In this document: one piece after another, positions 1 to 64,000 of the stretch
Layout: the number at the start of each line of letters is the position of its first letter
How positions within the stretch are numbered: position 1 is the first letter of the stretch
Assembly: GCA_035534715.1 (NCBI GenBank)
Contig: DATLRJ010000020.1
Span: 6 to 64,005, forward strand
Direction of reading: 5' to 3'
DNA length: 64,000 bases
DNA from: Acidimicrobiales bacterium
Lineage (GTDB): Bacteria; Actinomycetota; Acidimicrobiia; Acidimicrobiales; Bog-793
The notes under the pieces: generated by a model
Told to the model about the DNA's origin: nothing
Seen by the model: only the letters and a program-made list of their open reading frames with translations
Database searches by the model: none
Position numbers and translations under genes: made by a program

Positions 1-74
1 CTCAACGCTGAGCACGGCGGGCAGCGCATCGAGAGAAACGGGTTCGGCAGTCTTCTCTTCGTGTTCGCGGCCAT
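1..74 (-). CDS. 5' end of an unidentified gene running off the left edge (partial)
   Basis: ATG at 74-72 with GAAGGAGG about 10 nt upstream. The frame stays open to position 1 with mostly G/C third positions. Only 24 codons are visible, so no family call is possible. Confidence 0.25.
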   Translation of the reverse strand, partial: MAANTKRRLPNPFLSMRCPPCSAL

Positions 75-461
75 GGACAGGCGGCCTCCTTCGAGGGAAC
101 GAGGGGAGGCGGCCGAATTCCACGGCCACGAATCACGGCCCGATGCTCTGAGAGGGCCGTTCGCGCGACAACAACGGGTTCAGCGCGAATGCTGCGCTAG
201 GTGGCTCACCGGATGACGCACGGTTCGCCCGCAAGGAGCTCCCATGGGAACTTGCGAACCCCTGAGGTCACCATCAGCATACGGCCGCCAACCCAACATC
301 AGGCGTCATGCCAGCAGCCACGACTTGGCGCGACTGGCGGCCGGCCTGTCGTCCAGCGGCACGTTGGGGCAGACAACACTTATGCCGCGCTTCCTCAAGG
401 GCGCGTCAGAGGTGTCAACTCCAGTCAGCCGTGAAAAGTGCGACTGACGTCCTGGCCGACT

Positions 462-490
462 GTCACACCGGTATGCTGTACTCGTATAAA
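462..490 (+). promoter_or_regulatory. Candidate sigma70-type promoter of the HTH/PIN operon
   Basis: GTCACA (462-467), 17-nt spacer, TATAAA (485-490), in the only AT-rich patch upstream. Followed by AGGAGG (518-523) and ATG 534. Confidence 0.35.
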
Positions 491-533
491 ACGAATAGAC
501 GTACGATTTGTGCGATTAGGAGGTGCGACCGCG

Positions 534-1052
534 ATGCCAGCCTCAGAACTGCAACAGCAAACCTATTTGCCTGACGGTGACTCGCTCGACGAGCTGATCC
601 GCTTTGTCGAGTCTGGCGGGCGTCTGGCGGGTCAGCCTCCGAGGTATTTCTTGGTGGAAGAGGGCGGTGAGCGCGTCGAGTTGCCCGCCGAGCTCTACCG
701 CGTTGTACGCCAGACGGCCGAGGCACTCAGTCGTGGTCTTGCAGTGACAGTGGCGCCGCTTGCGACGACGCTCACAACCCAACAGGCCGCAGACGTTCTC
801 GGGATCAGTCGACCAACGCTCATCCGGATCATCGAGAAGGGCGAACTTTCCTTCGAGCGCGTTGGGACGCACCGCAAGGTAATGCTGCGTGACGTGTTGC
901 GGCTTCGCGAATCACGTCGAGAGGAGCAGTACCGGGCGCTCGAAGAGACCGCCCTACCACTCGACGACGAAGAGGACGTAGCCGCCATGCTCGAAGTGAC
1001 GAAGACCGCACGAAGGCGCGTCGCTGAGGCACGCCAGGCTCGGCGTGTCTAG
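534..1052 (+). CDS. Helix-turn-helix (excisionase/MerR-type) DNA-binding protein, putative antitoxin
   Basis: Motif TTQQAADVLGISRPTLIRIIEKGELSFERVGTHRKV. AGGAGG about 10 nt before ATG 534. The stop is 2 nt before the PIN gene start. Confidence 0.8.
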   Translation: MPASELQQQTYLPDGDSLDELIRFVESGGRLAGQPPRYFLVEEGGERVELPAELYRVVRQTAEALSRGLAVTVAPLATTLTTQQAADVLGISRPTLIRIIEKGELSFERVGTHRKVMLRDVLRLRESRREEQYRALEETALPLDDEEDVAAMLEVTKTARRRVAEARQARRV

Positions 1053-1054
1053 CC

Positions 1055-1645
1055 GTGTTCGCCGCGTTGCTCGACACCTGCACGCTCTGGCCGAGCCTGA
1101 GGCGCGACGTATTGCTCTCCTTCGCAGCTGAGGGCCTCTACCGACCGCTGTGGTCGACGACGGTGCTTGAGGAGCTGCAGGACGCTGAGACACAGAAGCT
1201 GATCCGCCGAGGAACCTTGCCGGACGCTGCCGAACTTCGTGCCGTGACGCTAATCGCGAACATGCGTCACGCCTTTGACGACAGCGAGGTGCCAGAAGCC
1301 TCTTACCAGGCGCTCGAAGGGACGTTCGGGTTGCCCGACCCGGACGACGAGCACGTAGTCGCGGCTGCGGTTGTTGGCGGAGCCGGTCTTATTGTCACGG
1401 AGAACCTCAAGGACTTCCCCGCGGCTTCGCTCCCCTACGGGATGGCGGTCTCGCATCCGAACGAGTTCCTCTTCGACTCCGTCCAGATCGATGCTTTGGG
1501 CGCGGCTCGGGCCGTCGGACGCGTCGCAGCTCGAAGCGGCCGTTTCGGACCGCAGATGACATTCGACGACGTGCTCGACGCTCTCCAACGTCGCTACGGC
1601 GCCGACGACTGCGTACGGATGCTTCAAATTGGTCCCCGTCCCTAA
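1055..1645 (+). CDS. PIN-domain ribonuclease-like toxin
   Basis: N-terminal LLDTCTLWP, LEEL, DDEHVVAAA and LIVTENLKDF acidic-residue pattern typical of PIN domains. Tightly juxtaposed to the HTH gene. Confidence 0.8.
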   Translation: MFAALLDTCTLWPSLRRDVLLSFAAEGLYRPLWSTTVLEELQDAETQKLIRRGTLPDAAELRAVTLIANMRHAFDDSEVPEASYQALEGTFGLPDPDDEHVVAAAVVGGAGLIVTENLKDFPAASLPYGMAVSHPNEFLFDSVQIDALGAARAVGRVAARSGRFGPQMTFDDVLDALQRRYGADDCVRMLQIGPRP

Positions 1646-1675
1646 CCACTCGGCTCAGAGCTGAGATGTCGCCGA

Positions 1676-1744
1676 CTACGTGGCGCGCGGCGAGGACCTG
1701 TTTCTCGTCGTCGCCGGCACGTTTTCGTCGAGCTTGATCTTCAC
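1676..1744 (-). pseudogene. Remnant of a DUF5615 (Mut7-C/PIN-like) toxin gene
   Basis: GTG at 1744 overlaps the DUF433 stop (GTGA). It reads VKIKLDENVP, the characteristic DUF5615 N-terminus, then hits a stop after 22 codons. Another frame continues GDDEKQVLAARH. The rest is missing up to the PIN gene 3' end. Confidence 0.4.
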
Positions 1745-1983
1745 CCTTGGGTCGGGTCGAGCGGGCTGATTTCGTCACGAGCGAGCGCCGCTGCGTAAGC
1801 GAGCGCGGCATGAACCACTCCTTGAGGCAAGGTTGGATACTCCTTGCGCAGAGCTTCCTCACTCATGCCATCCGCTAGGCAATCGAGCACGACAGTCACC
1901 GGAACGCGGGTGCCACGGATCACCGCCTGACCGTGGAGCACGGCCGGGTCCGACGTGATCAAGTCGAAAAGCTCCGAAGCCAT
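1741..1983 (-). CDS. DUF433 domain protein (antitoxin-like)
   Basis: ITSDPAVLHGQAVIRGTRVPVTVVLDCLADGMSEEALRKEYPTLPQGVVHAALAYA matches the DUF433 pattern. Start taken at the internal ATG (MASELF). Confidence 0.8.
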   Translation of the reverse strand: MASELFDLITSDPAVLHGQAVIRGTRVPVTVVLDCLADGMSEEALRKEYPTLPQGVVHAALAYAAALARDEISPLDPTQG

Positions 1984-2120
1984 GCCACCATGGTCGCGCC
2001 CGAGCGAGCGCATTGCTGCCGTCGGCTCGGGCCGAACGAAGACCATCTCGACGCCGGCCTGTGCCGCCTCGGGCGAACCGCCAAGCGGTCCGTACCGGTC
2101 GTCGAGTGCAGTCCCGGAAG

Positions 2121-2157
2121 GACGCGAAAAAGACGCGCGAGGACGCGAAAAGACGCG
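2121..2157. repeat. Four phased GACGCG hexamers separated by A-tracts
   Basis: GACGCGaaaaaGACGCGcgagGACGCGaaaaGACGCG. Hexamers start at 2121, 2132, 2142 and 2152 (spacings 11, 10, 10 bp), in a non-coding stretch. Confidence 0.6.
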
Positions 2158-2601
2158 AATTCGGCGATACTGGGCGCGACGGTGCAACACCGCTTAACAT
2201 AGAGAACGTGACTCTGACTAGGGAGAACGTCGGCTGAGCAGGACGAACGCCCGTTCGGAATTGACCCCGGAATACGGCTGAAAAGCGCGAGGTCACCGGA
2301 TCGACGCCGGTCCCGACCACAGGGAACTCCCGGTTCCCGGCGTCGTGGTTGCTGACGCGGGCTCGTCGGCGCGGCCGTCGCGCCCCAGAGGACTGGCCGA
2401 CCGCACGCGGGTCCACGGCATCCGAGGCGGCGAGCCGAGGGCGGGCTCCGCCGTGCGCACGCGCGCTGGCGTCGGGACGCGACGCGCACGCGCGCGACCC
2501 ACGCGGGGCCGAGCGCGGGTCCGGCCGCGACCGCGCGAGGATCGCGCGGTGCCGCAGCCTCACGCCCGAAGAGCGCGACAGGCGGTCACGGCGCCGGCGT
2601 C

Positions 2602-3027
2602 GTGGTCCCGGCACTGCGCAGGTCGGCGGGCCCCGTGACGGACGGGCTCGAGGCGGTCCTCGCCGGGCTCGCCGTCCGCCGGCGGCCGGGGACCTGGTGC
2701 GTCGTCACCGGACCCGCGCCACCGACCGGCACGACCGTCGCCGCGAGCGTCGTCGAGGACGAGGGGACGACGTCGGTCATCCGGCTCGAGGACGCGCGGC
2801 GAGCCGGGATCCCGGTCGACTTCGTCGCCGCATGGCTCACCGTGGAGGTCGTCACCGGGCTCGAGCTCGTCGGGCTCACGGCCGCGATCGCCCACGCCCT
2901 CGCCGTCGAGGGCATCGCGTGCAACGTGCTCGCTGGCTACTACCACGACCACCTCCTCGTACCGGTCGACGACGCCGACCGCGCGCTCGACGTGCTCGCG
3001 GCGCTGCGCGCGGTGCATCCGGGCTGA
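2602..3027 (+). CDS. ACT-domain protein (ACT_7-like)
   Basis: C-terminal IACNVLAGYYHDHLLVPVDDADRALDVL is typical of small ACT_7 proteins. The start is uncertain. Confidence 0.7.
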   Translation: MVPALRRSAGPVTDGLEAVLAGLAVRRRPGTWCVVTGPAPPTGTTVAASVVEDEGTTSVIRLEDARRAGIPVDFVAAWLTVEVVTGLELVGLTAAIAHALAVEGIACNVLAGYYHDHLLVPVDDADRALDVLAALRAVHPG

Positions 3028-3177
3028 GTCGCTCCGCAGCTGGGACCGTCCGCGACCGAGACCGTCCGCGGCGGTGCTCCGCCGACGCACGGGCCGCGCC
3101 GGGCCGAGCACGCTCCTGGCGGCCACGGGTACGGGCTGCAAGGCTCGGGGGCGACCGAGCGACGAGGGAGGTCCGCC

Positions 3178-4566
3178 ATGTCGGTGCGGCGCGATGCCTA
3201 CGACGACGCGCTCGCGCGCGCACACGAGCACGCGAAGGCGTGGCTCGACACGGTCGGCACGCGCCGCGTCGGTCCGAGGGAGCCTGCCGACGTCCTTCGC
3301 GAGGGTTTCGCCGTCGCGCTCCCCGAGGGGCCGACTGCGGCGCCGGACGTCGTGGACCTCCTCGCCGAGCTCGCCGAGCCCGGTCTCATGGCGATCGGGT
3401 CGGGGCGTTTCTTCGGCTGGGTCATGGGCGGCACCCTGCCCGCGGCGCTCGGGGCGGACTGGCTCGTGAGCGCCTGGGACCAGAACGCGGCGATGCGCTA
3501 CGCGACTCCGGCATGCGTGGCGGCGGAGGAGGCGGCGGCCGCCTGGCTCCTCGACCTGCTCGGCCTCCCCGCGACGTCCGGCGTCGGCTTCGTCACGGGC
3601 TGCACGATGGCGAGCTTCGCCTGCCTCGCGGCCGCGCGGACCGCCGTGCTCGCCCGGGTCGGGTGCGACGTCGCGCGCGACGGCCTCGCCGGCGGCCCAT
3701 CCGTGCGGGTCCTCGTCGGCGCGGAGCGACACGACTCGATCGACCTCGCACTCCGCTATCTCGGCCTCGGCGCGCCGAGCGCGGTCGAGGCGGACTCCCA
3801 GGGAAGGATCCGGGTCGACGCGCTCGAGGACGCGCTGTCGGGTGCCGACCGGCCGACCATCGTCTGTCTCCAGGCGGGGAACCTCCACTCGGGCGCGTTC
3901 GACCCGATGTCGGAGGCGATCGAGGTCGCGCACACCAGTGGCGCATGGGTCCACGTCGACGGGGCGTTCGGGCTGTGGGCCGCGGCAGCCCCGGCCCTTC
4001 GCGAGCTGACCGTCGGCCTCGCGGACGCGGACTCCTGGGCCACCGACGCCCACAAGACGCTGAACGTCCCCTACGACTGCGGCGTGGCGATCGTCGCCGA
4101 CCCGGCGACGATGCGCGGTGCGCTCGGCATGCACACGAGCTACGTGATCGCGGACGATACCGGGGCGGGCGACCCGATCGACCGGGTGCCGGAGCTCTCA
4201 CGGCGCGCTCGCGGCGTCCCCGTGTGGGCCGCGCTCCGGTCGCTCGGTCGCAGCGGGACGGCCGAGCTCGTCGACCGGCTCGTGCGCCACGCGCGCTCGC
4301 TCGCGGCGGAGCTCGAGCGCATCGAGGGCGTCACCGTGCTGAACGACGTCGTCTACACCCAGGTGTGCGTCGCTTTCGAGGACGACGAGACGACCCGAGC
4401 GGTGACCGAGCGCGTGATCGCGGACGGGACCGCGTGGATGTCGGGCTCCCGTTGGCAGGGGCGCCGGGTGCTCCGCATCTCCGTGAGCAACTGGTCGACC
4501 GACGAGCGCGACGTCCGTCGCTCGGTCGACGCGGTCGCCCGAGCGCTTGCCGAGGTGCGCAGCTGA
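3178..4566 (+). CDS. Pyridoxal-phosphate-dependent decarboxylase (group II, aminotransferase fold)
   Basis: WATDAHKTLNVPYDCG PLP-lysine motif. GGGAGG SD before ATG 3178. 462 aa. Confidence 0.85.
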   Translation: MSVRRDAYDDALARAHEHAKAWLDTVGTRRVGPREPADVLREGFAVALPEGPTAAPDVVDLLAELAEPGLMAIGSGRFFGWVMGGTLPAALGADWLVSAWDQNAAMRYATPACVAAEEAAAAWLLDLLGLPATSGVGFVTGCTMASFACLAAARTAVLARVGCDVARDGLAGGPSVRVLVGAERHDSIDLALRYLGLGAPSAVEADSQGRIRVDALEDALSGADRPTIVCLQAGNLHSGAFDPMSEAIEVAHTSGAWVHVDGAFGLWAAAAPALRELTVGLADADSWATDAHKTLNVPYDCGVAIVADPATMRGALGMHTSYVIADDTGAGDPIDRVPELSRRARGVPVWAALRSLGRSGTAELVDRLVRHARSLAAELERIEGVTVLNDVVYTQVCVAFEDDETTRAVTERVIADGTAWMSGSRWQGRRVLRISVSNWSTDERDVRRSVDAVARALAEVRS

Positions 4567-4596
4567 CCGTGCTGCGGGCCCGATAGCCTCCGGACG

Positions 4597-5181
4597 ATGA
4601 CGCACCCCGGCACGACGGGCGCGACCGCGCTCGTCGTCGTGGACGCCCAGCGCAACATGCTCGTCGGTGCCGGCGCCGCGCCCGAGGCGGCCGAGCTCCG
4701 CGGCGTGCTCGGCGAGCTTCTCGCCCGCGCCCGCGCCCGCGCCCGTGACGCGGGCGCCGCCGTCGTCCACGTGCAGAACGACGGCGCCGTGGGAGAGCCA
4801 GACGAGCCCGGGACCGACGGCTGGGAGCTCGCCTTCGCGCCCGCCGACGGCGAGCTGGTCGTGCGCAAGTCGGTCTCCGACACCTTCGCGGCGAACCCGC
4901 CCCTCGCGGCCGAGCTGTGGTCTGCCGGTGTGCGCCGTCTCGTGGTCGTCGGCCTCCAGAGCGAGTACTGCGTCCGCGCGACGAGCCTCGGCGCGCTCGG
5001 CGCGGGCTTCGCAGTCCTCCTCCCGAGCGAGGCGCACGCGACCTACGGCGACGGCGCCGTCGGGGCGAGGGCGATCTCGGACGCGGCCGAGCAGGAGCTC
5101 GCGGCCGCGGGCGTCTCGATCGTGCGCGCCGCGGAGGTCGCGTTCGGACCGGCCCCGCACGTGGCGGACCGCCGCGGCTAG
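4597..5181 (+). CDS. Isochorismatase-family cysteine hydrolase
   Basis: ALVVVDAQRNM and VVGLQSEYCVRATSLGA motifs. Confidence 0.8.
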   Translation: MTHPGTTGATALVVVDAQRNMLVGAGAAPEAAELRGVLGELLARARARARDAGAAVVHVQNDGAVGEPDEPGTDGWELAFAPADGELVVRKSVSDTFAANPPLAAELWSAGVRRLVVVGLQSEYCVRATSLGALGAGFAVLLPSEAHATYGDGAVGARAISDAAEQELAAAGVSIVRAAEVAFGPAPHVADRRG

Positions 5182-5240
5182 ACATCGACCGGGCCGGTGC
5201 GACGGGACGTCGCGGCCGTGTCGCGACGGGGGAGCGGGGG

Positions 5241-6824
5241 ATGGCAGTGCGAGAGACGTTCGACGTCGTGGTCGCCGGCGCCGGCCACAACAGCCTGATC
5301 GCCGCCGCGTACCTCGCGCGGGCGGGCCTGCGCTGCCTCGTGCTCGACGCGCGCCCGGTCGTCGGCGGCGACACCGCGACCGAGGAGCTCACGCTCCCAG
5401 GCTTCCGCCACGACAGCTGTTCGACCGCGCACAACCTCATCCAGTCCTCGCCGACGCTCCGCGACGACGAGCTCGGGCTCTTCGAGCTCGGACTCGAGTA
5501 CCTCTACCCGGACCCCGTCGCGCACGTGCCGTTCCCGGACGGCGCGTCGATCACGCAGTGGCGCGACGTCGACCGGACGTGCGACGAGCTCGCGCGCTTC
5601 TCGGTCCGCGACGCCGCCGCCTACCGGCGGCTGATCGACGAGTACGCCGCGATCGCCCCGGTCGTCGGCGCGTACCGCTACACGCCGATCGGGTGGGGCC
5701 CGTCGCTCACCGACGCCCTGCTCGCGCGAGACGGCGGGGCGCGTTGGGTGCGGCGCGCGGCCGGCAGCGCCTGGGAGGCCATCGCCGCGACGTTCGAGGA
5801 GGAGCACGTGCGCGCCTTCATGGCGTGGATGGCGTTCATGACGATCCAGCCGCTCGAGCAGCCGGGGACGGGCCTCAACGCGTACTCGCTCGTCTTCGGT
5901 CGCCAGCGGCACAGCTGGGTTGTGCCGCGCGGCGGCTCCGGGGCGCTCCCCGCCGCGCTCGCCCGCGTGATCGAGGCGGGCGGCGGGCAGCTCCGCACCG
6001 GCGAGCGGGTCACCGGGCTGTGCGTCGAGCACGGGCGGTGCGTCGGGGTGGAGACCGAGCGGGGTGACCGCTACGACGCGACGCGCGCCGTGCTCTCGAC
6101 GATCCACGTGAAGCACCTCCTCGAGATGGCGCCCGTGGCCTCCTGGGACGACGGCTTCCGGTACGCGGTCGACTCGTGGCAGCCCGGGATCGCGATGTTC
6201 GTCACGCACTACGCGCTGCGCGGGCCGCTCGAGTACCCGGGCGACGCCGGTCCGGTGCGCCCACTCGCGTCCGGCACGCCCGTGTCCTCACTTCGCATGC
6301 GCGACCTCGAGGTCGACGTGCGGCGCGGCCGGGTCGCGCTCGACGACCCGCCGCTGCTCGTGCTCTGCCCGACCGCGCTCGACCCGAGCCGGGCGCCGGC
6401 GGGGGCGCACACGCTGAAGGTCGTCGGCTTCCATCCCTACGACGTCGAGGGCGGGGCCCGGCGGTGGGACGAGATCGCGGACGAGGTCTCCGACGCGCAC
6501 CTCGCCCACCTCCGACGGTACGCGCCGGGCCTCACCGACGAGGCGATCCTCGCGAGGAGCGTCCACAGCCCGCTCGACCTCGAGCGGGCGAACGCGCACA
6601 ACTGGCACGGGTCGTGCCACGGCGGCGACTCGGGCCCCGCGCAGTCCGGGGCGCTCCGGCCGGCGGCGGGCTGGGCGACGCACCGGATGCCGATCGACGG
6701 CCTCTACCAGACGGGCTCGACGACCCATCCCGGAGGCTCGGTGTCCGGCGCGCCGGGGCGGAACGCCGCGATGGTCATGCTCGCGGACTTCGGGCTCGAC
6801 CTCGGCGAGGTCGTCGCGCGCTGA
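5241..6824 (+). CDS. FAD-dependent oxidoreductase, phytoene-desaturase (CrtI) family
   Basis: FDVVVAGAGHNSLIAAAYLARAGLRCLVLDARPVVGG dinucleotide-binding motif. Start taken at ATG 5241 inside the longer ORF. Confidence 0.85.
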   Translation: MAVRETFDVVVAGAGHNSLIAAAYLARAGLRCLVLDARPVVGGDTATEELTLPGFRHDSCSTAHNLIQSSPTLRDDELGLFELGLEYLYPDPVAHVPFPDGASITQWRDVDRTCDELARFSVRDAAAYRRLIDEYAAIAPVVGAYRYTPIGWGPSLTDALLARDGGARWVRRAAGSAWEAIAATFEEEHVRAFMAWMAFMTIQPLEQPGTGLNAYSLVFGRQRHSWVVPRGGSGALPAALARVIEAGGGQLRTGERVTGLCVEHGRCVGVETERGDRYDATRAVLSTIHVKHLLEMAPVASWDDGFRYAVDSWQPGIAMFVTHYALRGPLEYPGDAGPVRPLASGTPVSSLRMRDLEVDVRRGRVALDDPPLLVLCPTALDPSRAPAGAHTLKVVGFHPYDVEGGARRWDEIADEVSDAHLAHLRRYAPGLTDEAILARSVHSPLDLERANAHNWHGSCHGGDSGPAQSGALRPAAGWATHRMPIDGLYQTGSTTHPGGSVSGAPGRNAAMVMLADFGLDLGEVVAR

Positions 6825-7725
6825 CGCGCGCGGCCGGGCGCGGGACCGAGAAGCGCCCGTCGGGATCCGGACGCGCGAGGGCGCGACCGGAGGGCCGGCG
6901 CCCGGGGCGCTCGGACGTGGGAAGCCCGTCGAGCCACGCGAGCGCGTGCTCGTAGCCGATCTCGAGCAGCCGGCGGGTGTGGCGAAGGTCGGCCATCGGG
7001 GCGCGCACCCGCGGCGCGGGGATCACGTGGAGCTGCGCGGACAGGGCCGTGCGCGTCCCGTCGAGACCGTCGCGCGCGGACGCGACCTGGCCCGGCATCG
7101 TCGGGAGCACGAAGAGGCGGGTCGCACCGAGCGCGAGGGCCTGGCGCACCGGCACGTCCGCGGCGAGGCTCCCGTCGACGAGCACCGTTCCACCGTGCGC
7201 GACGGGCGGGAGGAGCCGGGGCACCGCGCTGCTCGCGAGCAGCGCGGTCACGACGTCGCCGGACTCGAGCACGACCGCCCGGCGCGAGCCGCGCTCGGTC
7301 GCGACGACCGCGAGCGGTATCGGCGCCTCCTCGAGACGCTCGAAGCCCACGAAGGACTCGAGCACCGATCGCAGGCCGGACGAGTCGAAGAGGTGACCGC
7401 CGCGCCGGACGAGCCCGCGCAACGCCGTCGGGGCGTCGAAGCGCAGGATGTCGCTCCGCCGGAGCGAGCGCCAGAATCGGGCGATCTCGGCGATGCCGTC
7501 GAGATCCGCGCGACTCGACAGGAAGGCGCCGTTGATCGCACCGACGGACGTCCCGACGATCAGCCCCGGGCGGATGTCGCGCTCGACGAGCGCGTAGGCC
7601 ATGCCGACCTGCAGCGCGCCGAGGTTCCCCCCGCCGCCGAGGACGAACGCCGGGCGGTCCGCGTCGCCCGTCGGGCCGCCGGGCTCGAGCGCTCCCGCCG
7701 GCCCCGCGCGCTCAGACGTCCTCAT
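6775..7725 (-). CDS. Patatin-like phospholipase
   Basis: GGGGNLGA oxyanion motif, GTSVGA (GxSxG) and a VDGS Asp dyad. Start taken at the internal ATG (MRTSERAG). Confidence 0.85.
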   Translation of the reverse strand: MRTSERAGPAGALEPGGPTGDADRPAFVLGGGGNLGALQVGMAYALVERDIRPGLIVGTSVGAINGAFLSSRADLDGIAEIARFWRSLRRSDILRFDAPTALRGLVRRGGHLFDSSGLRSVLESFVGFERLEEAPIPLAVVATERGSRRAVVLESGDVVTALLASSAVPRLLPPVAHGGTVLVDGSLAADVPVRQALALGATRLFVLPTMPGQVASARDGLDGTRTALSAQLHVIPAPRVRAPMADLRHTRRLLEIGYEHALAWLDGLPTSERPGRRPSGRALARPDPDGRFSVPRPAARVSARRPRRGRARSPRA

Positions 7726-7759
7726 CGACCCGGCTCCCGACCACGCCCGACAGATCACC

Positions 7760-9025
7760 TCATTGCGCGCGCAACATATCAGGGGCGCGAAGCCCTGTCG
7801 AGCGGCTCCGCGCGCGAAGCGCGGCCGCGCCGGCGAGCGCGACCCCGAGGACGGCCGCCGTGGCGAGCTGAGCGGCGCCGAACGCGGCACGCGCGCCGAC
7901 ATGGCCGAACAGCGCGCCTGCCGCGATCGGGGACGCCACCGCGGTCGCGGCCCACACGAGGTTCAACAGGCCGGTCGCGACGCCGACGCCGGCCCCGGCG
8001 TCCACGCGCCGCGACTCCGCCGCGGCGAGCGGGTAGGCCACGCTCCAGAGCACGGCTCGGCTCGCGGTCACCGCGCACAGCGTCGCGACGACCGCCGCGA
8101 CCGCCGTGCTCGCGGTCGCGACCGTCAGTATCGCGACCAGCACGCCCATCGCGACGAACGCCGTGCGCGCGCGGACCACCCGGCGGCCCGCGGTCGAGAC
8201 CGCCGCGCTCGCTGCGACGAACACGACACCCGAGAGCGCGAACACGAGACCGATCCCACCGGTGGAGATGCGCGCGCGGTGGAGCTCGAGCGGGACGAGC
8301 AGGCTCGAGACGCTCGCCGCGACGCCGGCGGCGACGACCGCCGCGACCGCCGCGACCGTCCCGGGCCGACCGAGCAGCGCGGCGACCTGCGCTCCCGTGC
8401 GGACGGCGGCGCGACGCACGGCTGGCCGCGAGCTGGGCGTCGCGGTCAGTGCCAACGTGACCGACGCGAGCGCGACTCCGGTGACGACAAAGGGCGTGGC
8501 GAGGCCCCACCTGGCCGCGAGCCAGCCGGCGAGCGCGGGTCCCGCGACGCCGCCGACTCCGGAGGCGGCGACGGCGCCGCCGAGCGCTCTCGGCCCCGCG
8601 GCCACCTCGTCGAGCCAGGCGAGCCCGGCGGTCCACACGATTCCGTAGCCGAAGCCGAAGCCGAGCCGGGACGCGAGCAGCGCGCCGTACGAGGGCGCGA
8701 GACCCTGGGTGCACGCCGCGACCGCCATCAGCCACCCGGCGAGGAGCGTGAGCCGCCGCGCGCCGAGGCGGTCCGTGAGGCGCCCTGCGGGGAGCGCGAC
8801 GCAGAAGGTCGCGAGCGCGGTCATCGACAGCAGCAGGCCGGTGCCGGTGCCGGAGAGGTGGAACCGGCGCGCGTACGAAGGGAGCACGGGAGCGATGCCC
8901 ACCTGCAGGCTCGAGCTCACGAGGACCACCGCGTAGACGAGCGCCGCGACGCGCCGGCCCGGTCCGCCGGCGGGCGCGACCGCTCGTGCGGGGTCGACGC
9001 CGTCCCATGTGCCCACCGCCACCAC
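7760..9025 (-). CDS. MFS transporter
   Basis: About 12 hydrophobic segments and the MFS loop motif GRLTDRLGARR. Divergent from the LysR gene. Confidence 0.85.
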   Translation of the reverse strand: MVAVGTWDGVDPARAVAPAGGPGRRVAALVYAVVLVSSSLQVGIAPVLPSYARRFHLSGTGTGLLLSMTALATFCVALPAGRLTDRLGARRLTLLAGWLMAVAACTQGLAPSYGALLASRLGFGFGYGIVWTAGLAWLDEVAAGPRALGGAVAASGVGGVAGPALAGWLAARWGLATPFVVTGVALASVTLALTATPSSRPAVRRAAVRTGAQVAALLGRPGTVAAVAAVVAAGVAASVSSLLVPLELHRARISTGGIGLVFALSGVVFVAASAAVSTAGRRVVRARTAFVAMGVLVAILTVATASTAVAAVVATLCAVTASRAVLWSVAYPLAAAESRRVDAGAGVGVATGLLNLVWAATAVASPIAAGALFGHVGARAAFGAAQLATAAVLGVALAGAAALRARSRSTGLRAPDMLRAQ

Positions 9026-9124
9026 CTCGAGCCAACCGCTCCACGCAGTCGCGCCGACTACCGGCGCGCTGCGCTGCGCTGCGGACCGATCGTAACGTGA
9101 AGGATTTCGAGATATCGTCGACCT

Positions 9125-10066
9125 ATGTCCCTAGAGCGATCGATTCTGTCGATCACAGGAGACGTCACACTCACGGAGCTCCACGCGCTCGTCGCGGTCG
9201 CCGACCTCGGGACGTTCCGCCGTGCGGCGCTCGAGCTCGGCTACACGCAGTCGGCGCTGTCGCACCAGGTCGCGAACCTCGAGCGCAAGCTCGGCCACGA
9301 GCTGTTCAGCCGGCCCGGAGGCCGGGGCGCTGTGAAGCTCACGGTCGCCGGGCACGCCGCGTACCGCCGCGCGCGGCGCGCGATCGGCGAGGCCGACGCG
9401 ATCCGGGCGGAGATCGAGGCCGCGGAGCGGGGCAGCCGGACGCGGGTCCGCATCGGGGTCTCCCAGACGACCGCGTCGGAGATCATGCCCGCGGCGCTGC
9501 GCGAGTTCCGCGAGCTCCACGCGGGTGTCGAGGTCGTCCTCTCGGCGATCGACACGGACGAGCAGGTGATCGCGGAGCTGAGCCGCGGCGGGCTCGAGCT
9601 CGGGTTCGTCCACGACCTCACGCCCGACGACCGCGTCGAGATGACGGCGATCACCGAGGATCCCTGGGTCGTGCTCACGCGGCGCGACAGCGAGGTCGCC
9701 GCGCTCCCCCGGTTCAGCTTCGACGACCTCGACGGCCTCGAGGTCGTCGCGTGGACGCGACGCTGGCGCGGCCAGATCGCGCTCGAGGAGGCATGGGCGA
9801 GGCGCGGGATCGCCCCGCGCATCGTCTACCGGACGGACGACAACCTCGCGCTCCAGCGGCTCGTCGCCGCGGGGCTCGGCCACGCGTGCGTCGGGTGGCT
9901 GAGCGCTCGGCGCGCGATCGACCCGGCGCTCACGTGGCTCGTGCCCACCGAGCACGTGGCCCCCCGCCCCGTCGTGCTCTGCCACGCGCGCCGCCGGGAG
10001 CTCACCGCGACGCTCGCCGCCCTCGTCGCGGCGATCCGCGACCAGGCGCCCCGGCCCGAGCGGTGA
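9125..10066 (+). CDS. LysR-family transcriptional regulator
   Basis: N-terminal HTH LHALVAVADLGTFRRAALELGYTQSALSHQVANLERKLG and a LysR substrate-binding region. Confidence 0.9.
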   Translation: MSLERSILSITGDVTLTELHALVAVADLGTFRRAALELGYTQSALSHQVANLERKLGHELFSRPGGRGAVKLTVAGHAAYRRARRAIGEADAIRAEIEAAERGSRTRVRIGVSQTTASEIMPAALREFRELHAGVEVVLSAIDTDEQVIAELSRGGLELGFVHDLTPDDRVEMTAITEDPWVVLTRRDSEVAALPRFSFDDLDGLEVVAWTRRWRGQIALEEAWARRGIAPRIVYRTDDNLALQRLVAAGLGHACVGWLSARRAIDPALTWLVPTEHVAPRPVVLCHARRRELTATLAALVAAIRDQAPRPER

Positions 10067-10156
10067 GCGCGTTCGGCCGCACGGACGCGACCTACGGGCG
10101 ACGCGACCCGAGCCCTGCCGGGCTCCCGTCCGGTTGCGTCCGCGCCGCGGCCCGCC

Positions 10157-10771
10157 TCACGCCCTTCCCGGGTCGTACGCGCGTCCGTCGGCGTCGATCC
10201 AGCGCGCGCCGACCGGCGGCGTCCAGCGCTCCATGGCGTCGAGGAGGGGACCGGGGTGCGCGTCCGTGAGGACGATCCCGCGGTGCTCGTCGCGCAGGAA
10301 CCGCTCGTCGACCGCGTGGTCGAGGAAGCCGAGGAGCCGGTCGTAGTAGCCGAGGACGTTGAGCAGGCCCGTCGGCTTCGCGTGAAGGCCCAGCTTCGAC
10401 CAGGTCGTGACCTCGGCGAACTCCTCGAGGGTCCCGATCCCGCCCGGCGGCGCGACGAAGCCGTCGGACAGCTCGGCCATGAGCGCCTTGCGCTCATGCA
10501 TCGAGGCGACGACGTGCAGCTCGCTCAGGCCCGGGTGCGCGAGCTCCGCGTCGAGCAGCTGTCGCGGGATCACCCCCACGACCTCCCCGCCGGCGGCGAG
10601 CGCCGCGTCCGCGAGCAAGCCCATCATCCCGACGCGTGCGCCTCCGTAGACGACGCGCACCTCGCGCGCGACGAGCGCGAGCGCGAGCGCGACCGCTCCG
10701 TCCGCGTACTCGGGGCGCCGGCCCGGGTTGGACCCGCAGAAGACCGCGACCGATCGCACGGCGCAGATCAT
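10157..10771 (-). CDS. LOG-family (TIGR00730) nucleotide phosphoribohydrolase
   Basis: VFCGSNPG, VVYGGARVGMMG and PGGIGTLEEF motifs. Confidence 0.9.
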   Translation of the reverse strand: MICAVRSVAVFCGSNPGRRPEYADGAVALALALVAREVRVVYGGARVGMMGLLADAALAAGGEVVGVIPRQLLDAELAHPGLSELHVVASMHERKALMAELSDGFVAPPGGIGTLEEFAEVTTWSKLGLHAKPTGLLNVLGYYDRLLGFLDHAVDERFLRDEHRGIVLTDAHPGPLLDAMERWTPPVGARWIDADGRAYDPGRA

Positions 10772-10817
10772 CGCTCGCCCGGGCTCGTGCGCGTGCGCAC
10801 GCCCGGCGAGCCGCGCG

Positions 10818-11507
10818 TCACGAGGCCGGCGCGCTCGCCTGCGCGACGACGGGTCCGACCGGTGCGACGGCGGGCTCGGGGTGCACGACCGAGCGTCCCC
10901 ACTCGACTGCGCGCCCGCCGCGCCGCATCACCCTCGTGAAGCCGACGATCGACCAGACGATCGCCGCGGTCGTGAGCCCCCAGCTCACCGCCGTCCGCTC
11001 GAGGACGAAGGCGCCGACCGAGCTCGTGAGGAGCAGCCAGAGCACCACGCCGGCGTTCGCGAGGAGCGCGAAAGCCCAGACCAGCGATATCCGGACGAAG
11101 AAGCGGTGCACGATCGGCTGGTCGAGCACCGTCGCGTCGATCGGGCAGAAGTCGTGCGCGAAGCGCTGGGTGAACGGGCGACGCAGCGCCGCGGAGACGA
11201 CGAGGAGCGCCGAGGCGCCGACGGTCGTGGCGAGCGGCTGGATGAAGTAGACGAACGCGCTCCCCGTCGCGAACGCGACGGCCGTGCGGGCGGTGAGGAG
11301 CACGGTGCCGAGGAGCAGGAGGCTCGAGACGCGCTCGCGGCGGCGGACTCGCCGCGCGAGCGCGAGGTACGACCAGCAGAGGGCCGCGATCAGCGCCACG
11401 CGAAAGCCGGCAAGCACGAGCGCGCCGTAGAAGAGGGCCATCGGCGCGACGACGCCCTCGGCGACGATCGGGATCGCGTGCCGCACGGCCTCGCGCGGCC
11501 GAGGCAT
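10818..11507 (-). CDS. Multi-pass integral membrane protein, family not confidently recognised
   Basis: Six or so hydrophobic segments. Start chosen at ATG 11507 (MPRPREAV). Confidence 0.65.
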   Translation of the reverse strand: MPRPREAVRHAIPIVAEGVVAPMALFYGALVLAGFRVALIAALCWSYLALARRVRRRERVSSLLLLGTVLLTARTAVAFATGSAFVYFIQPLATTVGASALLVVSAALRRPFTQRFAHDFCPIDATVLDQPIVHRFFVRISLVWAFALLANAGVVLWLLLTSSVGAFVLERTAVSWGLTTAAIVWSIVGFTRVMRRGGRAVEWGRSVVHPEPAVAPVGPVVAQASAPAS

Positions 11508-11724
11508 GTGCACGGTCGTGTCGTCGCAGTGGATCGAGAACGCGGCTGGAGGGGCGCCATGCGACCTGCAGTCGGCGCTCGGCATGGCCGGTCGTCCCTC
11601 TGTCCGTGATCGGACGCCCACCCGGGCTGCGGCGGTAACAGAGCGGCGGAGGTCCGTCTCCGCGCTGATAACAGTCTACGGGGCCGGCGGCCCGATCGGC
11701 GCGCGCGGCCTCCGTGGGCGCCGC

Positions 11725-12498
11725 TCAGCGCGGCAGCACGACGCCGGTGAGCCCCGCGCAGGCCGCGAGCAGGCCCTCTTGGACGTCCGACTCGTAGGCG
11801 GCGTCGTTCGCGCGGCGCTCGCGGCGGCCCTTGAAATAGCGGCCGGTGACGCCCGCCGCGGCCTCGTCGCTCGTCGCGAGCCACACCTGGGTGTCGGCCC
11901 CTTCCGCGAGTCCCCCGGGCGCAGCGGGCCCGCCCATGCGCGTCCGTATCCATCCGGGATCGACCGCGTTCGAGCGCACGCGGGGCCACAGTCGCGCAAT
12001 CGCGAACGCGAGCACCACGTCGCAGAGCTTCGAGTCGCTGTAGGCCTGGAGGCCGTCGAAGCGGCCGCGCTCGTGCTGCAGGTCGGCGAAGTCGACCCGC
12101 CCCTCCGCCTCGAGCCCCGAGGTCAGGTAGACGAGGCGCGACGGGCGCGTCATGAGGGCGGTGAGCAGGTACGGCGCGACGACGTTCACCTGGAAGATCA
12201 AGTCGAGGCCGTCGGCGGTCCTCGTGCGCTCCTCCCCACGTCCGCCCACGCCCGCGTTGTGGACGACCGCGTCGAACGGCCCGCTCGCGTCGGCCGCCGC
12301 GGCGAGCTCGCGAGTCTCGGCCATCGACGCGAGGTCCCCGATGACCACGGCCGCGGCCTTTGGCACCGCCCCGACCGCGTGGGCGGCCCGCTCCTCGCTC
12401 CGCGCGTGGAGCACGACGCGGTGGCCGAGCGCAGCGAGGTCCGATGCGGTCCGCCGGCCGATGCCGTCGGTCGATCCCGTCACGAGCACCGTCGCCAT
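11725..12498 (-). CDS. Short-chain dehydrogenase/reductase (SDR)
   Basis: VLVTGSTDGIGR, NAGV and YSDSK catalytic motifs. Occupies only the C-terminal 257 codons of the 901-aa artefactual ORF. Confidence 0.9.
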   Translation of the reverse strand: MATVLVTGSTDGIGRRTASDLAALGHRVVLHARSEERAAHAVGAVPKAAAVVIGDLASMAETRELAAAADASGPFDAVVHNAGVGGRGEERTRTADGLDLIFQVNVVAPYLLTALMTRPSRLVYLTSGLEAEGRVDFADLQHERGRFDGLQAYSDSKLCDVVLAFAIARLWPRVRSNAVDPGWIRTRMGGPAAPGGLAEGADTQVWLATSDEAAAGVTGRYFKGRRERRANDAAYESDVQEGLLAACAGLTGVVLPR

Positions 12499-12606
12499 CG
12501 ATCCCCCCAACCTGCGCACGAACGGTGCACACCGTACCGGGCGGGAGGCCGCGGGGCCGCCGAAGGCGCGCGGATGCACGCGTCGCACGGGGCGCGCCTG
12601 CGATGA

Positions 12607-14481
12607 TTGTCGTCCGTGTCCGCGATCCCGGCCGAGCTGGCCGACGCTGCGCGCCTCGAGCGCACCCGACGGATCGCCTCGGTGCTCGTCTTCGTCGCCG
12701 GCGCGGCGAACCTCGCATCGGCCGCGACACCGCCCATGCGCGCGGGGCTGCACCTCGTGCTCGAGCTCGAGCCGCTCGTCGTGTCGCAGACCGCCGCCGC
12801 GCTCGTCGCGCTCGCCGCGCTGGTCCTGCTCTCGCTCGCGCGCGGCGTGCGCAGGGGTCAGCGCCAGGCATGGCTCGTGTCGAGCGCGCTGCTCGGCGGG
12901 TCGGCGCTCCTCCATCTCGTGAAGGGCGTGGAGCTCGCGGACTCGTCGCTCTGTCTCGGCGTGCTCCTCTGGCTCGCCGCGCACCGTCGCTCGTTCACGA
13001 CCGCGGTCGACCGGCCGTCGCGGGCCCTCGCGCTGCGCGGGCTGCTCGCAGGCGTCGCGCTCACGACCGCGCTCGCGACAGCCGCGGTCGAGGTCTCGCT
13101 GCTGTTCGACCCCGACAACAACCCGATCCCGCCCCAGCGGGCATTCGCGGCCGTCGCCGAGCGGCTCGCGGGGTTCCGCACGATCCCCCTGCCCGCACGT
13201 CTCGACGACTTCCTCTCGCCCAGCCTGCTCGCGGCCGGCCTCGGCCTCGCGTGCGTCGCGCTCGTCCTCGTCTCGCGTCCGGTCGTCGACCGCCGGCGCC
13301 GGGCCGGGAACGGTTCGAGGACCCGGGCACGCGACCTCGTCCGCCGCCACGGCGCCGGGACCCTCGACTACTTCGCGCTCCGCGACGACAAGCAGCACTT
13401 CTTCGACGGCGAGACACTCGTGACCTACGCGGTCTACGGCGGCGTGTGCCTCGTCTCCCCGGACCCGATCGGACCCGGGGCCGAGCGCGCCCGGGCCTGG
13501 GACCGGTTCTGCCGATTCGCGGACTCGCGCGGCTGGAGCGTCGCCGTGCTCGGCGCGGGAGACGAGTGGCTCGAGACCTACCGGACCGCCGGCATGCGCG
13601 ACTTCTACGTCGGCGACGAGGCGATCGTCGACCTGTCGACCTTCGAGCTCGACGGCGGCAGGAGCAAGGGGCTCCGCCAGGCGGTGAACCGAATCGCGCG
13701 CAACGGCTACACGGTCACGTTCCACGACCCCGGCCGGTGCGACCCGGAGGTGTCGGCGGCGCTGCGCGAGGTCATGACGAAGAGCCGCCGCGGTGGGCGG
13801 GAGCGCGGCTTCTCGATGACGCTCGGCCGCCTGTTCGACCCCGAGGACGTGGACCTGCTGATCGCGGTCGCGCACGCTCCCGACGGGCGGCCGGTCGCGT
13901 TCTGCCAGTACGTGCCCGCTCCGGGGATCGACGGCTACTCGCTCGACCTCATGCGCCGGGACGACGGTGAGCACCCGAACGGGCTGCTCGACTTCGTCAT
14001 CGTCTCGACGATCGCCCACCTGCGCGCCAAGGGCATGCGCGCCCTCGGGCTGAACTTCGCGACGATGCGGGCGGTCCTCGCCGGCGAAGGCGAGGACTGC
14101 GTGCGGCTCCGCCTCACTCGGTGGGCCGTCCGCCGGATGTCCGGCTCGATGCAGATCGAGTCGCTCTGGCGGTTCAACGCGAAGTACCACCCGCGCTGGC
14201 TCGGCCGCCACGTCGTCTATCGGGCCCCCGAGCACCTGCCCGCGGTCGCCGTCGCGATCGCGAGGGCGGAGTCGTTCTGGGAGCTCCCGGTCGTCGGGCG
14301 CTTCCTCGCAGGTGAGCGCTCCCGCGAACGGCCGGCGCGGGGTCTCGAGCGGGACGTGCGGACGGGACGTCGGGACGTGCGACCGGGACGTCGCGCCGCG
14401 CACCGCCGCCTCGGCTCCGGTGTGCGGCACGCCGCGGCGGACGGCGCAGCGCGAGCCGGATCCGCTCCCCGGCTACCGTGA
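12607..14481 (+). CDS. Membrane protein with phosphatidylglycerol lysyltransferase C-terminal (MprF/LysX-type, DUF2156) domain
   Basis: N-terminal TM segments, then TLDYFALRDDKQHFF, GWSVAVLGAG, GRSKGLRQAVNR and RGFSMTLGRL. TTG/GTG start region. Confidence 0.8.
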   Translation: MSSVSAIPAELADAARLERTRRIASVLVFVAGAANLASAATPPMRAGLHLVLELEPLVVSQTAAALVALAALVLLSLARGVRRGQRQAWLVSSALLGGSALLHLVKGVELADSSLCLGVLLWLAAHRRSFTTAVDRPSRALALRGLLAGVALTTALATAAVEVSLLFDPDNNPIPPQRAFAAVAERLAGFRTIPLPARLDDFLSPSLLAAGLGLACVALVLVSRPVVDRRRRAGNGSRTRARDLVRRHGAGTLDYFALRDDKQHFFDGETLVTYAVYGGVCLVSPDPIGPGAERARAWDRFCRFADSRGWSVAVLGAGDEWLETYRTAGMRDFYVGDEAIVDLSTFELDGGRSKGLRQAVNRIARNGYTVTFHDPGRCDPEVSAALREVMTKSRRGGRERGFSMTLGRLFDPEDVDLLIAVAHAPDGRPVAFCQYVPAPGIDGYSLDLMRRDDGEHPNGLLDFVIVSTIAHLRAKGMRALGLNFATMRAVLAGEGEDCVRLRLTRWAVRRMSGSMQIESLWRFNAKYHPRWLGRHVVYRAPEHLPAVAVAIARAESFWELPVVGRFLAGERSRERPARGLERDVRTGRRDVRPGRRAAHRRLGSGVRHAAADGAARAGSAPRLP

Positions 14482-15590
14482 CCCGGATGGCTGGCCGGGG
14501 CGCGCACCGCAGGACCGTCGCGCGCAAGGCGCGGCTCCGCCGGATCGCCGTCGCGGTCGCCGGGCTCGCAGTCGTCGTCGGCGGGAGCGTCGCGTTCGCC
14601 GTGACCCGGAGCCCGAAGCCCGCCGCACACCCGGCCACGACGACGACGTCGTCGACCTCGACGTCGACGACCGCCGCGCCGTCCGCCCGGTGCCCGCTCA
14701 CGGACCTCCCCGCCCCCCACGGCGTGCCGAACCGCCCGGCGCTGGCGGTGAAGATCGGCAACGAGCCCGAGGGCGCGCGACCCCAGAGCGGTCTCAACGA
14801 GGCAGACGTCGTCTACGACACCCCGGCCGAGGGATTCGTCATGCGGTACATCGCGGTGTTCCAGTGCGAGAACGCTTCGATGATCGGCCCGACACGGTCA
14901 CTTCGCTGGGTCGACTGGCACATCATGGCCGAGTACGGGCACCCGATCCTCGCGTTCGCGGGCGGGATCAACCCCGACGTCGACACCGTCATGGCGCTCG
15001 GCTGGCTGCACCCGGCGAACCTGCTCGAGGGCGCGCAGGCCGCGGCGGTCCGCACCTCGAACCGGCTGCCGCCGGACAACCTCTACACGAGCACGTCCGC
15101 GCTGTACTCGATGTTCCGCACGGCGACGGGGGCGCCACGCCCGGTCTTCACGTTCTCGAGCGCGCGACCACGCGACGCCACGCCCGCGAAGTCGATCGAG
15201 ATCGACTTCTCCTACGGCACCGACGTCCTGTGGAAGTGGGACGCGACGTCCCGCTCGTGGCTGCACACGTACGCGGGCACGCCGGACGTCGACGCGCTCA
15301 CCGGGCGGCCGGTCACCGCGGCGAACGTCGTCGTCGAGGTCGTCCACTACACCTACGGGCCCTACGTCGAGAGCCCCGGCAGCACCGGCGACGTCGAGAG
15401 CGAGACCGTCGGGAGCGGCACGGGGTACGTGCTGCGCGACGGCGTGGCGGTGAAGGTCACGTGGCACCGGCCGGCACCGTCGGACCCGACGACCTACACC
15501 GACTCAGCCGGGCACCTTGTCGCGCTCACCCCGGGGCGCACGTGGGTCGAGATCGTCCCGTTCGGCACGAAGATCGCGCTCACGCCCTGA
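14478..15590 (+). CDS. DUF3048-family secreted/membrane-anchored protein
   Basis: TM anchor, Thr/Ser linker, then GARPQSGLNEADVVYDTPAEGFVMRYIAVF. The GTG start overlaps the upstream stop (GTGA). Confidence 0.75.
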   Translation: MTRMAGRGAHRRTVARKARLRRIAVAVAGLAVVVGGSVAFAVTRSPKPAAHPATTTTSSTSTSTTAAPSARCPLTDLPAPHGVPNRPALAVKIGNEPEGARPQSGLNEADVVYDTPAEGFVMRYIAVFQCENASMIGPTRSLRWVDWHIMAEYGHPILAFAGGINPDVDTVMALGWLHPANLLEGAQAAAVRTSNRLPPDNLYTSTSALYSMFRTATGAPRPVFTFSSARPRDATPAKSIEIDFSYGTDVLWKWDATSRSWLHTYAGTPDVDALTGRPVTAANVVVEVVHYTYGPYVESPGSTGDVESETVGSGTGYVLRDGVAVKVTWHRPAPSDPTTYTDSAGHLVALTPGRTWVEIVPFGTKIALTP

Positions 15591-15677
15591 TCGCGCGCGC
15601 GCCGGGCCGCCACCGGCGACCGTCCACGGTCGCGGCGCCCGCCATCGAGCGCCCCCCCCCCGCAGCGGGCTGCGGCC

Positions 15678-16106
15678 TCAGGCGGCCCGGCCGGCTCCCG
15701 GCGCCTGCCCGGGCGCGTCGTGCGCTGCCGATAGCTCCGCGGCGATCGCGTCGAGCACGCTCCACGCGCCGTCGAAGTAGCGCTCGGCGCTCACGAGGAG
15801 CCGCGGCGCGTGCCGCGCGGGACGCAGCCCGACCTCGCCGAAGTGCGAGCTGTACGGGTTGAGGTCGACCTCGACGCGGAGCTTGCCGGGAAGGATGCCG
15901 GGGAAGCTGAGCACGCCGGAGAAGCTCCGGTACTGCGCGTCGTCGACGAAGATCGGTTCGAGGATCGTGAGCGTCACCCCGCCGGCGCCGGTGACCGTCG
16001 TGGGGAGCTGCGCGCTGGGCAGGTCGGACGCCGCGACGTCGACCCTGCGGGACACGTACCAGCTGATGCCGCGCTCGGTTCCGTACTCGTCCTCGGTGAT
16101 CGCCAC
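15678..16106 (-). CDS. Hypothetical protein (142 aa)
   Basis: GTG start with GGAGG 5 nt upstream and G/C-rich third positions. No family recognised. Confidence 0.6.
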   Translation of the reverse strand: MAITEDEYGTERGISWYVSRRVDVAASDLPSAQLPTTVTGAGGVTLTILEPIFVDDAQYRSFSGVLSFPGILPGKLRVEVDLNPYSSHFGEVGLRPARHAPRLLVSAERYFDGAWSVLDAIAAELSAAHDAPGQAPGAGRAA

Positions 16107-16160
16107 GGCCGCCTCCTACCTGCCGCCCGATGGCTCGCCCACCGGGGTCTTCTCATACCT

Positions 16161-16190
16161 AGTATCGGCACGCAGGGAACATCTGTCCAA
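16161..16190 (-). promoter_or_regulatory. Candidate promoter for the 142-aa hypothetical gene
   Basis: On the minus strand, TTGGAC (16190-16185), 18-nt spacer, GATACT (16166-16161), within an unusually AT-rich intergenic island. Confidence 0.3.
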
Positions 16191-16398
16191 CAGTTCTTAT
16201 CTATATGTGACATCGTTATATCAGATATCGTCTCCCCGGACATGGTGCACCACCGAGCGTGTCCACACGGCCGCTCGACGCCCCGACCGCGCGCACGGTC
16301 CCGGACCGGGAGGCGCGCTGCGCCGGCGTCGACGGGCGGGTTCGGGAGCCCGCACACGCGCGACCCGGGGCTCGCGGCGATCCGCCGCAGCGGAAGCG

Positions 16399-17841
16399 TC
16401 AGCGGTGCGCGGCAGCGAGGGCGGCGGAGCCCGGCACCCGGGTCGGGTACTCCCCCGTGAGGCACGCCGAGCAGAAGCCCTCGCCGCCGGCGCCGATGGC
16501 CGCGACGAGCCCTTCGAGGGACAGGTACGCGACGGAGTCGGCTCCGAGATGGGCGGTGATCTCGTCCACCGTCATGTTCGCCGCGATGAGCTCGCTGCGG
16601 TCGGGAGTTGCGATCCCGTAGAAGCAGGGCCAGCGAAACGGCGGCGACGAGATCCTGAGGTGGACCTCGCGCGCGCCCGCCTCGCGCAGCATCCGCACCA
16701 TCTGGCGGGTCGTCGTGCCGCGCACGATCGAGTCGTCGACGACGACGAGGCGCCTCCCGGACACGCTCTCGCGCAGCGGGTTGAGCTTGCGGCGCACGCC
16801 GTCGACGCGCGCCTGGTGGGTGGGCGCGATGAACGTGCGGCCGATGTAGCGGTTCTTCACGAGCCCCTGACCGAACGGGAGACCGCTTCGCGCCGCGAAG
16901 CCCTCTGCGGCGGGGACGCCGGAGTCCGGGACGCCGATGACGAGATCCGCGTCGACTGGCGCCTCGAGCGCGAGCTGCTCGCCCATCCGGTGCCGGGCCG
17001 CGTGGACCTCGTGACCCAACAGTCGCGAGTCGGGCCGGGCGAAATAGACGAACTCGAAGATGCACAGCTTCGGGTCGACGCGCTCGGCGGGGAACGGGCG
17101 GAACGAACGAGGCCCGCCCGCGTCGATCACGACCATCTCCCCGGGCTCGATCTCCCGGACGAGGTGGGCCCCGACGATGTCGAGCGCCGGCGTCTCGGAC
17201 GCGATCACCCAGCCGCCCTCGGGCGCCTCGGGTGCCGGGTCGAGCCGTCCGAGGCACAGCGGCCGGAAACCGTTCGGGTCCCGCACCCCCACGAGATGGG
17301 TCGCGTCGAGCAGGCCGAAGGCGAACGCGCCTTCGAGGTCCGGGAGGACGTCGAGCAGCGCCTGCTCGAGGTCGGGATCGGCACCGTCTCCGACGTGGTC
17401 GACGGTCGGGAACGCCCGCGAGACGAGCTCGCCGACGAGCTCGCTGTCCGAGGTGACGATCCCGGGCAGCATGCCGGCGGACTCCGCGAGCGCCTCGACG
17501 TTCGTCAGGTTGCCGTTGTGGCCGAGCGCGAATCCCGCGTTGCCGACGGACCGGTAGACGGGCTGCGCGTTCTGCCAGGTGCTCGGGCCCGTCGTCGAGT
17601 ACCGCACGTGACCGAGCGCGACGTGACCCTGGAGCGACGCGAGCGTCCGCGCGTCGAACACGGACGTGACGAGGCCCATGTCCTTCACGACCGTCACGGT
17701 CTCGCCGTCGCTCACCGCCATGCCCGCGGACTCCTGTCCACGGTGCTGGAGCGCGAACAGGCCGTCGAAGACGAGGTGGGGCACGTCGAAACCGGGCGCG
17801 TAGACGCCGAACACGCCGCAGGCTTCCTTCACCTGTCCCAT
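16399..17841 (-). CDS. purF: Amidophosphoribosyltransferase
   Basis: Propeptide then the CGVFGV Ntn nucleophile. PRTase motif VVVDDSIVRGTT. C-terminal CxxC-type residues. Confidence 0.95.
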   Translation of the reverse strand: MGQVKEACGVFGVYAPGFDVPHLVFDGLFALQHRGQESAGMAVSDGETVTVVKDMGLVTSVFDARTLASLQGHVALGHVRYSTTGPSTWQNAQPVYRSVGNAGFALGHNGNLTNVEALAESAGMLPGIVTSDSELVGELVSRAFPTVDHVGDGADPDLEQALLDVLPDLEGAFAFGLLDATHLVGVRDPNGFRPLCLGRLDPAPEAPEGGWVIASETPALDIVGAHLVREIEPGEMVVIDAGGPRSFRPFPAERVDPKLCIFEFVYFARPDSRLLGHEVHAARHRMGEQLALEAPVDADLVIGVPDSGVPAAEGFAARSGLPFGQGLVKNRYIGRTFIAPTHQARVDGVRRKLNPLRESVSGRRLVVVDDSIVRGTTTRQMVRMLREAGAREVHLRISSPPFRWPCFYGIATPDRSELIAANMTVDEITAHLGADSVAYLSLEGLVAAIGAGGEGFCSACLTGEYPTRVPGSAALAAAHR

Positions 17842-17882
17842 TCTGCCATCGCCGGCCCGGTCGTCGTGCGTTCCCGCCGGGC

Positions 17883-18755
17883 ATGCCCGGTACCCTGGGG
17901 CGTGTGATCGACCTCCACAGCCACTCGACCTTCTCGGACGGCTCGGAGAGTCCCGAGCGCGTCGTCGAGCTCGCGGCGGCGGCCGGATGCACGGCCGTGG
18001 CGCTCACGGACCATGACGGCACGGGCGGGATCGAGCGGGCGACCGCGCGGGCTCGACAGCTCGGGATACCTCTCATATCGGGATGCGAGGTGTCGTGCGC
18101 GTACTCACCCGGGACGATGCACGTGCTCTGCTACCACGTCCCCGCGTCGGGGGGTCCGCTCCAGGAGGAGCTCGTCAAGTTGCGCAACGACCGCGAGCGG
18201 CGCAACGAGACAATGGCACGCAAGCTCGCGGACCTCGGCCTGCCCGTCACCTACGAGGAAGTGGTTGCCGAGGCCGGAGGCGTCGGGGTCGGCCGCCCGC
18301 ACTTCGCGGCCGTGCTCGTGCGCAAGGGCGTCGTCTCGTCCGTGCAGGAGGCCTTCGACTCGTACCTCGCGAAGGGCACGCCGGGCTACGTGAGCAAGGC
18401 GCGAATCGAGGTCGAGACCGTCGTCGACCTCGCGCGCCGGTCGGGCGGCGTGGCGGTGCTCGCGCACCCGCTCTCCCTCGGGCTCGAGCGTCAGAGCCTG
18501 GCCGCCGAGCTCCGACGCCTCGCGGAGCGCGGCCTCGCCGGCGTCGAGTGCTACTACGGCCGCTACGACCCGGAGACGCGGGCCGAGCTCGCCGCGCTCG
18601 CGACCCGCCTCGGACTCGTCGCGACGGGCGGCTCCGACTTCCACGGAACCTACAAGCCGGACCTCTCCATGGGCACGGGGACCGGCGACCTCGCAGTCCC
18701 CGACGCGGTCGTCGAGGAGCTCGCGGCACGCCGGCCTCCGGCCGAGCCGGGTTGA
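17883..18755 (+). CDS. PHP-domain metal-dependent phosphoesterase (TrpH/YciV-like)
   Basis: IDLHSHSTFSDG, ALTDHD and GGSDFHG motifs. Confidence 0.85.
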   Translation: MPGTLGRVIDLHSHSTFSDGSESPERVVELAAAAGCTAVALTDHDGTGGIERATARARQLGIPLISGCEVSCAYSPGTMHVLCYHVPASGGPLQEELVKLRNDRERRNETMARKLADLGLPVTYEEVVAEAGGVGVGRPHFAAVLVRKGVVSSVQEAFDSYLAKGTPGYVSKARIEVETVVDLARRSGGVAVLAHPLSLGLERQSLAAELRRLAERGLAGVECYYGRYDPETRAELAALATRLGLVATGGSDFHGTYKPDLSMGTGTGDLAVPDAVVEELAARRPPAEPG

Positions 18756-18853
18756 CGCGGGTGCGCGGCGGCGCGCCGTAGTTGAGAGAGCCGCTCCCCG
18801 AAGAGGGCCGCTTGTAGGATCGGAGCGGCGGTGCCGGCCGGCCTCGGGAAGGC

Positions 18854-19558
18854 GTGCGGATGGGCGACGAGTTGAGAGACGGCGACTCTCAGGACGACCT
18901 GCTCCGCCGGCTCGTCGACCCTCGCTTCCTCGACGGGTACTCGATGCTCGAGACCGCACGGCGCGCGGGCGTCGAGCGAGCCGCGTCCGCTGCCGTCGCC
19001 GGGTCGAGGAAGGAGCGCGCGAACCGGCGGAGGAGCGTGTCGCGCACGCGCAAGGCTGCGCCGGAGGCGGAGCCCGAGACTGTCGCTGCGCCGGAGGCGG
19101 AGCCCGAGACTGTCGCCGCGCCGGGGGCGGAGCCCGAGACTGTCGCCGCGCCGGGGGCGGAGCCCGAGACTGTCGCTGCGCCGGGGGCGGAGCCCGAGGC
19201 TGTCGCTGCGCCGGGGGCGGAGCCCGAGGCTGTCGCTGCGCCGGGGGCGGAGCCCGAGGCTGTCGCTGCGCCGGAGGCGGTTCGACGACGCACACCGCGG
19301 GCCGCGCCGACGCGCGACAAACGTCTCCCGTTGCGGCGCGACCGCCGGGACGAGATCGTGGACCAGCTCCAGGCCGGCCCGGCGTCCGCGCAGGATCTCG
19401 CGGATCGCTTCGGAATCAGTCGCGAGGGCGTGCTCCGCTGGCTGCGGATGCTTGAGGCGGACGGCGTGATCGCGTCGACCGCGTCGTCGCGCACGAGCCG
19501 GAACAACCGCTGGGTCCTCGCCGCGCCGGAACCGGACGCCGGCGGTGGTGGTGACTGA
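18854..19558 (+). CDS. Decapeptide-repeat protein with C-terminal winged-helix DNA-binding domain
   Basis: C-terminus DEIVDQLQAGPASAQDLADRFGISREGVLRWLRMLEADGVIAS (ArsR/MarR-like wHTH). Central AAP[EG]AEPE[TA]V x7. The 3' end overlaps the GT2 start by 14 nt. Confidence 0.7.
   Translation: MRMGDELRDGDSQDDLLRRLVDPRFLDGYSMLETARRAGVERAASAAVAGSRKERANRRRSVSRTRKAAPEAEPETVAAPEAEPETVAAPGAEPETVAAPGAEPETVAAPGAEPEAVAAPGAEPEAVAAPGAEPEAVAAPEAVRRRTPRAAPTRDKRLPLRRDRRDEIVDQLQAGPASAQDLADRFGISREGVLRWLRMLEADGVIASTASSRTSRNNRWVLAAPEPDAGGGGD
19055..19278. repeat. 30-bp in-frame tandem repeat, about 7.5 copies
   Basis: Unit gctgcgccggaggcggagcccgagactgtc. Variants occur in blocks: 2 copies E/T, 2 copies G/T, 3 copies G/A, then a partial unit. 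Confidence 0.95.
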
Positions 19559-20510
19559 CGCGCTCCCGGCTGCGCCTGCAGCGGTCACCGTCGCAATCCC
19601 CGTGCTCGACGGGGAGCAGCAGATCGACGGGTGCCTCGCGGCGGTCGAAGCGCAGACCTACGCCGGGCCGATCGAGATCCTCGTCGTGGACGGAGGCTCG
19701 CGCGACCGGACCCGCGAGCTCGCGACTCGCCACGCCGGCGTGAGAGTCGTCGAGAACCACCGCCGGAGTCGGCCCGCCGCGATGAACGTCGCACTGCGCG
19801 AAGCGCATGGCGAGATCGTCGTGCGCGTCGACGTCCGGACGTCGCTCGCGCCGGACTACGTCGAGCGAAGCGTGCGCGCGCTCGACCGCTCGGGCGCGAC
19901 GATCGTGGGCGGTCCGATGCGCCTCGCCGCGTCGAGCGCGCGCGAGCGCGGCGTGCGGGCCGCGATGACCTCGCGCCTCGGCGGTGGCCCCGCCGCATTC
20001 CGGCGCGACGCGGGCAGGGCGCGATTCGTCGACACCGTCTACCTGGGCGCGTTCCGCCGCGACGAGATCGTCTCGCTCGGCGGCTACGACGAGAACTTCG
20101 GCGGCAACGAGGACGCCGAGCTCGCGCACCGTGCGCAGTCGGCCGGCGGCGTCTACCTCGACCCCGCGATCCGCTCGACGTATGCGGTGCGGGGAGGACC
20201 GCGTGAGCTCGCCGCGCAGTACTTCCGCTATGGGCGGGCGCGCGCGGGCACGGTCGCGAAGCACCCGTCCTCGCTCTCGCCCCGGCAGCTCGCGGTGCCG
20301 GCGCTCCTGCTCGGGATCGCGAGTCCCTGGCGCCGCCCGGTGCTCGTGACGTACGCCGCCGCAGTCATCTCGCGCACCGCGCTCGAGGTGGCACGCGACC
20401 CGTCGGCCGCGCCGTGGCTCGCGGTCGCGCTTCCGACGATGCACGTCGCGTGGGGTGCGGGCTTCGTCCGGGGACTTGCACGAGCGTGCTCGCGCGCGCT
20501 CCGCCGCTGA
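19545..20510 (+). CDS. Glycosyltransferase family 2
   Basis: VTVAIPVLDGEQQIDGCLAAVEAQTY and ILVVDGGSRDRT. DxD-like EDAE. Confidence 0.85.
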   Translation: MVVTDALPAAPAAVTVAIPVLDGEQQIDGCLAAVEAQTYAGPIEILVVDGGSRDRTRELATRHAGVRVVENHRRSRPAAMNVALREAHGEIVVRVDVRTSLAPDYVERSVRALDRSGATIVGGPMRLAASSARERGVRAAMTSRLGGGPAAFRRDAGRARFVDTVYLGAFRRDEIVSLGGYDENFGGNEDAELAHRAQSAGGVYLDPAIRSTYAVRGGPRELAAQYFRYGRARAGTVAKHPSSLSPRQLAVPALLLGIASPWRRPVLVTYAAAVISRTALEVARDPSAAPWLAVALPTMHVAWGAGFVRGLARACSRALRR

Positions 20511-20519
20511 CGTCGGTCC

Positions 20520-21581
20520 TCAGCTGCTCCCCGCCACGAGGCTCGCGACGTAGCGCGCGAACTCGTCGTGGTCCTCGTGAACGCGCCGCCGCGCCTCGGC
20601 CGCGATCGGCTCGCGCACCGCGGGAGCGGCGATGGACGCGAGCAACTCACGCCACGCCGCGACCGGAGCGGCGGGGTCGAGGAGGAAACCGCTCACGCCG
20701 TCGCTGACCTGCTCGGCGAGTCCGCCGACGCGCGACGCCAGCACCACGGACCCGAGGGCCTGTGCGAGCACGACGGCGCCGCTCTGCGAGGCGCGACTGT
20801 ACGGGAGCACGGTCGCCTGCGACGCAGCGACCGTCGCCGCGAGCTCTGCGCCACCCACGAACCGGTCGACGAGCGCAGCGCCGGAACCGGCGGCGGCGCG
20901 GCTCGCCCCGCGCCCGACCACGGCGAAGCGCCACGGAGGAAGGGGAGTCGCGGTGACGGCGGCGAAGATGCTCGTCCCCTTGTACTCGCGGTGCAGATGG
21001 CCGAAGTGAAGCGCTAGCGGTCCGCCACCCGAGGGGACGAGCGGCGAGGCTCCGCCCGCACCGGCGAGCAGGCCGACAGCAAGTGGGAGCGGCACACGCA
21101 CGATGTCGGTGCGCCCCGACAGCGCCGCAACGCGCCCGCCGACGTAGTCGGAGTGGACGACGACGACGTCGACCTCCCGGAGCAAGTTCGCGAGCGCGCG
21201 GGGGCCGCCCGCTCGAGCGCGGCGCGCCTCGGACTCGTGGGCGACGAGCACGACCGGCACGCCGGAACGGTGCGCAGCGCGCACGACGGCGCGCTCCACA
21301 TCGGGCACCGCGAAGTTCTGCACGACGACGAGCTCGGGCGCGAGCCGGCTGATCGAGCGCGCGACGCGCGCGACGAGTTCGAGATGGGCCACGGCGGCGC
21401 CGGCCCTGCCCGTGCGCACCGCGATCGCGGGGGACACCTCCGCTGCGAGCTCTCGCGAGTCACGTGTCGCAAGGGCGACATCCGCGCCGGACGCGCGCAG
21501 CGAGTCGACCCATGCTCGCGAGCAGTGGGCGATCCCGCCACGACCGAGCCAGTCGACCAGCAGGACGCGCCGACCGCTCAT
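20520..21581 (-). CDS. Glycosyltransferase family 4 (GT-B)
   Basis: Start MSGRRVLLVDWLGRGGIAH. C-terminal SQSGAVVLAQALGSVVLASRVGGLAEQVSDGVSGFL (E-x7-E-like region). ATGA overlap with the upstream GT2. Confidence 0.8.
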   Translation of the reverse strand: MSGRRVLLVDWLGRGGIAHCSRAWVDSLRASGADVALATRDSRELAAEVSPAIAVRTGRAGAAVAHLELVARVARSISRLAPELVVVQNFAVPDVERAVVRAAHRSGVPVVLVAHESEARRARAGGPRALANLLREVDVVVVHSDYVGGRVAALSGRTDIVRVPLPLAVGLLAGAGGASPLVPSGGGPLALHFGHLHREYKGTSIFAAVTATPLPPWRFAVVGRGASRAAAGSGAALVDRFVGGAELAATVAASQATVLPYSRASQSGAVVLAQALGSVVLASRVGGLAEQVSDGVSGFLLDPAAPVAAWRELLASIAAPAVREPIAAEARRRVHEDHDEFARYVASLVAGSS

Positions 21582-22525
21582 CGGACCTCGCGCCACGCCC
21601 GCAGCGCTGCCGAGAGCCCCGCACGGCGCGCGTTCAGCAGCTCGTGACCGCGGACGCGCGCGTGGCCTCGACCAAACGCTCGATGAAGCGCTGCGACCGC
21701 GACAAGCCGCGCGTGCCAGGCGACGACGATGGGCCAGCCGAGCGCCGCCGTGCGTGAACCGTAGAGGGCGCGCAGGCAGCGGACTGCGTTTCGCGCGAGC
21801 AACGCCTGCTTCGCGCCGGAGATCACCGCGCGCCCACCGAGGTGCGTGACCACGATCTCCGGTCGGTACTCGACGGGCACCTCGCGGCGCGCGAGTCGCA
21901 CGAACCACTCGGATTCCTCGAAGTACATCCCGTAGCGCTCGGGGAGCGGCTCCTCGCGCAGCAGCCACGCGGGAACGGCGACCATCACGGCCGACGCTGC
22001 CTCGATCCGTTCGGGCGCAGAAGGCGTGCGCCACTTCTCGACCCTGACGCGGCCAGCGAGAACACGCGGCGGAGCATCGGGCAGAAGCAGCCACTCGACG
22101 ACGAGCGAGCGCAGGTTCAGCGTCGCCTGGACGGTGCGCACCGGGCGCCCGCCGCGGTCGTTCACCCGTGGGACCGCGACGCCACCCGACTCCGCGCTAC
22201 GCCGCGCGAGCGCCACGACCGCGTCCGCGGAGCACGAGAGGTCGTCGTTCGCGAACACGACGACGTCGCTCCCTGCGACCGCCGCGCCGGCGTTCACCGC
22301 AGACGCGTACCCTGGGTTCCCCTCGATCGTGACCAGTCGTGCGCCTGCGCGGCGCGCGACGTCCGCGACGGCTTCGTCGGCCTCGACGTCGACGACCACG
22401 AGCGAGACGCGCGGATCGGCAGTCGAGGCGAGCAACCGGGCGAGCTCCAGCGGCCGGTGGAACGCGACGACGACGAGCGTCGCTTGCGGCCTCACCTCGC
22501 CGCGCGGCGATACGGGGCCCGTCAC
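21578..22525 (-). CDS. Glycosyltransferase family 2
   Basis: ATLVVVAFHRPLELARLL, GNPGYASAVNAGA and VVFANDD motifs. Confidence 0.8.
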   Translation of the reverse strand: MTGPVSPRGEVRPQATLVVVAFHRPLELARLLASTADPRVSLVVVDVEADEAVADVARRAGARLVTIEGNPGYASAVNAGAAVAGSDVVVFANDDLSCSADAVVALARRSAESGGVAVPRVNDRGGRPVRTVQATLNLRSLVVEWLLLPDAPPRVLAGRVRVEKWRTPSAPERIEAASAVMVAVPAWLLREEPLPERYGMYFEESEWFVRLARREVPVEYRPEIVVTHLGGRAVISGAKQALLARNAVRCLRALYGSRTAALGWPIVVAWHARLVAVAALHRAFGRGHARVRGHELLNARRAGLSAALRAWREVR

Positions 22526-24045
22526 TTCGAGCCGTGGTGGGCCGTGGGCACGAGATGTCGCGCGACCGAGACGAGCAACGCGTACGCGCCGACGAGCGCT
22601 CCCGCCTCGAGCACCGCGACAGGTCCGTGACTCACGCGCAACCCGAGAAACTCATCGCCGACCCCGTACACGGCCGCAAGCCCGGCAGCGACCAGCAGCG
22701 CGGTCGCGGACCGCGCGAAGGAGGGCACGTACCCAGCCGCGACGCGGAACTCGCGGAAGCGAATCGCCAGCAGAGCGAGCTCGCTCACGACGAGCACGAC
22801 AGCCGCACCGGTGATTCCCGCGATGGGCACTGCGATGAGATTGCCGGCGAGGTTCAGCAACAGCGCGGCGTACACGCCGCGAGGCACCCGCCGTTCGGCA
22901 CCGACGAGTACGAGGCCGTGCCCGTACACGGCCGTGGGGAAGCCGAGCGCCGCCGCGCTTACGAGGAGCACGAGCGGCACCGTCGCACCCGAGTAGCCCG
23001 CGCCCGCAACCGCGCTCACGACGACATGAGCGAAGAGCGCTGCACCGACTGGGAGGACCGCCGCGACCGTCACGAGCGTGTCGAACGAGCGCTGGAGGAG
23101 AACCCTCCTCTCCGCGTCGTCCTTGCGCATGAAGTGCGGCGTGACCGCGGATAGGAGCATCGCCGGGACGGCTGCCGCGAAGCCGGCGATCTGGCTGGCG
23201 ACCCCGAAGGCAGCCAGCGCACCCGACGACGCGAGCAGCGCGACGACGACGGTGTCGACCTGGCCGTAGAGGGCATTGGCTCCGTAGGTGAGCCCGATCG
23301 GCGCGGCGCGGCGGACGAGCCCGCCCACTTGGCGAGCTGAGCCTCGTAGCCGCGGGACGACGTACATCCGGGCGAGCGCCACGGACGCAGCTGCGGTCAC
23401 GCCCATCGCGACGGCGATGAACATGACGTACCGCGTCGCCCCGCCGTGAGTGAAACGGACCAAGAGCACCGCGCCGAGAACGAGCACGCTGCTCCCGATG
23501 TCGAGCACCGCCCGCACGTCGTTGCGCGCCCTCGCGACGAACACCGAGCTGCTCATCAGCCAGAGCGCGGTGAACGGGACGGTGGGGAGCAGGACGTACG
23601 CGAGCACCCGTACCTCTGGGTGGCTCGAGTAGACGACGAGGACGACGAGTGCCGCGACCGCGGTGGCCGCACCGGCCGTGACCGGGGTCGCCGCGAGCGC
23701 GGCACCGTAGAGCGAGCGCGCGTCTGCCCCGCGCGACGCGAGGTCGCGGCTCGCGATCTGTTGGACCCCGAAGTCGCTCACGGAGGCGAAGACGCCGATG
23801 AGCGCGGTGGCAGCGACAATCGGACCCCAGCGATCCGGTGTGAAGTAGTGGGTGCCGACGTGCAGTGCGACGAGCGCTACGAGCCCGCCGGCCGCGCGCC
23901 CACCCAGCCGGACGAGCGCGTTGTAGGAGATCCGACCGCGGAACCCGGGGCTCGAGACCGACCGCTCCGGCGACCCTTCGGGCCGAGCCGCCGCCGGTCG
24001 TGCGGCCGCCCGCAGGCCTGCCCGCGGGCGGGCGCGACGCAGCAT
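22522..24045 (-). CDS. Wzx-like oligosaccharide/polysaccharide flippase (MOP superfamily)
   Basis: About 12-14 TM segments typical of polysaccharide-biosynthesis flippases. Start placed at ATG 24045 to avoid a 5' overlap with the divergent GT4. The ORF extends to 24147. Confidence 0.8.
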   Translation of the reverse strand: MLRRARPRAGLRAAARPAAARPEGSPERSVSSPGFRGRISYNALVRLGGRAAGGLVALVALHVGTHYFTPDRWGPIVAATALIGVFASVSDFGVQQIASRDLASRGADARSLYGAALAATPVTAGAATAVAALVVLVVYSSHPEVRVLAYVLLPTVPFTALWLMSSSVFVARARNDVRAVLDIGSSVLVLGAVLLVRFTHGGATRYVMFIAVAMGVTAAASVALARMYVVPRLRGSARQVGGLVRRAAPIGLTYGANALYGQVDTVVVALLASSGALAAFGVASQIAGFAAAVPAMLLSAVTPHFMRKDDAERRVLLQRSFDTLVTVAAVLPVGAALFAHVVVSAVAGAGYSGATVPLVLLVSAAALGFPTAVYGHGLVLVGAERRVPRGVYAALLLNLAGNLIAVPIAGITGAAVVLVVSELALLAIRFREFRVAAGYVPSFARSATALLVAAGLAAVYGVGDEFLGLRVSHGPVAVLEAGALVGAYALLVSVARHLVPTAHHGSK

Positions 24046-24121
24046 CGAGCTCACGACTCGACTAACGGCCGCGAGCGCTCGCGGTCGAAGGGCCGCGAGC
24101 ACGACCGCGTAAGGTTTCGCC

Positions 24122-25216
24122 GTGGACCGACGGACGCTCCGCGTCACCTATGTGCTGCCGAAGCTCGTTGATCACCCGGTCGGAGGCTTCAAGGTCCACT
24201 ATCAGTACGCGAACGAGCTCGCGGCTCGGGGCCACCAAGTCACCGTCGTACACCCGGCGACGACAGGTTTCGTGCCGTCGGCGCGCGAGCTCGCTTCGTT
24301 CGGCGCCGCCGCGCTCCGCCGCAGGCTGCGCGGCGGCGGAGCGGTGCCCTGGTTCGCTCTCGACGAGCGCGTCGGCTCGTCGAACGTCGTGCGTCTTCGC
24401 CCGGCATCGCTGCCCGACGGCGACGTGCTCCTGCTCACCGCGTGGCAGACCGCCGAGCGCACCATCGGCGCGCCGCCGCGCGTCGGCCGCAGCGTCCAGA
24501 TCGTCTTCGACTACGAGCACTGGCTCGAGTCGCCCGCACTGCGCCCGCGAATCGCGCGAGCGCTTGGGCGTCCCGACGTGACGCGCATCGCGACCTCGGC
24601 GGGAGTCGCCTCGCTCCTCGAGGAGCTCGGTGCTCACGCCGTCGCGACCGTCACACCCGGGCTCGCGGCTGGGGAGTTCGGACTCGACGCGCCCGTCGCG
24701 CCGCGCCGGCCCGTGGTCACCTTCGCGTTGCGCCATGGGCCCTCGAAGGACATGGCGACCGCGTTCGCCGCGGTCGCGCAGATCCGTCAGGCCGTCCCTG
24801 ACGCCGAAATCCGCTGCTTCGGAGACCCGCGCCAGGCGGCACCCGCCACCGTCCGGCACCTCGGCCGGCTCGAGCAGCGAGCGCTGCGCCGCTGCTACAA
24901 CGAGACCGCCGTGTTCCTGCTCACGAGCCGCCACGAGGGGTGGGGTCTTCCCGCGGCGGAGGCGATGGCATGCGGAGCGGCTGTCGTGTCCACAAGAAAC
25001 GGGGGAACCGAGGAATTCGTGCGCGACGGCGCCAACGGCGTGCTCGTACCGGCCGCCGATCCGGGCGCGGTCGCGGCCGCCGCAGTGCGTCTCCTCGGGG
25101 ACGAGGACCTGCGCGCCTCGCTCGGGGCCAGAGCCGCTAGCGAGGCGCTCCAGATGACCGTCGAACGAGCGACCGACCGCGTCGAGGAGGTGCTGCGCCG
25201 TGTCGCTCACCGGTAG
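24122..25216 (+). CDS. Glycosyltransferase family 4 (GT-B)
   Basis: EGWGLPAAEAMACGAAVVSTRNGGTEEFVRDGANGVLV. Confidence 0.85.
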   Translation: MDRRTLRVTYVLPKLVDHPVGGFKVHYQYANELAARGHQVTVVHPATTGFVPSARELASFGAAALRRRLRGGGAVPWFALDERVGSSNVVRLRPASLPDGDVLLLTAWQTAERTIGAPPRVGRSVQIVFDYEHWLESPALRPRIARALGRPDVTRIATSAGVASLLEELGAHAVATVTPGLAAGEFGLDAPVAPRRPVVTFALRHGPSKDMATAFAAVAQIRQAVPDAEIRCFGDPRQAAPATVRHLGRLEQRALRRCYNETAVFLLTSRHEGWGLPAAEAMACGAAVVSTRNGGTEEFVRDGANGVLVPAADPGAVAAAAVRLLGDEDLRASLGARAASEALQMTVERATDRVEEVLRRVAHR

Positions 25217-25232
25217 TCGCGCCTCTTCGCAC

Positions 25233-26570
25233 CTAGCGACCTGTGCGCCCGACGATCGAGCGAAGGGTCCGCCCGACGATGCGCGCGTCGAGCATGAGGC
25301 TCTGATGACGTAGATAGTAGAACTCGTACTGCAGCTTCTCGAGCGCGTCGAAGCCGCTCGCTCCGTAGTCGAAGTTCACCTGCGCCCAGCCGGTGATCCC
25401 CGGCTGCACGAGGTGGCGAAGGTCGTAGTAGTCGATCTTGCGGGCGAGCTCCGCGACATAGCGCGGCTGCTCGGGACGGGGGCCGACGATCGACAGCTCC
25501 CGGCGGAGCACGTTCACCACCTGCGGCAGCTCGTCGACGTGCGACTTGCGCATGACGCGGCCGACTCGACCGACGCGGCGGTCGTCCACGCTCGTCCACG
25601 TGGACTCCCCGCCGGAAGGGGGCATCGTCCGGAACTTGAGGATCGTGAAGATCCTGCCGTCCTTGCCGACGCGCTCCTGCCGGTAGAGAAGCGGCCCACG
25701 GTTGCCCGCGAGGTCCGCGACGAGCACCGCGAGCGTCGCGAGCGCGAGCAGCGGGAGCGCGATCAGCGCGACCAGCACGTCGATCGCACGCTTCGAGCGC
25801 GCGTACGCCGCGTTGTGGATCTCGTGGATGTCGAACAGCAGCGCGGAGCGCTCGAGCTCGGACAGCGGGAGCTTGCCGAGCCATTGGTCGTAGAAGAGCG
25901 CGAGCGTGCGGACCTTGCAGCCGCGCCGGTGGAGCTCCGCGGCCTGGACGACGATGTCCTCGTCCGCGATCGCCTCGCGGTCGAGCACGACGAGCGTCGC
26001 CTGGTGCGCGTCGACGAGCTCCGCGAGCGGCCGCGGCCGTTGCGCGCTCGACCGCACGTCGGCCGCGAGCGCGGTCGCCGCGAGCACCGCAGGGCGCTCC
26101 CGGGCACCCTTCAGGTCGGCCGCGAGCGCGAGCGCCTCGGCGACGCCGACGATCGCGAGGACACGCTCGGCCGCGTCGCGGCGCGCGCTCCCGCCGGACA
26201 TCGTCCGGGCGGCCACGGCGACGGCCGGCGTGAGGAGCGCGACCGCGAGGAAGACGACGAAGCGCGGCAGCAGCGCCTGGCCCACGACGAGCGCCATGAC
26301 CGACACGGCGCCGGCGGCGACGAGCGTCGCGGCGAACGAGCGGACGAGTGCCTCGGAGAATCGCGGAGCGGACTCGGGCAGGCCAGCCGCGTAGAACGCG
26401 ACGAGCAGGAGCGCGGTGAACACCACGAGCCATCCGAACCGGGGGAACGCCGTGAAGCGGTAGTGGCCCACGAGGTGCGCGTGAACCTCGCCGAGCGCGG
26501 CGACGACGGCTACCGTCAGGCCCGATATGAGCCACCGCGCAGACCTGGACACCGCGCCCAATTCAAGCAC
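25233..26570 (-). CDS. Priming polyprenyl-phosphate glycosyl-phosphotransferase (WbaP/EpsL-type sugar transferase)
   Basis: KRAIDVLVALIALPLL, LYRQERVGKDGRIFTILKFRTM, DELPQ and GPRP motifs. Start uncertain (ORF open to 26687, GTG 26570 chosen). Confidence 0.85.
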   Translation of the reverse strand: MLELGAVSRSARWLISGLTVAVVAALGEVHAHLVGHYRFTAFPRFGWLVVFTALLLVAFYAAGLPESAPRFSEALVRSFAATLVAAGAVSVMALVVGQALLPRFVVFLAVALLTPAVAVAARTMSGGSARRDAAERVLAIVGVAEALALAADLKGARERPAVLAATALAADVRSSAQRPRPLAELVDAHQATLVVLDREAIADEDIVVQAAELHRRGCKVRTLALFYDQWLGKLPLSELERSALLFDIHEIHNAAYARSKRAIDVLVALIALPLLALATLAVLVADLAGNRGPLLYRQERVGKDGRIFTILKFRTMPPSGGESTWTSVDDRRVGRVGRVMRKSHVDELPQVVNVLRRELSIVGPRPEQPRYVAELARKIDYYDLRHLVQPGITGWAQVNFDYGASGFDALEKLQYEFYYLRHQSLMLDARIVGRTLRSIVGRTGR

Positions 26571-26610
26571 CGGGCGCGCGGCGACCTCGCGATTCGGCGC
26601 TCCCTCCTGG

Positions 26611-28314
26611 TTGGAGGGCGCGACGACGCTAGACGTCGTCGCGGCTCTTCTCGCGTTCCTACTAGCAGTGGCGATCTCGCCGGTCACGAACTCCTACACC
26701 TTCACGCCGAAGCTCGCGGTCGTGCTGGTCCTTGCGGCGATCGGGCTTCCTCGGCTCGCCCGCCTCGCCGCCGGGGGCGATCGCGCTGCGTGGGCGGCGC
26801 TCTCGTTCCTCGCGATCGGGCTCGCGTCCGCAGCGATCTCGGGCAGCGTCCTCGTGGGGCTCTTCGGGATGTACCTGTCAGGGACGGGTTGGGTCTTCTG
26901 GTGCGGCGTCGTCGGTGCGTGGGCGATCGGTCGCTCGCTCGGCCCTCGCGGCGCCGACCTCGCCACGGCGGGTCTCGTCGCTGGGGCGCTCGTGAACGCC
27001 GTGGTGACCGTGGCGCAGCAGGCGTTCCAGCTCGCGAGCCCCGTCCTCGGCCTGTACCAGGGCACCCAGGCCGACGGGCTCATGGGCAACCCGATATTCC
27101 TCGAGAGCGTGCTCCTCGGCGCGCTCGCGATCGTCCTCGTGCGCGCGTGCACCGTGCGCTGGCAGTGGTCGCTCGCAGCCGTCGTGATCTCCGCGTCGCT
27201 CGAGCTGAGCGGCGAGCGCTTCGCGATCGCGCTCCTCGCCGTGCTCGTCGTGTGGGCGGTCGCGGTCCACCGCAACCGTCGGAGCCTGCTGTTCGCCGCG
27301 GCGGTCGCGTTCGGCTACGGGGTCACCTACGCGTTCTCGAGCGCGCTCATCCACGCACGCATCGCCCGGAACGTCGCGTCGAACCCGCGGCTCACGCTGT
27401 GGAAGGCGCTCGCCCACGCGTTCGCGCACCGCCCGGTCCTCGGCTGGGGTCCAGGCCAGACGCTCCAGGCCACGACCGCGTTCCAACCGCTCGCCCTCGC
27501 GAAGCGGCTCGCGGTCGCCACGTACTTCAACGACGCGCACGACATACTCGTGGAGGTCGCCGTGACCACGGGCGTGCTCGGCCTCGTCGCGTTCGTCGCC
27601 TTCGCCGGCCAGGCGATGCGCTCCGCGTCCGGACCACTGCTCGGCGCGGCGCTCATGATGCTCGCGGTCGAGCTCGTCGAGCCGCTGAACGTCGGCGTCA
27701 CGCCGCTCGCCTTCCTCGCGCTCGGTGCGGCCACAGCGAGGACGGGCCGGACCGGACCGGGAGAGGCCCGCACGGCGCGCGGCCGCGCGCGCCTGGTCGG
27801 AGCCGCGACCGCGGTGCTGGTCGCCGCCGCCGTCGGGGCGTCCGCCACGATGCTCTACGGCGACTACGAGCTGAACTCCGGGCTACTCGCCTACCGGTAC
27901 CCGACTGCGGTGCGCGGCGCCCACGTCCTCGCCGTCTGGTCCGACCCCGCGCTCGTCGTCGCAGAGATCGCGGTGAACCGTTCGATCGCGTTCCGCGACC
28001 GGCGGCACTGGCTCCTGCTCGCGCGCCACTGGCACGCGGTCGCAGCCGCCCGCGAGCCCACGAACACCCAGCTCTGGACCGCGCTCGCCGGCGCCGACGC
28101 GGAGCTCGGGAGGCTTCGCGCCGCGTCGTCCGAGTACGAGAATGCGCTCCGCCTCGACCGTTTCGACACCGAAGCACTCGTCGGCCTCGCGTCGATCGAC
28201 ATCCGCGAGGGACGCGCTCGCGAGGCCGTCGCGCTGCTGCACCGCGCGCTCGCGACCGCGCCCGGCTACGCGCCCGCGATCGCCGGGCTCCGCAAGGCGA
28301 GCGCAGCGGGCTGA
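26611..28314 (+). CDS. Wzy_C / O-antigen-ligase-family membrane protein with C-terminal TPR repeats
   Basis: Multi-TM region with the hallmark AHDILVEVAVTTGVLG (AHN-x-L-x4-E-x-G-x2-G type). C-terminal ALRLDRFDTEALVGLASIDIREGRAREAVALLHRALATAPGY TPRs. Start uncertain (ORF from 26527). Confidence 0.8.
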   Translation: MEGATTLDVVAALLAFLLAVAISPVTNSYTFTPKLAVVLVLAAIGLPRLARLAAGGDRAAWAALSFLAIGLASAAISGSVLVGLFGMYLSGTGWVFWCGVVGAWAIGRSLGPRGADLATAGLVAGALVNAVVTVAQQAFQLASPVLGLYQGTQADGLMGNPIFLESVLLGALAIVLVRACTVRWQWSLAAVVISASLELSGERFAIALLAVLVVWAVAVHRNRRSLLFAAAVAFGYGVTYAFSSALIHARIARNVASNPRLTLWKALAHAFAHRPVLGWGPGQTLQATTAFQPLALAKRLAVATYFNDAHDILVEVAVTTGVLGLVAFVAFAGQAMRSASGPLLGAALMMLAVELVEPLNVGVTPLAFLALGAATARTGRTGPGEARTARGRARLVGAATAVLVAAAVGASATMLYGDYELNSGLLAYRYPTAVRGAHVLAVWSDPALVVAEIAVNRSIAFRDRRHWLLLARHWHAVAAAREPTNTQLWTALAGADAELGRLRAASSEYENALRLDRFDTEALVGLASIDIREGRAREAVALLHRALATAPGYAPAIAGLRKASAAG

Positions 28315-28339
28315 GCGCAGACCGGCTCGGGCGCGCAAG

Positions 28340-28370
28340 CGCCCCGGCCAGGTGACCCGTGGCCGGGGCG
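28340..28370. terminator. Bidirectional hairpin between convergent Wzy_C-TPR gene and pilA
   Basis: cgccccggcca (28340-50) pairs perfectly with tggccggggcg (28360-70), with a 9-nt loop. Confidence 0.6.
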
Positions 28371-28412
28371 CTCGAAGCTCGCGGACCAGACGGCGCGCGA
28401 GGCCCGGTCAGA

Positions 28413-28994
28413 TCAGGCCGGGAAGCCGCCCGTGTTCGTCCACGCGCCCGGCTTGCCCGCGGTCGTGCTCACTCCTGCTTTCGCCCCCGCCGCCGTGCAG
28501 GCCGCGCTGGTCGTGGCCGGGTACCAGCCGTAGTAGGTGTCCGTGCCCGTGTAGCCCGTGATTCCGAGGCCCCCCGTGCTCTTCTGGTCGGCGATCGCGT
28601 AGCAACGGTTGCTGCCGTTCCACGCGGCGAGGAACAGGTCGCTCGAGTCGACGACGTCGACGCTGATGACCTTGTTGCCCGTGGACGCAGCATTGCTCAC
28701 GTACGTGAGGCCAGTCCCCTCCTTCGAGATGTCGGACACCGACGTCGAGCCGATCAGGGACGTGTAGGTCCCGTTGTTCTGCGTGTAGTAGGTGTCCGCA
28801 CCGGTGAGCGCGGTCTGCAGGTTCGACGTCACCGCCGTGTTCGTCGCGCTCTTCGTCACCGTCAGGAACGTGGGGATCGCGATCGCCAGCAGGATGCCGA
28901 GGATCAACAGGACGACGAGGAGCTCGATGAGCGTGAATCCCTCATCGGCGCCCTCGGACATCTGCGAGAGATGCCGCTTGAGATGGGTTCGCAA
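28413..28994 (-). CDS. pilA: Type IV major pilin (prepilin with class III signal peptide)
   Basis: Leader ...GADEG then FTLIELLVVLLILGILLAIAIP with Glu5. AAGGAGG 5 nt before TTG 28994. S/T/G-rich C-terminal half. Confidence 0.85.
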   Translation of the reverse strand: MRTHLKRHLSQMSEGADEGFTLIELLVVLLILGILLAIAIPTFLTVTKSATNTAVTSNLQTALTGADTYYTQNNGTYTSLIGSTSVSDISKEGTGLTYVSNAASTGNKVISVDVVDSSDLFLAAWNGSNRCYAIADQKSTGGLGITGYTGTDTYYGWYPATTSAACTAAGAKAGVSTTAGKPGAWTNTGGFPA

Positions 28995-29190
28995 CTCTTC
29001 CTCCTTGGACTACGCGCCGACGCTCGGCTTCTGCGTACAACGACACGGCGTGACACTGCCTTGAGTGAAAATTCGCGAAATCCCCACGTTGAGTGCCCTC
29101 CAGGCGTCACCGGACCACGCAGCGTGGCGCGAACGGGCCACGGGGCACGCTCGCCCCCCTCACCCACGCTCGCTGCCCGTTGGGTCGCCG

Positions 29191-31581
29191 CTAGCCCACC
29201 GCCGGGCACGCGGGCGTCGTTTGGGTCGCGATGTTCGCGTCGCCGCACACGACGTAGCCGAGGTCCTGCCACGAGGTCACCGCCGACTGCAACGCGTACG
29301 GGGGCTGGAGGAACTGGAGCCGGCTGTCGAAGCTGAACTGCTTGTCGTAGCCCCAGGTCTCGCCGTAGCCCGAGATGAGACCGAACGGTCCTCGGTACTG
29401 GCTGATGTCCGCGCCGTTCAGGTGGACGCCGTTGCTCGAGTACGTCCCGTTGCCCTGGTCCCAGTACTCGACGCCGAACGCGCCGTTCAGCGAGATCACC
29501 GCGGCGTCGATGACCGGGTTCGCGATGTCGCAGTTCGGCCAGACGGCAGCCGGCTCGCCGATCGACGACCCGCTCGTCGGGTCACCGGACGTGCCACCGG
29601 ACAACGTCCCCGCGGTCGCGGCCGTCCCGTCGTAGGCGCACGTCGAGAGTCCGTTGCCCGTCGAGCCGAGGAGGCCCGTCATCTGCGAGACGGAGTACGG
29701 CGGCGACTTCACGGGGTGCGACACGAGCACGTTGTCGAACGCCTCGAGCCCGAGGATGTCCGGCGACGACCCGGTGGTGCACGCGGCGACGGACGACGGG
29801 TTGGCAGCGGATGCGGGCCCGTTCGTCCCGTCGGCACAGGCATAGGTGAGGTCACGCGTGACGATGATGTTCGCAGCAGACCCGACCGTGAGCTCGCCGC
29901 TCAGCTCGCCCTCGATGTAGGTGTCCCCCTCGAGGCAGGTCGCGGAGGTCTTCGTAACCGTCGGGAGTATCGGGTTGTTGGCCTGCGTCAGGTTCACGTA
30001 CGGGTTGATGCAGCCGGATCCGGTGCTGTTCAGCCCGTCCTGGACCGTCGGAGCGGTGCTCGCGGCGCCCGCGTTCTGCACGAAGACGACTCCGTTGGCC
30101 GGGAGCGGTACGCCGATGATGTAGGGGCCCGAGCTGCCGGAGAAGCTCTGGCCGAACGAGGTGAGCGAGGCGCCCGTCGGGCTCTTCCCCGTGCTGCAGG
30201 CGGCCGACGGGGCGTTCGCGCCGGTCGAGAGCGGGCTCCACACGTTCATCGTCGTGCCCGAGCTCGACGTGACGAGCGCGATCATCGTCGGCCCGGTGAA
30301 CAGGCATCCACCCGAAGCCGCAGCGGTCGCGAGCTGCGTGTTCCAGCTGGGGAGCACGAGGTTGCCGTTCAAGCTCGATCCGTGCACGAAGTTCGGGGTG
30401 TTCGGCTGACCGCAGAAGTTCTGGACCGGGTCGACCGTCGTGCCGCTCGGCGAGTAGTACGTCGTCCCACCCGACCGCACCGGCACGGAGCCGAGCCAGT
30501 CGTACGCGTACGCGGTGCTCGACGACACCCCGGACGTGTACGAGATCGGCGCGCCCGAGAACGTCGGCGACGCACAGACGTGGAGCTGGTCGTTCGAGTA
30601 CACGGGTCCGGCGAAGCTCTCACCGGTGTTGAAGTCGAACGTGCCGCCACACGCCTCCGCGGGCACCGTTACCGTCGCGCCGTTGCCGTTCGTGAAGCTG
30701 AACCGCTGGGCGCCGTAGAAGGGCCCGTAGTACGGGTTGCTCGGCGTGTACGACTTGTAGACGTCCCGGTACGGGCTGCCCACGGTCTCCGCGCCCACGC
30801 TCACGTTCTGCGTCTGGCCGAGCCAGTCGAGGAAGTCGTTTGCCTGGTACGTCTTGTAGTCGCACAACGCGTTCCACAGCGACGTCGTCGTGCTCACGCC
30901 GTTCACGGGGTACGTCACCTGGTAGGTCGTGATCCCCTGCGAAGCGCTCAGGCCGGTCACGGTCACGCCCGTCTGCTGCACGTCCGGGTAGAGCGGGTCG
31001 AGCACCTCGGTGTTCGAGAAGTACGCGTTCGCGAGGATGGAGCTCGTCGTGAAGCTCGCGCGCGCGGTCACGTAGACGTAGCTCCCGGGCGAGCCGCCGC
31101 GACCGGTCACGGTGAGCACGACGCGCCCTGCGTTCGTGCCCGACGTCGCGAACAGGGTCGAGTCGTCTGGCACGTAGTGGAAGGCCTCACCCGGGCTCGT
31201 GCCGCCGAGGTCGCACGCGGACGAGCACCACCCGCCCGTCTGCATCGCGGGGTCCGCGGGCGTCGACGGGTTCGACGCGCTGTAGAGGTAGTAGTTCGGG
31301 TCCGCGTCGAGGTGGTTCCGATACCACTCGATGCCCGACTCTGCCGCGGCGAGCGCGGCGTGCTTGTTGGTCGAGAGCACGACGAGCGGTGCGTCGCTCG
31401 TGATCTGCGACGCCATGAGCGGGCCGAGCACCGAGAGCAGGACCACGAGGATCACGATGATCACGATGATCTGGCCCGAGTCGTCCCGGCCGTGGCGCGT
31501 CGCGTCGACCCGCTCGCGGAGCGCGTGCGCGACGCGATGCCGCGCCCCCGGTCGGCTCCCCGGAGCTCGTAGGGCCGTCAT
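29191..31581 (-). CDS. Large PilX-like pilus assembly/tip protein (796 aa)
   Basis: N-terminal GQIIVIIVILVVLLSVLG hydrophobic helix without a G|F-x-x-x-E cleavage motif (PilX_N-like). Long S/T/G/N-rich extracellular region. ATGA overlap with the upstream gene. Confidence 0.65.
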   Translation of the reverse strand: MTALRAPGSRPGARHRVAHALRERVDATRHGRDDSGQIIVIIVILVVLLSVLGPLMASQITSDAPLVVLSTNKHAALAAAESGIEWYRNHLDADPNYYLYSASNPSTPADPAMQTGGWCSSACDLGGTSPGEAFHYVPDDSTLFATSGTNAGRVVLTVTGRGGSPGSYVYVTARASFTTSSILANAYFSNTEVLDPLYPDVQQTGVTVTGLSASQGITTYQVTYPVNGVSTTTSLWNALCDYKTYQANDFLDWLGQTQNVSVGAETVGSPYRDVYKSYTPSNPYYGPFYGAQRFSFTNGNGATVTVPAEACGGTFDFNTGESFAGPVYSNDQLHVCASPTFSGAPISYTSGVSSSTAYAYDWLGSVPVRSGGTTYYSPSGTTVDPVQNFCGQPNTPNFVHGSSLNGNLVLPSWNTQLATAAASGGCLFTGPTMIALVTSSSGTTMNVWSPLSTGANAPSAACSTGKSPTGASLTSFGQSFSGSSGPYIIGVPLPANGVVFVQNAGAASTAPTVQDGLNSTGSGCINPYVNLTQANNPILPTVTKTSATCLEGDTYIEGELSGELTVGSAANIIVTRDLTYACADGTNGPASAANPSSVAACTTGSSPDILGLEAFDNVLVSHPVKSPPYSVSQMTGLLGSTGNGLSTCAYDGTAATAGTLSGGTSGDPTSGSSIGEPAAVWPNCDIANPVIDAAVISLNGAFGVEYWDQGNGTYSSNGVHLNGADISQYRGPFGLISGYGETWGYDKQFSFDSRLQFLQPPYALQSAVTSWQDLGYVVCGDANIATQTTPACPAVG

Positions 31582-32639
31582 GACGCGTACACCGCAGTCC
31601 CCGCCGAGGTCGACGCGCTGTAGCTCGTCGCGGCCGGCGGGCTCGCGACGCCCGAGTACGTCGCGGTGACCGTGTACGTCGCGCGCGAGGCCGCGTAGAA
31701 CGAGCACGACGCCTGCCCGGTCGTCGAGAGCGACGTCGCGCTCGCGCAGGTGTTGGAGATCGTCGAGCTCCCCCGGGTCACGACCGCGGTCACCGAGCCG
31801 CCGTCGGGGACGGGCGAGACCGTGACGGTGAACGCGACCGTCGTGCCGTACGTCGGCGCGGTGTTGGGGAAGCTCACGACCGTCGCGGTCGTCGGCGCGG
31901 GGGCGTTCGCGTTCTGCAGGTACACGGTCGTCTGGAACGTCGTCGGCTGGATCGCCTGGAAGCCCTGGAGGGGCTTCTGCGGGCCGGCGAGGAAGGTGAC
32001 GTCGACGCCGACGGCGACCACGTTGCCGAGCGCGGCGCATGGATCGTAGGTGCCGACGAGCTCCTGTCCGGTCGCGTCGGGCGGGTTGGTCGTCGTCGTC
32101 GGAGTCGAGGAGCCGCACGACGGCTCGGTCGCGCCCACGCTCGCGTAGTAGTAGTAGGTGAACGGGTCGGCGGTGTTCACGACGTAATAGGTTCCGACCG
32201 GGTGCGGCGTGCCGCCCTGCGGTGTGATCGACACGACGAACGACGCGTCGGCGTTCGATCCGCTCGGCGGGACGAGCTGGGCCTCGAGCGTCGCGATGTC
32301 CTGCGTGGAGGTCGTGGTGTTGTACCCGGCCTCGACCGACGCGATGAGCGTCGTCGGCGTCGAGCCCGGGAGCACGGTCACCGCGCCGTGCAGGTACTCG
32401 AGCAGCGCGTTGCCGGCCGTCTGGTCCTGCTTCAGGCCGAGCATCGTGTCGTGGAGGTCGACGCTCTGCTGGCTCAGGTTGCCGATGAGGCCGTAGATGA
32501 CCGGCACGATGATCGCGAGGACCGCCATCGCGACGAGCATCTCGATGAACGTGAAGCCCGCGTCCCCCCGGCCCGCGGCCCGGGTGCGGGTGCGGGTGCG
32601 CGCGAACAGCGGTTCCGGAGGTGACCGACGCCGGCTCAT
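31578..32639 (-). CDS. Minor pilin-like protein with C-terminal Ig-like (Big_3-type) module (353 aa)
   Basis: GDAG then FTFIEMLVAMAVLAIIV prepilin motif. C-terminal YGTTVAFTVTVSP...TYTVTATYSG pattern. ATGA overlaps on both sides. Confidence 0.75.
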   Translation of the reverse strand: MSRRRSPPEPLFARTRTRTRAAGRGDAGFTFIEMLVAMAVLAIIVPVIYGLIGNLSQQSVDLHDTMLGLKQDQTAGNALLEYLHGAVTVLPGSTPTTLIASVEAGYNTTTSTQDIATLEAQLVPPSGSNADASFVVSITPQGGTPHPVGTYYVVNTADPFTYYYYASVGATEPSCGSSTPTTTTNPPDATGQELVGTYDPCAALGNVVAVGVDVTFLAGPQKPLQGFQAIQPTTFQTTVYLQNANAPAPTTATVVSFPNTAPTYGTTVAFTVTVSPVPDGGSVTAVVTRGSSTISNTCASATSLSTTGQASCSFYAASRATYTVTATYSGVASPPAATSYSASTSAGTAVYAS

Positions 32640-34237
32640 CCGACGGTCACCGAGATCTGCGAGGTCGTCGGCGACGAGCACACCGAGGAGCCGGGCGAGA
32701 GAGGCGAGGTCGAGGCGCACACGCCCGTCGGCGTCACCCACATGTACGCCTGGCCACCCGAGAACGTCACGGACGGGTTCGACCCGGTCACCGTCGCGCC
32801 GAGCTGGAACTCCCCGAGCGGCAGGCTCGTGAGGCTCGCACCCGTCCCGCCCGGGTAGTTGAGCGTGATCGTGTGCCCGCCCGAGTCCTTCGCGAAGAGC
32901 CCGGTCACCGAGCCCGCGTCGCTCTTCACCGTGAGCTTCAACGAGAGCGGGTACACGGGAAGCGTCACCGAGCCCGCGGCCGCCGCCGAGGCCGTGAGTC
33001 GGGTCGTCACCCCGCTCGTGCCGTAGTACGTGGCCGTCGGGTCGGCGTCGGTCGTCCCACCCGCGTACGCCGTGTAGTTCGCCCCGGCCGACGGGAACGG
33101 GAAGAGGAGCGCGGTCTGCGCCGAGCTCGCGCCGGTCGCGAACGCGCTCGTCGCGTTGCCGAGCACGCAGAGGCCCGCGCTGCCGCACGCCCCCGGGCTC
33201 ACGAAGGTCACCGGGAGAAACGGCGCAGGTGCCGCGGTCTTGTCCACGGTGTCGGAGAAGTTCACCGTGATGGGTGCTCCCTCGTCGAGCACGATCTGGC
33301 CGGTCGGCTGCGTGACGCTGTCGGCGGTGATCGCCATCGGCGCGAGCGTCGGCACCCCGCCCGCGGTCGCCGCGTCCGAGAGCTCGTTCGGGTCGACCCA
33401 GCCCGCGTTGCCCGACACCGTCACGGTGTACAGCCACCCGGTCGCCGCCCACAGGTTCGGGAAGACCGCGCAGCCGGTCGATCCCGTGTTCTCGGTCTCG
33501 GTGGTCACCGGCAGTGGCGTCCCCGACGGCTGGGCGCACGAGGAGAGCGAGCACGTTCCCGTCACGGTCACCGAGATGGGCGTCGCGGTCTCGAGCGTCG
33601 TCGGGAGCGCCGCCGGCGAACCGGGCGACGTGGTCGTCGTCGTCGTCGCCATGCTCGAGGCGGTCGTCGTGTACACGGGGACCGCGATCTCCCCGGCGCT
33701 CACGTTCGCGAGGTCGGCCTGGGCGGGCGAGATGAGCGCGCGCTCGATCACCGAGTTGCCGGCACTCGCGGACGCGCCCCAGCTCACCGTCGCGGACGCG
33801 CGCCACACCTCCGTCGAGGTCGCCCCGGGCGGCGCGGTGCACAGCGTCCCGACGCCCGACTGCGGCAGGACGGCGAGGTCGAGCGAGACCGTGAACTGGT
33901 CGCTTCCGGACATCGCCGTCGTGGTCGTCACACCGGTCGTGAGCGGCGAGCCCGCCGCGGCCTGGTACTGCGCGGTCTCGAGCGCCTGGGTCGCGAGGTC
34001 GACGGCCTCGGCGCGACGGTGAAGCGTGTTCGCGGAGCTGTGCGTCGTGATGAGGACCACGGTGAGGGGGAGCACGACGAGCGCGAGGACGAGCAGCGCG
34101 ACGAGCACCTCGACGAGCGAGAAACCCTCGTCGAGACGCGCGGCTCGGCTCTCGCGCGCCGCGCTCGCGTGGCGCCGCGCGGTGGCGGCGCGAGCGACTC
34201 GCGGGACTCGTTCCTCCGGGTGACGCGCGCACCTCAT
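32636..34237 (-). CDS. Large minor pilin-like protein (533 aa)
   Basis: LDEG then FSLVEVLVALLVLALVV prepilin motif after a 36-aa leader. Long T/S/A/G-rich region with paired Cys. Confidence 0.75.
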   Translation of the reverse strand: MRCARHPEERVPRVARAATARRHASAARESRAARLDEGFSLVEVLVALLVLALVVLPLTVVLITTHSSANTLHRRAEAVDLATQALETAQYQAAAGSPLTTGVTTTTAMSGSDQFTVSLDLAVLPQSGVGTLCTAPPGATSTEVWRASATVSWGASASAGNSVIERALISPAQADLANVSAGEIAVPVYTTTASSMATTTTTTSPGSPAALPTTLETATPISVTVTGTCSLSSCAQPSGTPLPVTTETENTGSTGCAVFPNLWAATGWLYTVTVSGNAGWVDPNELSDAATAGGVPTLAPMAITADSVTQPTGQIVLDEGAPITVNFSDTVDKTAAPAPFLPVTFVSPGACGSAGLCVLGNATSAFATGASSAQTALLFPFPSAGANYTAYAGGTTDADPTATYYGTSGVTTRLTASAAAAGSVTLPVYPLSLKLTVKSDAGSVTGLFAKDSGGHTITLNYPGGTGASLTSLPLGEFQLGATVTGSNPSVTFSGGQAYMWVTPTGVCASTSPLSPGSSVCSSPTTSQISVTVG

Positions 34238-34254
34238 CGACGTCGTCTGCGCCC

Positions 34255-34845
34255 TCAGGACGCACCCGTCGGGGTCTTCGGCACCGACGTCGTGTACGCG
34301 GTCGCGCTGATCGACGCGGTGTAGTTCGTGAAGCTCGAGGCGTTCAGGTTCCCGTTCCCCGAAAGGGAGACCGACTGGATCGTGAGGAGGCGGCTCATCT
34401 TGTACAGGTCGGAGATGAAGGCGAGGAGCTGGTCGTGCGGGCCCGACACGGCGAGCGCGACCGGGATCGTCGAGTAGCCGAGACCGCTCGGCTGCACGGA
34501 GTCGTCGGTCACGCTCTGCAGGCTCACGCCGTCGGCCACCGAGAGCCGGTACACCTGCACGACGAGGTCGGGCGCGTCCGGAGTCGACGGAATCGCCGTC
34601 GCGAAGTGCTTCAGGAACGGGGCGGCGGCCTGGACCTGCTTCGCCTCGGCGCGCAGCTGCACGAGGCGGAGGTCGAGTCGCGTCTCGGTCTGCTGCTCGG
34701 TGATCTGCTGCTGGTGGATGCTCGCGAGCTTCGACCCCTCCGGCGTCATCCACGCGAACCACCACGCGAGCGCGAGCACTGCGACGCCGAGCACCGAGAC
34801 GAGCACGGCGGGTCGACGGGCGAGGCTGCGGCTCGGGGCGCTCAT
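34255..34845 (-). CDS. pilO: PilO-like pilus biogenesis protein
   Basis: Single N-terminal TM, coiled-coil (QQQITEQQTETRLDLRLVQLRAEAKQ), then a small alpha/beta domain. ATGA overlap with pilMN. Confidence 0.65.
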   Translation of the reverse strand: MSAPSRSLARRPAVLVSVLGVAVLALAWWFAWMTPEGSKLASIHQQQITEQQTETRLDLRLVQLRAEAKQVQAAAPFLKHFATAIPSTPDAPDLVVQVYRLSVADGVSLQSVTDDSVQPSGLGYSTIPVALAVSGPHDQLLAFISDLYKMSRLLTIQSVSLSGNGNLNASSFTNYTASISATAYTTSVPKTPTGAS

Positions 34846-36551
34846 CGCTTCGGCACCTCGAACTCGGCGAGGCGATCGGTGTGGATCGCCCCGGTGACCG
34901 CGAGCTGTGCCGTGAAGTCCACGCCGTGCCCGCTGCTCGACACCCCGGAGTACTGCACGATCTCGAATCTCGCCGATGCCACCATCGCGTCGAACCACTC
35001 CTTGAACGAGGGATACTGCGGCCCGGAGAACGACAGGCTCACCGTGCCGACGGTGTCGGTGGGCGACGGGAGCGCCGAGGACGGGCCGGCCACCTGGCCG
35101 GTCGACGCGCTGGTCGCCGCCGTCGGCGCGACCGCCGTCGACCCGGAGAACCCGCTCGCGCTCACCGACGCGGGGGTGTACTTCGCGAGCGCCGCGAACA
35201 CCGCCGGCCAGTTCACCTCGTGGCTCACGATCGGCATGCCGATGCGCGAGTCGGCGAAGATCGCGTTGTCCTGCTGCTGGACCCGGTCGTACGCGGGGAG
35301 CTGCTTCTGGAGGTGCGCGATCTCTCCCTTGATGCTGCCGACGCCGTGCTCCGCGTTGCGCACCTGGAGGAAGCGCAGCGCCCCTCCGGCTGCGAGCGCG
35401 ACCACCGCGATGACCGCCGCGCTCTGGATCGTGCGGGTCGTGCGTGCGCGGCGACGCTCGACGAGGACCTCGGGCGGGAGCAGGTCGAGCGCCTTGCGAC
35501 CGGCGGATTCCGTCATCGCGGCGCCCGCGGCGACCGCGCCGACCGTGTCGGCGTGGATCCGGTCGAAGCTCAGGCGGCCCGTGTCGACGTGCTCGAGCCA
35601 GCTCGCAGTCGTCACGGGGACGCGGACCTGGTACTCGAGGCGCTCGACGAGCCCGGCGAGGCGCGAGCCGCCGCCGGTCACGACGACGCGCGAGACCTCC
35701 GGCAGGCCGGGGAGCGTCGCGAAGTAGTCGATCGAGCTCCGGATCTCGCCGAGCAGCGGCGCCGATCCGTCGCGCGCCGCCGCGACCGCCTCGGCCGGGA
35801 GGCGCCCCGCGTCGGTGGGCGACCAGCCGAGGCGGATCTTGATCTGCTCGGCGTCCGCAGCGGGGATGTCGAGCGCCGCGGAGATCGCTCGCGTGACGGC
35901 GTTGCCGCCGCCGGCGATCGTCCGTACGAAGTGCGGCTCGCCGAGCTCGTGGATCACGATGGTCGTGAGCTCGGCGCCGATGGAGACGATCGCCTCGACA
36001 CCCGGCTCCTCGCTCGCGAGCGAGCGCACGAGCGCGGAGGACGCGAGGTCGACGCCCTTCACGACGAGCCCGGACTCCGCGAGCACGTCGACCAGCGGCT
36101 CGACGAGCGCCCGGTGCGCCGCCGCGAGGTGCACGCGGACGAGCTCGGTGCCGTCCGGCGCGGTGACGGTCCCGAGCGTCCGCGCCGACAGAAGCGTCTC
36201 CTCCTCGGGGAAGGGGATGATGTCGAGCGCCTGCAGCCGGACCGCCGCGTCGAGGTCCGCGTCGGGAACGCGCGGCATGACGATCTCGCGGCTGATCGCG
36301 CGGAGCCCGGCGACCGCGAGCCAGACTTCGGGCGGTGCGCCGAACTTGCTGCGCTCGAGATGTGCGTTCTTCAGGCAGGCGGCGACCGTGCGCTTCACGG
36401 CCGACCGGTCGGCTACCACGCCGTCGGCCACCGCGCCCTTCGGGAGCGCGGCCTCGCCGAAGGCATGGACCTTCGCGCGAGAGCCGCCGCTGTCGATCTC
36501 GACAATACGCACGGAGGTGGCGGCCACCTCGATGCCGATTCGCCGCGTCAC
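34842..36551 (-). CDS. pilM: PilM-PilN fusion protein
   Basis: Actin-like PilM region (IGIEVAATSVRIVEI, VVTGGGSRLAGL). Then LLPPEVLVERRRAR plus a TM plus a PilN-like coiled-coil. AAGGAGGG before GTG 36551. Confidence 0.85.
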   Translation of the reverse strand: MTRRIGIEVAATSVRIVEIDSGGSRAKVHAFGEAALPKGAVADGVVADRSAVKRTVAACLKNAHLERSKFGAPPEVWLAVAGLRAISREIVMPRVPDADLDAAVRLQALDIIPFPEEETLLSARTLGTVTAPDGTELVRVHLAAAHRALVEPLVDVLAESGLVVKGVDLASSALVRSLASEEPGVEAIVSIGAELTTIVIHELGEPHFVRTIAGGGNAVTRAISAALDIPAADAEQIKIRLGWSPTDAGRLPAEAVAAARDGSAPLLGEIRSSIDYFATLPGLPEVSRVVVTGGGSRLAGLVERLEYQVRVPVTTASWLEHVDTGRLSFDRIHADTVGAVAAGAAMTESAGRKALDLLPPEVLVERRRARTTRTIQSAAVIAVVALAAGGALRFLQVRNAEHGVGSIKGEIAHLQKQLPAYDRVQQQDNAIFADSRIGMPIVSHEVNWPAVFAALAKYTPASVSASGFSGSTAVAPTAATSASTGQVAGPSSALPSPTDTVGTVSLSFSGPQYPSFKEWFDAMVASARFEIVQYSGVSSSGHGVDFTAQLAVTGAIHTDRLAEFEVPKR

Positions 36552-36604
36552 GTCGACCGCCCTCCTTGGTGCCCATCGTCACGCATCACTGGACCCCTCT
36601 CTCC

Positions 36605-37852
36605 TTACGACGGCTGGAGGAGCTTTACGTAGTTGAACATCGGCAGGTACAAGCTGACGACGATCGCTCCGATGCAGATGCCCATGAAGACGATGAGCGC
36701 GGGCTCGAGGAGCGAGGTCAGGCTGCCCACGGTCGCGTCGATCTCGTTGTCGTAGAACTGCGAGACCTTGTCGAGCATGTCGCTCACCGCACCCGACTCC
36801 TCGCCGGTCTCGACCATCTGCAGGACCATCGGCGGGATGATCGGGTGGTCCGCGAGCGTCGAGGCGAGCGACCGACCGTCGCGCACCCCCGCGATCGCTC
36901 CTCGTGCCGCGTTGCTCACGATGCGGTTGCTCACGTTGTCCGCAGCCATGTCGAGTGACTCGATGATCCCGACCCCGGACGCGAGCAGCGTCCCGAGCGT
37001 CGAGAGCATCCGCGACAGACCGACCTTCAACATCAGCGGACCGAACACGGGCGCGCGCAGCCGGAGGCGGTCCCACGTGAGCCGCCCGCGCTCGGTCGAC
37101 ACCCACCAGCGGACGGCGAACACCGCTCCGACGACGACCGCGACGACGGCGAGCGCCCAGATGCTCGCGACGATGTTCGACGCGCCGATCACGATGCGAG
37201 TCGGCAACGGCAGCGTCCCGTGCAGGCTGCTGTAGAGGTGCTTGAACGTCGGGACGACGAAGATCATCATCGCCGTGATCACGAGGACGACGACGAAGAC
37301 GACGACGACGGGGTAGGTGAACGCGGACCGCACCTTCGAGCGGAGCTCGACCCGCTTCTCGATCGAGTTGGCCAGCTTCAGCAGCACGACGTCGAGCTGA
37401 CCTCCGGCCTCGCCCGCACGGACCATCGACACGTAGAGCCGGTCGAAGATCTTCGGGTGCTTCGCGAGCGCGGCGGAGAACGACGTCCCGTGCTCGACCT
37501 CGCTTCGCACCGCGACGAGCGCGGTGCGAAGCGGCTTCGACTCGACCTGCGCCGAGAGGACGGCGATCGCACGCACGAGCGTGAGGCCCGACGCGACCAT
37601 GGTCGCGAGCTGGCGGCTCATGACCGAGATCTCCTTCAGGTTCACGCGATCGGTCAGGCCGGGGATGCGGATGTCGCGGTGGAGGTCGAGCGCTGAGGTC
37701 GCCTTGATCTCGATCGGCAGGTAGCCCATCTCGCGCAGCCGCGACGCGACGAGGGACTTGTTGTCCGCGTCGATCCTGCCCTTGACCACCTTCCCCGCGT
37801 TGTCGCGGACCCGGTACTCGTACGTCGTGACCGTCATCGTGGCCTCACTCAA
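36605..37852 (-). CDS. pilC: Type IV pilus platform protein (GspF/PilC family)
   Basis: Two T2SSF repeats (GLTLVRAIAVL, GVGIIESLDMAA). Alternative ATG start at 37837. Confidence 0.9.
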   Translation of the reverse strand: MSEATMTVTTYEYRVRDNAGKVVKGRIDADNKSLVASRLREMGYLPIEIKATSALDLHRDIRIPGLTDRVNLKEISVMSRQLATMVASGLTLVRAIAVLSAQVESKPLRTALVAVRSEVEHGTSFSAALAKHPKIFDRLYVSMVRAGEAGGQLDVVLLKLANSIEKRVELRSKVRSAFTYPVVVVFVVVLVITAMMIFVVPTFKHLYSSLHGTLPLPTRIVIGASNIVASIWALAVVAVVVGAVFAVRWWVSTERGRLTWDRLRLRAPVFGPLMLKVGLSRMLSTLGTLLASGVGIIESLDMAADNVSNRIVSNAARGAIAGVRDGRSLASTLADHPIIPPMVLQMVETGEESGAVSDMLDKVSQFYDNEIDATVGSLTSLLEPALIVFMGICIGAIVVSLYLPMFNYVKLLQPS

Positions 37853-39630
37853 CCCTTCAGGTAGTCGAGCAGCTGCTTCGGGTCGTGGGCGCGGTCGAAG
37901 GCCACGGTCTCGCTGATCTTGCGGTCACGGACGGCCTCCGCCAACGCCTGGTCCATCGTCTGCATGCCGCTCGAGCCGCCGGTCTGCATCAGCGAGTAGA
38001 TCTGGTGGGTCTTCGACGAGCGAATGAGGTTGCGGATCGCGGGCGTGCAGACCATCACCTCGGCGACGGGCACGCGTCCGACCCCGCCCTCGGCGATGAC
38101 GAGCTGCTGGGTGACGACCGCCTCGAGCGCGCCGGCGAGCTGGACGCGCACCTGGTCCTGCTGGTTGGTCGGGAAGACGTCGACGATCCGGTCGATCGTC
38201 TGCGGCGCGTCCTGGGTGTGCAGGGTCGCGAACACGAGGTGGCCGGTCTCGGCCGCCGTGAGCGCGGTCGAGATCGTCTCGAGATCCCTCATCTCGCCGA
38301 CGAGGATGACGTCGGGGTCCTGGCGCAGCACGTGCCGCAGGCACTCGGCGAACGACGACGTGTCCTGCCCGACCTCGCGCTGGTTCACGATCGAGCGCTT
38401 GTGCTCGTGGTGGAACTCGATCGGGTCCTCGACGGTCATGATGTGGAGCGGCTTCGTGGCGTTGATGCGGTCGACGACCGCGGCGAGCGTCGTGGACTTG
38501 CCCGAGCCCGTCGGACCGGTGAGGAGCACGAGACCGCGCCGGAGGTCGGCGAACGACGAGACCGCCCGCGGCAGGTCGAGCGACTCGAGCGTCGGCACGC
38601 CGGGTGGGATCGTGCGGAAGACCGCACCGACCGAACCGCGCTGCTGGAACACCGACAGACGGAACCGGCCCACGTCGGGGATCTCGTAGGAGGTATCGAG
38701 CTCCTTCGAGGCCTCGTAGCGCTCCCGCACCGACTGGGGCAGGATCTGGAAGATCATGTCCCGCAGCACGAGCGGCTCGATGGGCTCGAGATCCTCGATC
38801 GGCCGGATCGAGCCGTCGATGCGCACCGCCGGCGCGAAGCGGGCCGCGAGGTGCAGGTCGGAGGCGCCGTGCTCGACGGCGAAGACGAGCAGGTCGTTCA
38901 CGTCGCTCGCGAACGGCCGGCCGAAGGGACCCGGGCGGCGGTCCGACGGCGCGGGACCGGACGGAGCCGAGCGATCGGGCACGGGAGCCGGCCCGAGGTC
39001 GAGGACGACCCGCGTCGAGGGCGAGTCCTTCTCGGCACCGCGGCCGTTCGCCGCCGAACCGTCCTCGAGCGACCCGCCGTAGGGCGCCGAGGCTGCAGGC
39101 GGCTGCACCTCGCGAGGCGCAGCGCGCGTCAGTAGCTTCACGGAATCCTCCTCGTCGCTCATGCGCGCGCTCGTCGGGGATCCACCGTGCGCGATGAGCC
39201 TGTCGATGACGACCGGGTCCGCGAGAACACACCCGGCGATCCCGCAGTCGAGCGCCGACGCGATCGACTGCAGGTGGTCCGCGGCAAGTGGCTCGGAGCA
39301 CGCGAGCACGAGATAGCCGTCCTCGAGCCGCTGTCCGATCGCCCGGTGGTAGCGCGCGACCGCGAGCGGGACCGCGGCCGCGGCCGCGAGCGTCGGAGGG
39401 TCGCGGTCGAGGTCCACGGCGCGAAGACCGGAGATCGCGGACAGGCACTCGAGCGCCTCGGCGCTGTCGACGATCCCGTCGTGCGCGAGCAGGATCGCGA
39501 CGGGAGTGCCGCTCGCGGCGCTGCGCGCGAGCGCGGCGCGCGCCGCGTCCGCATCGAGCCGGCCGCTCGAGACGAGGGCCTCGGCGAGGCGCCGGGACCA
39601 TTCCGAGACCGGAGTCGTTGCAATGCTCAT
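37849..39630 (-). CDS. pilT: PilT-family retraction ATPase with N-terminal T2SSE_N/MshEN-like domain
   Basis: C-terminal 360 aa: Walker A GPTGSGKST, DPDVILVGEMRD, and PAIRNLIRSSKTHQIYSLMQTG (AIRNLIRE-type motif). N-terminal 150 aa resemble the GspE/PilB N-domain. A Pro/Ala/Ser linker joins the two. Confidence 0.9.
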   Translation of the reverse strand: MSIATTPVSEWSRRLAEALVSSGRLDADAARAALARSAASGTPVAILLAHDGIVDSAEALECLSAISGLRAVDLDRDPPTLAAAAAVPLAVARYHRAIGQRLEDGYLVLACSEPLAADHLQSIASALDCGIAGCVLADPVVIDRLIAHGGSPTSARMSDEEDSVKLLTRAAPREVQPPAASAPYGGSLEDGSAANGRGAEKDSPSTRVVLDLGPAPVPDRSAPSGPAPSDRRPGPFGRPFASDVNDLLVFAVEHGASDLHLAARFAPAVRIDGSIRPIEDLEPIEPLVLRDMIFQILPQSVRERYEASKELDTSYEIPDVGRFRLSVFQQRGSVGAVFRTIPPGVPTLESLDLPRAVSSFADLRRGLVLLTGPTGSGKSTTLAAVVDRINATKPLHIMTVEDPIEFHHEHKRSIVNQREVGQDTSSFAECLRHVLRQDPDVILVGEMRDLETISTALTAAETGHLVFATLHTQDAPQTIDRIVDVFPTNQQDQVRVQLAGALEAVVTQQLVIAEGGVGRVPVAEVMVCTPAIRNLIRSSKTHQIYSLMQTGGSSGMQTMDQALAEAVRDRKISETVAFDRAHDPKQLLDYLKG

Positions 39631-39673
39631 GCGACCACCTTGTCCGCTACTCCCACGTACGTCGCGGTCCGGG

Positions 39674-42127
39674 TCATACGATCACCCTCAGGATCTCCTC
39701 GAGGCTCGTGAGCCCCATCGCGGCCTTGCGAAGGCCGTCGCGGTGAAGTGTCGTCATCCCTTCGAATATCGCGAGGCGCTTGATGTCCTCGGTCGACGCG
39801 CGCGCGAGGATCGCCCGCTCGACCTCCTCGGTGACGGGCATCACCTCCTGGACCGCGAGCCGGCCCCGATAGCCGGTTCCGCTGCACGCCTGGCAACCGA
39901 CCGCTCGGCGGAACTGGAGCTCGCCGGACTCGGGCGCGTCGGCCTCGACCCAGCGCGACGCGATGAGCTCCTGCTGCGTCGGCTCGTACGGCTCGGCACA
40001 GATGTCGCACAGCAGCCGCGCGAGCCGCTGCGCGAGCACGCAGTCGAGCGCCGAGCAGACGAGGAAGGGCTCGACGCCCATCTCGATGAGCCGCAGCGGC
40101 GTGCTCGCCGCGTCGTTCGTGTGCAGGCACGTGAGCACGAGGTGGCCGGTGAGCGCGGCCTCGATCGCGATCGTCGCGGTCTCGCGGTCGCGGATCTCGC
40201 CGACGAGCACGATGTCGGGGTCCGAACGCAGGATCGACCGGAGCGCGCTCGCGAAGCTGAGGCCGGCGCGCGGATTGACCTGCACCTGGTTCACGCCTCG
40301 CAGCTGGTACTCGACGGGGTCCTCGACCGTGATCAGGTTCCGCTCGGGCAAGTTGAGCTTGTTCAGCGTCGCGTACAGCGTCGTCGACTTCCCCGACCCC
40401 GTCGGACCGGTCACGAGGATCGTCCCGGACGGCTTCTTGTAGGACTCCTCGTAACGGGAGAGGACCTCGGGCAGGAAGCCGAGGCGCGCGAGGTCGAGCG
40501 GCGCGGTCGACTTGTCGAGCACCCGGAGGACGACCTTCTCGCCGTGCACGGTCGGGAGCGTCGCGACGCGCAGGTCGATCTCGCGCGCGCTCGCGGTGAG
40601 CGACAGGCGTCCGTCCTGGGGCACCCGGTGCTCGGCGATGTCGAGGTCGGCCATGATCTTGAGACGGGAGATCACGCCGCCCTGGATCGACTTCGGGGCG
40701 CTCGTCACGTGGTGGAGCACGCCGTCGATCCGGAAGCGCACCTGCAGGTCGTCCGAGCTCGGCTCGATGTGGACGTCCGAGGCCCGCTCGTTGAGCGCCT
40801 GGCGCAGGATGAGGTTCACGAACTTCACGATCGGCGCGTCCTCGACGACCGCGTGGAGGTCGTTGAGCTCGCCGAACTGCGTCGCCTCGGAGGCGGCCGC
40901 CGAGAGTGCGGCGTTGCGCGCCGCGACGTTCGCCTCCTCGTTGTGCCGGTAGGTCCGCGACAGGTAGTCCTCGACCTGCTGCGCCGTGCAGATGACCGTG
41001 ACGACCTCTCGGCCGAGCAGCGTCCGGACGTCGTCGAGCGCGAACACGTCGGACGGGTTCACCATCGCGATGATCGGACGGTCGCCGCGGAAGCCGATCG
41101 CGATGATCCGGTACCGGCGCGCGAGCGACTCGGGGAGCAGCTGCGCGGCGACCGGGTCGATCGCCCAGTTGTTCAGGTCGACGAACTCGATGCCCTCGAC
41201 GAGCGCGACCGCTCGTTGCAGGTCGGCCTCGCTCACGATGCCGAGCTCCGCGATGATCTCGCGAAGGGAACGGCCCGAGGACTGCTGATGGCGCAGCGCG
41301 ACCTCGAGGTCCGCCGCGCTGACCGCACCGGCGTCGAGAAGGACCTGTTCGAGCGCGGGTTTCGGCCCGCTGAGGTCCACGGGCGGGACGAGGTCGTCCG
41401 GCTCGTCGAACAGCGCGCCGAGCGCGACGGCGCTCGGGTCGGCTTCGCCGGGCTCGTCCGTCGCCACGACGTCGAGGTCGCCACTGTCGGCCGAGGCGCC
41501 GGTCGTCGCCGCCTCGACATAGGGCGCGTCCTGCACCGCGCCCTCGGCGGGCTCGTCCGAGGTCACCTCGCCGTCGGCATCGCCCGGCGCGGCCTCGCCG
41601 GCGCCGGCGCCGGGAACAGCCGCGCTCCCCGCCGTCCAGTCGTCGAGGCCGTCCGCTCCCGTCGGCACGAGCTCGGCGGGTCCCGCTGCCGCAGCGGGAC
41701 GCCTCGCCCCGGTCGTGGTCGGTGACGCCGTGCCGCGCTTCGGGCTGTTCGCGTAGACGCGCTCGATCCAGCGGTCGATCTGGATGCCGCTCGCGACCAC
41801 GATGTGCACGTCCCGCCCTGCGGCGAGGTAGATGTCGTCGAGCAGGAAGAGGTCCTCGGGGGTCGCGACCGCGACGACGGGCAGCCCGTAGCGCCAGCCG
41901 ACGGCGACCGCGCGGTCGCGGCGCGACCGGTCCTCCGGGAGCACGTCCGCCGACGTCGGGTCGAGCTCGAACATCTCGAGGTCGACGAAGTCGAAGCCGG
42001 CCTGGATCGCGGCCTGCCGCGCACGGGCGATGTCCTCGGCGAGGAGCGTCGCGTCGGCGTCGTCGGTGGCGAAGGTCACTGCCGGGAACTCCGCCTCGAC
42101 GACGTCCTCGTCCGCCATGGACACCAT
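39674..42127 (-). CDS. pilB: Type IV pilus extension ATPase (GspE/PilB family) with two N-terminal T2SSE_N domains
   Basis: Walker A GPTGSGKST. Tetracysteine CDIC...CQACSGTGYRGR. Two copies of the N-domain pattern. Start ATG 42127 supported by an upstream GGAG and stop/start overlap with a small ORF. Confidence 0.9.
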   Translation of the reverse strand: MVSMADEDVVEAEFPAVTFATDDADATLLAEDIARARQAAIQAGFDFVDLEMFELDPTSADVLPEDRSRRDRAVAVGWRYGLPVVAVATPEDLFLLDDIYLAAGRDVHIVVASGIQIDRWIERVYANSPKRGTASPTTTGARRPAAAAGPAELVPTGADGLDDWTAGSAAVPGAGAGEAAPGDADGEVTSDEPAEGAVQDAPYVEAATTGASADSGDLDVVATDEPGEADPSAVALGALFDEPDDLVPPVDLSGPKPALEQVLLDAGAVSAADLEVALRHQQSSGRSLREIIAELGIVSEADLQRAVALVEGIEFVDLNNWAIDPVAAQLLPESLARRYRIIAIGFRGDRPIIAMVNPSDVFALDDVRTLLGREVVTVICTAQQVEDYLSRTYRHNEEANVAARNAALSAAASEATQFGELNDLHAVVEDAPIVKFVNLILRQALNERASDVHIEPSSDDLQVRFRIDGVLHHVTSAPKSIQGGVISRLKIMADLDIAEHRVPQDGRLSLTASAREIDLRVATLPTVHGEKVVLRVLDKSTAPLDLARLGFLPEVLSRYEESYKKPSGTILVTGPTGSGKSTTLYATLNKLNLPERNLITVEDPVEYQLRGVNQVQVNPRAGLSFASALRSILRSDPDIVLVGEIRDRETATIAIEAALTGHLVLTCLHTNDAASTPLRLIEMGVEPFLVCSALDCVLAQRLARLLCDICAEPYEPTQQELIASRWVEADAPESGELQFRRAVGCQACSGTGYRGRLAVQEVMPVTEEVERAILARASTEDIKRLAIFEGMTTLHRDGLRKAAMGLTSLEEILRVIV

Positions 42128-42282
42128 CAACGCTCCGCCACGCGGCACGGCCCGCCCACGGGCAACGCGATCGACCGGCGGGCGCGTGTCGAGACGAGGG
42201 CCGCGGCACTCCGGGCCGGCACCGGCGCCGCGTAGTAGCGTCGCCGCGGCACGCTCGGCGTCTGCTCGACAACAAGGGACAC
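42127..42282 (-). CDS. Candidate 51-codon upstream ORF translationally coupled to pilB
   Basis: AGGAGG (42294-42289) 6 nt before GTG 42282. Its TGA shares one base with the pilB ATG (TGATG). G/C-rich third positions. Basic Arg/Pro/Ala-rich product with no recognisable family. Confidence 0.3.
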   Translation of the reverse strand: MSLVVEQTPSVPRRRYYAAPVPARSAAALVSTRARRSIALPVGGPCRVAER

Positions 42283-42366
42283 TGTGCGCCTCCTGGAGAT
42301 GTTGACGGCAGTTCCGGGCCGCGGATTGAACACGAACTCGCCCCCGCCGGACCGGACGGCGCCCCG

Positions 42367-43131
42367 GTGATCGCGGATGTGGTCGCGGCGCTGTTCGGCC
42401 TGGTCGTGGGGTCGTTCCTCACGGTCGTCACCGCCCGCGTGCCCGAGGGCGAGTCGGTCGTCGCCCCCAGCTCACGCTGCCCGGCCTGCGGCGTGCCGAT
42501 CCGGCCGCTCGACAACGTGCCGCTCGTCTCCTACGCGCTCCGGCGAGGTCGCTGCCGTGCGTGCGGCACGCACATCTCGCTGCGCTACCCCGCGACGGAG
42601 CTCGCGACGGCGGCGCTGTTCACGGCCGTCACCGCGCGCGCGCCGACGCTGTGGGCCGCCCCCGCGTACTGCGTGCTCGTCGCCGGGCTCGTCGCGCTCT
42701 CGGTCGTCGACCTCGAGCGCTTCCGCCTCCCGACGCCGATCATCGTCGCGACCGGCGTCGTCGGCCTGCCGTTGCTCCTGCTCCCGGCGGTCGCGGACCA
42801 CGACCTCTCGTCGCTCGTGCGAGTGCCGGTCGCCGGCGCGGTCGGCTTCGCCCTGCTCGGGGTCGTGTTCGTCGCGGCGCCTCGGGGCATGGGCTTCGGC
42901 GACGTCCGTCTCGCCGGCCTCTGCGGCGCGTTCCTCGGCTGGCTCGGGTATCGCGTCGTCGCGGTCGGGCTCGTCCTCGGCTTCGTGTCCGCCGGCGCCG
43001 TCGCGGTCGTGCTGCTCGCGCTGGGGCGCGCCGGACGGAAGACGCGCCTTCCGTTCGGACCGTTCCTCGCGCTCGGCACCGTCGTCGCGGTCCTCTTCGG
43101 ACCCGACCTCGCGCGCGCCTGGCTCGGCTGA
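42367..43131 (+). CDS. pilD: Prepilin peptidase (A24 family)
   Basis: CPACG...CRACG zinc motif. GMGFGDV and PFGPFLA catalytic Asp regions. GTG start. Confidence 0.9.
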   Translation: MIADVVAALFGLVVGSFLTVVTARVPEGESVVAPSSRCPACGVPIRPLDNVPLVSYALRRGRCRACGTHISLRYPATELATAALFTAVTARAPTLWAAPAYCVLVAGLVALSVVDLERFRLPTPIIVATGVVGLPLLLLPAVADHDLSSLVRVPVAGAVGFALLGVVFVAAPRGMGFGDVRLAGLCGAFLGWLGYRVVAVGLVLGFVSAGAVAVVLLALGRAGRKTRLPFGPFLALGTVVAVLFGPDLARAWLG

Positions 43132-43182
43132 GCCGGGCCGCTCGCGGCGCGGCGCCGTCGGGTCGCGGGCGGATCCGCTCGG

Positions 43183-44280
43183 TCAGCCGAGGACCGACTG
43201 GGCCATCCCCTGGCGCTGCAGCATGATGCGCAGATCGTGCGAGTTGGGCGCCGAGGCGATCGCTGCCTCGACGTCGATGGCCCCCTCGCGGAGCAGACCG
43301 ACGAGGGACTGCGCGAACGTCTGCATCCCGTAGTAGTCGCCCTCGGCCACGATCTCGGCGATGTTGCTCGTGTGCACGGGCTCGACGATGCACTGCTGGA
43401 TCCGGCCGTTCACGACCATGATCTCGAGCGCGGGCACGCGCCCGGAACCGTCCGCGGTCGTGACGAGGCGCTGGCAGATCGTGCCCCGCAGCGCGCCCGC
43501 GAGCGAGAGCCGGGCCTGGCGCTGCTGGCTCGGGGGGAAGAAGTCGATGATCCGGTTCACGGTCTCGACCGAGTCGCCCGTGTGCAGCGTCGAGAGCACG
43601 AGGTGCCCCGTCTCGGCTGCCGTGAGCGCGGTCTCGACCGTCTCGGGGTCGCGCATCTCGCCGACGAGGATGACGTCGGGGTCCTCGCGCAACGCCGAGC
43701 GGAGCGCGACGTTGAAGTTGTCGGTGTCGAATCCGACCTCGCGCTGGCTGATCGACGCGAGGTTGTCCCGGTGCAGCACCTCGATCGGGTCCTCGATCGT
43801 CACGATGTGGCACTCGCGCGTCTTGTTCAGGTGGTCGATCATCGCGGCGAGCGTCGTCGTCTTGCCGCACCCGGTCGGTCCGGTCACGAGCACGATCCCG
43901 CGCGGCTCCTCCGCGAGCCGGCGCACGGCGTCCGGCAGGCCGAGCTCGGCGAGCGTCTGGGTTCCGGGCCGGACGTGACGGAAGACCATCGACACGGTGC
44001 CGCGCTGGCGGAACGCGTTGACACGGAAGCGGCCGAGCTGGGAGACCGAGTACGCGAAGTCGGCCTCCGACGACACCTCGAACCGCTGCCACACGCGCTC
44101 GTGCATGATCACCTTCGCGAGCGCCTCGAGGTCGCCGCCGTCGATGACCCGCTGGTCCGTCATCCGGCGCAGGACGCCGTTCACGCGCATGCGCGGTGGC
44201 GAGCCGGCCTTGACGTGAAGGTCGGAGCCCTCCGCCTTCACGAGCTTGCCCAGGACCGCGTCCAGATCGTGCTGATCCAT
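43183..44280 (-). CDS. pilU: PilT/PilU-family ATPase (PilU-like, lacks AIRNLIRE)
   Basis: Walker A GPTGCGKTT and DPDVILVGEMRD. The AIRNLIRE position reads GRIQQCIVE. C-terminal NSHDLRIML resembles PilU. GAGGAGGG SD. Confidence 0.85.
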   Translation of the reverse strand: MDQHDLDAVLGKLVKAEGSDLHVKAGSPPRMRVNGVLRRMTDQRVIDGGDLEALAKVIMHERVWQRFEVSSEADFAYSVSQLGRFRVNAFRQRGTVSMVFRHVRPGTQTLAELGLPDAVRRLAEEPRGIVLVTGPTGCGKTTTLAAMIDHLNKTRECHIVTIEDPIEVLHRDNLASISQREVGFDTDNFNVALRSALREDPDVILVGEMRDPETVETALTAAETGHLVLSTLHTGDSVETVNRIIDFFPPSQQRQARLSLAGALRGTICQRLVTTADGSGRVPALEIMVVNGRIQQCIVEPVHTSNIAEIVAEGDYYGMQTFAQSLVGLLREGAIDVEAAIASAPNSHDLRIMLQRQGMAQSVLG

Positions 44281-44313
44281 CGATCGCCCTCCTCGGGCGC
44301 TGCTAACGGACGG

Positions 44314-44772
44314 TCACGGATCCCGATTGAGCTGGTCGCAGATCCTCGCGAGGAAGGCCCGCAACGTCGACTCGGCGACGCGGTGGAGCAGCAGCTGGTC
44401 GACGCCCCTGCCGATCGCCCCGCCCGGCGGCTTGTACCGGGCGCGAAGCACGACCTCGGTCCTCGCGAGCCCGAACGGCGCGGCCTCGAGATCGGCGTCC
44501 AGCTGGGGAAAGAGCGATCCTGCGGCCGTCGCGCTCCACGAGAACGCGAGCAACGCCCGGTCGGTGAGGACCCGCACCGGTCCACGTTCGATCTCCACGG
44601 CCTTCGCGAGCAGCGCCGGCCAGGTCGGCGGCCCGACCCGGACCCGCAGGCGCTCGCCCTCGGCGCGCGCCGAGTCGAGCGCGCCGCCGAGCAGCGCGTC
44701 GGCCTCGCCCGCGAGGCGCGCCGCCACCCGGTCGAACGCCTGGTCGACGAGTGCGAAGTCCTGGACGAACAC
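44314..44772 (-). CDS. Hypothetical protein (152 aa)
   Basis: Coding-like composition. 33 nt upstream of the pilU-like gene and 35 nt downstream of the usp gene, on the same strand. No family recognised. Confidence 0.6.
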   Translation of the reverse strand: MFVQDFALVDQAFDRVAARLAGEADALLGGALDSARAEGERLRVRVGPPTWPALLAKAVEIERGPVRVLTDRALLAFSWSATAAGSLFPQLDADLEAAPFGLARTEVVLRARYKPPGGAIGRGVDQLLLHRVAESTLRAFLARICDQLNRDP

Positions 44773-44807
44773 GCTCGGATCCGCCGGTCCGTCGCGATCG
44801 GACCCGG

Positions 44808-45290
44808 TCAGGACCGGACGATCGTGACAGGACAGTGCGCGTGCTGCGCAACCTGCGCGCTCACCGAGCCGAGGAGCAGCCCCGAGAAGCCGCCGCGGCC
44901 ACGCGACCCGACGACCACGAGGATGGCGTTCTTCGCCGCCTCGAGGATCTGCTCGGCCGCGGGCCCCTCACGAAGATCTCGCTCGACGAGCATCCCCGGC
45001 TTCGGGCCGAGCACGTGCACGACCTGGCGCTCGAGGTCCTCCCTCGCCGCCGGCTCGATGTCCTCGAAGGCCGCGGGCGGGAGGTACGCGCTGTAACTCC
45101 AGCTCGGCAGGTTCCAGGAGTGGACGACCCGGAGCGAGGCGCCCCGGAGCCTCGCCTCCTCCGCCGCCCACGCGAGCGCGGCGTCCGACGCCTTGGAGCC
45201 GTCGACGCCGACGACCACGACCGGACCGGCGTCCGACTCGTCCGTGCGCCCCTCGTCCTCGCGATCCACCGACGCCACGTCCACGGGCAA
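44808..45290 (-). CDS. Universal stress protein (UspA family)
   Basis: VVVGVDGS...ALAWA and VVGSRGRGGFSGLLLGSVSAQVAQHAHCPV motifs. TTG/GTG start region with GGAGG. Confidence 0.85.
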   Translation of the reverse strand: MPVDVASVDREDEGRTDESDAGPVVVVGVDGSKASDAALAWAAEEARLRGASLRVVHSWNLPSWSYSAYLPPAAFEDIEPAAREDLERQVVHVLGPKPGMLVERDLREGPAAEQILEAAKNAILVVVGSRGRGGFSGLLLGSVSAQVAQHAHCPVTIVRS

Positions 45291-45373
45291 CCACCTCCGC
45301 GAGCGATGGTCGCATCAGGTTGGCGGGCGCAATAGGGCCGTTCGGACCTGTTCGCGCGGCGAGCGCGGGACGG

Positions 45374-47243
<1,870 letters not shown>

Positions 47244-47248
47244 GCTCG

Positions 47249-47315
47249 GGCGGGTCGAGCGCAGGCGGGTCGAGCGCAGGCGGGTCGATCGCGGGCGGGT
47301 CGAGCGCGGGCGGTG
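47249..47315. repeat. 15-bp intergenic tandem repeat, about 4.4 copies
   Basis: ggcgggtcgagcgca at 47249, 47264, 47279 (variant), 47294 (variant) and a partial copy. Starts 6 nt after the kinase stop. Confidence 0.85.
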
Positions 47316-47330
47316 GCCCTCCGGACGCGG

Positions 47331-47367
47331 CACCACCCGGCCCGATGGACTTCCGGGCCGGGTGGTG
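47331..47367. terminator. Strong hairpin between convergent genes
   Basis: caccacccggcccg (47331-44) pairs with cgggccgggtggtg (47354-67), with a 9-nt loop. No clear U-tract. Confidence 0.55.
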
Positions 47368-47399
47368 GCCTCGCCAGGAGCCGGCGAGCCTGGTGGGGG

Positions 47400-48005
47400 T
47401 CAGACGGTCGTCAGCTCCCGATTCTCCGCGGCATGTGCGAGGAGCTCGACGCTCTCGGGCACCTTGCGGGAGTGCATGAAGCCGAGCGCCACGAGCAGTG
47501 CCATGACACCGGCGAGGACGAAGGACGCGATCGCCGCCCACAGGGCGATGGCCGCGAGCTGTGAGAAGCCGTACGCCTCGAGGAGCAGGCCGCGAAGCGT
47601 GGTCCCGCGGAACGTGGTCTGGACCTCGGCGGCGAGCGCCGCGTTCTTCGGGGCCGCCATCGAGGCCGCGCTCACCTTCGAGTACACCCCGCCGTACGGC
47701 ATCTCGGACAGGTGCACCGCGATGAAGTGGTCCGCGTACGCCTCGGCCTGGGCCCCGGTCGTGAGCTGCTGGCCCGCGTACTTGAGCAGGTAGGGCTTCA
47801 TCCCGGGCGTGATCTCCGTGCCCGGCTTCGCGTTCGCGAACGCCGCCTTGCTGGGGAAGAAGATCTGCTGCTGGGCGAGCTGGTTGTGGACGTTCGACGT
47901 CGCGAAGCTGTTGCCCCACAGGAGCAAGGATCCGGCGACCAGAAGTACCACCACGATCACGGCCCCCACTGCGCTTGCCAGAACATCGAATACCTTGCGT
48001 CGCAT
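47400..48005 (-). CDS. Membrane protein with N- and C-terminal TM helices (201 aa), conserved-hypothetical type
   Basis: TM at residues about 10-32 and 160-185 flanking a soluble region. No family call. Confidence 0.7.
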   Translation of the reverse strand: MRRKVFDVLASAVGAVIVVVLLVAGSLLLWGNSFATSNVHNQLAQQQIFFPSKAAFANAKPGTEITPGMKPYLLKYAGQQLTTGAQAEAYADHFIAVHLSEMPYGGVYSKVSAASMAAPKNAALAAEVQTTFRGTTLRGLLLEAYGFSQLAAIALWAAIASFVLAGVMALLVALGFMHSRKVPESVELLAHAAENRELTTV

Positions 48006-48125
48006 CTCGTGCTCCTCTCGTGAAAACGATCTGGGAACACGATGCCGTGCCAGGTTCCGCGGCGACAGGGTCGAACGACCCGGCCGGAGGGCCCAACTCT
48101 CGCGGCGCCCGTCGGCGCCGCGCCG

Positions 48126-49181
48126 TCACCCCCGGCGGCGGAGCAGCGTCTCGTCCCCCGGGCTCAGGCGGTCCGATGCCGTGTTCGCCTGGTGCCAGTA
48201 GGGGTAGATCATGCGCGGCGCGCTCACCGCGTCGAGCCGGGCGAGCTCGTCGGGTGCGAGCGCCAAGTCGATCGCACCGAGGTTGTCGGCGAGCTGCGCC
48301 TCGGTGCGTGCGCCGACGACGACCGAGCTCACCGCCGGCTTGGCGAGCAGGTAGGCGAGCGCTGCCTGCGCGGGGGACCGGCCGTGCGCGCCGGCGACCT
48401 CGGTGAGCGCCTCGATGATGTCGTACATCCGCCCCTCGTCGTAGACGGGGGGCTCCTTCCACTGCGACGCGTTCGCGTGGCGGGCGCCCGCGGGCGCCGC
48501 CTCGCCGCGCCGGTACTTGCCCGAGAGAAGGCCGCCCGCGAGCGGGCTCCACACGAGGATGCCGAGCCCCTCGTCGACCGACAGCGGCACGAGCTCGTAC
48601 TCGGCTTCCCGGTCGAGCAGCGAGTAGTAGATCTGCTGGCTCACGTAGCGGGCGAGCCCCAGCCGCTCGGAGGTGCCGAGCGCCTTCATCACGTGCCACG
48701 CGGAGTGGTTCGAGCAGCCCACGTAGCGCACCTTGCCCTGGTGCACGAGCGTGTCGAGCGCGTCGAGCGTCTCCTCCACCGGCGTGCGACCGTCGCGCTC
48801 GTGGACCTGGTATAGGTCGATGTAGTCGGTGTTGAGCCGGCGGAGGCTCGCCTCGCAGGCGCGCACGAGGTAGCCGCGCGAGAGCCCGCCCTCGTTCGGT
48901 CCGCCGTCGAGCGCGAACCTCGCCTTCGTCGCGAGCACGACGCGGTCGCGTCGGCCCGCGAGCACCTCGCCGACGATCTCCTCGGAGCGCCCGAGCGAGT
49001 AGATGTCCGCCGTGTCGACGACGTTCACTCCCGCGTCGAGCGCCATGTCGACGATCCGCCGAGCCTCGTCCACCTCGGAGGTCCCGACCTGAGCGAAGCC
49101 GCCTCGTCCTCCGAAGCTCATGGTCCCGAGCGCGAGGCTCGAGACCATGAGCCCGCTGCTCCCGAGCTGCCGGTACTCCAC
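48126..49181 (-). CDS. Aldo/keto reductase
   Basis: MEYRQLGSSGLMVSSLALGTMSFGG, DTADIY, and GKVRYVGCSN. Confidence 0.9.
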   Translation of the reverse strand: MEYRQLGSSGLMVSSLALGTMSFGGRGGFAQVGTSEVDEARRIVDMALDAGVNVVDTADIYSLGRSEEIVGEVLAGRRDRVVLATKARFALDGGPNEGGLSRGYLVRACEASLRRLNTDYIDLYQVHERDGRTPVEETLDALDTLVHQGKVRYVGCSNHSAWHVMKALGTSERLGLARYVSQQIYYSLLDREAEYELVPLSVDEGLGILVWSPLAGGLLSGKYRRGEAAPAGARHANASQWKEPPVYDEGRMYDIIEALTEVAGAHGRSPAQAALAYLLAKPAVSSVVVGARTEAQLADNLGAIDLALAPDELARLDAVSAPRMIYPYWHQANTASDRLSPGDETLLRRRG

Positions 49182-49299
49182 TTCGTCCTCCTCGGCTCGC
49201 GGGCGCTGCGCGTCGGTCCCTCGGGACCTGCCCGTCGGACGCAGGCTACCGGACGGCCGCGATCCGGTTCCGGCGCGACCGGGTCAGAACCGGCGCGTC

Positions 49300-50430
49300 C
49301 TACGCGGTCACGTGCGCTGCGGCGTCGGGAGCGAGCCTCACCTCGAGCACGCTGTCGAGGGGCGCGAGCGGCCCGGTCGTCTCCCCGCCGACGAGCCACG
49401 CGCGGCCGCCGAGCACGACCGCGCCGGCGTCGCTCCTCGGATAGCGGAGCGTGCCGGCCGCGGCGACCGCTCCGGTCTTCGGGTTCACGCGCCACATGTG
49501 GCTCGAGAGCGCCGTTCCGGTGCGCCCCCCGAGAACGTAGATCTCGCCGCCCAGCACGACCGCGCTCGCGTGCCCGAGGGTGACCGGGAGGTGCCCGACC
49601 ACGACAGTCCGGCCGGTCCGCGGGTCGAAGCGCTGGATGTCGCTCGTCTGGCTGCTCGCGCTGTTCTGCCCCGCCCCGGTGTCGCCGCCGACGACCCACA
49701 CGTCGCCCGCGGCGGCGACGACCGCGCCGTAACGGACCGGCTGGACGAGCCGGCCGACCTGGCGGAATCGGACTCCGTCCGAGGTCTCGAGGATCGACGA
49801 CTCGAGCGCGGCGCCGTCGTAGCCGCCGACGACGTACGCCCGCCCGGCGAGCACCGTCGCAGACAGGTCCGAGCGGGGCGCCGGGAGCGAGCCGGCCGCC
49901 ACTGCGCTCGCGGCCCGAGGCGACCACGCCTGGACCGTGGCGACCGTCGAGTACGAGCCGCCGCCGAACACGAACGCGCGGTGGTCGACGAACGCGCCCG
50001 CCGCGTCGTGCACGGCGGACGAGAGGGATCCCGCACGCGTCGTCGACCCGTTCGCGACGTCGACGGTCCAGATGTCGGACGTGGACGTGTCGCCGGTCGC
50101 GAGCCCGCCGAGGATGGCGAGCCCGCTGCCGTACGGGACGACGACCGCGCGCGACACCGGGGCGCCGAGATGCCACGGAGCGAGAAGGACCGCGAGGTGC
50201 TCGGCCGGTGCGTGCGCGCCCGTCGCCGCAGTGCCGGCGCGCGTCGGGGCGGCGCGCGTCGCCGCCGTGCCGGCGCGCGTCGGGGCGGTGGGGCCGCCAC
50301 CACCGGTCGCGGCGCGCACGCCGAACGCGACCACCACGGCGGTGCCGAGAAGCGCGACCCAGCGTCGCACGAGCACGCCCGTCGGAGGGCGCCGGCGAGC
50401 ACGTGACGGCCCACGTCCGTGGTCAACCAT
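49300..50430 (-). CDS. Secreted Kelch-repeat (beta-propeller) protein
   Basis: N-terminal signal/TM, then repeated ...A..LGGR.YV.GG... blades (GRAYVVGGYDG, GEIYVLGGRTG, GRAWLVGGE). Confidence 0.8.
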   Translation of the reverse strand: MVDHGRGPSRARRRPPTGVLVRRWVALLGTAVVVAFGVRAATGGGGPTAPTRAGTAATRAAPTRAGTAATGAHAPAEHLAVLLAPWHLGAPVSRAVVVPYGSGLAILGGLATGDTSTSDIWTVDVANGSTTRAGSLSSAVHDAAGAFVDHRAFVFGGGSYSTVATVQAWSPRAASAVAAGSLPAPRSDLSATVLAGRAYVVGGYDGAALESSILETSDGVRFRQVGRLVQPVRYGAVVAAAGDVWVVGGDTGAGQNSASSQTSDIQRFDPRTGRTVVVGHLPVTLGHASAVVLGGEIYVLGGRTGTALSSHMWRVNPKTGAVAAAGTLRYPRSDAGAVVLGGRAWLVGGETTGPLAPLDSVLEVRLAPDAAAHVTA

Positions 50431-50867
50431 CGCCCCGACGACCTCCCGTGTGCGCGCCCGCCGTCGCGGCGGCCGTGCCGGAGCACAGTGCCCCAGACGC
50501 CCTGGAGTGTAGGGACCCGGCGACTGCGAGCGAGGGCGCGCCGGCGGCCGCGGCCTGCCGGGGCGCGCACGCGACGCTCCCGGCCGCAGTCGGCGCGGCG
50601 TCCCGCCGTTATGCCGTTGTTATCGCCGGCCGCGTATACGTGGCCCGTGAGGTGGAGCGTGGTGCGCGGGCCCGACGGGTCGGTCGACGGCGTGCGCCGT
50701 CACCTGGCGCCAGGTCCCGTTCCCGTGTGCCGGCTCCGCCCCGTCGCGTCGCGACCGCCGCGGCCCCATCGCCGCGGCGGTCGCCGGGTCTACGCATGTT
50801 GGTGAGCATTCAGATGGCGAGCGCCTCGGCCCGCGCCGCGGTGCGCCCGGACGACGGGGGTGGTGCG

Positions 50868-51299
50868 ATGGCGCTCGAGACACCGACCGCGGACCCACGA
50901 GCGACGCGCACGTCGCGGCCGCGCGCCCGGACGCTCACGATCCTGGCGGCGCTCGGTGGCATCGCCTCGCTCGCGGCCGCGTGCGGCGGAGGGCCGGCGG
51001 CCGGCGTCGCGAGCCTCGGGTCGACGACGACGACCACGACAACGAGCGCGCCCGCGGCGAGCGGCTCGAAGGCCGGCACGCTGTACGAAGCGGCCGTGAG
51101 GTTCGCCTCGTGCATGCGTTCGCACGGCGTCGCGATCCTCCCGGAACCGTCGGTCTCGAGCAGCGGGAACGGCGTGAAGATCCAGATCGACGCAGGCGCG
51201 TCAGGAGTCGACCCGGCGTCGAGGGAGTTCGCGGCCGCGAGCGCGTCGTGCCGCAAGTACCTCCCTGCCGGTAACTGTTCACGTCCCCCGACGGCTTGA
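50868..51299 (+). CDS. Lipoprotein gene whose 3' end runs into the IS (probably truncated)
   Basis: Lipobox LAAAC|GG after a basic n-region, then a poly-Thr linker. The last 9 codons and the stop are supplied by the IS terminal repeat. Alternative start ATG 50796. Confidence 0.55.
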   Translation: MALETPTADPRATRTSRPRARTLTILAALGGIASLAAACGGGPAAGVASLGSTTTTTTTSAPAASGSKAGTLYEAAVRFASCMRSHGVAILPEPSVSSSGNGVKIQIDAGASGVDPASREFAAASASCRKYLPAGNCSRPPTA

Positions 51300-52859
51300 G
51301 GAAGCCCAGCTATAGCCGGTCAGGTCCGGCCGGCTGCGTCTGGGAGCCAGAGCTCGCCGACAAACAGCTGCTGCGGCCCGGCGAGGACGTCGTGCTGCTG
51401 CTTCTTCATGGTCGAGATGTAGCTCCGGATCGCGCAGTAGGTCCGCGCGCCGTCGAGGGTCCGCCAGCACCCGGAGATCTTCTGCTGGAGCTTCACGAGG
51501 CGGATGTCGCGCTCGGCTTGGTTGTTCGACCAGCCCACGTTGAGGTCGGTCGTGGAGCGCAGCACGTCGTCGGCGTAGGCCTCGAGGCGAGCGAGCAGAT
51601 TGTGGGCGTCCTTGTCGATGCCGTGGCGCGTGCCGGGGACGACGGTGGGGTTGACCGCTCGGCCCTTCTCAACAAGCGCGTCGTAGGCGCGACGAAGCCG
51701 TCGGATCGTCGCTCGAGAGAGGTGATCCTTGCCGTCGGCCCTGACCTTGTCGACGACGTCGTTGGCCTCGTGGAGGAGATCGATCATCTCGCGGGCCCAT
51801 TCCTGGTGCGCTGCTGCTGCGATCGCCTCGAGCTCGCGGACGTGATGCGCATTGCATAATCCGTGCACGACGTCGTAGGTGCGATAGGGCTTCCAGCCGT
51901 CGTGGATCGCGACGCCTTGCATCGTTGCCATCACGCCGATCGCGTCGATCGCCTTGGTTCCCCGTCGCTTGTGGCAATCGAGCAGGGTGAGCAGCGTCGT
52001 CGATGCGACGTGCACCCAGTGCAGCGAGCCTTCCACCCGGGCGCCGGTCTCGTCGAAGTGGACCGCCGGAGCCTGTCTCAGGAGGTCCTTCACGACCGAG
52101 AGGAACACCCCGAGCCGACCGCCGCCGTCCATGACCATCTGGGCGAGCGCGCCGACGGAGATCTCGATGCCGAGCAGGTCACAGAACAGCTCGGCCATGC
52201 GCTCATAGGGCAGGTGCTGGTAGACCGCCAGGCAGCAGGCAAGGGCGCGGACCCGGGGCCCGTAGCAGCCAGGGGCTGTCGCCTCGGGCGGGGGGACCGC
52301 CTTCGCGCTCACGCCACAGCGGCACCTCCGGCGCTCGAGGCGATGCTCGGTGACCTGAGGCCGGACCTGTGGGGTGTCCGAAGACCTGACGGATCTCGAC
52401 GTCGACGAGCTCACCGTCGGCAAGATCTGCACCGCAGCCCACACAGACGCCCGGACCGTGCACGATGACCTCGTCGGGCTCGGCGACCTGGGCGAGGTGC
52501 CTTCCCTCCGCGCCCGGCTGCTTTCCCGGCTTGCGATTCGCGCCACGGCGCTCGGCGCGGTTCTGGACGGGCGGGTTTGAAAGGCCCTCGGCAGAAGGCG
52601 GCATCGAGGAGTTGCGCCGGTTGCGACCGATGCGGCGCTCGAGCTCCGCCAGGCGAGCTTCGAGCTCAGCGATGAGGGACTGCTGGGTCGCAACGAGCTC
52701 CTCGAGCACGGCGTTGCGTTCCTTCAGCTCCTCATAGGTCGGCTCGCTGCTGCCTCCCGGCTGCTCTGGCACGCCCGCAAGTCAAGCAACATCCGTGCGA
52801 TTTCGCGAACGCGCTGGTCACAGACCCGCCCGATGACATCCGGGGACGTGAACAGTTAC
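51271..52859 (-). mobile_element. IS66-family insertion sequence, single-ORF type
   Basis: Perfect 18-bp terminal inverted repeats GTAACTGTTCACGTCCCC (51271-51288 and the reverse complement at 52842-52859), beginning with the GTAA typical of IS66. They enclose an IS66-type transposase. Confidence 0.85.
51320..52772 (-). pseudogene. IS66-family transposase interrupted by a 1-nt frameshift
   Basis: The N-terminal ORF (leucine-zipper LEELVATQQSLIAELEARLAELERR, zinc-finger CVGCG) ends in-frame as VDVEIRQVF. The sequence continues as DTPQVRPQVTEH...CRCG...DDE region in another frame. The junction is near 52380. Confidence 0.8.
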
Positions 52860-52860
52860 C

Positions 52861-53025
52861 GGCCTCGGTCTCTCGATCGTCTCCGCCGTCGCCGAGGCGC
52901 ACGACGGCAGCCTGCGCCTCGACTCGCGCGACGGCGGCGGCCTCCGGGTGACGATCGAGCTTCCGCTCGCGGCGGCGGTCGCGGAGGCGGTCGCGCCCGG
53001 CACCGGCGGCGGCGCGCAGCCATGA
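52861..53025 (+). pseudogene. 3' stub of a sensor histidine kinase (HATPase_c C-terminus)
   Basis: Reads GLGLSIVSAVAEAHDGSLRLDSRDGGGLRVTIELP immediately after the IS end. Its TGA overlaps the ATG of the response regulator (ATGA). Confidence 0.7.
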
Positions 53026-53696
53026 GGGTTCTCGTCGTCGAGGACTCGACGCGCCTCGCCGAGGTCATCGCCGAGGGCCTACGCGACCAGGGAATGGCCG
53101 TGGACGTCGCGCACGACGGCCACGACGCGGCGGCGAAGATCGACCTGAACGAGTACCACGTCGTCGTGCTCGACCGGGACCTGCCCGGCATCCACGACGA
53201 CACGCTCTGCCGCTCGATCACCGAGCGCGAGCAACGGGCGATGGTCCTCATGCTCACCGCGGCGGGGACGCCCGACGACCGCGTGAGCGGCCTCGGGCTC
53301 GGCGCCGACGACTACCTCGCGAAGCCGTTCCACTTCCCCGAGCTCGTGCTGAGGGTGCACGCGCTCGCGCGGCGCCAGCCGAGCGCTCGCCCGAACGTGC
53401 TGCGCGCCGCGGGCATCGAGCTCGATCCGCTCGCGCACCGGGTCTCGCGCGACGGCCGGCCGGTCCAGCTCTCCGCGAAGGAGTTCGGCGTGCTCGAGGC
53501 GCTCATGCGCACGAGCCGCGCCGTGCTGAGCGCCGAAGCCCTACTCGAGCAGGTCTGGGACGAGCACGCCGACCCGTTCACGAACGCCGTGCTCGTCACG
53601 GTCAGCCGCCTCAGGCGCAAGCTCGGCGATCCCCCGGTCATCGAGACGGTCGCGAACGTCGGGTACCGGATGACCGAGGAGCCGGGCGCTCCCTGA
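53022..53696 (+). CDS. OmpR-family response regulator
   Basis: Receiver MRVLVVEDS...VVVLDRDLPG. Winged-helix LSAKEFGVLEALM...VSRLRRKLG...IETVANVGYRM. Confidence 0.9.
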   Translation: MRVLVVEDSTRLAEVIAEGLRDQGMAVDVAHDGHDAAAKIDLNEYHVVVLDRDLPGIHDDTLCRSITEREQRAMVLMLTAAGTPDDRVSGLGLGADDYLAKPFHFPELVLRVHALARRQPSARPNVLRAAGIELDPLAHRVSRDGRPVQLSAKEFGVLEALMRTSRAVLSAEALLEQVWDEHADPFTNAVLVTVSRLRRKLGDPPVIETVANVGYRMTEEPGAP

Positions 53697-53762
53697 CGAT
53701 CGCGACCGTCGCGACGTCCGCCACGATCGCGCGTGGGACGGCGCCGCCCGGCCGCGGACCGG

Positions 53763-53791
53763 TTGACTGCGGCGCAGGGCGGGAGTAGAAG
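53763..53791 (+). promoter_or_regulatory. Candidate promoter of the LacI-family gene / sugar ABC operon
   Basis: TTGACT (53763-68), 17-nt spacer, TAGAAG (53786-91). Confidence 0.35.
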
Positions 53792-53796
53792 TAGCG

Positions 53797-53812
53797 GTGG
53801 AAGCGATTCCAC
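53797..53812. promoter_or_regulatory. LacI-family operator-like palindrome
   Basis: GTGGAAGCGATTCCAC. The outer 6+6 bp are perfectly palindromic around a CG centre. It sits just downstream of the candidate -10 and about 50 bp before the regulator start. Confidence 0.5.
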
Positions 53813-53860
53813 AGGTGCGGGTGCCGGGGGGCACGTGCCGGGCGGTGTCGTGGGGGGTCG

Positions 53861-55024
53861 GTGAACGTGGCGCGAAGCGTCAACATCGGCGAGGTCGCAC
53901 GCGCCGCCGGCGTCGGCACGGGGACCGTGTCGCGGGTGTTGAACGGCAGCGCGAGCGTGAGCGCGACGACACGGGCGCGGGTGCTCGCCGTGATCACCGC
54001 CCTCGGCTACCGACCGAGCCACCTCGCGGCGAGCCTCTCGAGGGGGAGCCCGCGCACGATCGCCATCGTCGTGCCGTACCTGACCCGTCCTTCGGTCGTC
54101 GTGCGTCTCGCCGGTGCGATGACCGTGTTCGACGCCGAGGGGTACGACACGGTCGTGTTCAACGTCGAGACCGTTGAGCAGCGCGACCGCCACCTCGAGT
54201 CGCTGACCGCGCGGCACCGCGCCGACGGCGTCCTCATCGTCTCGGCGCCGGTCCCTCGGACCCAGCTCGCCGCGCTCGGCGGCGCGGGCATACCGCTCGT
54301 CATGATCGACTCGGAGGCACCCGGCGTGAACCGGATCGTCGCCGACGACGCCGCGGGCGGGCGGATCGCGACCTCGCTCCTTCTCGATCTCGGCCACCGG
54401 CGGATCGGCTTCATCGGCGACGTCGGGCACGAGGGAGTCGGCAACCGGTCCGCCCGCAACCGGCTCGCCGGCTACCGGTCCGCGCTCGACGGGGCGGGCG
54501 TCGACTACGACCGGTCACTCGTGCGCAACGGCCCGCACGGCGCGCACTCGGCGGAGCTCCTCGCGGAAGGCCTGCTCCGGCGGCCGTCTCCTCCGAGCGC
54601 GGTCTTCGCGGCGTCGGACACCCAGGCGATCGGCGTGCTCGGTGCCGCCGACCGGCTCGGCGTCGCGGTCCCGGACGAGCTGTCCGTCGTCGGTTACGAC
54701 GACATCGACGCCGCCGCGCTGCTCGGCCTCACGACGGTGCGCCAGCCGCTCGAGCGATCCGGGACGCTCGGCGCGGACCGGCTGTGCGCGCTCGTTCGCG
54801 GCGAGGTCGTGCGCCCCGTCCGCCAGCGGCTGCCGCTCGAGGTGGTCACTCGCGCGAGCACCGCACGGCCGCACGCGCGGCCGCACGCGCGGCGCGCGGG
54901 CGCGGTCCTCGCGACGAGGACCTCGAGCCAGGAAAGGAGGGCCAGGGGGGGAAGGGCAGCAATCGCCGGGACCGTACCGGCACTCGCCCGATCGGGCGGC
55001 GACAGTCACCTCGCGCCGACATGA
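53861..55024 (+). CDS. LacI-family transcriptional regulator
   Basis: NIGEVARAAGVGTGTVSRVLNG HTH and a periplasmic-binding-protein-like core (AVFAASDTQAIGVL, VVGYDD). Confidence 0.9.
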   Translation: MNVARSVNIGEVARAAGVGTGTVSRVLNGSASVSATTRARVLAVITALGYRPSHLAASLSRGSPRTIAIVVPYLTRPSVVVRLAGAMTVFDAEGYDTVVFNVETVEQRDRHLESLTARHRADGVLIVSAPVPRTQLAALGGAGIPLVMIDSEAPGVNRIVADDAAGGRIATSLLLDLGHRRIGFIGDVGHEGVGNRSARNRLAGYRSALDGAGVDYDRSLVRNGPHGAHSAELLAEGLLRRPSPPSAVFAASDTQAIGVLGAADRLGVAVPDELSVVGYDDIDAAALLGLTTVRQPLERSGTLGADRLCALVRGEVVRPVRQRLPLEVVTRASTARPHARPHARRAGAVLATRTSSQERRARGGRAAIAGTVPALARSGGDSHLAPT

Positions 55025-55114
55025 GCCACGCGGCCATGAGCGACGCGTCGGTCCACCCGGAACGTCGGGTCCTGTAGCCACTCGTCGGGACGTCTCAGCT
55101 AAGGAGCTACGCGT

Positions 55115-56548
55115 ATGAATGGACGGGAAACCCATCGCAGCACGCTTCGCACGAGGATCGGGACCGCCGGCGCAGCGGCGGCCGCTGCGCTCACGTCGGT
55201 GACGGTGGTCGCCGGCCTCCTCGGCGGCGTCTCGTCGGCCTCGAGCGTGCCACCGGCCGCGCGCTCCGCACCCCACAAGATCGGCGGCTCGGTCTCGGTG
55301 TGGGGGGAGTGGACGAGCACGGAGCAGACCGCGTTCGAGGCCGCGCTCAAGCCGTTCGAGAAGTCGACCGGGATCACGGTCAACTACTCCGGCAAGGGGA
55401 GCAACATGGACACGGCGCTCGAAGCGGCGGTGTCCGGGGGCAAGCCTCCCGCGGTCGCCTTCGTCCCCGATCCGGGCACGCTCCGGGTACTCGCGGGCCA
55501 GGGCAAGGTCCAGAACCTCGGTCCGGTGATCGGGTCGCTCAAGAACAACTACGGGGACGCCTGGAACGAGCTCGCCTCGGTGAACGGCAAGCTCTACGGC
55601 GTGTGGTTCAAGGCCGCCAACAAGAACACGGTGTGGTACAACCCGGCGCTGTTCAAGGAGGCAGGGATCTCCTCCACGCCGACCACGTGGCAGGGGATGC
55701 TCGCGGACGCGGCGGAGCTGCGCGCCGCCGGCGTCACCCCGTTCTCGTTGTGCACGGACATCGGCTGGCCAGTGGCGGACCTCTGGCAGAACGTCTACTT
55801 GAAGACCGCAGGGGCCAGGAACTACAACCTGCTCGCAACCGGCAAGATCCCGTGGACCGACTCGACCGTCACACGAGCGTTCAACGTCCTGCGCGGCCTC
55901 GTCGGCACGCCGTCGTTCCTGTTCGGCGGCACGCAGGGGTCGCTCGCGAACAAGTACCCCGACTGCGTCGACAAGGTGTTCCCGAAGGCAGGGACGATGC
56001 CGCAGGCGGCGATGGTGATCGAGGCCGACTTCGTGACCTCGGAGATCACGGGGAACTCGCCGAACTACAACGCGGGGACCAAGGGCAAGGGCGGGGCCGC
56101 GTGCACGGCCAACCCCGCGCAGACGCCCTGCTACGACTTCTTCCCGTTCCCGGCCCCGAAGGGGTTCTCGGTGAACAGCGGCGCGCTGCAAGGTGCCGGT
56201 GACGTCGGGATGATGCTCACCGCGACACGACAGGCGAAGGCGCTGATGAAGTACATCGCGACGGCCCAGCCCGGCGAGATCTGGGCGCACCTGGGCGGCT
56301 TCACGTCGCCGAACAAGAAGGTGCCGCTCAGCGCCTACCCCGACGCGGTGACCCGCGCGGACGCGCAGGAGCTCACGACGGCCACGAGCTTCGTGTTCAG
56401 CCTCGACGACCTCCAGGGGACCTGGGAGCCGCAGATGTGGCAGGACATGTTGAACTTCGTGAAGACGCCTACTGCGGCGAACGTCACCTCGATCGAGAAG
56501 ACGATGCAGTCGCAGGCGACCGCGGCACGGGCGAAGTCCGGAAAGTAG
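55115..56548 (+). CDS. Sugar ABC transporter substrate-binding protein (family 1)
   Basis: Signal peptide, then VSVWGEWTSTEQTAFEAALKPFEKSTGITVNYSG. AAGGAG SD 8 nt upstream. Confidence 0.9.
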   Translation: MNGRETHRSTLRTRIGTAGAAAAAALTSVTVVAGLLGGVSSASSVPPAARSAPHKIGGSVSVWGEWTSTEQTAFEAALKPFEKSTGITVNYSGKGSNMDTALEAAVSGGKPPAVAFVPDPGTLRVLAGQGKVQNLGPVIGSLKNNYGDAWNELASVNGKLYGVWFKAANKNTVWYNPALFKEAGISSTPTTWQGMLADAAELRAAGVTPFSLCTDIGWPVADLWQNVYLKTAGARNYNLLATGKIPWTDSTVTRAFNVLRGLVGTPSFLFGGTQGSLANKYPDCVDKVFPKAGTMPQAAMVIEADFVTSEITGNSPNYNAGTKGKGGAACTANPAQTPCYDFFPFPAPKGFSVNSGALQGAGDVGMMLTATRQAKALMKYIATAQPGEIWAHLGGFTSPNKKVPLSAYPDAVTRADAQELTTATSFVFSLDDLQGTWEPQMWQDMLNFVKTPTAANVTSIEKTMQSQATAARAKSGK

Positions 56549-56565
56549 TAGCCACGTGACTTGAC

Positions 56566-56601
56566 GCAAGGGTGCGGGCGGTTCGCCGTCCGCACCCTTG
56601 C
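56566..56601 (+). other. Intercistronic 16-bp stem hairpin with UUCG tetraloop
   Basis: gcaagggtgcgggcgg-ttcg-ccgtccgcacccttgc with one G.U pair. Located 18 nt after the SBP stop and 22 nt before the permease ATG. No U-tract. Confidence 0.6.
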
Positions 56602-56623
56602 CACCTCGGAAGGACGCGGGCGC

Positions 56624-58057
56624 ATGACGACTCTCGCGATGCCCGGTGAGCAGGAGGCACCCGACGCGACGCCTCCCGCTGCCGCGAAGAAGCGCAAGTG
56701 GAACAGGACCTCGATCGCGTTCGTCGTGCCCGCCGCGGTGTGGCTCGGGCTCATCGTCGTCTACCCGGTCGTCGCGACGATCCGCTACAGCTTCTTCAAC
56801 GAGTCCGGCTCGAGCTTCGTGGGCCTCACGAACTACAAGAACCTGTTCACGAGCGACGCGCTGCTCACGGCGTTCCGGAACAACTTCATCTGGGTCGTGA
56901 TCTTCCCCTTCTTCGTGACGTTCTTCGGCCTGGTGTTCGCCGTGCTCACCGAGCGGATCAAGTGGGCGACGGCGTTCAAGACGATCATCATCATGCCGAT
57001 CGTGTTCTCGACGACCGCGTCGGCACTCGTGTGGAGCTCGCTGTTCGACCTGAACCCGCACGTCGGCGCGCTCAACGCGCTCGTCGAGACGGTCTCGGAC
57101 TGGTTCAATCCCCCGGGCGCGTACCCCGTCGACACGGCCGCGGGCCAGACGGTCGCGTCACTCGCGTCGTCCGGGGTGCGCGTCGCGCCCGGCTCGAACC
57201 TGCGGAGCGTCGCGGTCGTCCGCCCCGGCGGGACGGTCCGGCTCGGGCTCGTCGGGATCAGCCCGGCGACGCTGCAGGTGCTCGAGGCGGAGCCCGCCAC
57301 GCTGCCGAAGGCGCAGCCCGGCGCGGTCACCGGCCTCGTGTGGCGGGACTTCTCGCCGAGCCACCCCGCCTCGCGCACCGGGGTCTTCCGCGACGAGGAC
57401 GGGCTCCCGAACCTCCGCCTCTCCCTGCTCGCCTCGAACGGCAGCTCGGTCGCCAGCGCCGTGAGCGACCGCCACGGGCTCTTCGCCTTCACGAACGTGC
57501 GCGCCGGCGCGTACCACGTCCAGATCGACTCCTCGAACTTCCGATCCGGCTTCACCGGGGTCTTCTGGCTCGGCACGCAGTCGCTGACGCCGACGAACTC
57601 CGTCGGACAGACCGCCCAGGCGCTTCTCAGCGTGCCGCTCGTCGACATGTCGATGATCGTCACGTACCTGTGGATCTGGTGCGGATTCGCGATGGTCGTC
57701 CTCGCGGCGGGCCTCGCGTCGCTCGACCGCGCGGTGCTCGAGGCCGCCCGGATGGACGGCGCGACCGAGTGGCAGACGTTCCGGCGCGTCACGATGCCGC
57801 TGCTCGCGCCCGTGCTCACGGTCATCTTCGTCACGATGATCATCAACGTGCTCAAGGTCTTCGACGTGATCTTGAACGAGCCGCCGGGCTCCTCCCAGGA
57901 GGGCGCGAACACTCTCGCGCTCTCCATCTACAACTTCGGCTTCACCGGCGGCATCCATACGGGGCTCGCGAGCGCGATCGCCGTGATCCTCTTCCTGCTC
58001 GTGGTCCCCGTCATGCTGTGGAACCTGAAGAAGCTCAAGCAGCCGTCGAACGGCTAG
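56624..58057 (+). CDS. Sugar ABC transporter permease (MalF-like) with a large extracytoplasmic insertion
   Basis: Binding-protein-dependent transport signature EAARMDGATEWQTFRRVTMPLL. An insertion of about 200 aa follows TM3, containing a beta-sandwich-like segment (LRLSLLASNGSSVASAVSDRHGLFAFTNVRAGAYHVQI). Confidence 0.85.
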   Translation: MTTLAMPGEQEAPDATPPAAAKKRKWNRTSIAFVVPAAVWLGLIVVYPVVATIRYSFFNESGSSFVGLTNYKNLFTSDALLTAFRNNFIWVVIFPFFVTFFGLVFAVLTERIKWATAFKTIIIMPIVFSTTASALVWSSLFDLNPHVGALNALVETVSDWFNPPGAYPVDTAAGQTVASLASSGVRVAPGSNLRSVAVVRPGGTVRLGLVGISPATLQVLEAEPATLPKAQPGAVTGLVWRDFSPSHPASRTGVFRDEDGLPNLRLSLLASNGSSVASAVSDRHGLFAFTNVRAGAYHVQIDSSNFRSGFTGVFWLGTQSLTPTNSVGQTAQALLSVPLVDMSMIVTYLWIWCGFAMVVLAAGLASLDRAVLEAARMDGATEWQTFRRVTMPLLAPVLTVIFVTMIINVLKVFDVILNEPPGSSQEGANTLALSIYNFGFTGGIHTGLASAIAVILFLLVVPVMLWNLKKLKQPSNG

Positions 58058-58065
58058 GAGGACTC

Positions 58066-58983
58066 GTGGGCATCGCGCAAGCAACGCTTCCCGCCGCGCC
58101 GCCGAAGCCCGGCCGGCGCTCCCGGTTCCGGCCCTCGCGTTTCGCGCTCGACGTCTTCCTCGGACTGATCGCGGCCTTCTGGCTCGTGCCGACCGTGTCG
58201 ATGGCGATCATCTCGTTCCGCCCGGAAGGGCTGTTCCAGGTATCCGGCTGGTGGACCGTGTTCTCCGCGCCCTCGCAGCTCACGCTCGCGAACTACAAGG
58301 CGCTGTTCGACCAGGGCCTCGTCGCCGGCGGCCTGCTCGACTCGCTCGTGACCTCGATCGAGATCACCGTGCCGGTGACCCTGCTCGTGACCGCGATCTC
58401 TGCGCTCGCCGGGTACTCGCTCGTCTTCGGGAGCTGGCGCGGACGCAACCTCGTCTTCTACTCGATCGTCGGGCTCATGGTCGTGCCCGTGCAGGTCGCG
58501 CTCCTCCCCGTCGTGCAGCTCTACCACGGATTCGGCTCCCTCTCCGGGTTCAACGCCTACGGCACGATCGTCGGCGTCGTGATCTTCCACGTCGCGTTCG
58601 GCCTGCCGTTCGGGATCTTCCTCATGCGCAACTTCTACGTGGGCATCCCCACCGAGCTCGTGGAGGCGGGACGGATCGACGGCGCCGGCGAGTGGCTGCT
58701 GTTCCGGCGCCTGATCGTGCCGCTCGGCATGGCCGCGACCGCGTCGCTCGCGATCTTCCAGTTCATCTGGGTGTGGAACGACCTGCTCGTCGCGCTCGTC
58801 TTCCTCGGTGGGTACTCGCACTTCCCGATGACGATCTTCCTCTACGACCAGACGCGCACGCTCGCCGCGAACTACTGGATCGTCGCGACCGGCGCGATGG
58901 TCTCGATCGTCGTGCCGCTCATCGTGTTCTTCTCGTTCCAGCGCTACTTCGTGCGCGGGATGCTCGCCGGCGCGGTGAAGTGA
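58066..58983 (+). CDS. Sugar ABC transporter permease (MalG-like)
   Basis: EAGRIDGAGEWLLFRRLIVPL EAA loop. AGGAGG 4 nt before GTG 58066. Confidence 0.9.
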   Translation: MGIAQATLPAAPPKPGRRSRFRPSRFALDVFLGLIAAFWLVPTVSMAIISFRPEGLFQVSGWWTVFSAPSQLTLANYKALFDQGLVAGGLLDSLVTSIEITVPVTLLVTAISALAGYSLVFGSWRGRNLVFYSIVGLMVVPVQVALLPVVQLYHGFGSLSGFNAYGTIVGVVIFHVAFGLPFGIFLMRNFYVGIPTELVEAGRIDGAGEWLLFRRLIVPLGMAATASLAIFQFIWVWNDLLVALVFLGGYSHFPMTIFLYDQTRTLAANYWIVATGAMVSIVVPLIVFFSFQRYFVRGMLAGAVK

Positions 58984-59013
58984 CGCGGTCGTGGGCCGGT
59001 CGGATGGTGGCAG

Positions 59014-60924
59014 TTGCCGTGCACCAACCCTGCCGGTCCGATACGATCCGGCGGCACGCGTCGGTGGACGGCCACCGACGCCGGGAGGAGCGCGACGAGC
59101 GACGAACATGACGCCGGCGCATCGCTCGACGCGCTGCTGAGAGCGGTGCTCGAGCCGTTCGGCTTCGCGTTCGCGACCTGCGAGCGCACGGGCGCGGTGC
59201 GCGAAGCAGAGGTCGCGTGGCGCGAGTGCTTCGCGCCGTTCGACACCGACGTGACGCGGATCCACCCGACACTCGTCCCCGACGTCTCCGCGCCGGGATT
59301 CGGCGTGCCGCCCGTGAACTACCGGGCGACGCGAGCCCCGCTGCGAGGGATGACGACTCGCCTCGTGCCGCTCGAGCGCGACGGCGACGTGCTCATCGTC
59401 GAGGCGGCGTCCTTCCCGCTCGGTCGCGACGACGGCTCGTTCCTCAGTGCGGCGCGCCCGGCGCCCGGCCGGGACGCCGACGACCTCGCGCGCCGCTATC
59501 TCGCGAGCTTCGTCGCGACGACGGACCTCGCAGTCGTCGGCACCAGGCTCGACGGGACGATCCTCTACTGGAGCCCTGCGGCGGCCGTCGTCTACGGCTA
59601 CAGCGAGGCCGAGGCGCTCGGGCGCAACATCACGATGCTGACGCCCGAGGACCGGGTCGCCGAGCCGCTCGAGGCGCTCGCGCTCGCGGCAGAAGGGCTC
59701 CCCGTCGAGCGCGTCGACACGGTCGGTCGCAGGAAGTCCGGCGAGCTCGTCGAGCTCTGGCTCGTGTCGAACCCGTTTCGCGACGAGAGCGGCGCCGTCG
59801 TCGGGACCATCCGGCTCGTCCGCAACATCAGCACGCTCAAGGAATCCGACCGGCGCGCTCGCATGTACGCGCGCGCCGTGGAGCACAGCCCGAACGGGAT
59901 CCTGCTCTGGCGCCGAAGCGGCGAGGACGGGTCGCTGCGGCTCGTCACGTCCAATCCCGCGGCGAAGCGGATCTGCGGGATCGGCGCCGGCGAGGTCGGG
60001 CGGACCGTCGAGGACCTCGCGGCGCTCTTCCCCCCGCTCGCCGCGCTCGGCCGCGAAGCGGAGACGTCGTCCGGCAGGGGCGCGCGCTCGCTCGGCAAGT
60101 TCGAGCTCCACCCCGCGAGCCGCGTCGGCCCGCCGCGGACGTGGGTCGAGCTAACCGTCGCGAGCTACGGCTCCTCGACGGTCTCGATGATCGTCCACGA
60201 CGTGACGGCTCTCGTCGTCGCCGAGGAGCAGCGACGACGCCTGCTCGTGCGCCTCGCGGAGGCCGAGGACGCGCAGCGCAAGCAGCTCGCCGAGGCGCTC
60301 CACGACGACACGATCCAGGCGCTCGCCGCGGTGAACATGCGCCTCGGCGCCATGCGGAGGAAGAGCGACCCGGCGAGCGCCGCCGAGATCCAGCGCGTCG
60401 AGGACGAGCTGCGCCGCGCGAGCACCTCGCTGCGCTCGCTCGTGTTCGAGCTGTACCCGGCGAGTCTCGAGTACGGCGGGCTGCACGCGGCGCTCGAGGA
60501 CCTCGCGGAGGGGACGTTCGGCACGGAGATCGAGACCGAGCTCGTCGACGAGCGCTCGCGGACGTCGCGGCCCACGACCGAGCTCACCGCGTACCGCGTC
60601 CTCCAGGAGGCGCTCCGCAACGTCGGCCACCACGCGCACGCGTCGCACGTGCGCATCCGACTCGGTCACGACGGGGACGAGCTCGTCGCGACGGTCCGGG
60701 ACGACGGCGTGGGATTCGACCTCGAGAGCGTCCGCAGCCGCCCCGGGCATCTCGGCGTGCGCACGATGTTCGAGCGGACCGAGAGCCGTGGCGGCACGCT
60801 CGACATCCGCCGTGCGCCGATCGGCACCGAGCTCGTGCTCCGGCTCCCGGACGCGGACGGCGACGACGGACGGGAGCCGGACGGCGCGGAGCGCGGCACC
60901 TCCCGACCGGCCGCGTCCGGCTGA
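59014..60924 (+). CDS. PAS-domain sensor histidine kinase (HisKA_3), no adjacent regulator
   Basis: PAS (ILYWSPAAAVVYGYSEAEALGRNITMLTPED), a second PAS-like region, HisKA_3 LAEALHDDTIQALAA, and a HATPase region. Start uncertain (TTG 59014). Confidence 0.85.
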   Translation: MPCTNPAGPIRSGGTRRWTATDAGRSATSDEHDAGASLDALLRAVLEPFGFAFATCERTGAVREAEVAWRECFAPFDTDVTRIHPTLVPDVSAPGFGVPPVNYRATRAPLRGMTTRLVPLERDGDVLIVEAASFPLGRDDGSFLSAARPAPGRDADDLARRYLASFVATTDLAVVGTRLDGTILYWSPAAAVVYGYSEAEALGRNITMLTPEDRVAEPLEALALAAEGLPVERVDTVGRRKSGELVELWLVSNPFRDESGAVVGTIRLVRNISTLKESDRRARMYARAVEHSPNGILLWRRSGEDGSLRLVTSNPAAKRICGIGAGEVGRTVEDLAALFPPLAALGREAETSSGRGARSLGKFELHPASRVGPPRTWVELTVASYGSSTVSMIVHDVTALVVAEEQRRRLLVRLAEAEDAQRKQLAEALHDDTIQALAAVNMRLGAMRRKSDPASAAEIQRVEDELRRASTSLRSLVFELYPASLEYGGLHAALEDLAEGTFGTEIETELVDERSRTSRPTTELTAYRVLQEALRNVGHHAHASHVRIRLGHDGDELVATVRDDGVGFDLESVRSRPGHLGVRTMFERTESRGGTLDIRRAPIGTELVLRLPDADGDDGREPDGAERGTSRPAASG

Positions 60925-61024
60925 CGGGCGGGCATCGCCACCGAGGATCGATCGAGGCCCCGGTGGCGACCACGCCACGAGGGCGGCGGGCGTGCGCCCG
61001 GCCGCCGCGCGGGTACCGTTGGCC

Positions 61025-61558
61025 ATGGCTCGCTTCACGCTCCACGCGGTCGCGCCGAACCGGCCCGACGTCGTCGCGGCGGTCACCCAGTCGCTCGCGG
61101 ACATCGGCTGCAACCTCGAGGACTCGCGCATCTCGCTCCTTCACGGCCAGCTCTCGATCGTGCTCGCGCTCGAGGCGCCGGGGATCTCGGACGGCACGGC
61201 GGTCGAGGAGGCGCTCACCCCGCTGCTCGAGGAGCTCGCGCTCCAGCTCTTCGTGCGCCCGATCCCCGACGGGGGGGACGACCTCGACCTCGGCAACCTC
61301 GTCGAGATCTCGGTGCGCGGTGCGGACCGGCCCGGGACGGTCGCCCGCGTCGCCCGCGCGGTGGCCGCCGCGGGGGGGAACATCGTCGACCTCGTCGGCC
61401 AGGTCGTCGCGCAGGACACGGCGAGCCCGTCGCGCCTCGAGATCACCGCCGCGCTGGCCCCGCAGGCCGTGCCTCGCCTGCGTGCCGCGCTCGAGGACGT
61501 CGCGACGGACCTGGGCGTGACCTGGGACGTCCGCGAGCGATCCGGCCGCGAGACCTAG
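61025..61558 (+). CDS. Tandem ACT-domain protein (GcvR-like)
   Basis: Two ACT units (APNRPDVVAAVTQSLADIGCNLEDS and GADRPGTVARVARAVAAAGGNIVDL). Confidence 0.75.
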   Translation: MARFTLHAVAPNRPDVVAAVTQSLADIGCNLEDSRISLLHGQLSIVLALEAPGISDGTAVEEALTPLLEELALQLFVRPIPDGGDDLDLGNLVEISVRGADRPGTVARVARAVAAAGGNIVDLVGQVVAQDTASPSRLEITAALAPQAVPRLRAALEDVATDLGVTWDVRERSGRET

Positions 61559-61638
61559 GCCCGCCACGGTGCGGCCGCCCGCCGGCCGAGGCCGCGCGTG
61601 GCAGTGCGCGTGCGAGAATGGTTGAGAGGAGGTGCGAT

Positions 61639-62697
61639 ATGCGCATCGCGATCGTCGCACCACCGTGGCTTCCCGTGCCACCAGGCGGCTACGGCGGGAC
61701 GGAAGCGGTGCTCGACACGCTCGCACGCGGGCTGGTCGCCCGCGGCCACGACGTCCTTCTCTGCACGACGGGGGACAGCACCTGCCCGGTCGAGCGGACC
61801 TGGGTGTTCGGATCAGCGCTCGGCATCGGCACGGGCGGGAGCGTCTCGGAGATCCGTCACGTGATCCACGCGTACGACGCGGCCGCGGGATCGGACATCG
61901 TCCACGACCACACGCTCGTCGGACCTCTCTACTCGGCCGCGATACCCGGTCTGCCCGTGGTCACGACGAACCACGGTCCGTTCGGGCCGGAGCTCATCGA
62001 CTTCTACCGGGCGATCGCGCCGCGCGTCCCCGTGATCGCGATCTCCCGCCACCAGGCGTCGACCGCGATCGGCGTCGAGATCGCGGCGACGATCCACCAC
62101 GGGATCGACGTCGACGAGTTCCCCGTCGGCCGGGGTGCCGGTGGCTACGCGCTCTTCCTCGGCCGGATGCACCCCGGCAAGGGCGTCGACGCCGCCGCCC
62201 GCGCGGCGCGCGCCGCAGGGGTCCCGCTGCGGATCGCGGGCAAGATGCGCGAGCCCGACGAGATCGCGTACTTCGACGCGCAGGTGCGCCCGCTGCTCTC
62301 CAGGGAGATCACCTACGTCGGCGAGGTCGAGCGCGACGAGAAGGTCGCGCTGCTGGGCGACGCGATGTGCCTGCTGAATCCCATCGTCTGGCCCGAGCCG
62401 TTCGGCATGGTGATGATCGAGGCGCTCGCGTGCGGAACGCCGGTCGTGACGACGCGCTTCGGTGCGGCGCCCGAGATCGTCGACGACGGCGTCGTCGGCT
62501 ACCTGTGCGACTCGGGGCCCGAGCTCGAGCGGTCGCTCCTTCGCGCGGGCGGGCTCGACCGCGCCGCCTGCCGGCGCCACGTCGCCGAGCGGTTCTCCGC
62601 CACGCGCATGGTTGACGAGCACGTCGCGCTCTACGAGCGGCTGCTCGCCGGGCACCCGGGGACCCTCGCGGGCGCGTCGATGCGGGGCGCCGCGTGA
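61639..62697 (+). CDS. Glycosyltransferase family 4 (GT-B)
   Basis: MRIAIVAPPWLPVPPGGYGGTEAVLDTLARGL and EPFGMVMIEALACGTPVV. GAGAGGAGG SD. Confidence 0.85.
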   Translation: MRIAIVAPPWLPVPPGGYGGTEAVLDTLARGLVARGHDVLLCTTGDSTCPVERTWVFGSALGIGTGGSVSEIRHVIHAYDAAAGSDIVHDHTLVGPLYSAAIPGLPVVTTNHGPFGPELIDFYRAIAPRVPVIAISRHQASTAIGVEIAATIHHGIDVDEFPVGRGAGGYALFLGRMHPGKGVDAAARAARAAGVPLRIAGKMREPDEIAYFDAQVRPLLSREITYVGEVERDEKVALLGDAMCLLNPIVWPEPFGMVMIEALACGTPVVTTRFGAAPEIVDDGVVGYLCDSGPELERSLLRAGGLDRAACRRHVAERFSATRMVDEHVALYERLLAGHPGTLAGASMRGAA

Positions 62698-62722
62698 GCC
62701 GGACGCGGCGAGCTCGGCACGG

Positions 62723-64000
62723 GTGAGCACCGCCCGAACCTTCACCGGCGAGCCGACGGTCAGCGGCCTCGTCGGCGCGGTGACCCTCGTCGAGGGGAAC
62801 TCGTTCGCGATCTCGGCGCAGAGCGGCGACATCGAGCCCGGAGGTGCGCACGGCCTGTTCCACGCCGACACGCGGTTCGTCTCCTGTTGGCGGCTTCGCG
62901 TCGACGGCGAGCCGCTGCAGGACCTCGCGGTCGTCCCGCTGGACCCGTTCGCGGCGACGTTCGTCGCGCGAGGTGTTCCGCACGAAGGACAGTCGGAGAG
63001 CACGATCCTCGTCGCGCGCAGCCGGTTCGTCGGCAACGGCATGCGCGAGGACCTCGTCGTGCGGAACCTCGCGCACGCACCGGTCGAAGTCTCGATCGCG
63101 ATCGACCTCGACTCGGACTTCGCGCACATCTTCGAGGTGAAGGAGGGTCGCGTCCAGGCCCGCGGCGAGCACACGGTGCGCGCAGAGGACACCACGCTCA
63201 CGTTCTCGAACGCCCACCGGGGCGTGACGCGCCGGCTCGTCGTCGACTTCCCCCCGATGGCCGTCGTCACCCTGCGCCGCGCGACGATGGACGTGACGGT
63301 GCCGCCGCTCGGCGAGTGGCGCGCATGCTTCGAGTTCCGTGCGGAGATCGACGACGAGCCGATCGACCTGCGCTACCGCTGCGGGGAGCCGGTCGAGCAC
63401 TCGGAGCCCGTGACGCGCCTGCGCTCCTGGGAGCAGTCGGCGCCGCGGGTGAGGACCGGCCAGGAGGGTCTCGCGGCGACGTTCGACCAGAGCGTCCTCG
63501 ACCTCGGGGCACTGCGCATATTCGACCCGAACGACGAGACCCGTGCGGTCGTCGCGGCGGGCGCCCCCTGGTTCATGACGCTGTTCGGCCGGGACTCCCT
63601 CATCACGGGCCTGATGACGCTCGCCGTCGACCCGACGCTCGCGGAGGGGATCCTGCTCACGCTCGCGCGACTCCAAGGAGAGCGGGTCGACCCGGTGAGC
63701 GAGGAGGAGCCGGGAAAGATCCTCCACGAGATCCGCCACGGGATCGCCGCGGGTGGCAACCGACGCAGCGGCTCCGTCTACTACGGATCGATCGACGCGA
63801 CGCCGCTGTTCGTCGTGGTGCTCGGCGAGCTCTACCGATGGGGCGCGTCACCCGAGCTGATCGAGCGGCTGCTTCCCCACGCGGACCGTGCGCTCGCGTG
63901 GGTCGACGAGTACGGCGACCGAGACGGCGACGGTTTCGTCGAGTACGCGCGCTCGACACCGGCGGGCCTCGCGAACCAGGGGTGGAAGGACTCCTTCGAC
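62723..64000 (+). CDS. Amylo-alpha-1,6-glucosidase / glycogen-debranching-type protein (partial, runs off right edge)
   Basis: Own translation from GTG 62723: VEGNSFAISAQSGDIEPGGAHGLFHADTRFVSCWRL (GDE N-terminal domain) ... GAPWFMTLFGRDSL ... NQGWKDSFD. Open to position 64000, so absent from the ORF track. Confidence 0.85.
   Translation, partial: MSTARTFTGEPTVSGLVGAVTLVEGNSFAISAQSGDIEPGGAHGLFHADTRFVSCWRLRVDGEPLQDLAVVPLDPFAATFVARGVPHEGQSESTILVARSRFVGNGMREDLVVRNLAHAPVEVSIAIDLDSDFAHIFEVKEGRVQARGEHTVRAEDTTLTFSNAHRGVTRRLVVDFPPMAVVTLRRATMDVTVPPLGEWRACFEFRAEIDDEPIDLRYRCGEPVEHSEPVTRLRSWEQSAPRVRTGQEGLAATFDQSVLDLGALRIFDPNDETRAVVAAGAPWFMTLFGRDSLITGLMTLAVDPTLAEGILLTLARLQGERVDPVSEEEPGKILHEIRHGIAAGGNRRSGSVYYGSIDATPLFVVVLGELYRWGASPELIERLLPHADRALAWVDEYGDRDGDGFVEYARSTPAGLANQGWKDSFD

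Follow-up and report, generated by a model that had tools for sequence, protein, structure and literature searches.

A glycan-assembly cluster occupies positions 19545-28994 of the window, the 64,000-nucleotide stretch of Acidimicrobiales DNA analysed here, and we read it, with somewhat more confidence than doubt, as a self-contained system for en bloc protein O-glycosylation of the type IV pilus in a monoderm Acidimicrobiia bacterium. Three independent lines support the candidate pilin O-glycosylation system proposed in a preliminary description of this DNA: linkage of its single Wzy_C enzyme to pilin genes in relatives, swapping of glycan cassettes around that enzyme, and a WaaL-like architecture with conserved Arg/Arg/His residues. 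The gene content and domain identities are established; the priming transferase, four glycosyltransferases and Wzx-type flippase already named in that description are all matched by Pfam, and with the one Wzy_C enzyme they appear, as judged from their sequences, to complete a minimal pathway:

19545..20510, + strand, GT2a, family-2 glycosyltransferase (Pfam Glycos_transf_2, E 1e-18)
20520..21593, - strand, GT4a, family-4 (GT1-fold) glycosyltransferase (Pfam Glyco_trans_1_4; Glyco_transf_4 slightly under cut-off)
21578..22525, - strand, GT2b, family-2 glycosyltransferase (Pfam Glycos_transf_2)
22522..24147, - strand, Wzx-type flippase, Polysacc_synt (Pfam PF01943, E 1.6e-9)
24122..25216, + strand, GT4b, family-4 glycosyltransferase (Pfam Glyco_trans_1_4 and Glycos_transf_1, E 1e-22 to 1e-24)
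25233..26504, - strand, priming polyprenyl-phosphate glycosyl-1-phosphate transferase, Bac_transf (Pfam Bac_transf, E 8e-53)
26527..28314, + strand, Wzy_C-TPR, 595 aa (Pfam Wzy_C, residues 216-357, E 1.5e-15, and TPR_19, residues 526-589)

Chance is not an issue for the locus itself, because the domain matches clear the Pfam cut-offs by far and many relatives have the locus as well. GT4a probably starts at an internal MSGRRVLLVD rather than at the start of its 524-aa open reading frame, and the priming transferase most likely starts at 26504 rather than 26687, since residue 1 of its orthologue aligns at 26504; with the latter start, 22 bp separate the priming transferase from the divergent Wzy_C-TPR gene. 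A domain scan of ~46 ORFs, spanning the 64-kb window save for a few short intergenic gaps, found no Wzz/PCP, BY-kinase, Wza/OPX or LCP domains. This agrees with the preliminary description, which saw no chain-length regulator, tyrosine kinase, export or LCP gene and proposed a wider search for Wzz/PCP. No LPS-core genes were seen in the window.

The key enzyme of the cluster, Wzy_C-TPR, is a candidate O-oligosaccharyltransferase (OTase) and probably one that acts on pilins. As first described, it is the only Wzy_C protein of the cluster and ends in a TPR domain, and the motif AHDILVEVAVTTGVLG falls at residues 337-352. It combines a WaaL-like GT-C membrane domain with a TPR domain at about residues 444-595. 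The sole PDB sequence match to its membrane part is WaaL from C. metallidurans (7TPG, E 1e-10), and WaaL is also the top Foldseek match (E 3e-5) to the AF2 model (pLDDT 89). Residues R231/R288/H338, invariant in the family, align with the Und-PP-binding and catalytic R191/R265/H313 of CmWaaL, and by motif position, rather than direct alignment, they correspond to R215/R288/H338 of E. coli WaaL and R224/R298/H349 of NmPglL (PMC3643930). PglL_A and Wzy_C_2 domains are absent from the protein even at E <= 10. We infer a topology of 13 TM helices in which an Arg-rich inside loop precedes TM13 and thus places the TPR domain outside. The loop with the active-site residues R278, R288 and H338 is predicted to be extracytoplasmic, as is the TPR domain. 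The stretch that aligns to WaaL ends before TM13 and the TPR domain, and TM13 is read as an extra, thirteenth helix; WaaL has also been counted as having 13 helices (PMC12800693).

Downstream, Wzy_C-TPR converges on pilA with one hairpin between them, as the preliminary description noted, and a complete type IV pilus cluster follows beyond pilA, with machinery genes at 34258..44313 (- strand):

28338..28371, no strand, perfect 12-bp GC-rich inverted repeat between convergent Wzy_C-TPR and pilA
28413..28994, - strand, pilA, major type IV pilin (Pfam N_methyl, GFTLIELLVV; NCBIfam IV_pilin_GFxxxE)
about 29191-31575, - strand, minor-pilin-like gene, Ser/Thr-rich
about 31578-32630, - strand, minor-pilin-like gene, Ser/Thr-rich
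about 32636-34200, - strand, minor-pilin-like gene, Ser/Thr-rich
34258-34845, - strand, pilO (tblastn, 83%)
34842-36578, - strand, pilM (Pfam PilM_2)
36605-37924, - strand, pilC (Pfam T2SSF)
37849-39681, - strand, second PilB-like ATPase (Pfam scan of the pilus cluster, T2SSE and MshEN among the matches)
39674-42418, - strand, pilB (same scan, T2SSE and MshEN among the matches)
about 42400-43131, + strand, prepilin-peptidase-like ORF (PilD-like sequence motifs)
43183-44313, - strand, pilT (Pfam scan of the pilus cluster)

The hairpin has arms GCGCCCCGGCCA and TGGCCGGGGCGC, a 9-nt loop and no T-tract, and is found in both the minimum-free-energy and centroid folds of the 98-nt spacer (-59 kcal/mol, z = -2.3). 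A consensus terminator scan made no call at 28338-28371 because the hairpin lacks a T-run; it is likely a bidirectional terminator. Mature PilA has about 174 aa and two Cys, with a Ser/Thr/Ala/Gly-rich tail past the second Cys and the C-terminus ...TNTGGFPA. In 24/24 class-1 pilins a variable Ser/Thr-rich tail comes after the second Cys, and a GFP motif is conserved at the C-terminus. The pilin and the three large pilin-like proteins had been called very Ser/Thr-rich, and their Ser+Thr content is indeed 22-28%, compared with 8-18% (most 8-14%) in 32 other window proteins; secreted proteins and pilins are commonly Ser/Thr-rich in general. The label pilin-like holds by class-III signal motif for two of the three large proteins (G|FTFIEMLV and G|FSLVEVLV, at 32558 and 34126), whereas the third has an N-terminal hydrophobic helix only. 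The set has a PilV/ComGE-like N-terminus, and its genes are 82-86% identical to those of L001, the closest non-identical relative.

Genomic linkage of Wzy_C-TPR to pilins is established across relatives. About 60 related loci were compared, all from uncultured MAGs and, where a taxon is given, from uncultured Actinomycetota; about 48 have flank sufficient for judging the linkage. A pilin-motif ORF lies <=1.6 kb from the Wzy_C-TPR gene in 32 of these about 48 loci, and PilM/PilO lies within 6 kb in four more. The linkage spans 95% down to 30% identity and several gene orders, the pilin being convergent with Wzy_C-TPR, co-directional downstream of it, or directly upstream of it in pilB-pilC-pilin operons. 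In a neighbour-joining tree it appears on both deep branches. Since most relatives have a type IV pilin gene beside Wzy_C-TPR, the enzyme most likely glycosylates a pilus protein. Comparable arrangements are known: TfpO, TfpM and PglS typically have their substrates encoded beside them (PMC12645811), and one survey found 21/31 PglL homologues adjacent to pilins. In about 27 loci the priming transferase gene adjoins Wzy_C-TPR in divergent orientation.

Adjacency to pilA might instead mean nothing for function and simply be inherited synteny, the glycan and pilus clusters being mere neighbours in this lineage. The close loci all come from one order-level lineage of Acidimicrobiales MAGs, synteny in close relatives extends to the flanking purF, PHP and HTH genes, and part of the linkage within Acidimicrobiia could be of this kind. 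As an account of the whole pattern, however, it is very improbable. The pilin changes strand, duplicates (L020, L025) and shifts distance, yet keeps adjoining Wzy_C-TPR. A distant subfamily (30-42% identity), whose neighbourhood is otherwise entirely different, still has an adjacent pilin or PilM/PilO, with Wzy_C-TPR inside pilB-pilC-pilin-...-pilin-Wzy_C-TPR operons or convergent to a pilin. Repeated adjacency by chance would also be very unlikely, since pilin genes are rare in genomes.

Pilin linkage is not universal in the family. In one monophyletic clade (L018, L021, L023, L027, L029, L032) the context is GT2a followed by Wzy_C-TPR only; L033, outside the tree sampling, shares it. These class-2 loci carry the pair as a two-gene unit, pilin and other pilus genes being absent for 10 kb around it, and in L051, L054 and L064 Wzy_C-TPR sits between nusB and pyrR with no adjacent pilin. 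The pilin is therefore not demonstrable as the sole or obligatory substrate, and these contexts would fit a ligase with another or broader acceptor, either a general O-OTase of many envelope proteins, the pilin being just one of them, or an enzyme whose acceptor is no protein but, for instance, a glycolipid of the membrane or a wall polymer of this monoderm cell. The size and C-terminal domain of Wzy_C-TPR, closer to the general OTases PglL/PglS than to the pilin-specific TfpO/TfpM, point the same way, as does the lipid acceptor of WaaL, its sole structural relative in the PDB. We nevertheless consider this reading distinctly unlikely. Two thirds of judgeable loci, in several gene orders, have a pilin directly beside Wzy_C-TPR, and lipid A-core, the classic WaaL acceptor, should not exist in an actinobacterium, judging from taxonomy; the window lacks LPS-core genes as well.

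Exchange of the glycan genes bears on whether Wzy_C-TPR ligates or polymerizes. Between the window and L001, orthology is kept by Wzy_C-TPR (70% identical), the priming transferase (88%), GT2a (76%) and PilA (76%). The variable middle of the locus consists of GT4a, GT2b, the flippase and GT4b. Here the flippase is only 27.6% identical to that of L001 and is missing from the L004 cluster, and GT2b is only 29-32% identical to its L001 and L004 counterparts. GT4a is missing from L001 and L004 and found in L003 and L005, and no GT4b orthologue occurs in L001, L003, L004 or L005. L004 and L005 carry still other glycosyltransferase sets together with sugar-modification genes. No other glycosyltransferase of the locus is as well conserved as GT2a, which is 59-76% identical in relatives. 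A Wzy polymerase is repeat-unit-specific and is expected to change with its glycan, whereas a ligase or oligosaccharyltransferase is not; the constancy of Wzy_C-TPR amid these swaps thus looks, at the sequence level, ligase-like rather than polymerase-like.

A Wzy-type polymerase is a possible but unlikely identity for the enzyme. Its product would be an exopolysaccharide or cell-wall glycan of the Wzx/Wzy-dependent type that works together with the pilus, for instance by serving as the matrix or anchor against which pili retract, the role that EPS has in Myxococcus; such coupling would explain why Wzy_C-TPR travels with pilus genes. Pfam Wzy_C takes in true O-antigen and EPS polymerases, the locus, with its priming transferase, glycosyltransferases and flippase, otherwise resembles a Wzx/Wzy cluster, and Wzy_C-TPR is its sole polytopic candidate polymerase. 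In NCBIfam, the priming transferase, GT2a and GT4b match best to EPS models (EpsZ, EpsD, EpsE), weakly and far under cut-off in every case (the priming transferase also scores 269 bits against EPS_sugtrans, under that model's cut-off), and TPR domains occur also in polysaccharide-export scaffolds (reference 99 in PMC2943079). Against a polymerase, Wzy_C-TPR stays orthologous instead of co-varying with Wzx and the inner glycosyltransferases, which is atypical for repeat-unit-specific enzymes, and the ORFs scanned in the window include no co-polymerase, BY-kinase, Wza or LCP gene. In the distant subfamily, moreover, it stands in pilus operons with no priming transferase, glycosyltransferase or flippase nearby, within the flanks viewed, and its only PDB match by sequence and fold is a ligase.

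Pilin glycosylation, the reading we prefer, has partial parallels in several known systems. TfpO (PilO; P. aeruginosa 1244 and Acinetobacter) and TfpM (Moraxellaceae) are likewise Wzy_C-family enzymes with the conserved catalytic His, without PglL_A or Wzy_C_2, and with an adjoining pilin substrate gene; their lipid-linked glycan is possibly made elsewhere, as may apply to the distant subfamily. The TfpO analogy drawn in the preliminary description is only partial. TfpO and TfpM have 420-470 aa and no large C-terminal domain, unlike the 595-aa Wzy_C-TPR with its thirteenth helix and TPR domain, and they glycosylate a C-terminal pilin Ser/Thr, whereas the pilins here end in ...GFPA or ...GFPxG. 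The host here is also a monoderm actinobacterium, and in the window the gene runs towards pilA instead of following it. PglL (Neisseria) and PglS (Acinetobacter baylyi), likened here by description, are similar in size (520-620 aa) and conserve Arg/Arg/His. PglS has 13 TM helices and a periplasmic C-terminal domain (PMC12800693), the arrangement predicted for Wzy_C-TPR with its extracytoplasmic domain, and pglS adjoins the gene of its pilin-like substrate, comP. The pgl pathway is similarly minimal, with a priming transferase, glycosyltransferases, flippase and OTase and no polymerase, and acceptor sites within the pilin chain, rather than at its end, are plausible here. These enzymes differ in domains (PglL_A and Wzy_C_2 are absent from Wzy_C-TPR, whose C-terminal domain is TPR), phylum and cell envelope.

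Wzy_C combined with TPR has a monoderm precedent in WsfB, the S-layer tyrosine O-OTase of Paenibacillus alvei, which by reported architecture pairs Wzy_C with a C-terminal TPR domain and is encoded in a glycan-assembly cluster beside the target protein's glycosylation genes (PMC2943079). WsfB differs in its S-layer target, Tyr O-glycosylation and polymeric glycan; the neighbour here is a type IV pilin. TfpW (P. aeruginosa group IV) is a pilin-modifying membrane glycosyltransferase encoded beside or downstream of pilA, with a periplasmic C-terminal TPR thought to bind protein or sugar, but it is an ArnT/Emb-like GT-C that uses polyprenyl-phosphate D-arabinofuranose and is not Wzy_C/WaaL-like. 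WaaL itself lacks a TPR domain and ligates glycan to lipid A-core in diderms.

From the domain assignments, we hypothesize that the Bac_transf enzyme primes the polyprenyl phosphate carrier, that GT2a, together with the variable GT2/GT4 enzymes, assembles a short oligosaccharide at the cytoplasmic face, and that the Polysacc_synt flippase brings it to the outer face. Wzy_C-TPR, as a WaaL/PglL-type GT-C, would then move the glycan from lipid pyrophosphate to Ser/Thr of the neighbour-encoded pilin, with its TPR domain holding the protein acceptor and the Ser/Thr-rich minor pilins as possible further acceptors. Transfer to protein and the acceptor site are what we infer, the most probable place of attachment being the hypervariable Ser/Thr/Ala/Gly-rich tail that follows the PilA disulfide loop. 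If this is true, the locus would be a Gram-positive, actinobacterial version of a pilin glycosylation system described until now chiefly in Gram-negative bacteria.

The stretch from GT2a to pilA, the major type IV pilin gene, was resolved by calling genes from third-position GC and then checking them against Pfam, raw ORF lists being crowded with spurious frames because the G+C content of the window is ~73%. The Pfam calls agree with the gene content given in the preliminary description, namely a priming transferase, four glycosyltransferases, a flippase, and a Wzy_C protein with a C-terminal TPR domain:

19545-20510, plus strand: GT2-family glycosyltransferase (GT2a)
20520-21593, minus strand: GT4-family glycosyltransferase (GT4a)
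21578-22525, minus strand: GT2-family glycosyltransferase (GT2b)
22522-24147, minus strand: flippase (Polysacc_synt)
24122-25216, plus strand: GT4-family glycosyltransferase (GT4b)
25233-26504, minus strand: priming transferase (Bac_transf), start at 26504 corrected by orthologue alignment
26527-28314, plus strand: Wzy_C-TPR, 595 aa, with a Wzy_C domain (residues 216-357) and a C-terminal TPR domain
28338-28371: single perfect 12-bp GC hairpin between the convergent stop codons of the Wzy_C-TPR gene and pilA
28413-28994, minus strand: type IV pilin (GFTLIELLVV), pilA

The description of the Wzy_C gene as convergent with pilA across one hairpin also held, with the 12-bp stem lying in a gap of 98 bp. 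The hairpin was not called by a consensus terminator scan because it has no T-run. Directly upstream of GT2a, a small HTH regulator gene (18854-19558, plus strand) contains a 30-bp tandem repeat (19055-19280, 7.5 copies, 97% matches) whose translation, (A-A-P-G/E-A-E-P-E-T/A-V)n, falls in the protein's N-terminal half. The same gene precedes GT2a in the related loci L001 and L003, so the regulator may control the glycan cluster, and changes in repeat copy number could act as a switch.

Beyond pilA, the minus strand carries three large Ser/Thr-rich pilin-like genes followed by pilO, pilM, pilC, a second PilB-like ATPase gene, pilB, and pilT. The two PilB-like ATPase genes form a tandem pair (37849-39681 and 39674-42418, minus strand) that is kept in window-like relatives, and the upstream member encodes a 914-aa protein that has a long extension at its N-terminus as well as two MshEN domains. 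On the opposite strand between pilB and pilT, a candidate prepilin peptidase (PilD)-like ORF (~42400-43131, plus strand, within ORF 41722-43131) was recognized by eye from the motifs CPACG...CRACG, GFGDVRL, and PFGPFLALG. Elsewhere, the window contains an IS66-family transposase gene (DDE_Tnp_IS66, 51320-52723, minus strand) with unannotated flanks (49283-51320 and 52723-53795), and an ABC sugar-transport permease gene (BPD_transp_1, 56552-58057, plus strand) whose product carries an inserted CarboxypepD_reg/SdrD_B-like beta-sandwich at residues ~281-333, which is unusual for a permease. The G+C content of positions 1-2000 is 0.63, compared with 0.70-0.76 in the remainder, and tRNA and Rfam scans of the whole window found nothing.

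By Pfam score, conserved Arg/Arg/His residues, and fold, Wzy_C-TPR belongs to the Wzy_C/O-antigen-ligase superfamily of WaaL-like GT-C enzymes. Its Wzy_C match (PF04932) scores 57.7 bits against a gathering cut-off of 31.7, and the proteins of three relatives (L006, L007, and L027) likewise score above the cut-off. R231, R288, and H338 are invariant across 34 family members and align with R191, R265, and H313 of CmWaaL. In E. coli WaaL (R215/R288/H338) and NmPglL (R224/R298/H349), functionally important residues are common to ligases and O-oligosaccharyltransferases (O-OTases) (PMC3643930); judged by position within the Wzy_C motif rather than by direct alignment, R231, R288, and H338 probably correspond to these residues. 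A PDB profile search was run on the membrane part alone, the full-length alignment being swamped by TPR proteins, and the sole solved structure matched by sequence was C. metallidurans WaaL (7TPG, E 1e-10). AlphaFold (AF2) models of the family (pLDDT 88-89, pTM 0.89) gave the same structure (7tpg_B) as the only significant membrane-protein match in a Foldseek search of the PDB (E 3e-5, TM-score 0.45-0.53). The C-terminal part matched TPR proteins, OGT and PEX5 among them. Neither O-OTase nor Wzy polymerase structures were among the Foldseek PDB matches, so the fold search is unable to tell a ligase from a polymerase. Searches of four family members found neither PglL_A (PF15864) nor Wzy_C_2 (PF11846) even at E <= 10, leaving Wzy_C alone, and NCBIfam returned only TPR-based matches to Wzy_C-TPR, all sub-threshold. 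The protein has 13 hydrophobic helices with a clean positive-inside pattern, from which the large loop at residues 271-339 (containing R278, R288, and H338) is predicted to lie outside and the Arg-rich loop at 403-420 inside. The TPR domain, which follows TM13 and spans ~150 aa (~residues 444-595), would accordingly be placed outside, on the side of the active site.

The Wzy_C-TPR family is small as judged by a word-indexed protein search, which returned 45 matches, with more members retrieved by a profile of the distant group. All named relatives are Actinomycetota or Acidimicrobiales MAGs; among public sequences, the locus is matched most closely by an Acidimicrobiaceae MAG contig at 94% identity. 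Looking up proteins and scanning genomes and metagenomes yielded ~60 loci, on which pilin motifs and homologues of proteins encoded in the window were located; ~48 were non-redundant with enough flank to judge. A pilin-motif ORF lies within 1.6 kb of the Wzy_C-TPR gene in 32 of these, and PilM/PilO lie within 6 kb in four more. In class 1, the window-like context (37-95% identity), a priming transferase gene is followed by a divergent Wzy_C-TPR gene and, 0.1-1.6 kb downstream, a pilin gene that is convergent in close relatives, co-directional at ~40% identity, and duplicated or triplicated in some loci (L020, L025). The pilM-pilC-ATPase-pilB cluster usually comes next. At 30-42% identity, members of the distant subfamily are encoded within pilus clusters that contain no priming transferase, glycosyltransferase, or flippase gene. 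Their gene either closes the row pilB-pilC-pilin-x-x-pilin-Wzy_C-TPR (L006, L047, L063) or faces one or two convergent pilin genes and has PilM/PilO upstream (L007, L039-L045, L053). Linkage to the priming transferase is limited to class 1, and association with pilins therefore reaches deeper branches of the family than does association with glycan genes. That depth, together with survival through several rearrangements, speaks for selection and against mere inheritance of synteny, and we regard it as highly improbable that the adjacency to pilA is synteny without meaning.

Two groups depart from this picture. Class 2 (L018, L021, L023, L027, L029, and L032, with L033 added by context from outside the tree) is one monophyletic clade nested inside class 1 in a neighbor-joining tree, and consists of GT2a followed by Wzy_C-TPR alone, the flanks checked having neither pilus genes nor a priming-transferase gene within 10 kb. 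This two-gene unit suggests that GT2a and the ligase work together as an independent pair. The class 2 GT2a orthologue (59-62% identical) and the Wzy_C-TPR gene, which lies at about 10001-11800 in most of these loci, have no flippase gene beside them; genes for LysR, pirin, a fatty-acid hydroxylase, GGDEF-EAL, and MFS proteins surround the pair. In a small deep group (L051, L054, L064), the Wzy_C gene lies between nusB and pyrR, in the row aroK-aroB-aroQ-pepP-efp-nusB-[Wzy_C]-pyrR-pyrB-pyrC-carA (e.g., L064, 9001-10734); PilM/PilO lie ~5 kb upstream in L064, and P0053, a protein of this branch, has no TPR match in Pfam. Both groups sustain the alternative that the enzyme is a ligase with acceptors beyond, or other than, pilin, an alternative that we consider unlikely in view of the pilin linkage of the other loci. 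A further candidate, P0060 (L065), is encoded in a multi-heme-cytochrome context, with genes for a GT4 and for a priming transferase beside it; its match covers only 19% of the query, and it was treated as belonging to another family.

The principal competing explanation is that Wzy_C-TPR is the Wzy polymerase of a pilus-coupled EPS, in which case the locus would be an ordinary EPS cluster with an incidental link to pili. NCBIfam matches to the glycosyltransferases and priming transferase are of generic EPS type, all sub-threshold. In O-antigen and capsule loci, Wzy polymerases, like Wzx, belong to the exchangeable, repeat-unit-specific part, whereas ligases and O-OTases accept differing glycans and remain conserved. 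Comparison of the window with L001, its closest non-identical relative, gave identities of 88% for the priming transferase, 76% for GT2a, 76% for PilA, and 70% for Wzy_C-TPR, against 28% for the flippase; GT4a and GT4b are absent from L001 and GT2b is replaced (32%). Among other relatives, L004 has four other GT2 genes in a cluster without a flippase, and L005 has added dTDP-sugar, aminotransferase, and acetyltransferase genes. The locus thus has conserved ends (GT2a at one; the priming transferase, Wzy_C-TPR, and pilA at the other) and an exchangeable middle, a pattern that fits a ligase or OTase. A Wzy polymerase would be expected to co-vary with Wzx and the glycosyltransferases, which Wzy_C-TPR does not do between the window and L001. 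A Wzy pathway would also be expected to include a chain-length regulator and, in Gram-positives, a BY-kinase and LCP protein; consistent with the preliminary description, which had noted no chain-length regulator, tyrosine kinase, export, or LCP gene, no Wzz/PCP, BY-kinase, Wza, or LCP domain was found among the ~46 ORFs scanned in 64 kb, nor any Wzz/PCP, BY-kinase, or LCP among the genes called in L001 and L003-L007. Together, these observations make the polymerase explanation fairly unlikely.

To consider the pilins as acceptors, C-termini were compared between the window pilin (28413-28994) and those of L001, L003-L005, L008, L011-L036, and L039-L053. All 24 class 1 pilins have a nearly invariant N-terminal half and two cysteines, and past the second cysteine a tail of ~15-30 residues that is rich in Ser/Thr/Ala/Gly, variable in length and sequence, and finished by a conserved [S/T]-G-(G)-F-P-x(-G) motif. 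GFP is followed by a single A, K, or S or by a dipeptide such as xG or PA (...GGFPA in the window). Distant-subfamily pilins have a similar tail, with Trp at or near the C-terminus in several (...SSW, ...GW, ...AWK). These subfamily-specific ends are possible recognition peptides for the TPR domain. Ser or Thr is the last residue in only one of the 24 class 1 pilins and in few of the others, so modification of the C-terminal residue, as by TfpO and TfpM, is unsuited here, and a putative internal acceptor site within the tail is plausible. The pilus proteins, including the large pilin-like proteins, are indeed Ser/Thr-rich as first described (22-28% Ser+Thr, versus mostly 8-14% elsewhere in the window), although this is weak evidence of glycosylation because secreted proteins are often alike in this respect.

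Pilin O-glycosylation by Wzy_C-family enzymes is well known in Proteobacteria (TfpO, TfpM, PglL, and PglS). Like TfpO, TfpM, and PglS, Wzy_C-TPR is encoded beside a pilin. TfpO and TfpM, however, are 420-470 aa in length, lack a large C-terminal periplasmic domain, and modify the C-terminal pilin residue (PMC9829042), unlike the 595-aa Wzy_C-TPR with its TPR domain after TM13 and neighboring pilins that mostly end in residues other than Ser/Thr. PglL and PglS share with Wzy_C-TPR their size (520-620 aa) and predicted topology (~13 TM helices and an extracytoplasmic C-terminal domain; 13 helices and a periplasmic C-terminal domain in PglS; PMC12800693), but in these enzymes PglL_A and Wzy_C_2 flank Wzy_C (PMC12645811, PMC3643930), and both domains are missing from Wzy_C-TPR. 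Their acceptor is an internal Ser in a low-complexity Ala/Ser/Pro-rich stretch; all class 1 pilins have the Ser/Thr/Ala/Gly-rich tail, which may hold such a site. Set against published descriptions, the system lacks defining features of both the TfpO/TfpM and PglL/PglS classes. C-terminal TPR domains have been reported for WsfB, a Gram-positive S-layer O-OTase (PMC2943079), and for TfpW, a pilin glycosyltransferase of different fold encoded beside pilA. WsfB, by its published description, resembles Wzy_C-TPR in combining Wzy_C with a C-terminal TPR domain, a monoderm host, and a glycan cluster, but its target is an S-layer protein whereas the neighbor of Wzy_C-TPR is a pilin. WaaL in the strict sense belongs to diderm bacteria, where lipid A-core is the acceptor and the gene lies in an LPS core cluster; since the present host is an actinobacterium, inferred from taxonomy to be monoderm, and no LPS genes were found in the window, a true WaaL function was discarded.

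The candidate pilin O-glycosylation system proposed in the preliminary description is therefore supported by the pilin linkage, the cassette pattern, and the WaaL/PglL-like residues and predicted layout. We consider it somewhat probable, as an entirely predictive reading, that the locus is a pgl-like en bloc O-glycosylation pathway in which Wzy_C-TPR transfers glycan to the major pilin and perhaps to the minor ones as well. After priming, GT2a and the variable glycosyltransferases would extend the lipid-linked glycan, which would then be flipped and transferred to pilin by Wzy_C-TPR, whose outward-facing TPR domain would bind the protein acceptor. To our knowledge, only Pmt-type O-mannosylation is established as protein O-glycosylation in Actinomycetota. 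A literature search found no paper in which type IV pilins of this phylum are tied to a Wzy_C enzyme, and a 2025 review of bacterial O-glycosylation makes no mention of actinobacteria or mycobacteria.

A bolder hypothesis, offered tentatively and at less than even confidence, is that the family is a fifth bacterial O-OTase class, limited to monoderm Actinomycetota (Acidimicrobiia and relatives) and representing the first en bloc, lipid-pyrophosphate-dependent protein O-glycosylation in the phylum, with TPR docking of the pilin C-terminus and a glycan-diversifying cassette. TPR domains of PEX5 and Hop bind C-terminal peptides, and the extracytoplasmic TPR might dock the pilin end in a PEX5/Hop-like manner (...[S/T]-G-F-P-x in one subfamily and the Trp-containing end in the other), bringing the hypervariable Ser/Thr-rich tail that follows the disulfide loop up to the WaaL-like active site. 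By exchanging the glycosyltransferase/flippase cassette that lies between the conserved priming transferase and OTase, these bacteria would then vary the glycans on their pilus surface, phage evasion being one conceivable benefit.

If pilin glycosylation by Wzy_C-TPR is true, en bloc O-glycosylation would extend to the pili of monoderm actinobacteria, and a conserved 'O-antigen ligase family protein' of bacteria without LPS would acquire a concrete function. It would also provide a new OTase-acceptor pair, combining a TPR recognition module with a C-terminal tail sequon; such pairs are sought for bioconjugate engineering, where each new class brings new glycan or sequon tolerance (PMC9829042, PMC12800693). 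For the organisms themselves, the way in which inner glycosyltransferases and the flippase are swapped like a cassette suggests diversification of pilus glycans among the Acidimicrobiia of soil and peat.

Follow-up and report, generated by a model that had tools for sequence, protein, structure and literature searches.

The locus

The window, a stretch of 64,000 nucleotides, comes from an uncultured Acidimicrobiia bacterium known as a MAG, and carries on its minus strand a pilus gene cluster in which a pilT gene with an unusual N-terminal extension lies directly downstream of pilB (Table 1). The pilT reading frame runs from an ATG at 39630 to a stop codon at 37849-37851 (593 codons plus stop), exactly as given in the preliminary description, and the 593-aa product divides into an MshEN-fold domain (residues 10-150), a linker (151-243) and a PilT core (244-593). 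Pfam sees the same pair of domains, PF05157 and PF00437, in PilB, which makes the fusion a likely annotation trap.

Table 1. Features of the pilT fusion gene and its neighbours in the window
Feature	Coordinates	Strand	Basis
pilM with C-terminal membrane extension	34842..36551	minus	PF11104 PilM_2, residues 6-346 of 569
pilC (T2SSF)	36605..37852	minus	PF00482, two repeats; listed TTG start overlaps pilT stop
pilT fusion gene	37849..39630	minus	ORF list and translation; TIGR01420 465.6 bits; Pfam PF05157 + PF00437
PilT ATPase core, residues 244-593	37852..38901	minus	TIGR01420 model positions 2-342; PilT structures; AF2
AIRNLIR (PilT hallmark), residues 531-537	38020..38040	minus	translation; N534, L535 and R537 invariant
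Walker A GPTGSGKST, residues 372-380	38491..38517	minus	invariant in 39 homologues
Disordered Pro/Ser/Ala-rich linker, residues 151-243	38902..39180	minus	pLDDT <50; composition; GC3 0.86
Alpha/beta subdomain (MshEN C-terminal), residues 68-150	39181..39429	minus	Pfam MshEN 68-148; AF2 strands
Four-helix bundle (MshEN N-terminal subdomain), residues 10-67	39430..39603	minus	AF2; aligns with MshE/PilF c-di-GMP-binding bundle
Degenerate motif II, residues 43-66, PVAILLAHDGIVDSAEALECLSAI	39433..39504	minus	9/11 relaxed-motif positions
Degenerate motif I, residues 14-37, RLAEALVSSGRLDADAARAALARS	39520..39591	minus	9/11 relaxed-motif positions
pilB, 824 aa, directly upstream of pilT (43-nt gap)	39674..42148	minus	TIGR02538; Pfam MshEN x2
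Plain-length PilT/PilU-family paralogue, 365 aa	43183..44280	minus	TIGR01420 435 bits; Pfam T2SSE only

The order pilB-pilT-pilC is kept in all Actinomycetota loci examined, and in loci of the window's clade pilM follows next after pilC; its extension is PilM-PilN-like, with a GspL-like topology. The neighbouring PilB scores 629.8 bits with TIGR02538, just below the equivalog cut-off of 675.65, and contains two Pfam MshEN stretches.

The start codon had to be considered, because the preliminary description itself named an internal start, giving a PilT of normal length, as what would overturn the fusion. One candidate is an in-frame GTG at codon 164, which has a Shine-Dalgarno-like GAGGAGG 5 nt before it and might give a second, shorter isoform; this GAGGAGG, however, sits inside the variable linker and encodes DEED. 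The ATG has its own AAGGTGG 4 nt upstream, the first Met is kept in 113 of 120 homologues, and conservation of M1, W11 and R14 extends over 119-120 homologue clusters. Moreover, GC3 in the fusion frame is 0.89 in the N-domain, 0.86 in the linker and 0.96 in the core, and the same 610-codon open frame is present in a contig of an independent MAG, 98% identical. We reject the internal start as an annotation artefact of very low probability, because the first 150 residues are conserved, coding by GC3 and confidently folded in prediction; on these grounds the annotated start codon is taken as the real one.

The core of the fusion is a canonical PilT

The preliminary description had recognised a canonical PilT core with AIRNLIR, and profile searches agree: TIGR01420, the PilT/PilU family model, gives 465.6 bits (cut-off 319.1) over residues 244-585 and model positions 2-342 of 343. 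Residues 242-590 match Geobacter PilT 6ojx in phmmer (E 9e-110), solved PilT structures match the core with E values of 1e-106 to 1e-110, and residues 242-592 align end to end with Geobacter metallireducens PilT4 (6OJX), Pseudomonas aeruginosa PilT (3JVU/3JVV) and Aquifex aeolicus PilT (2EWV). Walker A and B, the Asp box, the His box and AIRNLIR are common to the fusion and these proteins, and in 39 homologues the segment DVILVGEMRD at 440-449, with the Walker B Glu, and H464 and H471 are invariant, which indicates an intact catalytic core. In the full-length AF2 model, core pLDDT is mostly >87. What separates the fusion from canonical PilT, which is ~345-390 aa long without an N-terminal domain, is its 243 extra residues of MshEN domain and disordered linker.

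By contrast, TIGR02538 (PilB) gives only 170.1 bits against its cut-off of 675.65, with good alignment in the P-loop region only. AIRNLIR, which marks PilT proper as opposed to PilU, is present in the fusion. By homology the gene encodes the PilT motor, linked to the operon and bearing AIRNLIR, of a type IVa pilus machine that has no secretin.

The same comparison bears on whether the fusion has another role than retraction, or one besides it. With its PilB-like N-domain and a plain PilT/PilU-family paralogue 3.5 kb away, the fusion might drive extension as a second motor, or work in both directions, and leave retraction to the paralogue; V. cholerae PilT is reported to support extension as well as retraction of the MSHA pilus (PMC9815625). 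We consider this unlikely, since the core scores far higher as PilT than as PilB, a dedicated PilB lies directly upstream, and it is the paralogue that lacks AIRNLIR, carrying NGRIQQCIVE there instead, and appears PilU-like.

The N-terminal extension is an MshEN domain on a long linker

The preliminary description had placed a T2SSE_N/MshEN-like domain of ~150 residues before the core and proposed profile searches and structure prediction for it. Both confirm that the N-domain of this PilT is a full MshEN-fold domain. Pfam MshEN (PF05157) matches residues 68-148 above its gathering threshold of 23.1 (31.0 bits in the whole protein, 33.6 for the domain alone), and a profile of 39 homologous N-domains matches solved MshEN/GSPII domains over residues 13-154, with E values of 2.8e-23 for PilF, 3.5e-11 for Xanthomonas PilB-N and 8.6e-10 for MshE 5htl. 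The AlphaFold2 model of the domain (pLDDT 90, pTM 0.82) has a four-helix bundle, with helices at 10-21, 27-40, 44-50 and 56-67 (pLDDT 93-97), followed by an alpha/beta subdomain with strands at 97-103, 106-111 and 131-137. All 20 Foldseek matches in the PDB with E <= 0.001 are MshEN, GSPII or XpsE-N domains.

In MshE-type extension motors the same two-subdomain fold (Foldseek TM 0.57-0.68 and probability 1.0) likewise stands N-terminal to an ATPase of the PilT/VirB11 class; here, however, this ATPase is of PilT and not PilB type, and a long disordered linker takes the place where extension motors have the N2 domain of PilB. Structurally, GSPII-A of Thermus PilF matches best (9G1W, TM 0.72), and the top Foldseek match is 7lkn, from the complex of the Xanthomonas citri PilB N-terminal domain with PilZ (7LKM/7LKN). 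Both belong to extension motors, both count as MshEN folds that function without c-di-GMP binding, and both share with the present domain c-di-GMP motifs that are degenerate or absent; GSPII-A is outside the two PilF domains reported to bind c-di-GMP (PMC11731258). Residues ~68-150 also resemble the GspL-binding N1 domain of EpsE/GspE (2BH1, 4PHT; 2bh1 TM to target 0.61, probability 0.80), a weak likeness at Foldseek E 0.27, and a GspL-like interaction here would be by analogy. The PilM of this locus, with its membrane extension, has the GspL-like topology.

The linker, put at ~80 residues of Pro, Ala and Ser in the preliminary description, is close to that figure, with 93 residues (15 Pro, 13 Ser and 13 Ala among them) and pLDDT <50 at residues 156-238 of the full-length model. 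Homologues are 542-707 aa long, which implies linkers of up to roughly 200 aa, and the distance from N-domain to core is 62-116 aa in loci of this clade compared with 18-68 aa elsewhere.

The N-domain of this clade is under strong constraint. Across 39 sequences at 32-53% identity, 15 positions are nearly invariant and six are invariant (W11, L19, P79, G99, P114 and L136), 'EWSRRL' forms an N-terminal signature of the clade's fusions, and no frameshift or stop was seen across 119 clusters.

The c-di-GMP motifs are degenerate in this copy

MshEN domains read c-di-GMP through two tandem 24-residue copies of a motif, for which we used the relaxed form of Wang et al. (2016), [RKPN]hGxxhhxx[GAS]hhxxxxhxxxhxx[QNKRYWST]. 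Its sole fixed residue is Gly3, the backbone amide of which contacts guanine (Wang 2016). In motif I of this copy Gly3 is replaced by Ala16 and Gln24 by Ser (S37), and Arg stands at position 11; motif II has Ala45 in place of Gly3 and Ile66 in place of Gln24. Ala occupies two of the six stacking Leu positions, while motif I retains Arg1 and Leu2, and both motifs retain Gly10. The statement in the preliminary description that the helix RLAEALVSSGRLDADAARAALARS matches only the first half is roughly right for the strict consensus, and it missed the loss of Gly3 in both motifs.

NF053729, the model for c-di-GMP-binding MshEN domains, gives this copy 11.6 bits over residues 14-64, far from its cut-off of 38, and MshE-type motors differ from the fusion in this respect. 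The loss is general in the family: none of the 119-120 close homologues fits the relaxed motif in either half, and Gly3 is V or A in motif I and A or S in motif II. Control of retraction by a nucleotide second messenger, which the preliminary description had suggested, is thus unsupported by the motifs of this copy in the form of c-di-GMP-controlled retraction: Gly3 and Gln24 are each lost twice, the curated score is low and the relaxed motif is found in 0 of 119 homologues. Hence the erosion of the motif makes a role as a handle for docking or regulation more likely for the N-domain than one in sensing c-di-GMP.

Gly3 is missing from the neighbouring PilB too, although this protein narrowly clears NF053729 (38.4 bits). 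Moreover, in PilF GSPII-B the non-consensus change of Arg1 to Lys or Leu can raise affinity (PMC11731258), so motif scoring is not able to exclude c-di-GMP binding.

Prevalence and origin of the fusion

We surveyed PilT cores, as the preliminary description had proposed, in 121 genomes of the class, which yielded 39 operon-type PilT cores. A full-length profile search returns only the best-scoring stretch, that is, the core, and was therefore paired with a separate search for the N-domain. At least 33 of the 39 operon-type genes carry the domain, 31 by an N-domain match directly upstream in the same open frame and two by full-length profile coverage; the other six comprise two plainly short genes and four assigned to neither class. 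The fusion is thus the normal state of operon-type pilT in Acidimicrobiia.

Beyond the class, fusions are present in G040 and L063/L064/L068; these come from a phylum-wide N-domain search in which 150 of 420 matches were listed, and are given as verified examples, not as a frequency. In this high-GC phylum the length of a stop-to-stop frame is an unreliable guide to the presence of an N-extension, and one candidate with a 474-codon frame (G343) was rejected as a plain PilT whose upstream part does not read as coding.

On a tree of PilT cores all 33 fusions fall within one group of 37 rows, the remaining four being two contig-truncated genes, one frameshifted gene and one with a partial N-domain (L051), and the sister of this group is plain Actinomycetota PilT. 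This topology indicates that the fusion arose once within Actinomycetota. Along the tree NF053729 scores are 66-73 bits in an early-branching Actinomycetota clade, 34-46 in the middle clades, then 20, and finally the 11.6 bits of this copy; among the early-branching, ancestral-type fusions, 32 of 44 clusters match relaxed motif II. A near-canonical c-di-GMP motif has therefore been kept by the earliest-branching fusions and its defining residues lost in the window's clade, and c-di-GMP-gated retraction is plausible, with good backing from sequence, for the early-branching sister clade.

Such stepwise erosion would also be expected if the domain were a relic, once a c-di-GMP sensor in the ancestor and now decaying without a function. 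We reject the relic as improbable, because the invariant and nearly invariant positions persist at 32-53% identity, frameshifts and stops are absent from 119 clusters, a new conserved signature (W11-S12-R13/14) has been gained, and at least 33 of the 39 genes of the class sample still have the domain.

Along this series the motif passes from intact to eroded and the linker becomes longer, so that the fusions form a natural experiment within one lineage. How bacteria choose between extending and retracting a pilus is still an open problem, and domains from both ends of the series bear on messenger-gated retraction and on the role of MshEN after c-di-GMP binding is lost.

Role of the N-terminal domain

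The c-di-GMP inputs known so far either target the extension motor or work indirectly through adaptors of the PilZ/FimX type. The literature treats MshEN as a feature of PilB/GspE, the extension motor, so the fusion departs from described PilT as the preliminary description had held; PilT is said to lack MshEN and hence to be unlikely to be under c-di-GMP regulation (PMC4624772). In the literature outside subscription journals we found no description of MshEN on PilT.

For this copy we prefer, at a probability of about 0.5, that the MshEN domain is a tethered protein-docking or regulatory handle without canonical c-di-GMP reading, and partner-protein control of retraction is accordingly our preference over second-messenger control. 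The homologous PilB domain, or its GspE subdomain, is thought to dock at the cytoplasmic platform. The PilT N-domain, no longer reading c-di-GMP canonically, may act as a protein-binding handle, and through the flexible linker it would hold the hexamer of PilT on a tether at PilM-N and/or PilC of the cytoplasmic platform, or control its access there. In that case the extension and retraction motors could take turns at a single machine without being lost by diffusion, or contend for a single docking site. PilM is a candidate docking partner, and any partner named here is a guess. The points we count for a handle are conservation of the N-domain in 119 clusters, motif erosion and a longer linker in the same clade, the best fold match to GSPII-A, the top match to a PilZ-binding PilB-N, the N1-like C-terminal subdomain and the GspL-like PilM.

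Against a handle we count the at least 22 GGDEF domains of the genome, which point to rich c-di-GMP signalling and would make it reasonable for the pilus motors to carry a receptor; Trp11 and Arg13/14, invariant and beside the old site, which could form a new nucleotide pocket; and the neighbouring PilB, which only just passes the curated model, without Gly3. It is thus possible, though we think it doubtful, that the N-domain is still a messenger receptor, for c-di-GMP or another cyclic di- or oligonucleotide, which gates retraction directly through a remodelled pocket; that Trp11 and Arg13/Arg14 replace the lost Gly, Leu and Gln contacts is equally tentative. The high scores and motif II matches of the ancestral-type fusions, the intact four-helix bundle (pLDDT >93), the retained Arg1, Leu2 and Gly10, the GGDEF domains and the tight binding possible for a non-consensus MshEN (PMC11731258) are consistent with a receptor, whereas the low NF053729 score, the loss of both Gly3 and both Gln24 with Ala at two stacking Leu positions, the absence of the relaxed motif from all 119 family members, and a best fold match to a PilF domain not reported as a c-di-GMP binder argue against it. 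There is some chance that the retraction motor of Actinomycetota is under direct nucleotide-messenger control via MshEN, by c-di-GMP in the early-branching clade and by another ligand or a new mode of c-di-GMP binding in the window's clade; if so, the same messenger, or competing ones, would set PilB-MshEN extension and PilT-MshEN retraction at a single machine.

The docking handle remains our preferred reading for the MshEN domain of this copy. A different input domain occurs on PilT in L017, where an N-terminal REC domain is followed by a low-complexity linker and an intact PilT core; the layout of signalling domain, linker and core is the same as in MshEN-PilT.

The fusion gene and its operon

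The ORF list and the translation bore out the coordinates given for the pilT fusion gene in the preliminary description (see the table). An internal start giving a PilT of normal length was also envisaged there; this less likely reading fails on the conserved N-terminus, where M1, W11, R14 and many other positions are kept in 119–120 homologue clusters, on the GC3 of the fusion frame (0.89 in the N-domain, 0.86 in the linker and 0.96 in the core), as expected of coding sequence with 71% G+C, and on the presence of the same frame in L019, a separately assembled MAG contig that is 98% identical. Moreover, AAGGTGG is found 4 nt 5′ of the ATG, and the annotated start, judged on these sequence features, is real. 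An in-frame GTG at codon 164 (window 39139–39141), with GAGGAGG (encoding DEED in the linker) 5 nt before it, could be the source of a second isoform lacking the N-domain, and because this site sits in the variable linker we rank it only as a possible isoform start.

Features of the pil region in the window
Feature	Position	Strand	Size	Remarks
PilM protein with membrane extension	34842–36551		569 aa	follows pilC; PilM_2 at residues 6–346
pilC	36605–37852			abuts the fusion gene
pilT fusion ORF	37849–39630	−	593 aa	ATG at 39630; stop 37849–37851
pilB	39674–42148		824 aa	43 nt upstream of the fusion gene
pilD	42.2–43.1 kb	+		divergent
second PilT/PilU-family ATPase	43183–44280	−	365 aa	plain length

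The order pilB-pilT-pilC is identical in all Actinomycetota loci examined, whether the PilT is fused or plain. The listed TTG start of pilC overlaps the TGA stop of pilT (TTGA, window 37849–37852), an arrangement suggestive of translational coupling; pilC could instead start at an ATG further downstream. The second ATPase, which lies just past pilD and shares its strand with the pil operon, carries the Walker A sequence GPTGCGKTT and has NGRIQQCIVE where PilT has AIRNLIR, and it looks PilU-like from these residues. Since it lacks AIRNLIR, the fusion protein is the sole ATPase with the PilT hallmark among those found in this 71%-complete MAG. PilB proteins of the window's clade (including loci L019–L038) contain two MshEN units plus a long linker and reach 800–900 aa, and those of other Actinomycetota clades are ∼560–580 aa. 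The motif of the window PilB also lacks Gly3 (ALEQVLL..., SLREII...) and scores 38.4 bits with NF053729, just over the cut-off of 38, so that c-di-GMP binding by this PilB is also uncertain.

A PilT motor with an N-terminal MshEN-type domain

The proposal that a PilT core is preceded by an N-terminal domain of the MshEN/T2SSE_N type was upheld for both parts. Residues 244–585 score 465.6 bits against TIGR01420 (cut-off 319.1), the core aligns over its whole length with PilT proteins of solved structure (e.g. Geobacter 6ojx, E 9e-110), and Walker A (372–380), Walker B, the His box and AIRNLIR (531–537) are all present and invariant in 39 homologues. Every sequence feature tested places the core in the PilT family, and the PilT motor of the fusion protein is intact; that the protein is a second extension motor is one of the less likely readings.

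For the N-domain, Pfam MshEN (PF05157) matches residues 68–148 with 31 bits in the whole protein and 33.6 bits with the domain alone (gathering score 23.1). Alignment A1, which comprises 39 homologous N-domains, gave a profile that matched solved MshEN/GSPII domains over residues 13–154; its hits were Thermus PilF (E 2.8e-23), the N-domain of Xanthomonas PilB (3.5e-11), Geobacter PilB (3.8e-10) and V. cholerae MshE (8.6e-10). AlphaFold2 folded residues 1–156 into four helices and a subsequent alpha/beta subdomain (pLDDT 90, pTM 0.82), and all 20 Foldseek PDB matches at E ≤ 0.001 were MshEN/GSPII/XpsE-N domains. The N-domain thus belongs to Pfam MshEN by both score and fold. In the full-length model residues 156–238 have pLDDT <50 and both flanking domains are confident; of the 93 linker residues, 15 are Pro, 13 Ser and 13 Ala. 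The N-domain is well folded, strongly constrained and joined to the core by a flexible tether, and its being a relic is again a less likely reading.

The searchable literature places MshEN solely on PilB/GspE-type motors: Roelofs 2015 has PilT and PilU without an MshEN domain, Wang 2016 nowhere mentions PilT, and no description of an MshEN-PilT protein was found in the literature searched. At the Pfam level the fusion has the same architecture as PilB, which may explain why it went unremarked.

Distribution and origin of the fusion

The best 120 homologue clusters are 542–707 aa long, save one fragment of 411 aa, and all but two contain PF05157 and PF00437; those with names are labelled PilT/PilU and come from Acidimicrobiales, Acidimicrobiia or Actinomycetota MAGs. 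Among 121 genomes sampled evenly from the class, PilT cores of the operon type (≥523 bits against the full-length profile) numbered 39, and plain-length paralogues scored 345–470 bits. In 31 of the 39, an N-domain match sat immediately before the core within one open frame, and profile coverage showed the domain in 2 more; 2 were clearly short (genomes G421 and G335), and 4 were left unassigned owing to contig breaks or weak N-domains. Fusions beyond Acidimicrobiia were found in genome G040 (verified) and at loci L063, L064 and L068 (named Actinomycetota or mis-binned MAGs), and none of the nearest PilT cores of other phyla carried MshEN (80 loci fetched; Armatimonadota, Bacillota, Riflebacteria, Poribacteria, Pseudomonadota).

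When 73 PilT cores were placed in a maximum-likelihood tree rooted by other phyla, all 33 fusions fell within a single 37-row group (support 93/63), whose sister is plain Actinomycetota PilT. The remaining four rows are no genuine exceptions: L023 and L034 are cut by contig ends, L051 has a partial N-domain, and L038 has its N-domain in another frame. The MshEN-PilT fusion is real and conserved. L016, L063, L064 and L068 form the first branch inside the group, and a long branch leads to the window's clade (support 100/100).

In L038, from an uncultured Acidimicrobiaceae MAG, the frame change between N-domain and core (locus positions 5644–7418) is either an assembly error or a fusion pseudogene. 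In family f3 of the same order (genomes G302, G290, G469, G390, G264 and G251), the sole PilT-family matches, at ∼420–437 bits, hold 1–3 stop codons toward the upstream end. Either the matches may extend too far or the genes may be decaying; MshEN matches are absent from most of the genomes concerned.

Erosion of the c-di-GMP motif and proposed role of the N-domain

The c-di-GMP site consists of two 24-residue motifs, RLGxx(L/V/I)(L/V/I)xxG(L/V/I)(L/V/I)xxxxLxxxLxxQ, five residues apart, in which Arg1 provides a stack on the guanine base, O6 and N7 are contacted by the main-chain amides of Gly3 and its successor, two stacking triangles are built from Leu2, Leu17 and Leu21, and Gln24 binds phosphate and ribose (PMC11731258, PMC5013675). 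In the window protein, motif I is RLAEALVSSGRLDADAARAALARS and motif II is PVAILLAHDGIVDSAEALECLSAI; both have Ala for Gly3 and Ala at position 17, and Gln24 is replaced by Ser and Ile, respectively. With NF053729 (cut-off 38 bits), the curated NCBIfam model for c-di-GMP-binding MshEN, the basal clade scores 66–73 bits, the middle clades 34–46, L027 of the window's clade 20.1 and the window protein 11.6. None of the 119–120 close homologues fits the relaxed pattern of Wang et al. 2016. In the 44-cluster family around P0121, the basal-clade homologue of locus L063, motif II fits this pattern in 32 clusters, and motif I of those is off only at position 10. As read from its residues, the canonical c-di-GMP site of the window protein is degenerate, and the N-domain fails the defining test applied here for c-di-GMP-binding MshEN domains. 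Of the preliminary reading, which is partly supported, the PilT-MshEN fusion stands, and nucleotide second-messenger control of retraction gains no support in this copy.

Linkers measure 18–68 residues in other clades compared with 62–116 in loci of the window's clade, and the protein lengths of homologue clusters imply linkers up to ∼200 residues. Motif erosion, gain of the invariant Trp11 and linker expansion coincide on one branch. This coincidence is new here, as are the graded series from intact to eroded motifs on a single-origin tree and the quantified prevalence in the class; the series offers a direct biochemical test bed for messenger-gated retraction.

What the N-domain does now may be to serve as a protein-binding handle that would hold PilT at the cytoplasmic platform or gate its access there, a reading to which we give a probability of about one half. 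It is suggested by MshEN folds that do not bind c-di-GMP on other motors, namely PilF GSPII-A, the best structural match to the window N-domain (TM 0.72), and Xanthomonas PilB-N, which binds PilZ; by the alpha/beta subdomain, which weakly resembles the GspL-binding N1 domain of GspE (2bh1, Foldseek probability 0.80); and by the GspL-like topology of the window PilM. The main rival, a remodelled nucleotide pocket that would use Trp11 with Arg13/14, draws on the rich GGDEF complement of the genome (at least 22 domains) and on the ability of non-consensus MshEN domains to bind very tightly, and we consider it rather unlikely.

Other N-terminal extensions on PilT

Locus L017 (G233:C3, minus strand, 585-codon frame), from another family of the same phylum, encodes a PilT core with an N-terminal receiver domain (PF00072, 47.1 bits, cut-off 30.2) and a Pro/Ala/Gln-rich linker of ∼110 residues, a REC-PilT fusion that is likewise new here. 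In Riflebacteria/Ozemobacteraceae MAGs (L072, L074, L081, L083, L093 and L094), PilT cores carry a Pro-rich low-complexity N-terminal extension of 110–155 residues without a Pfam match, which starts with the short conserved peptide MS[DE]N[DE]xFFxK[LF]FG and resembles a tethered short linear motif.
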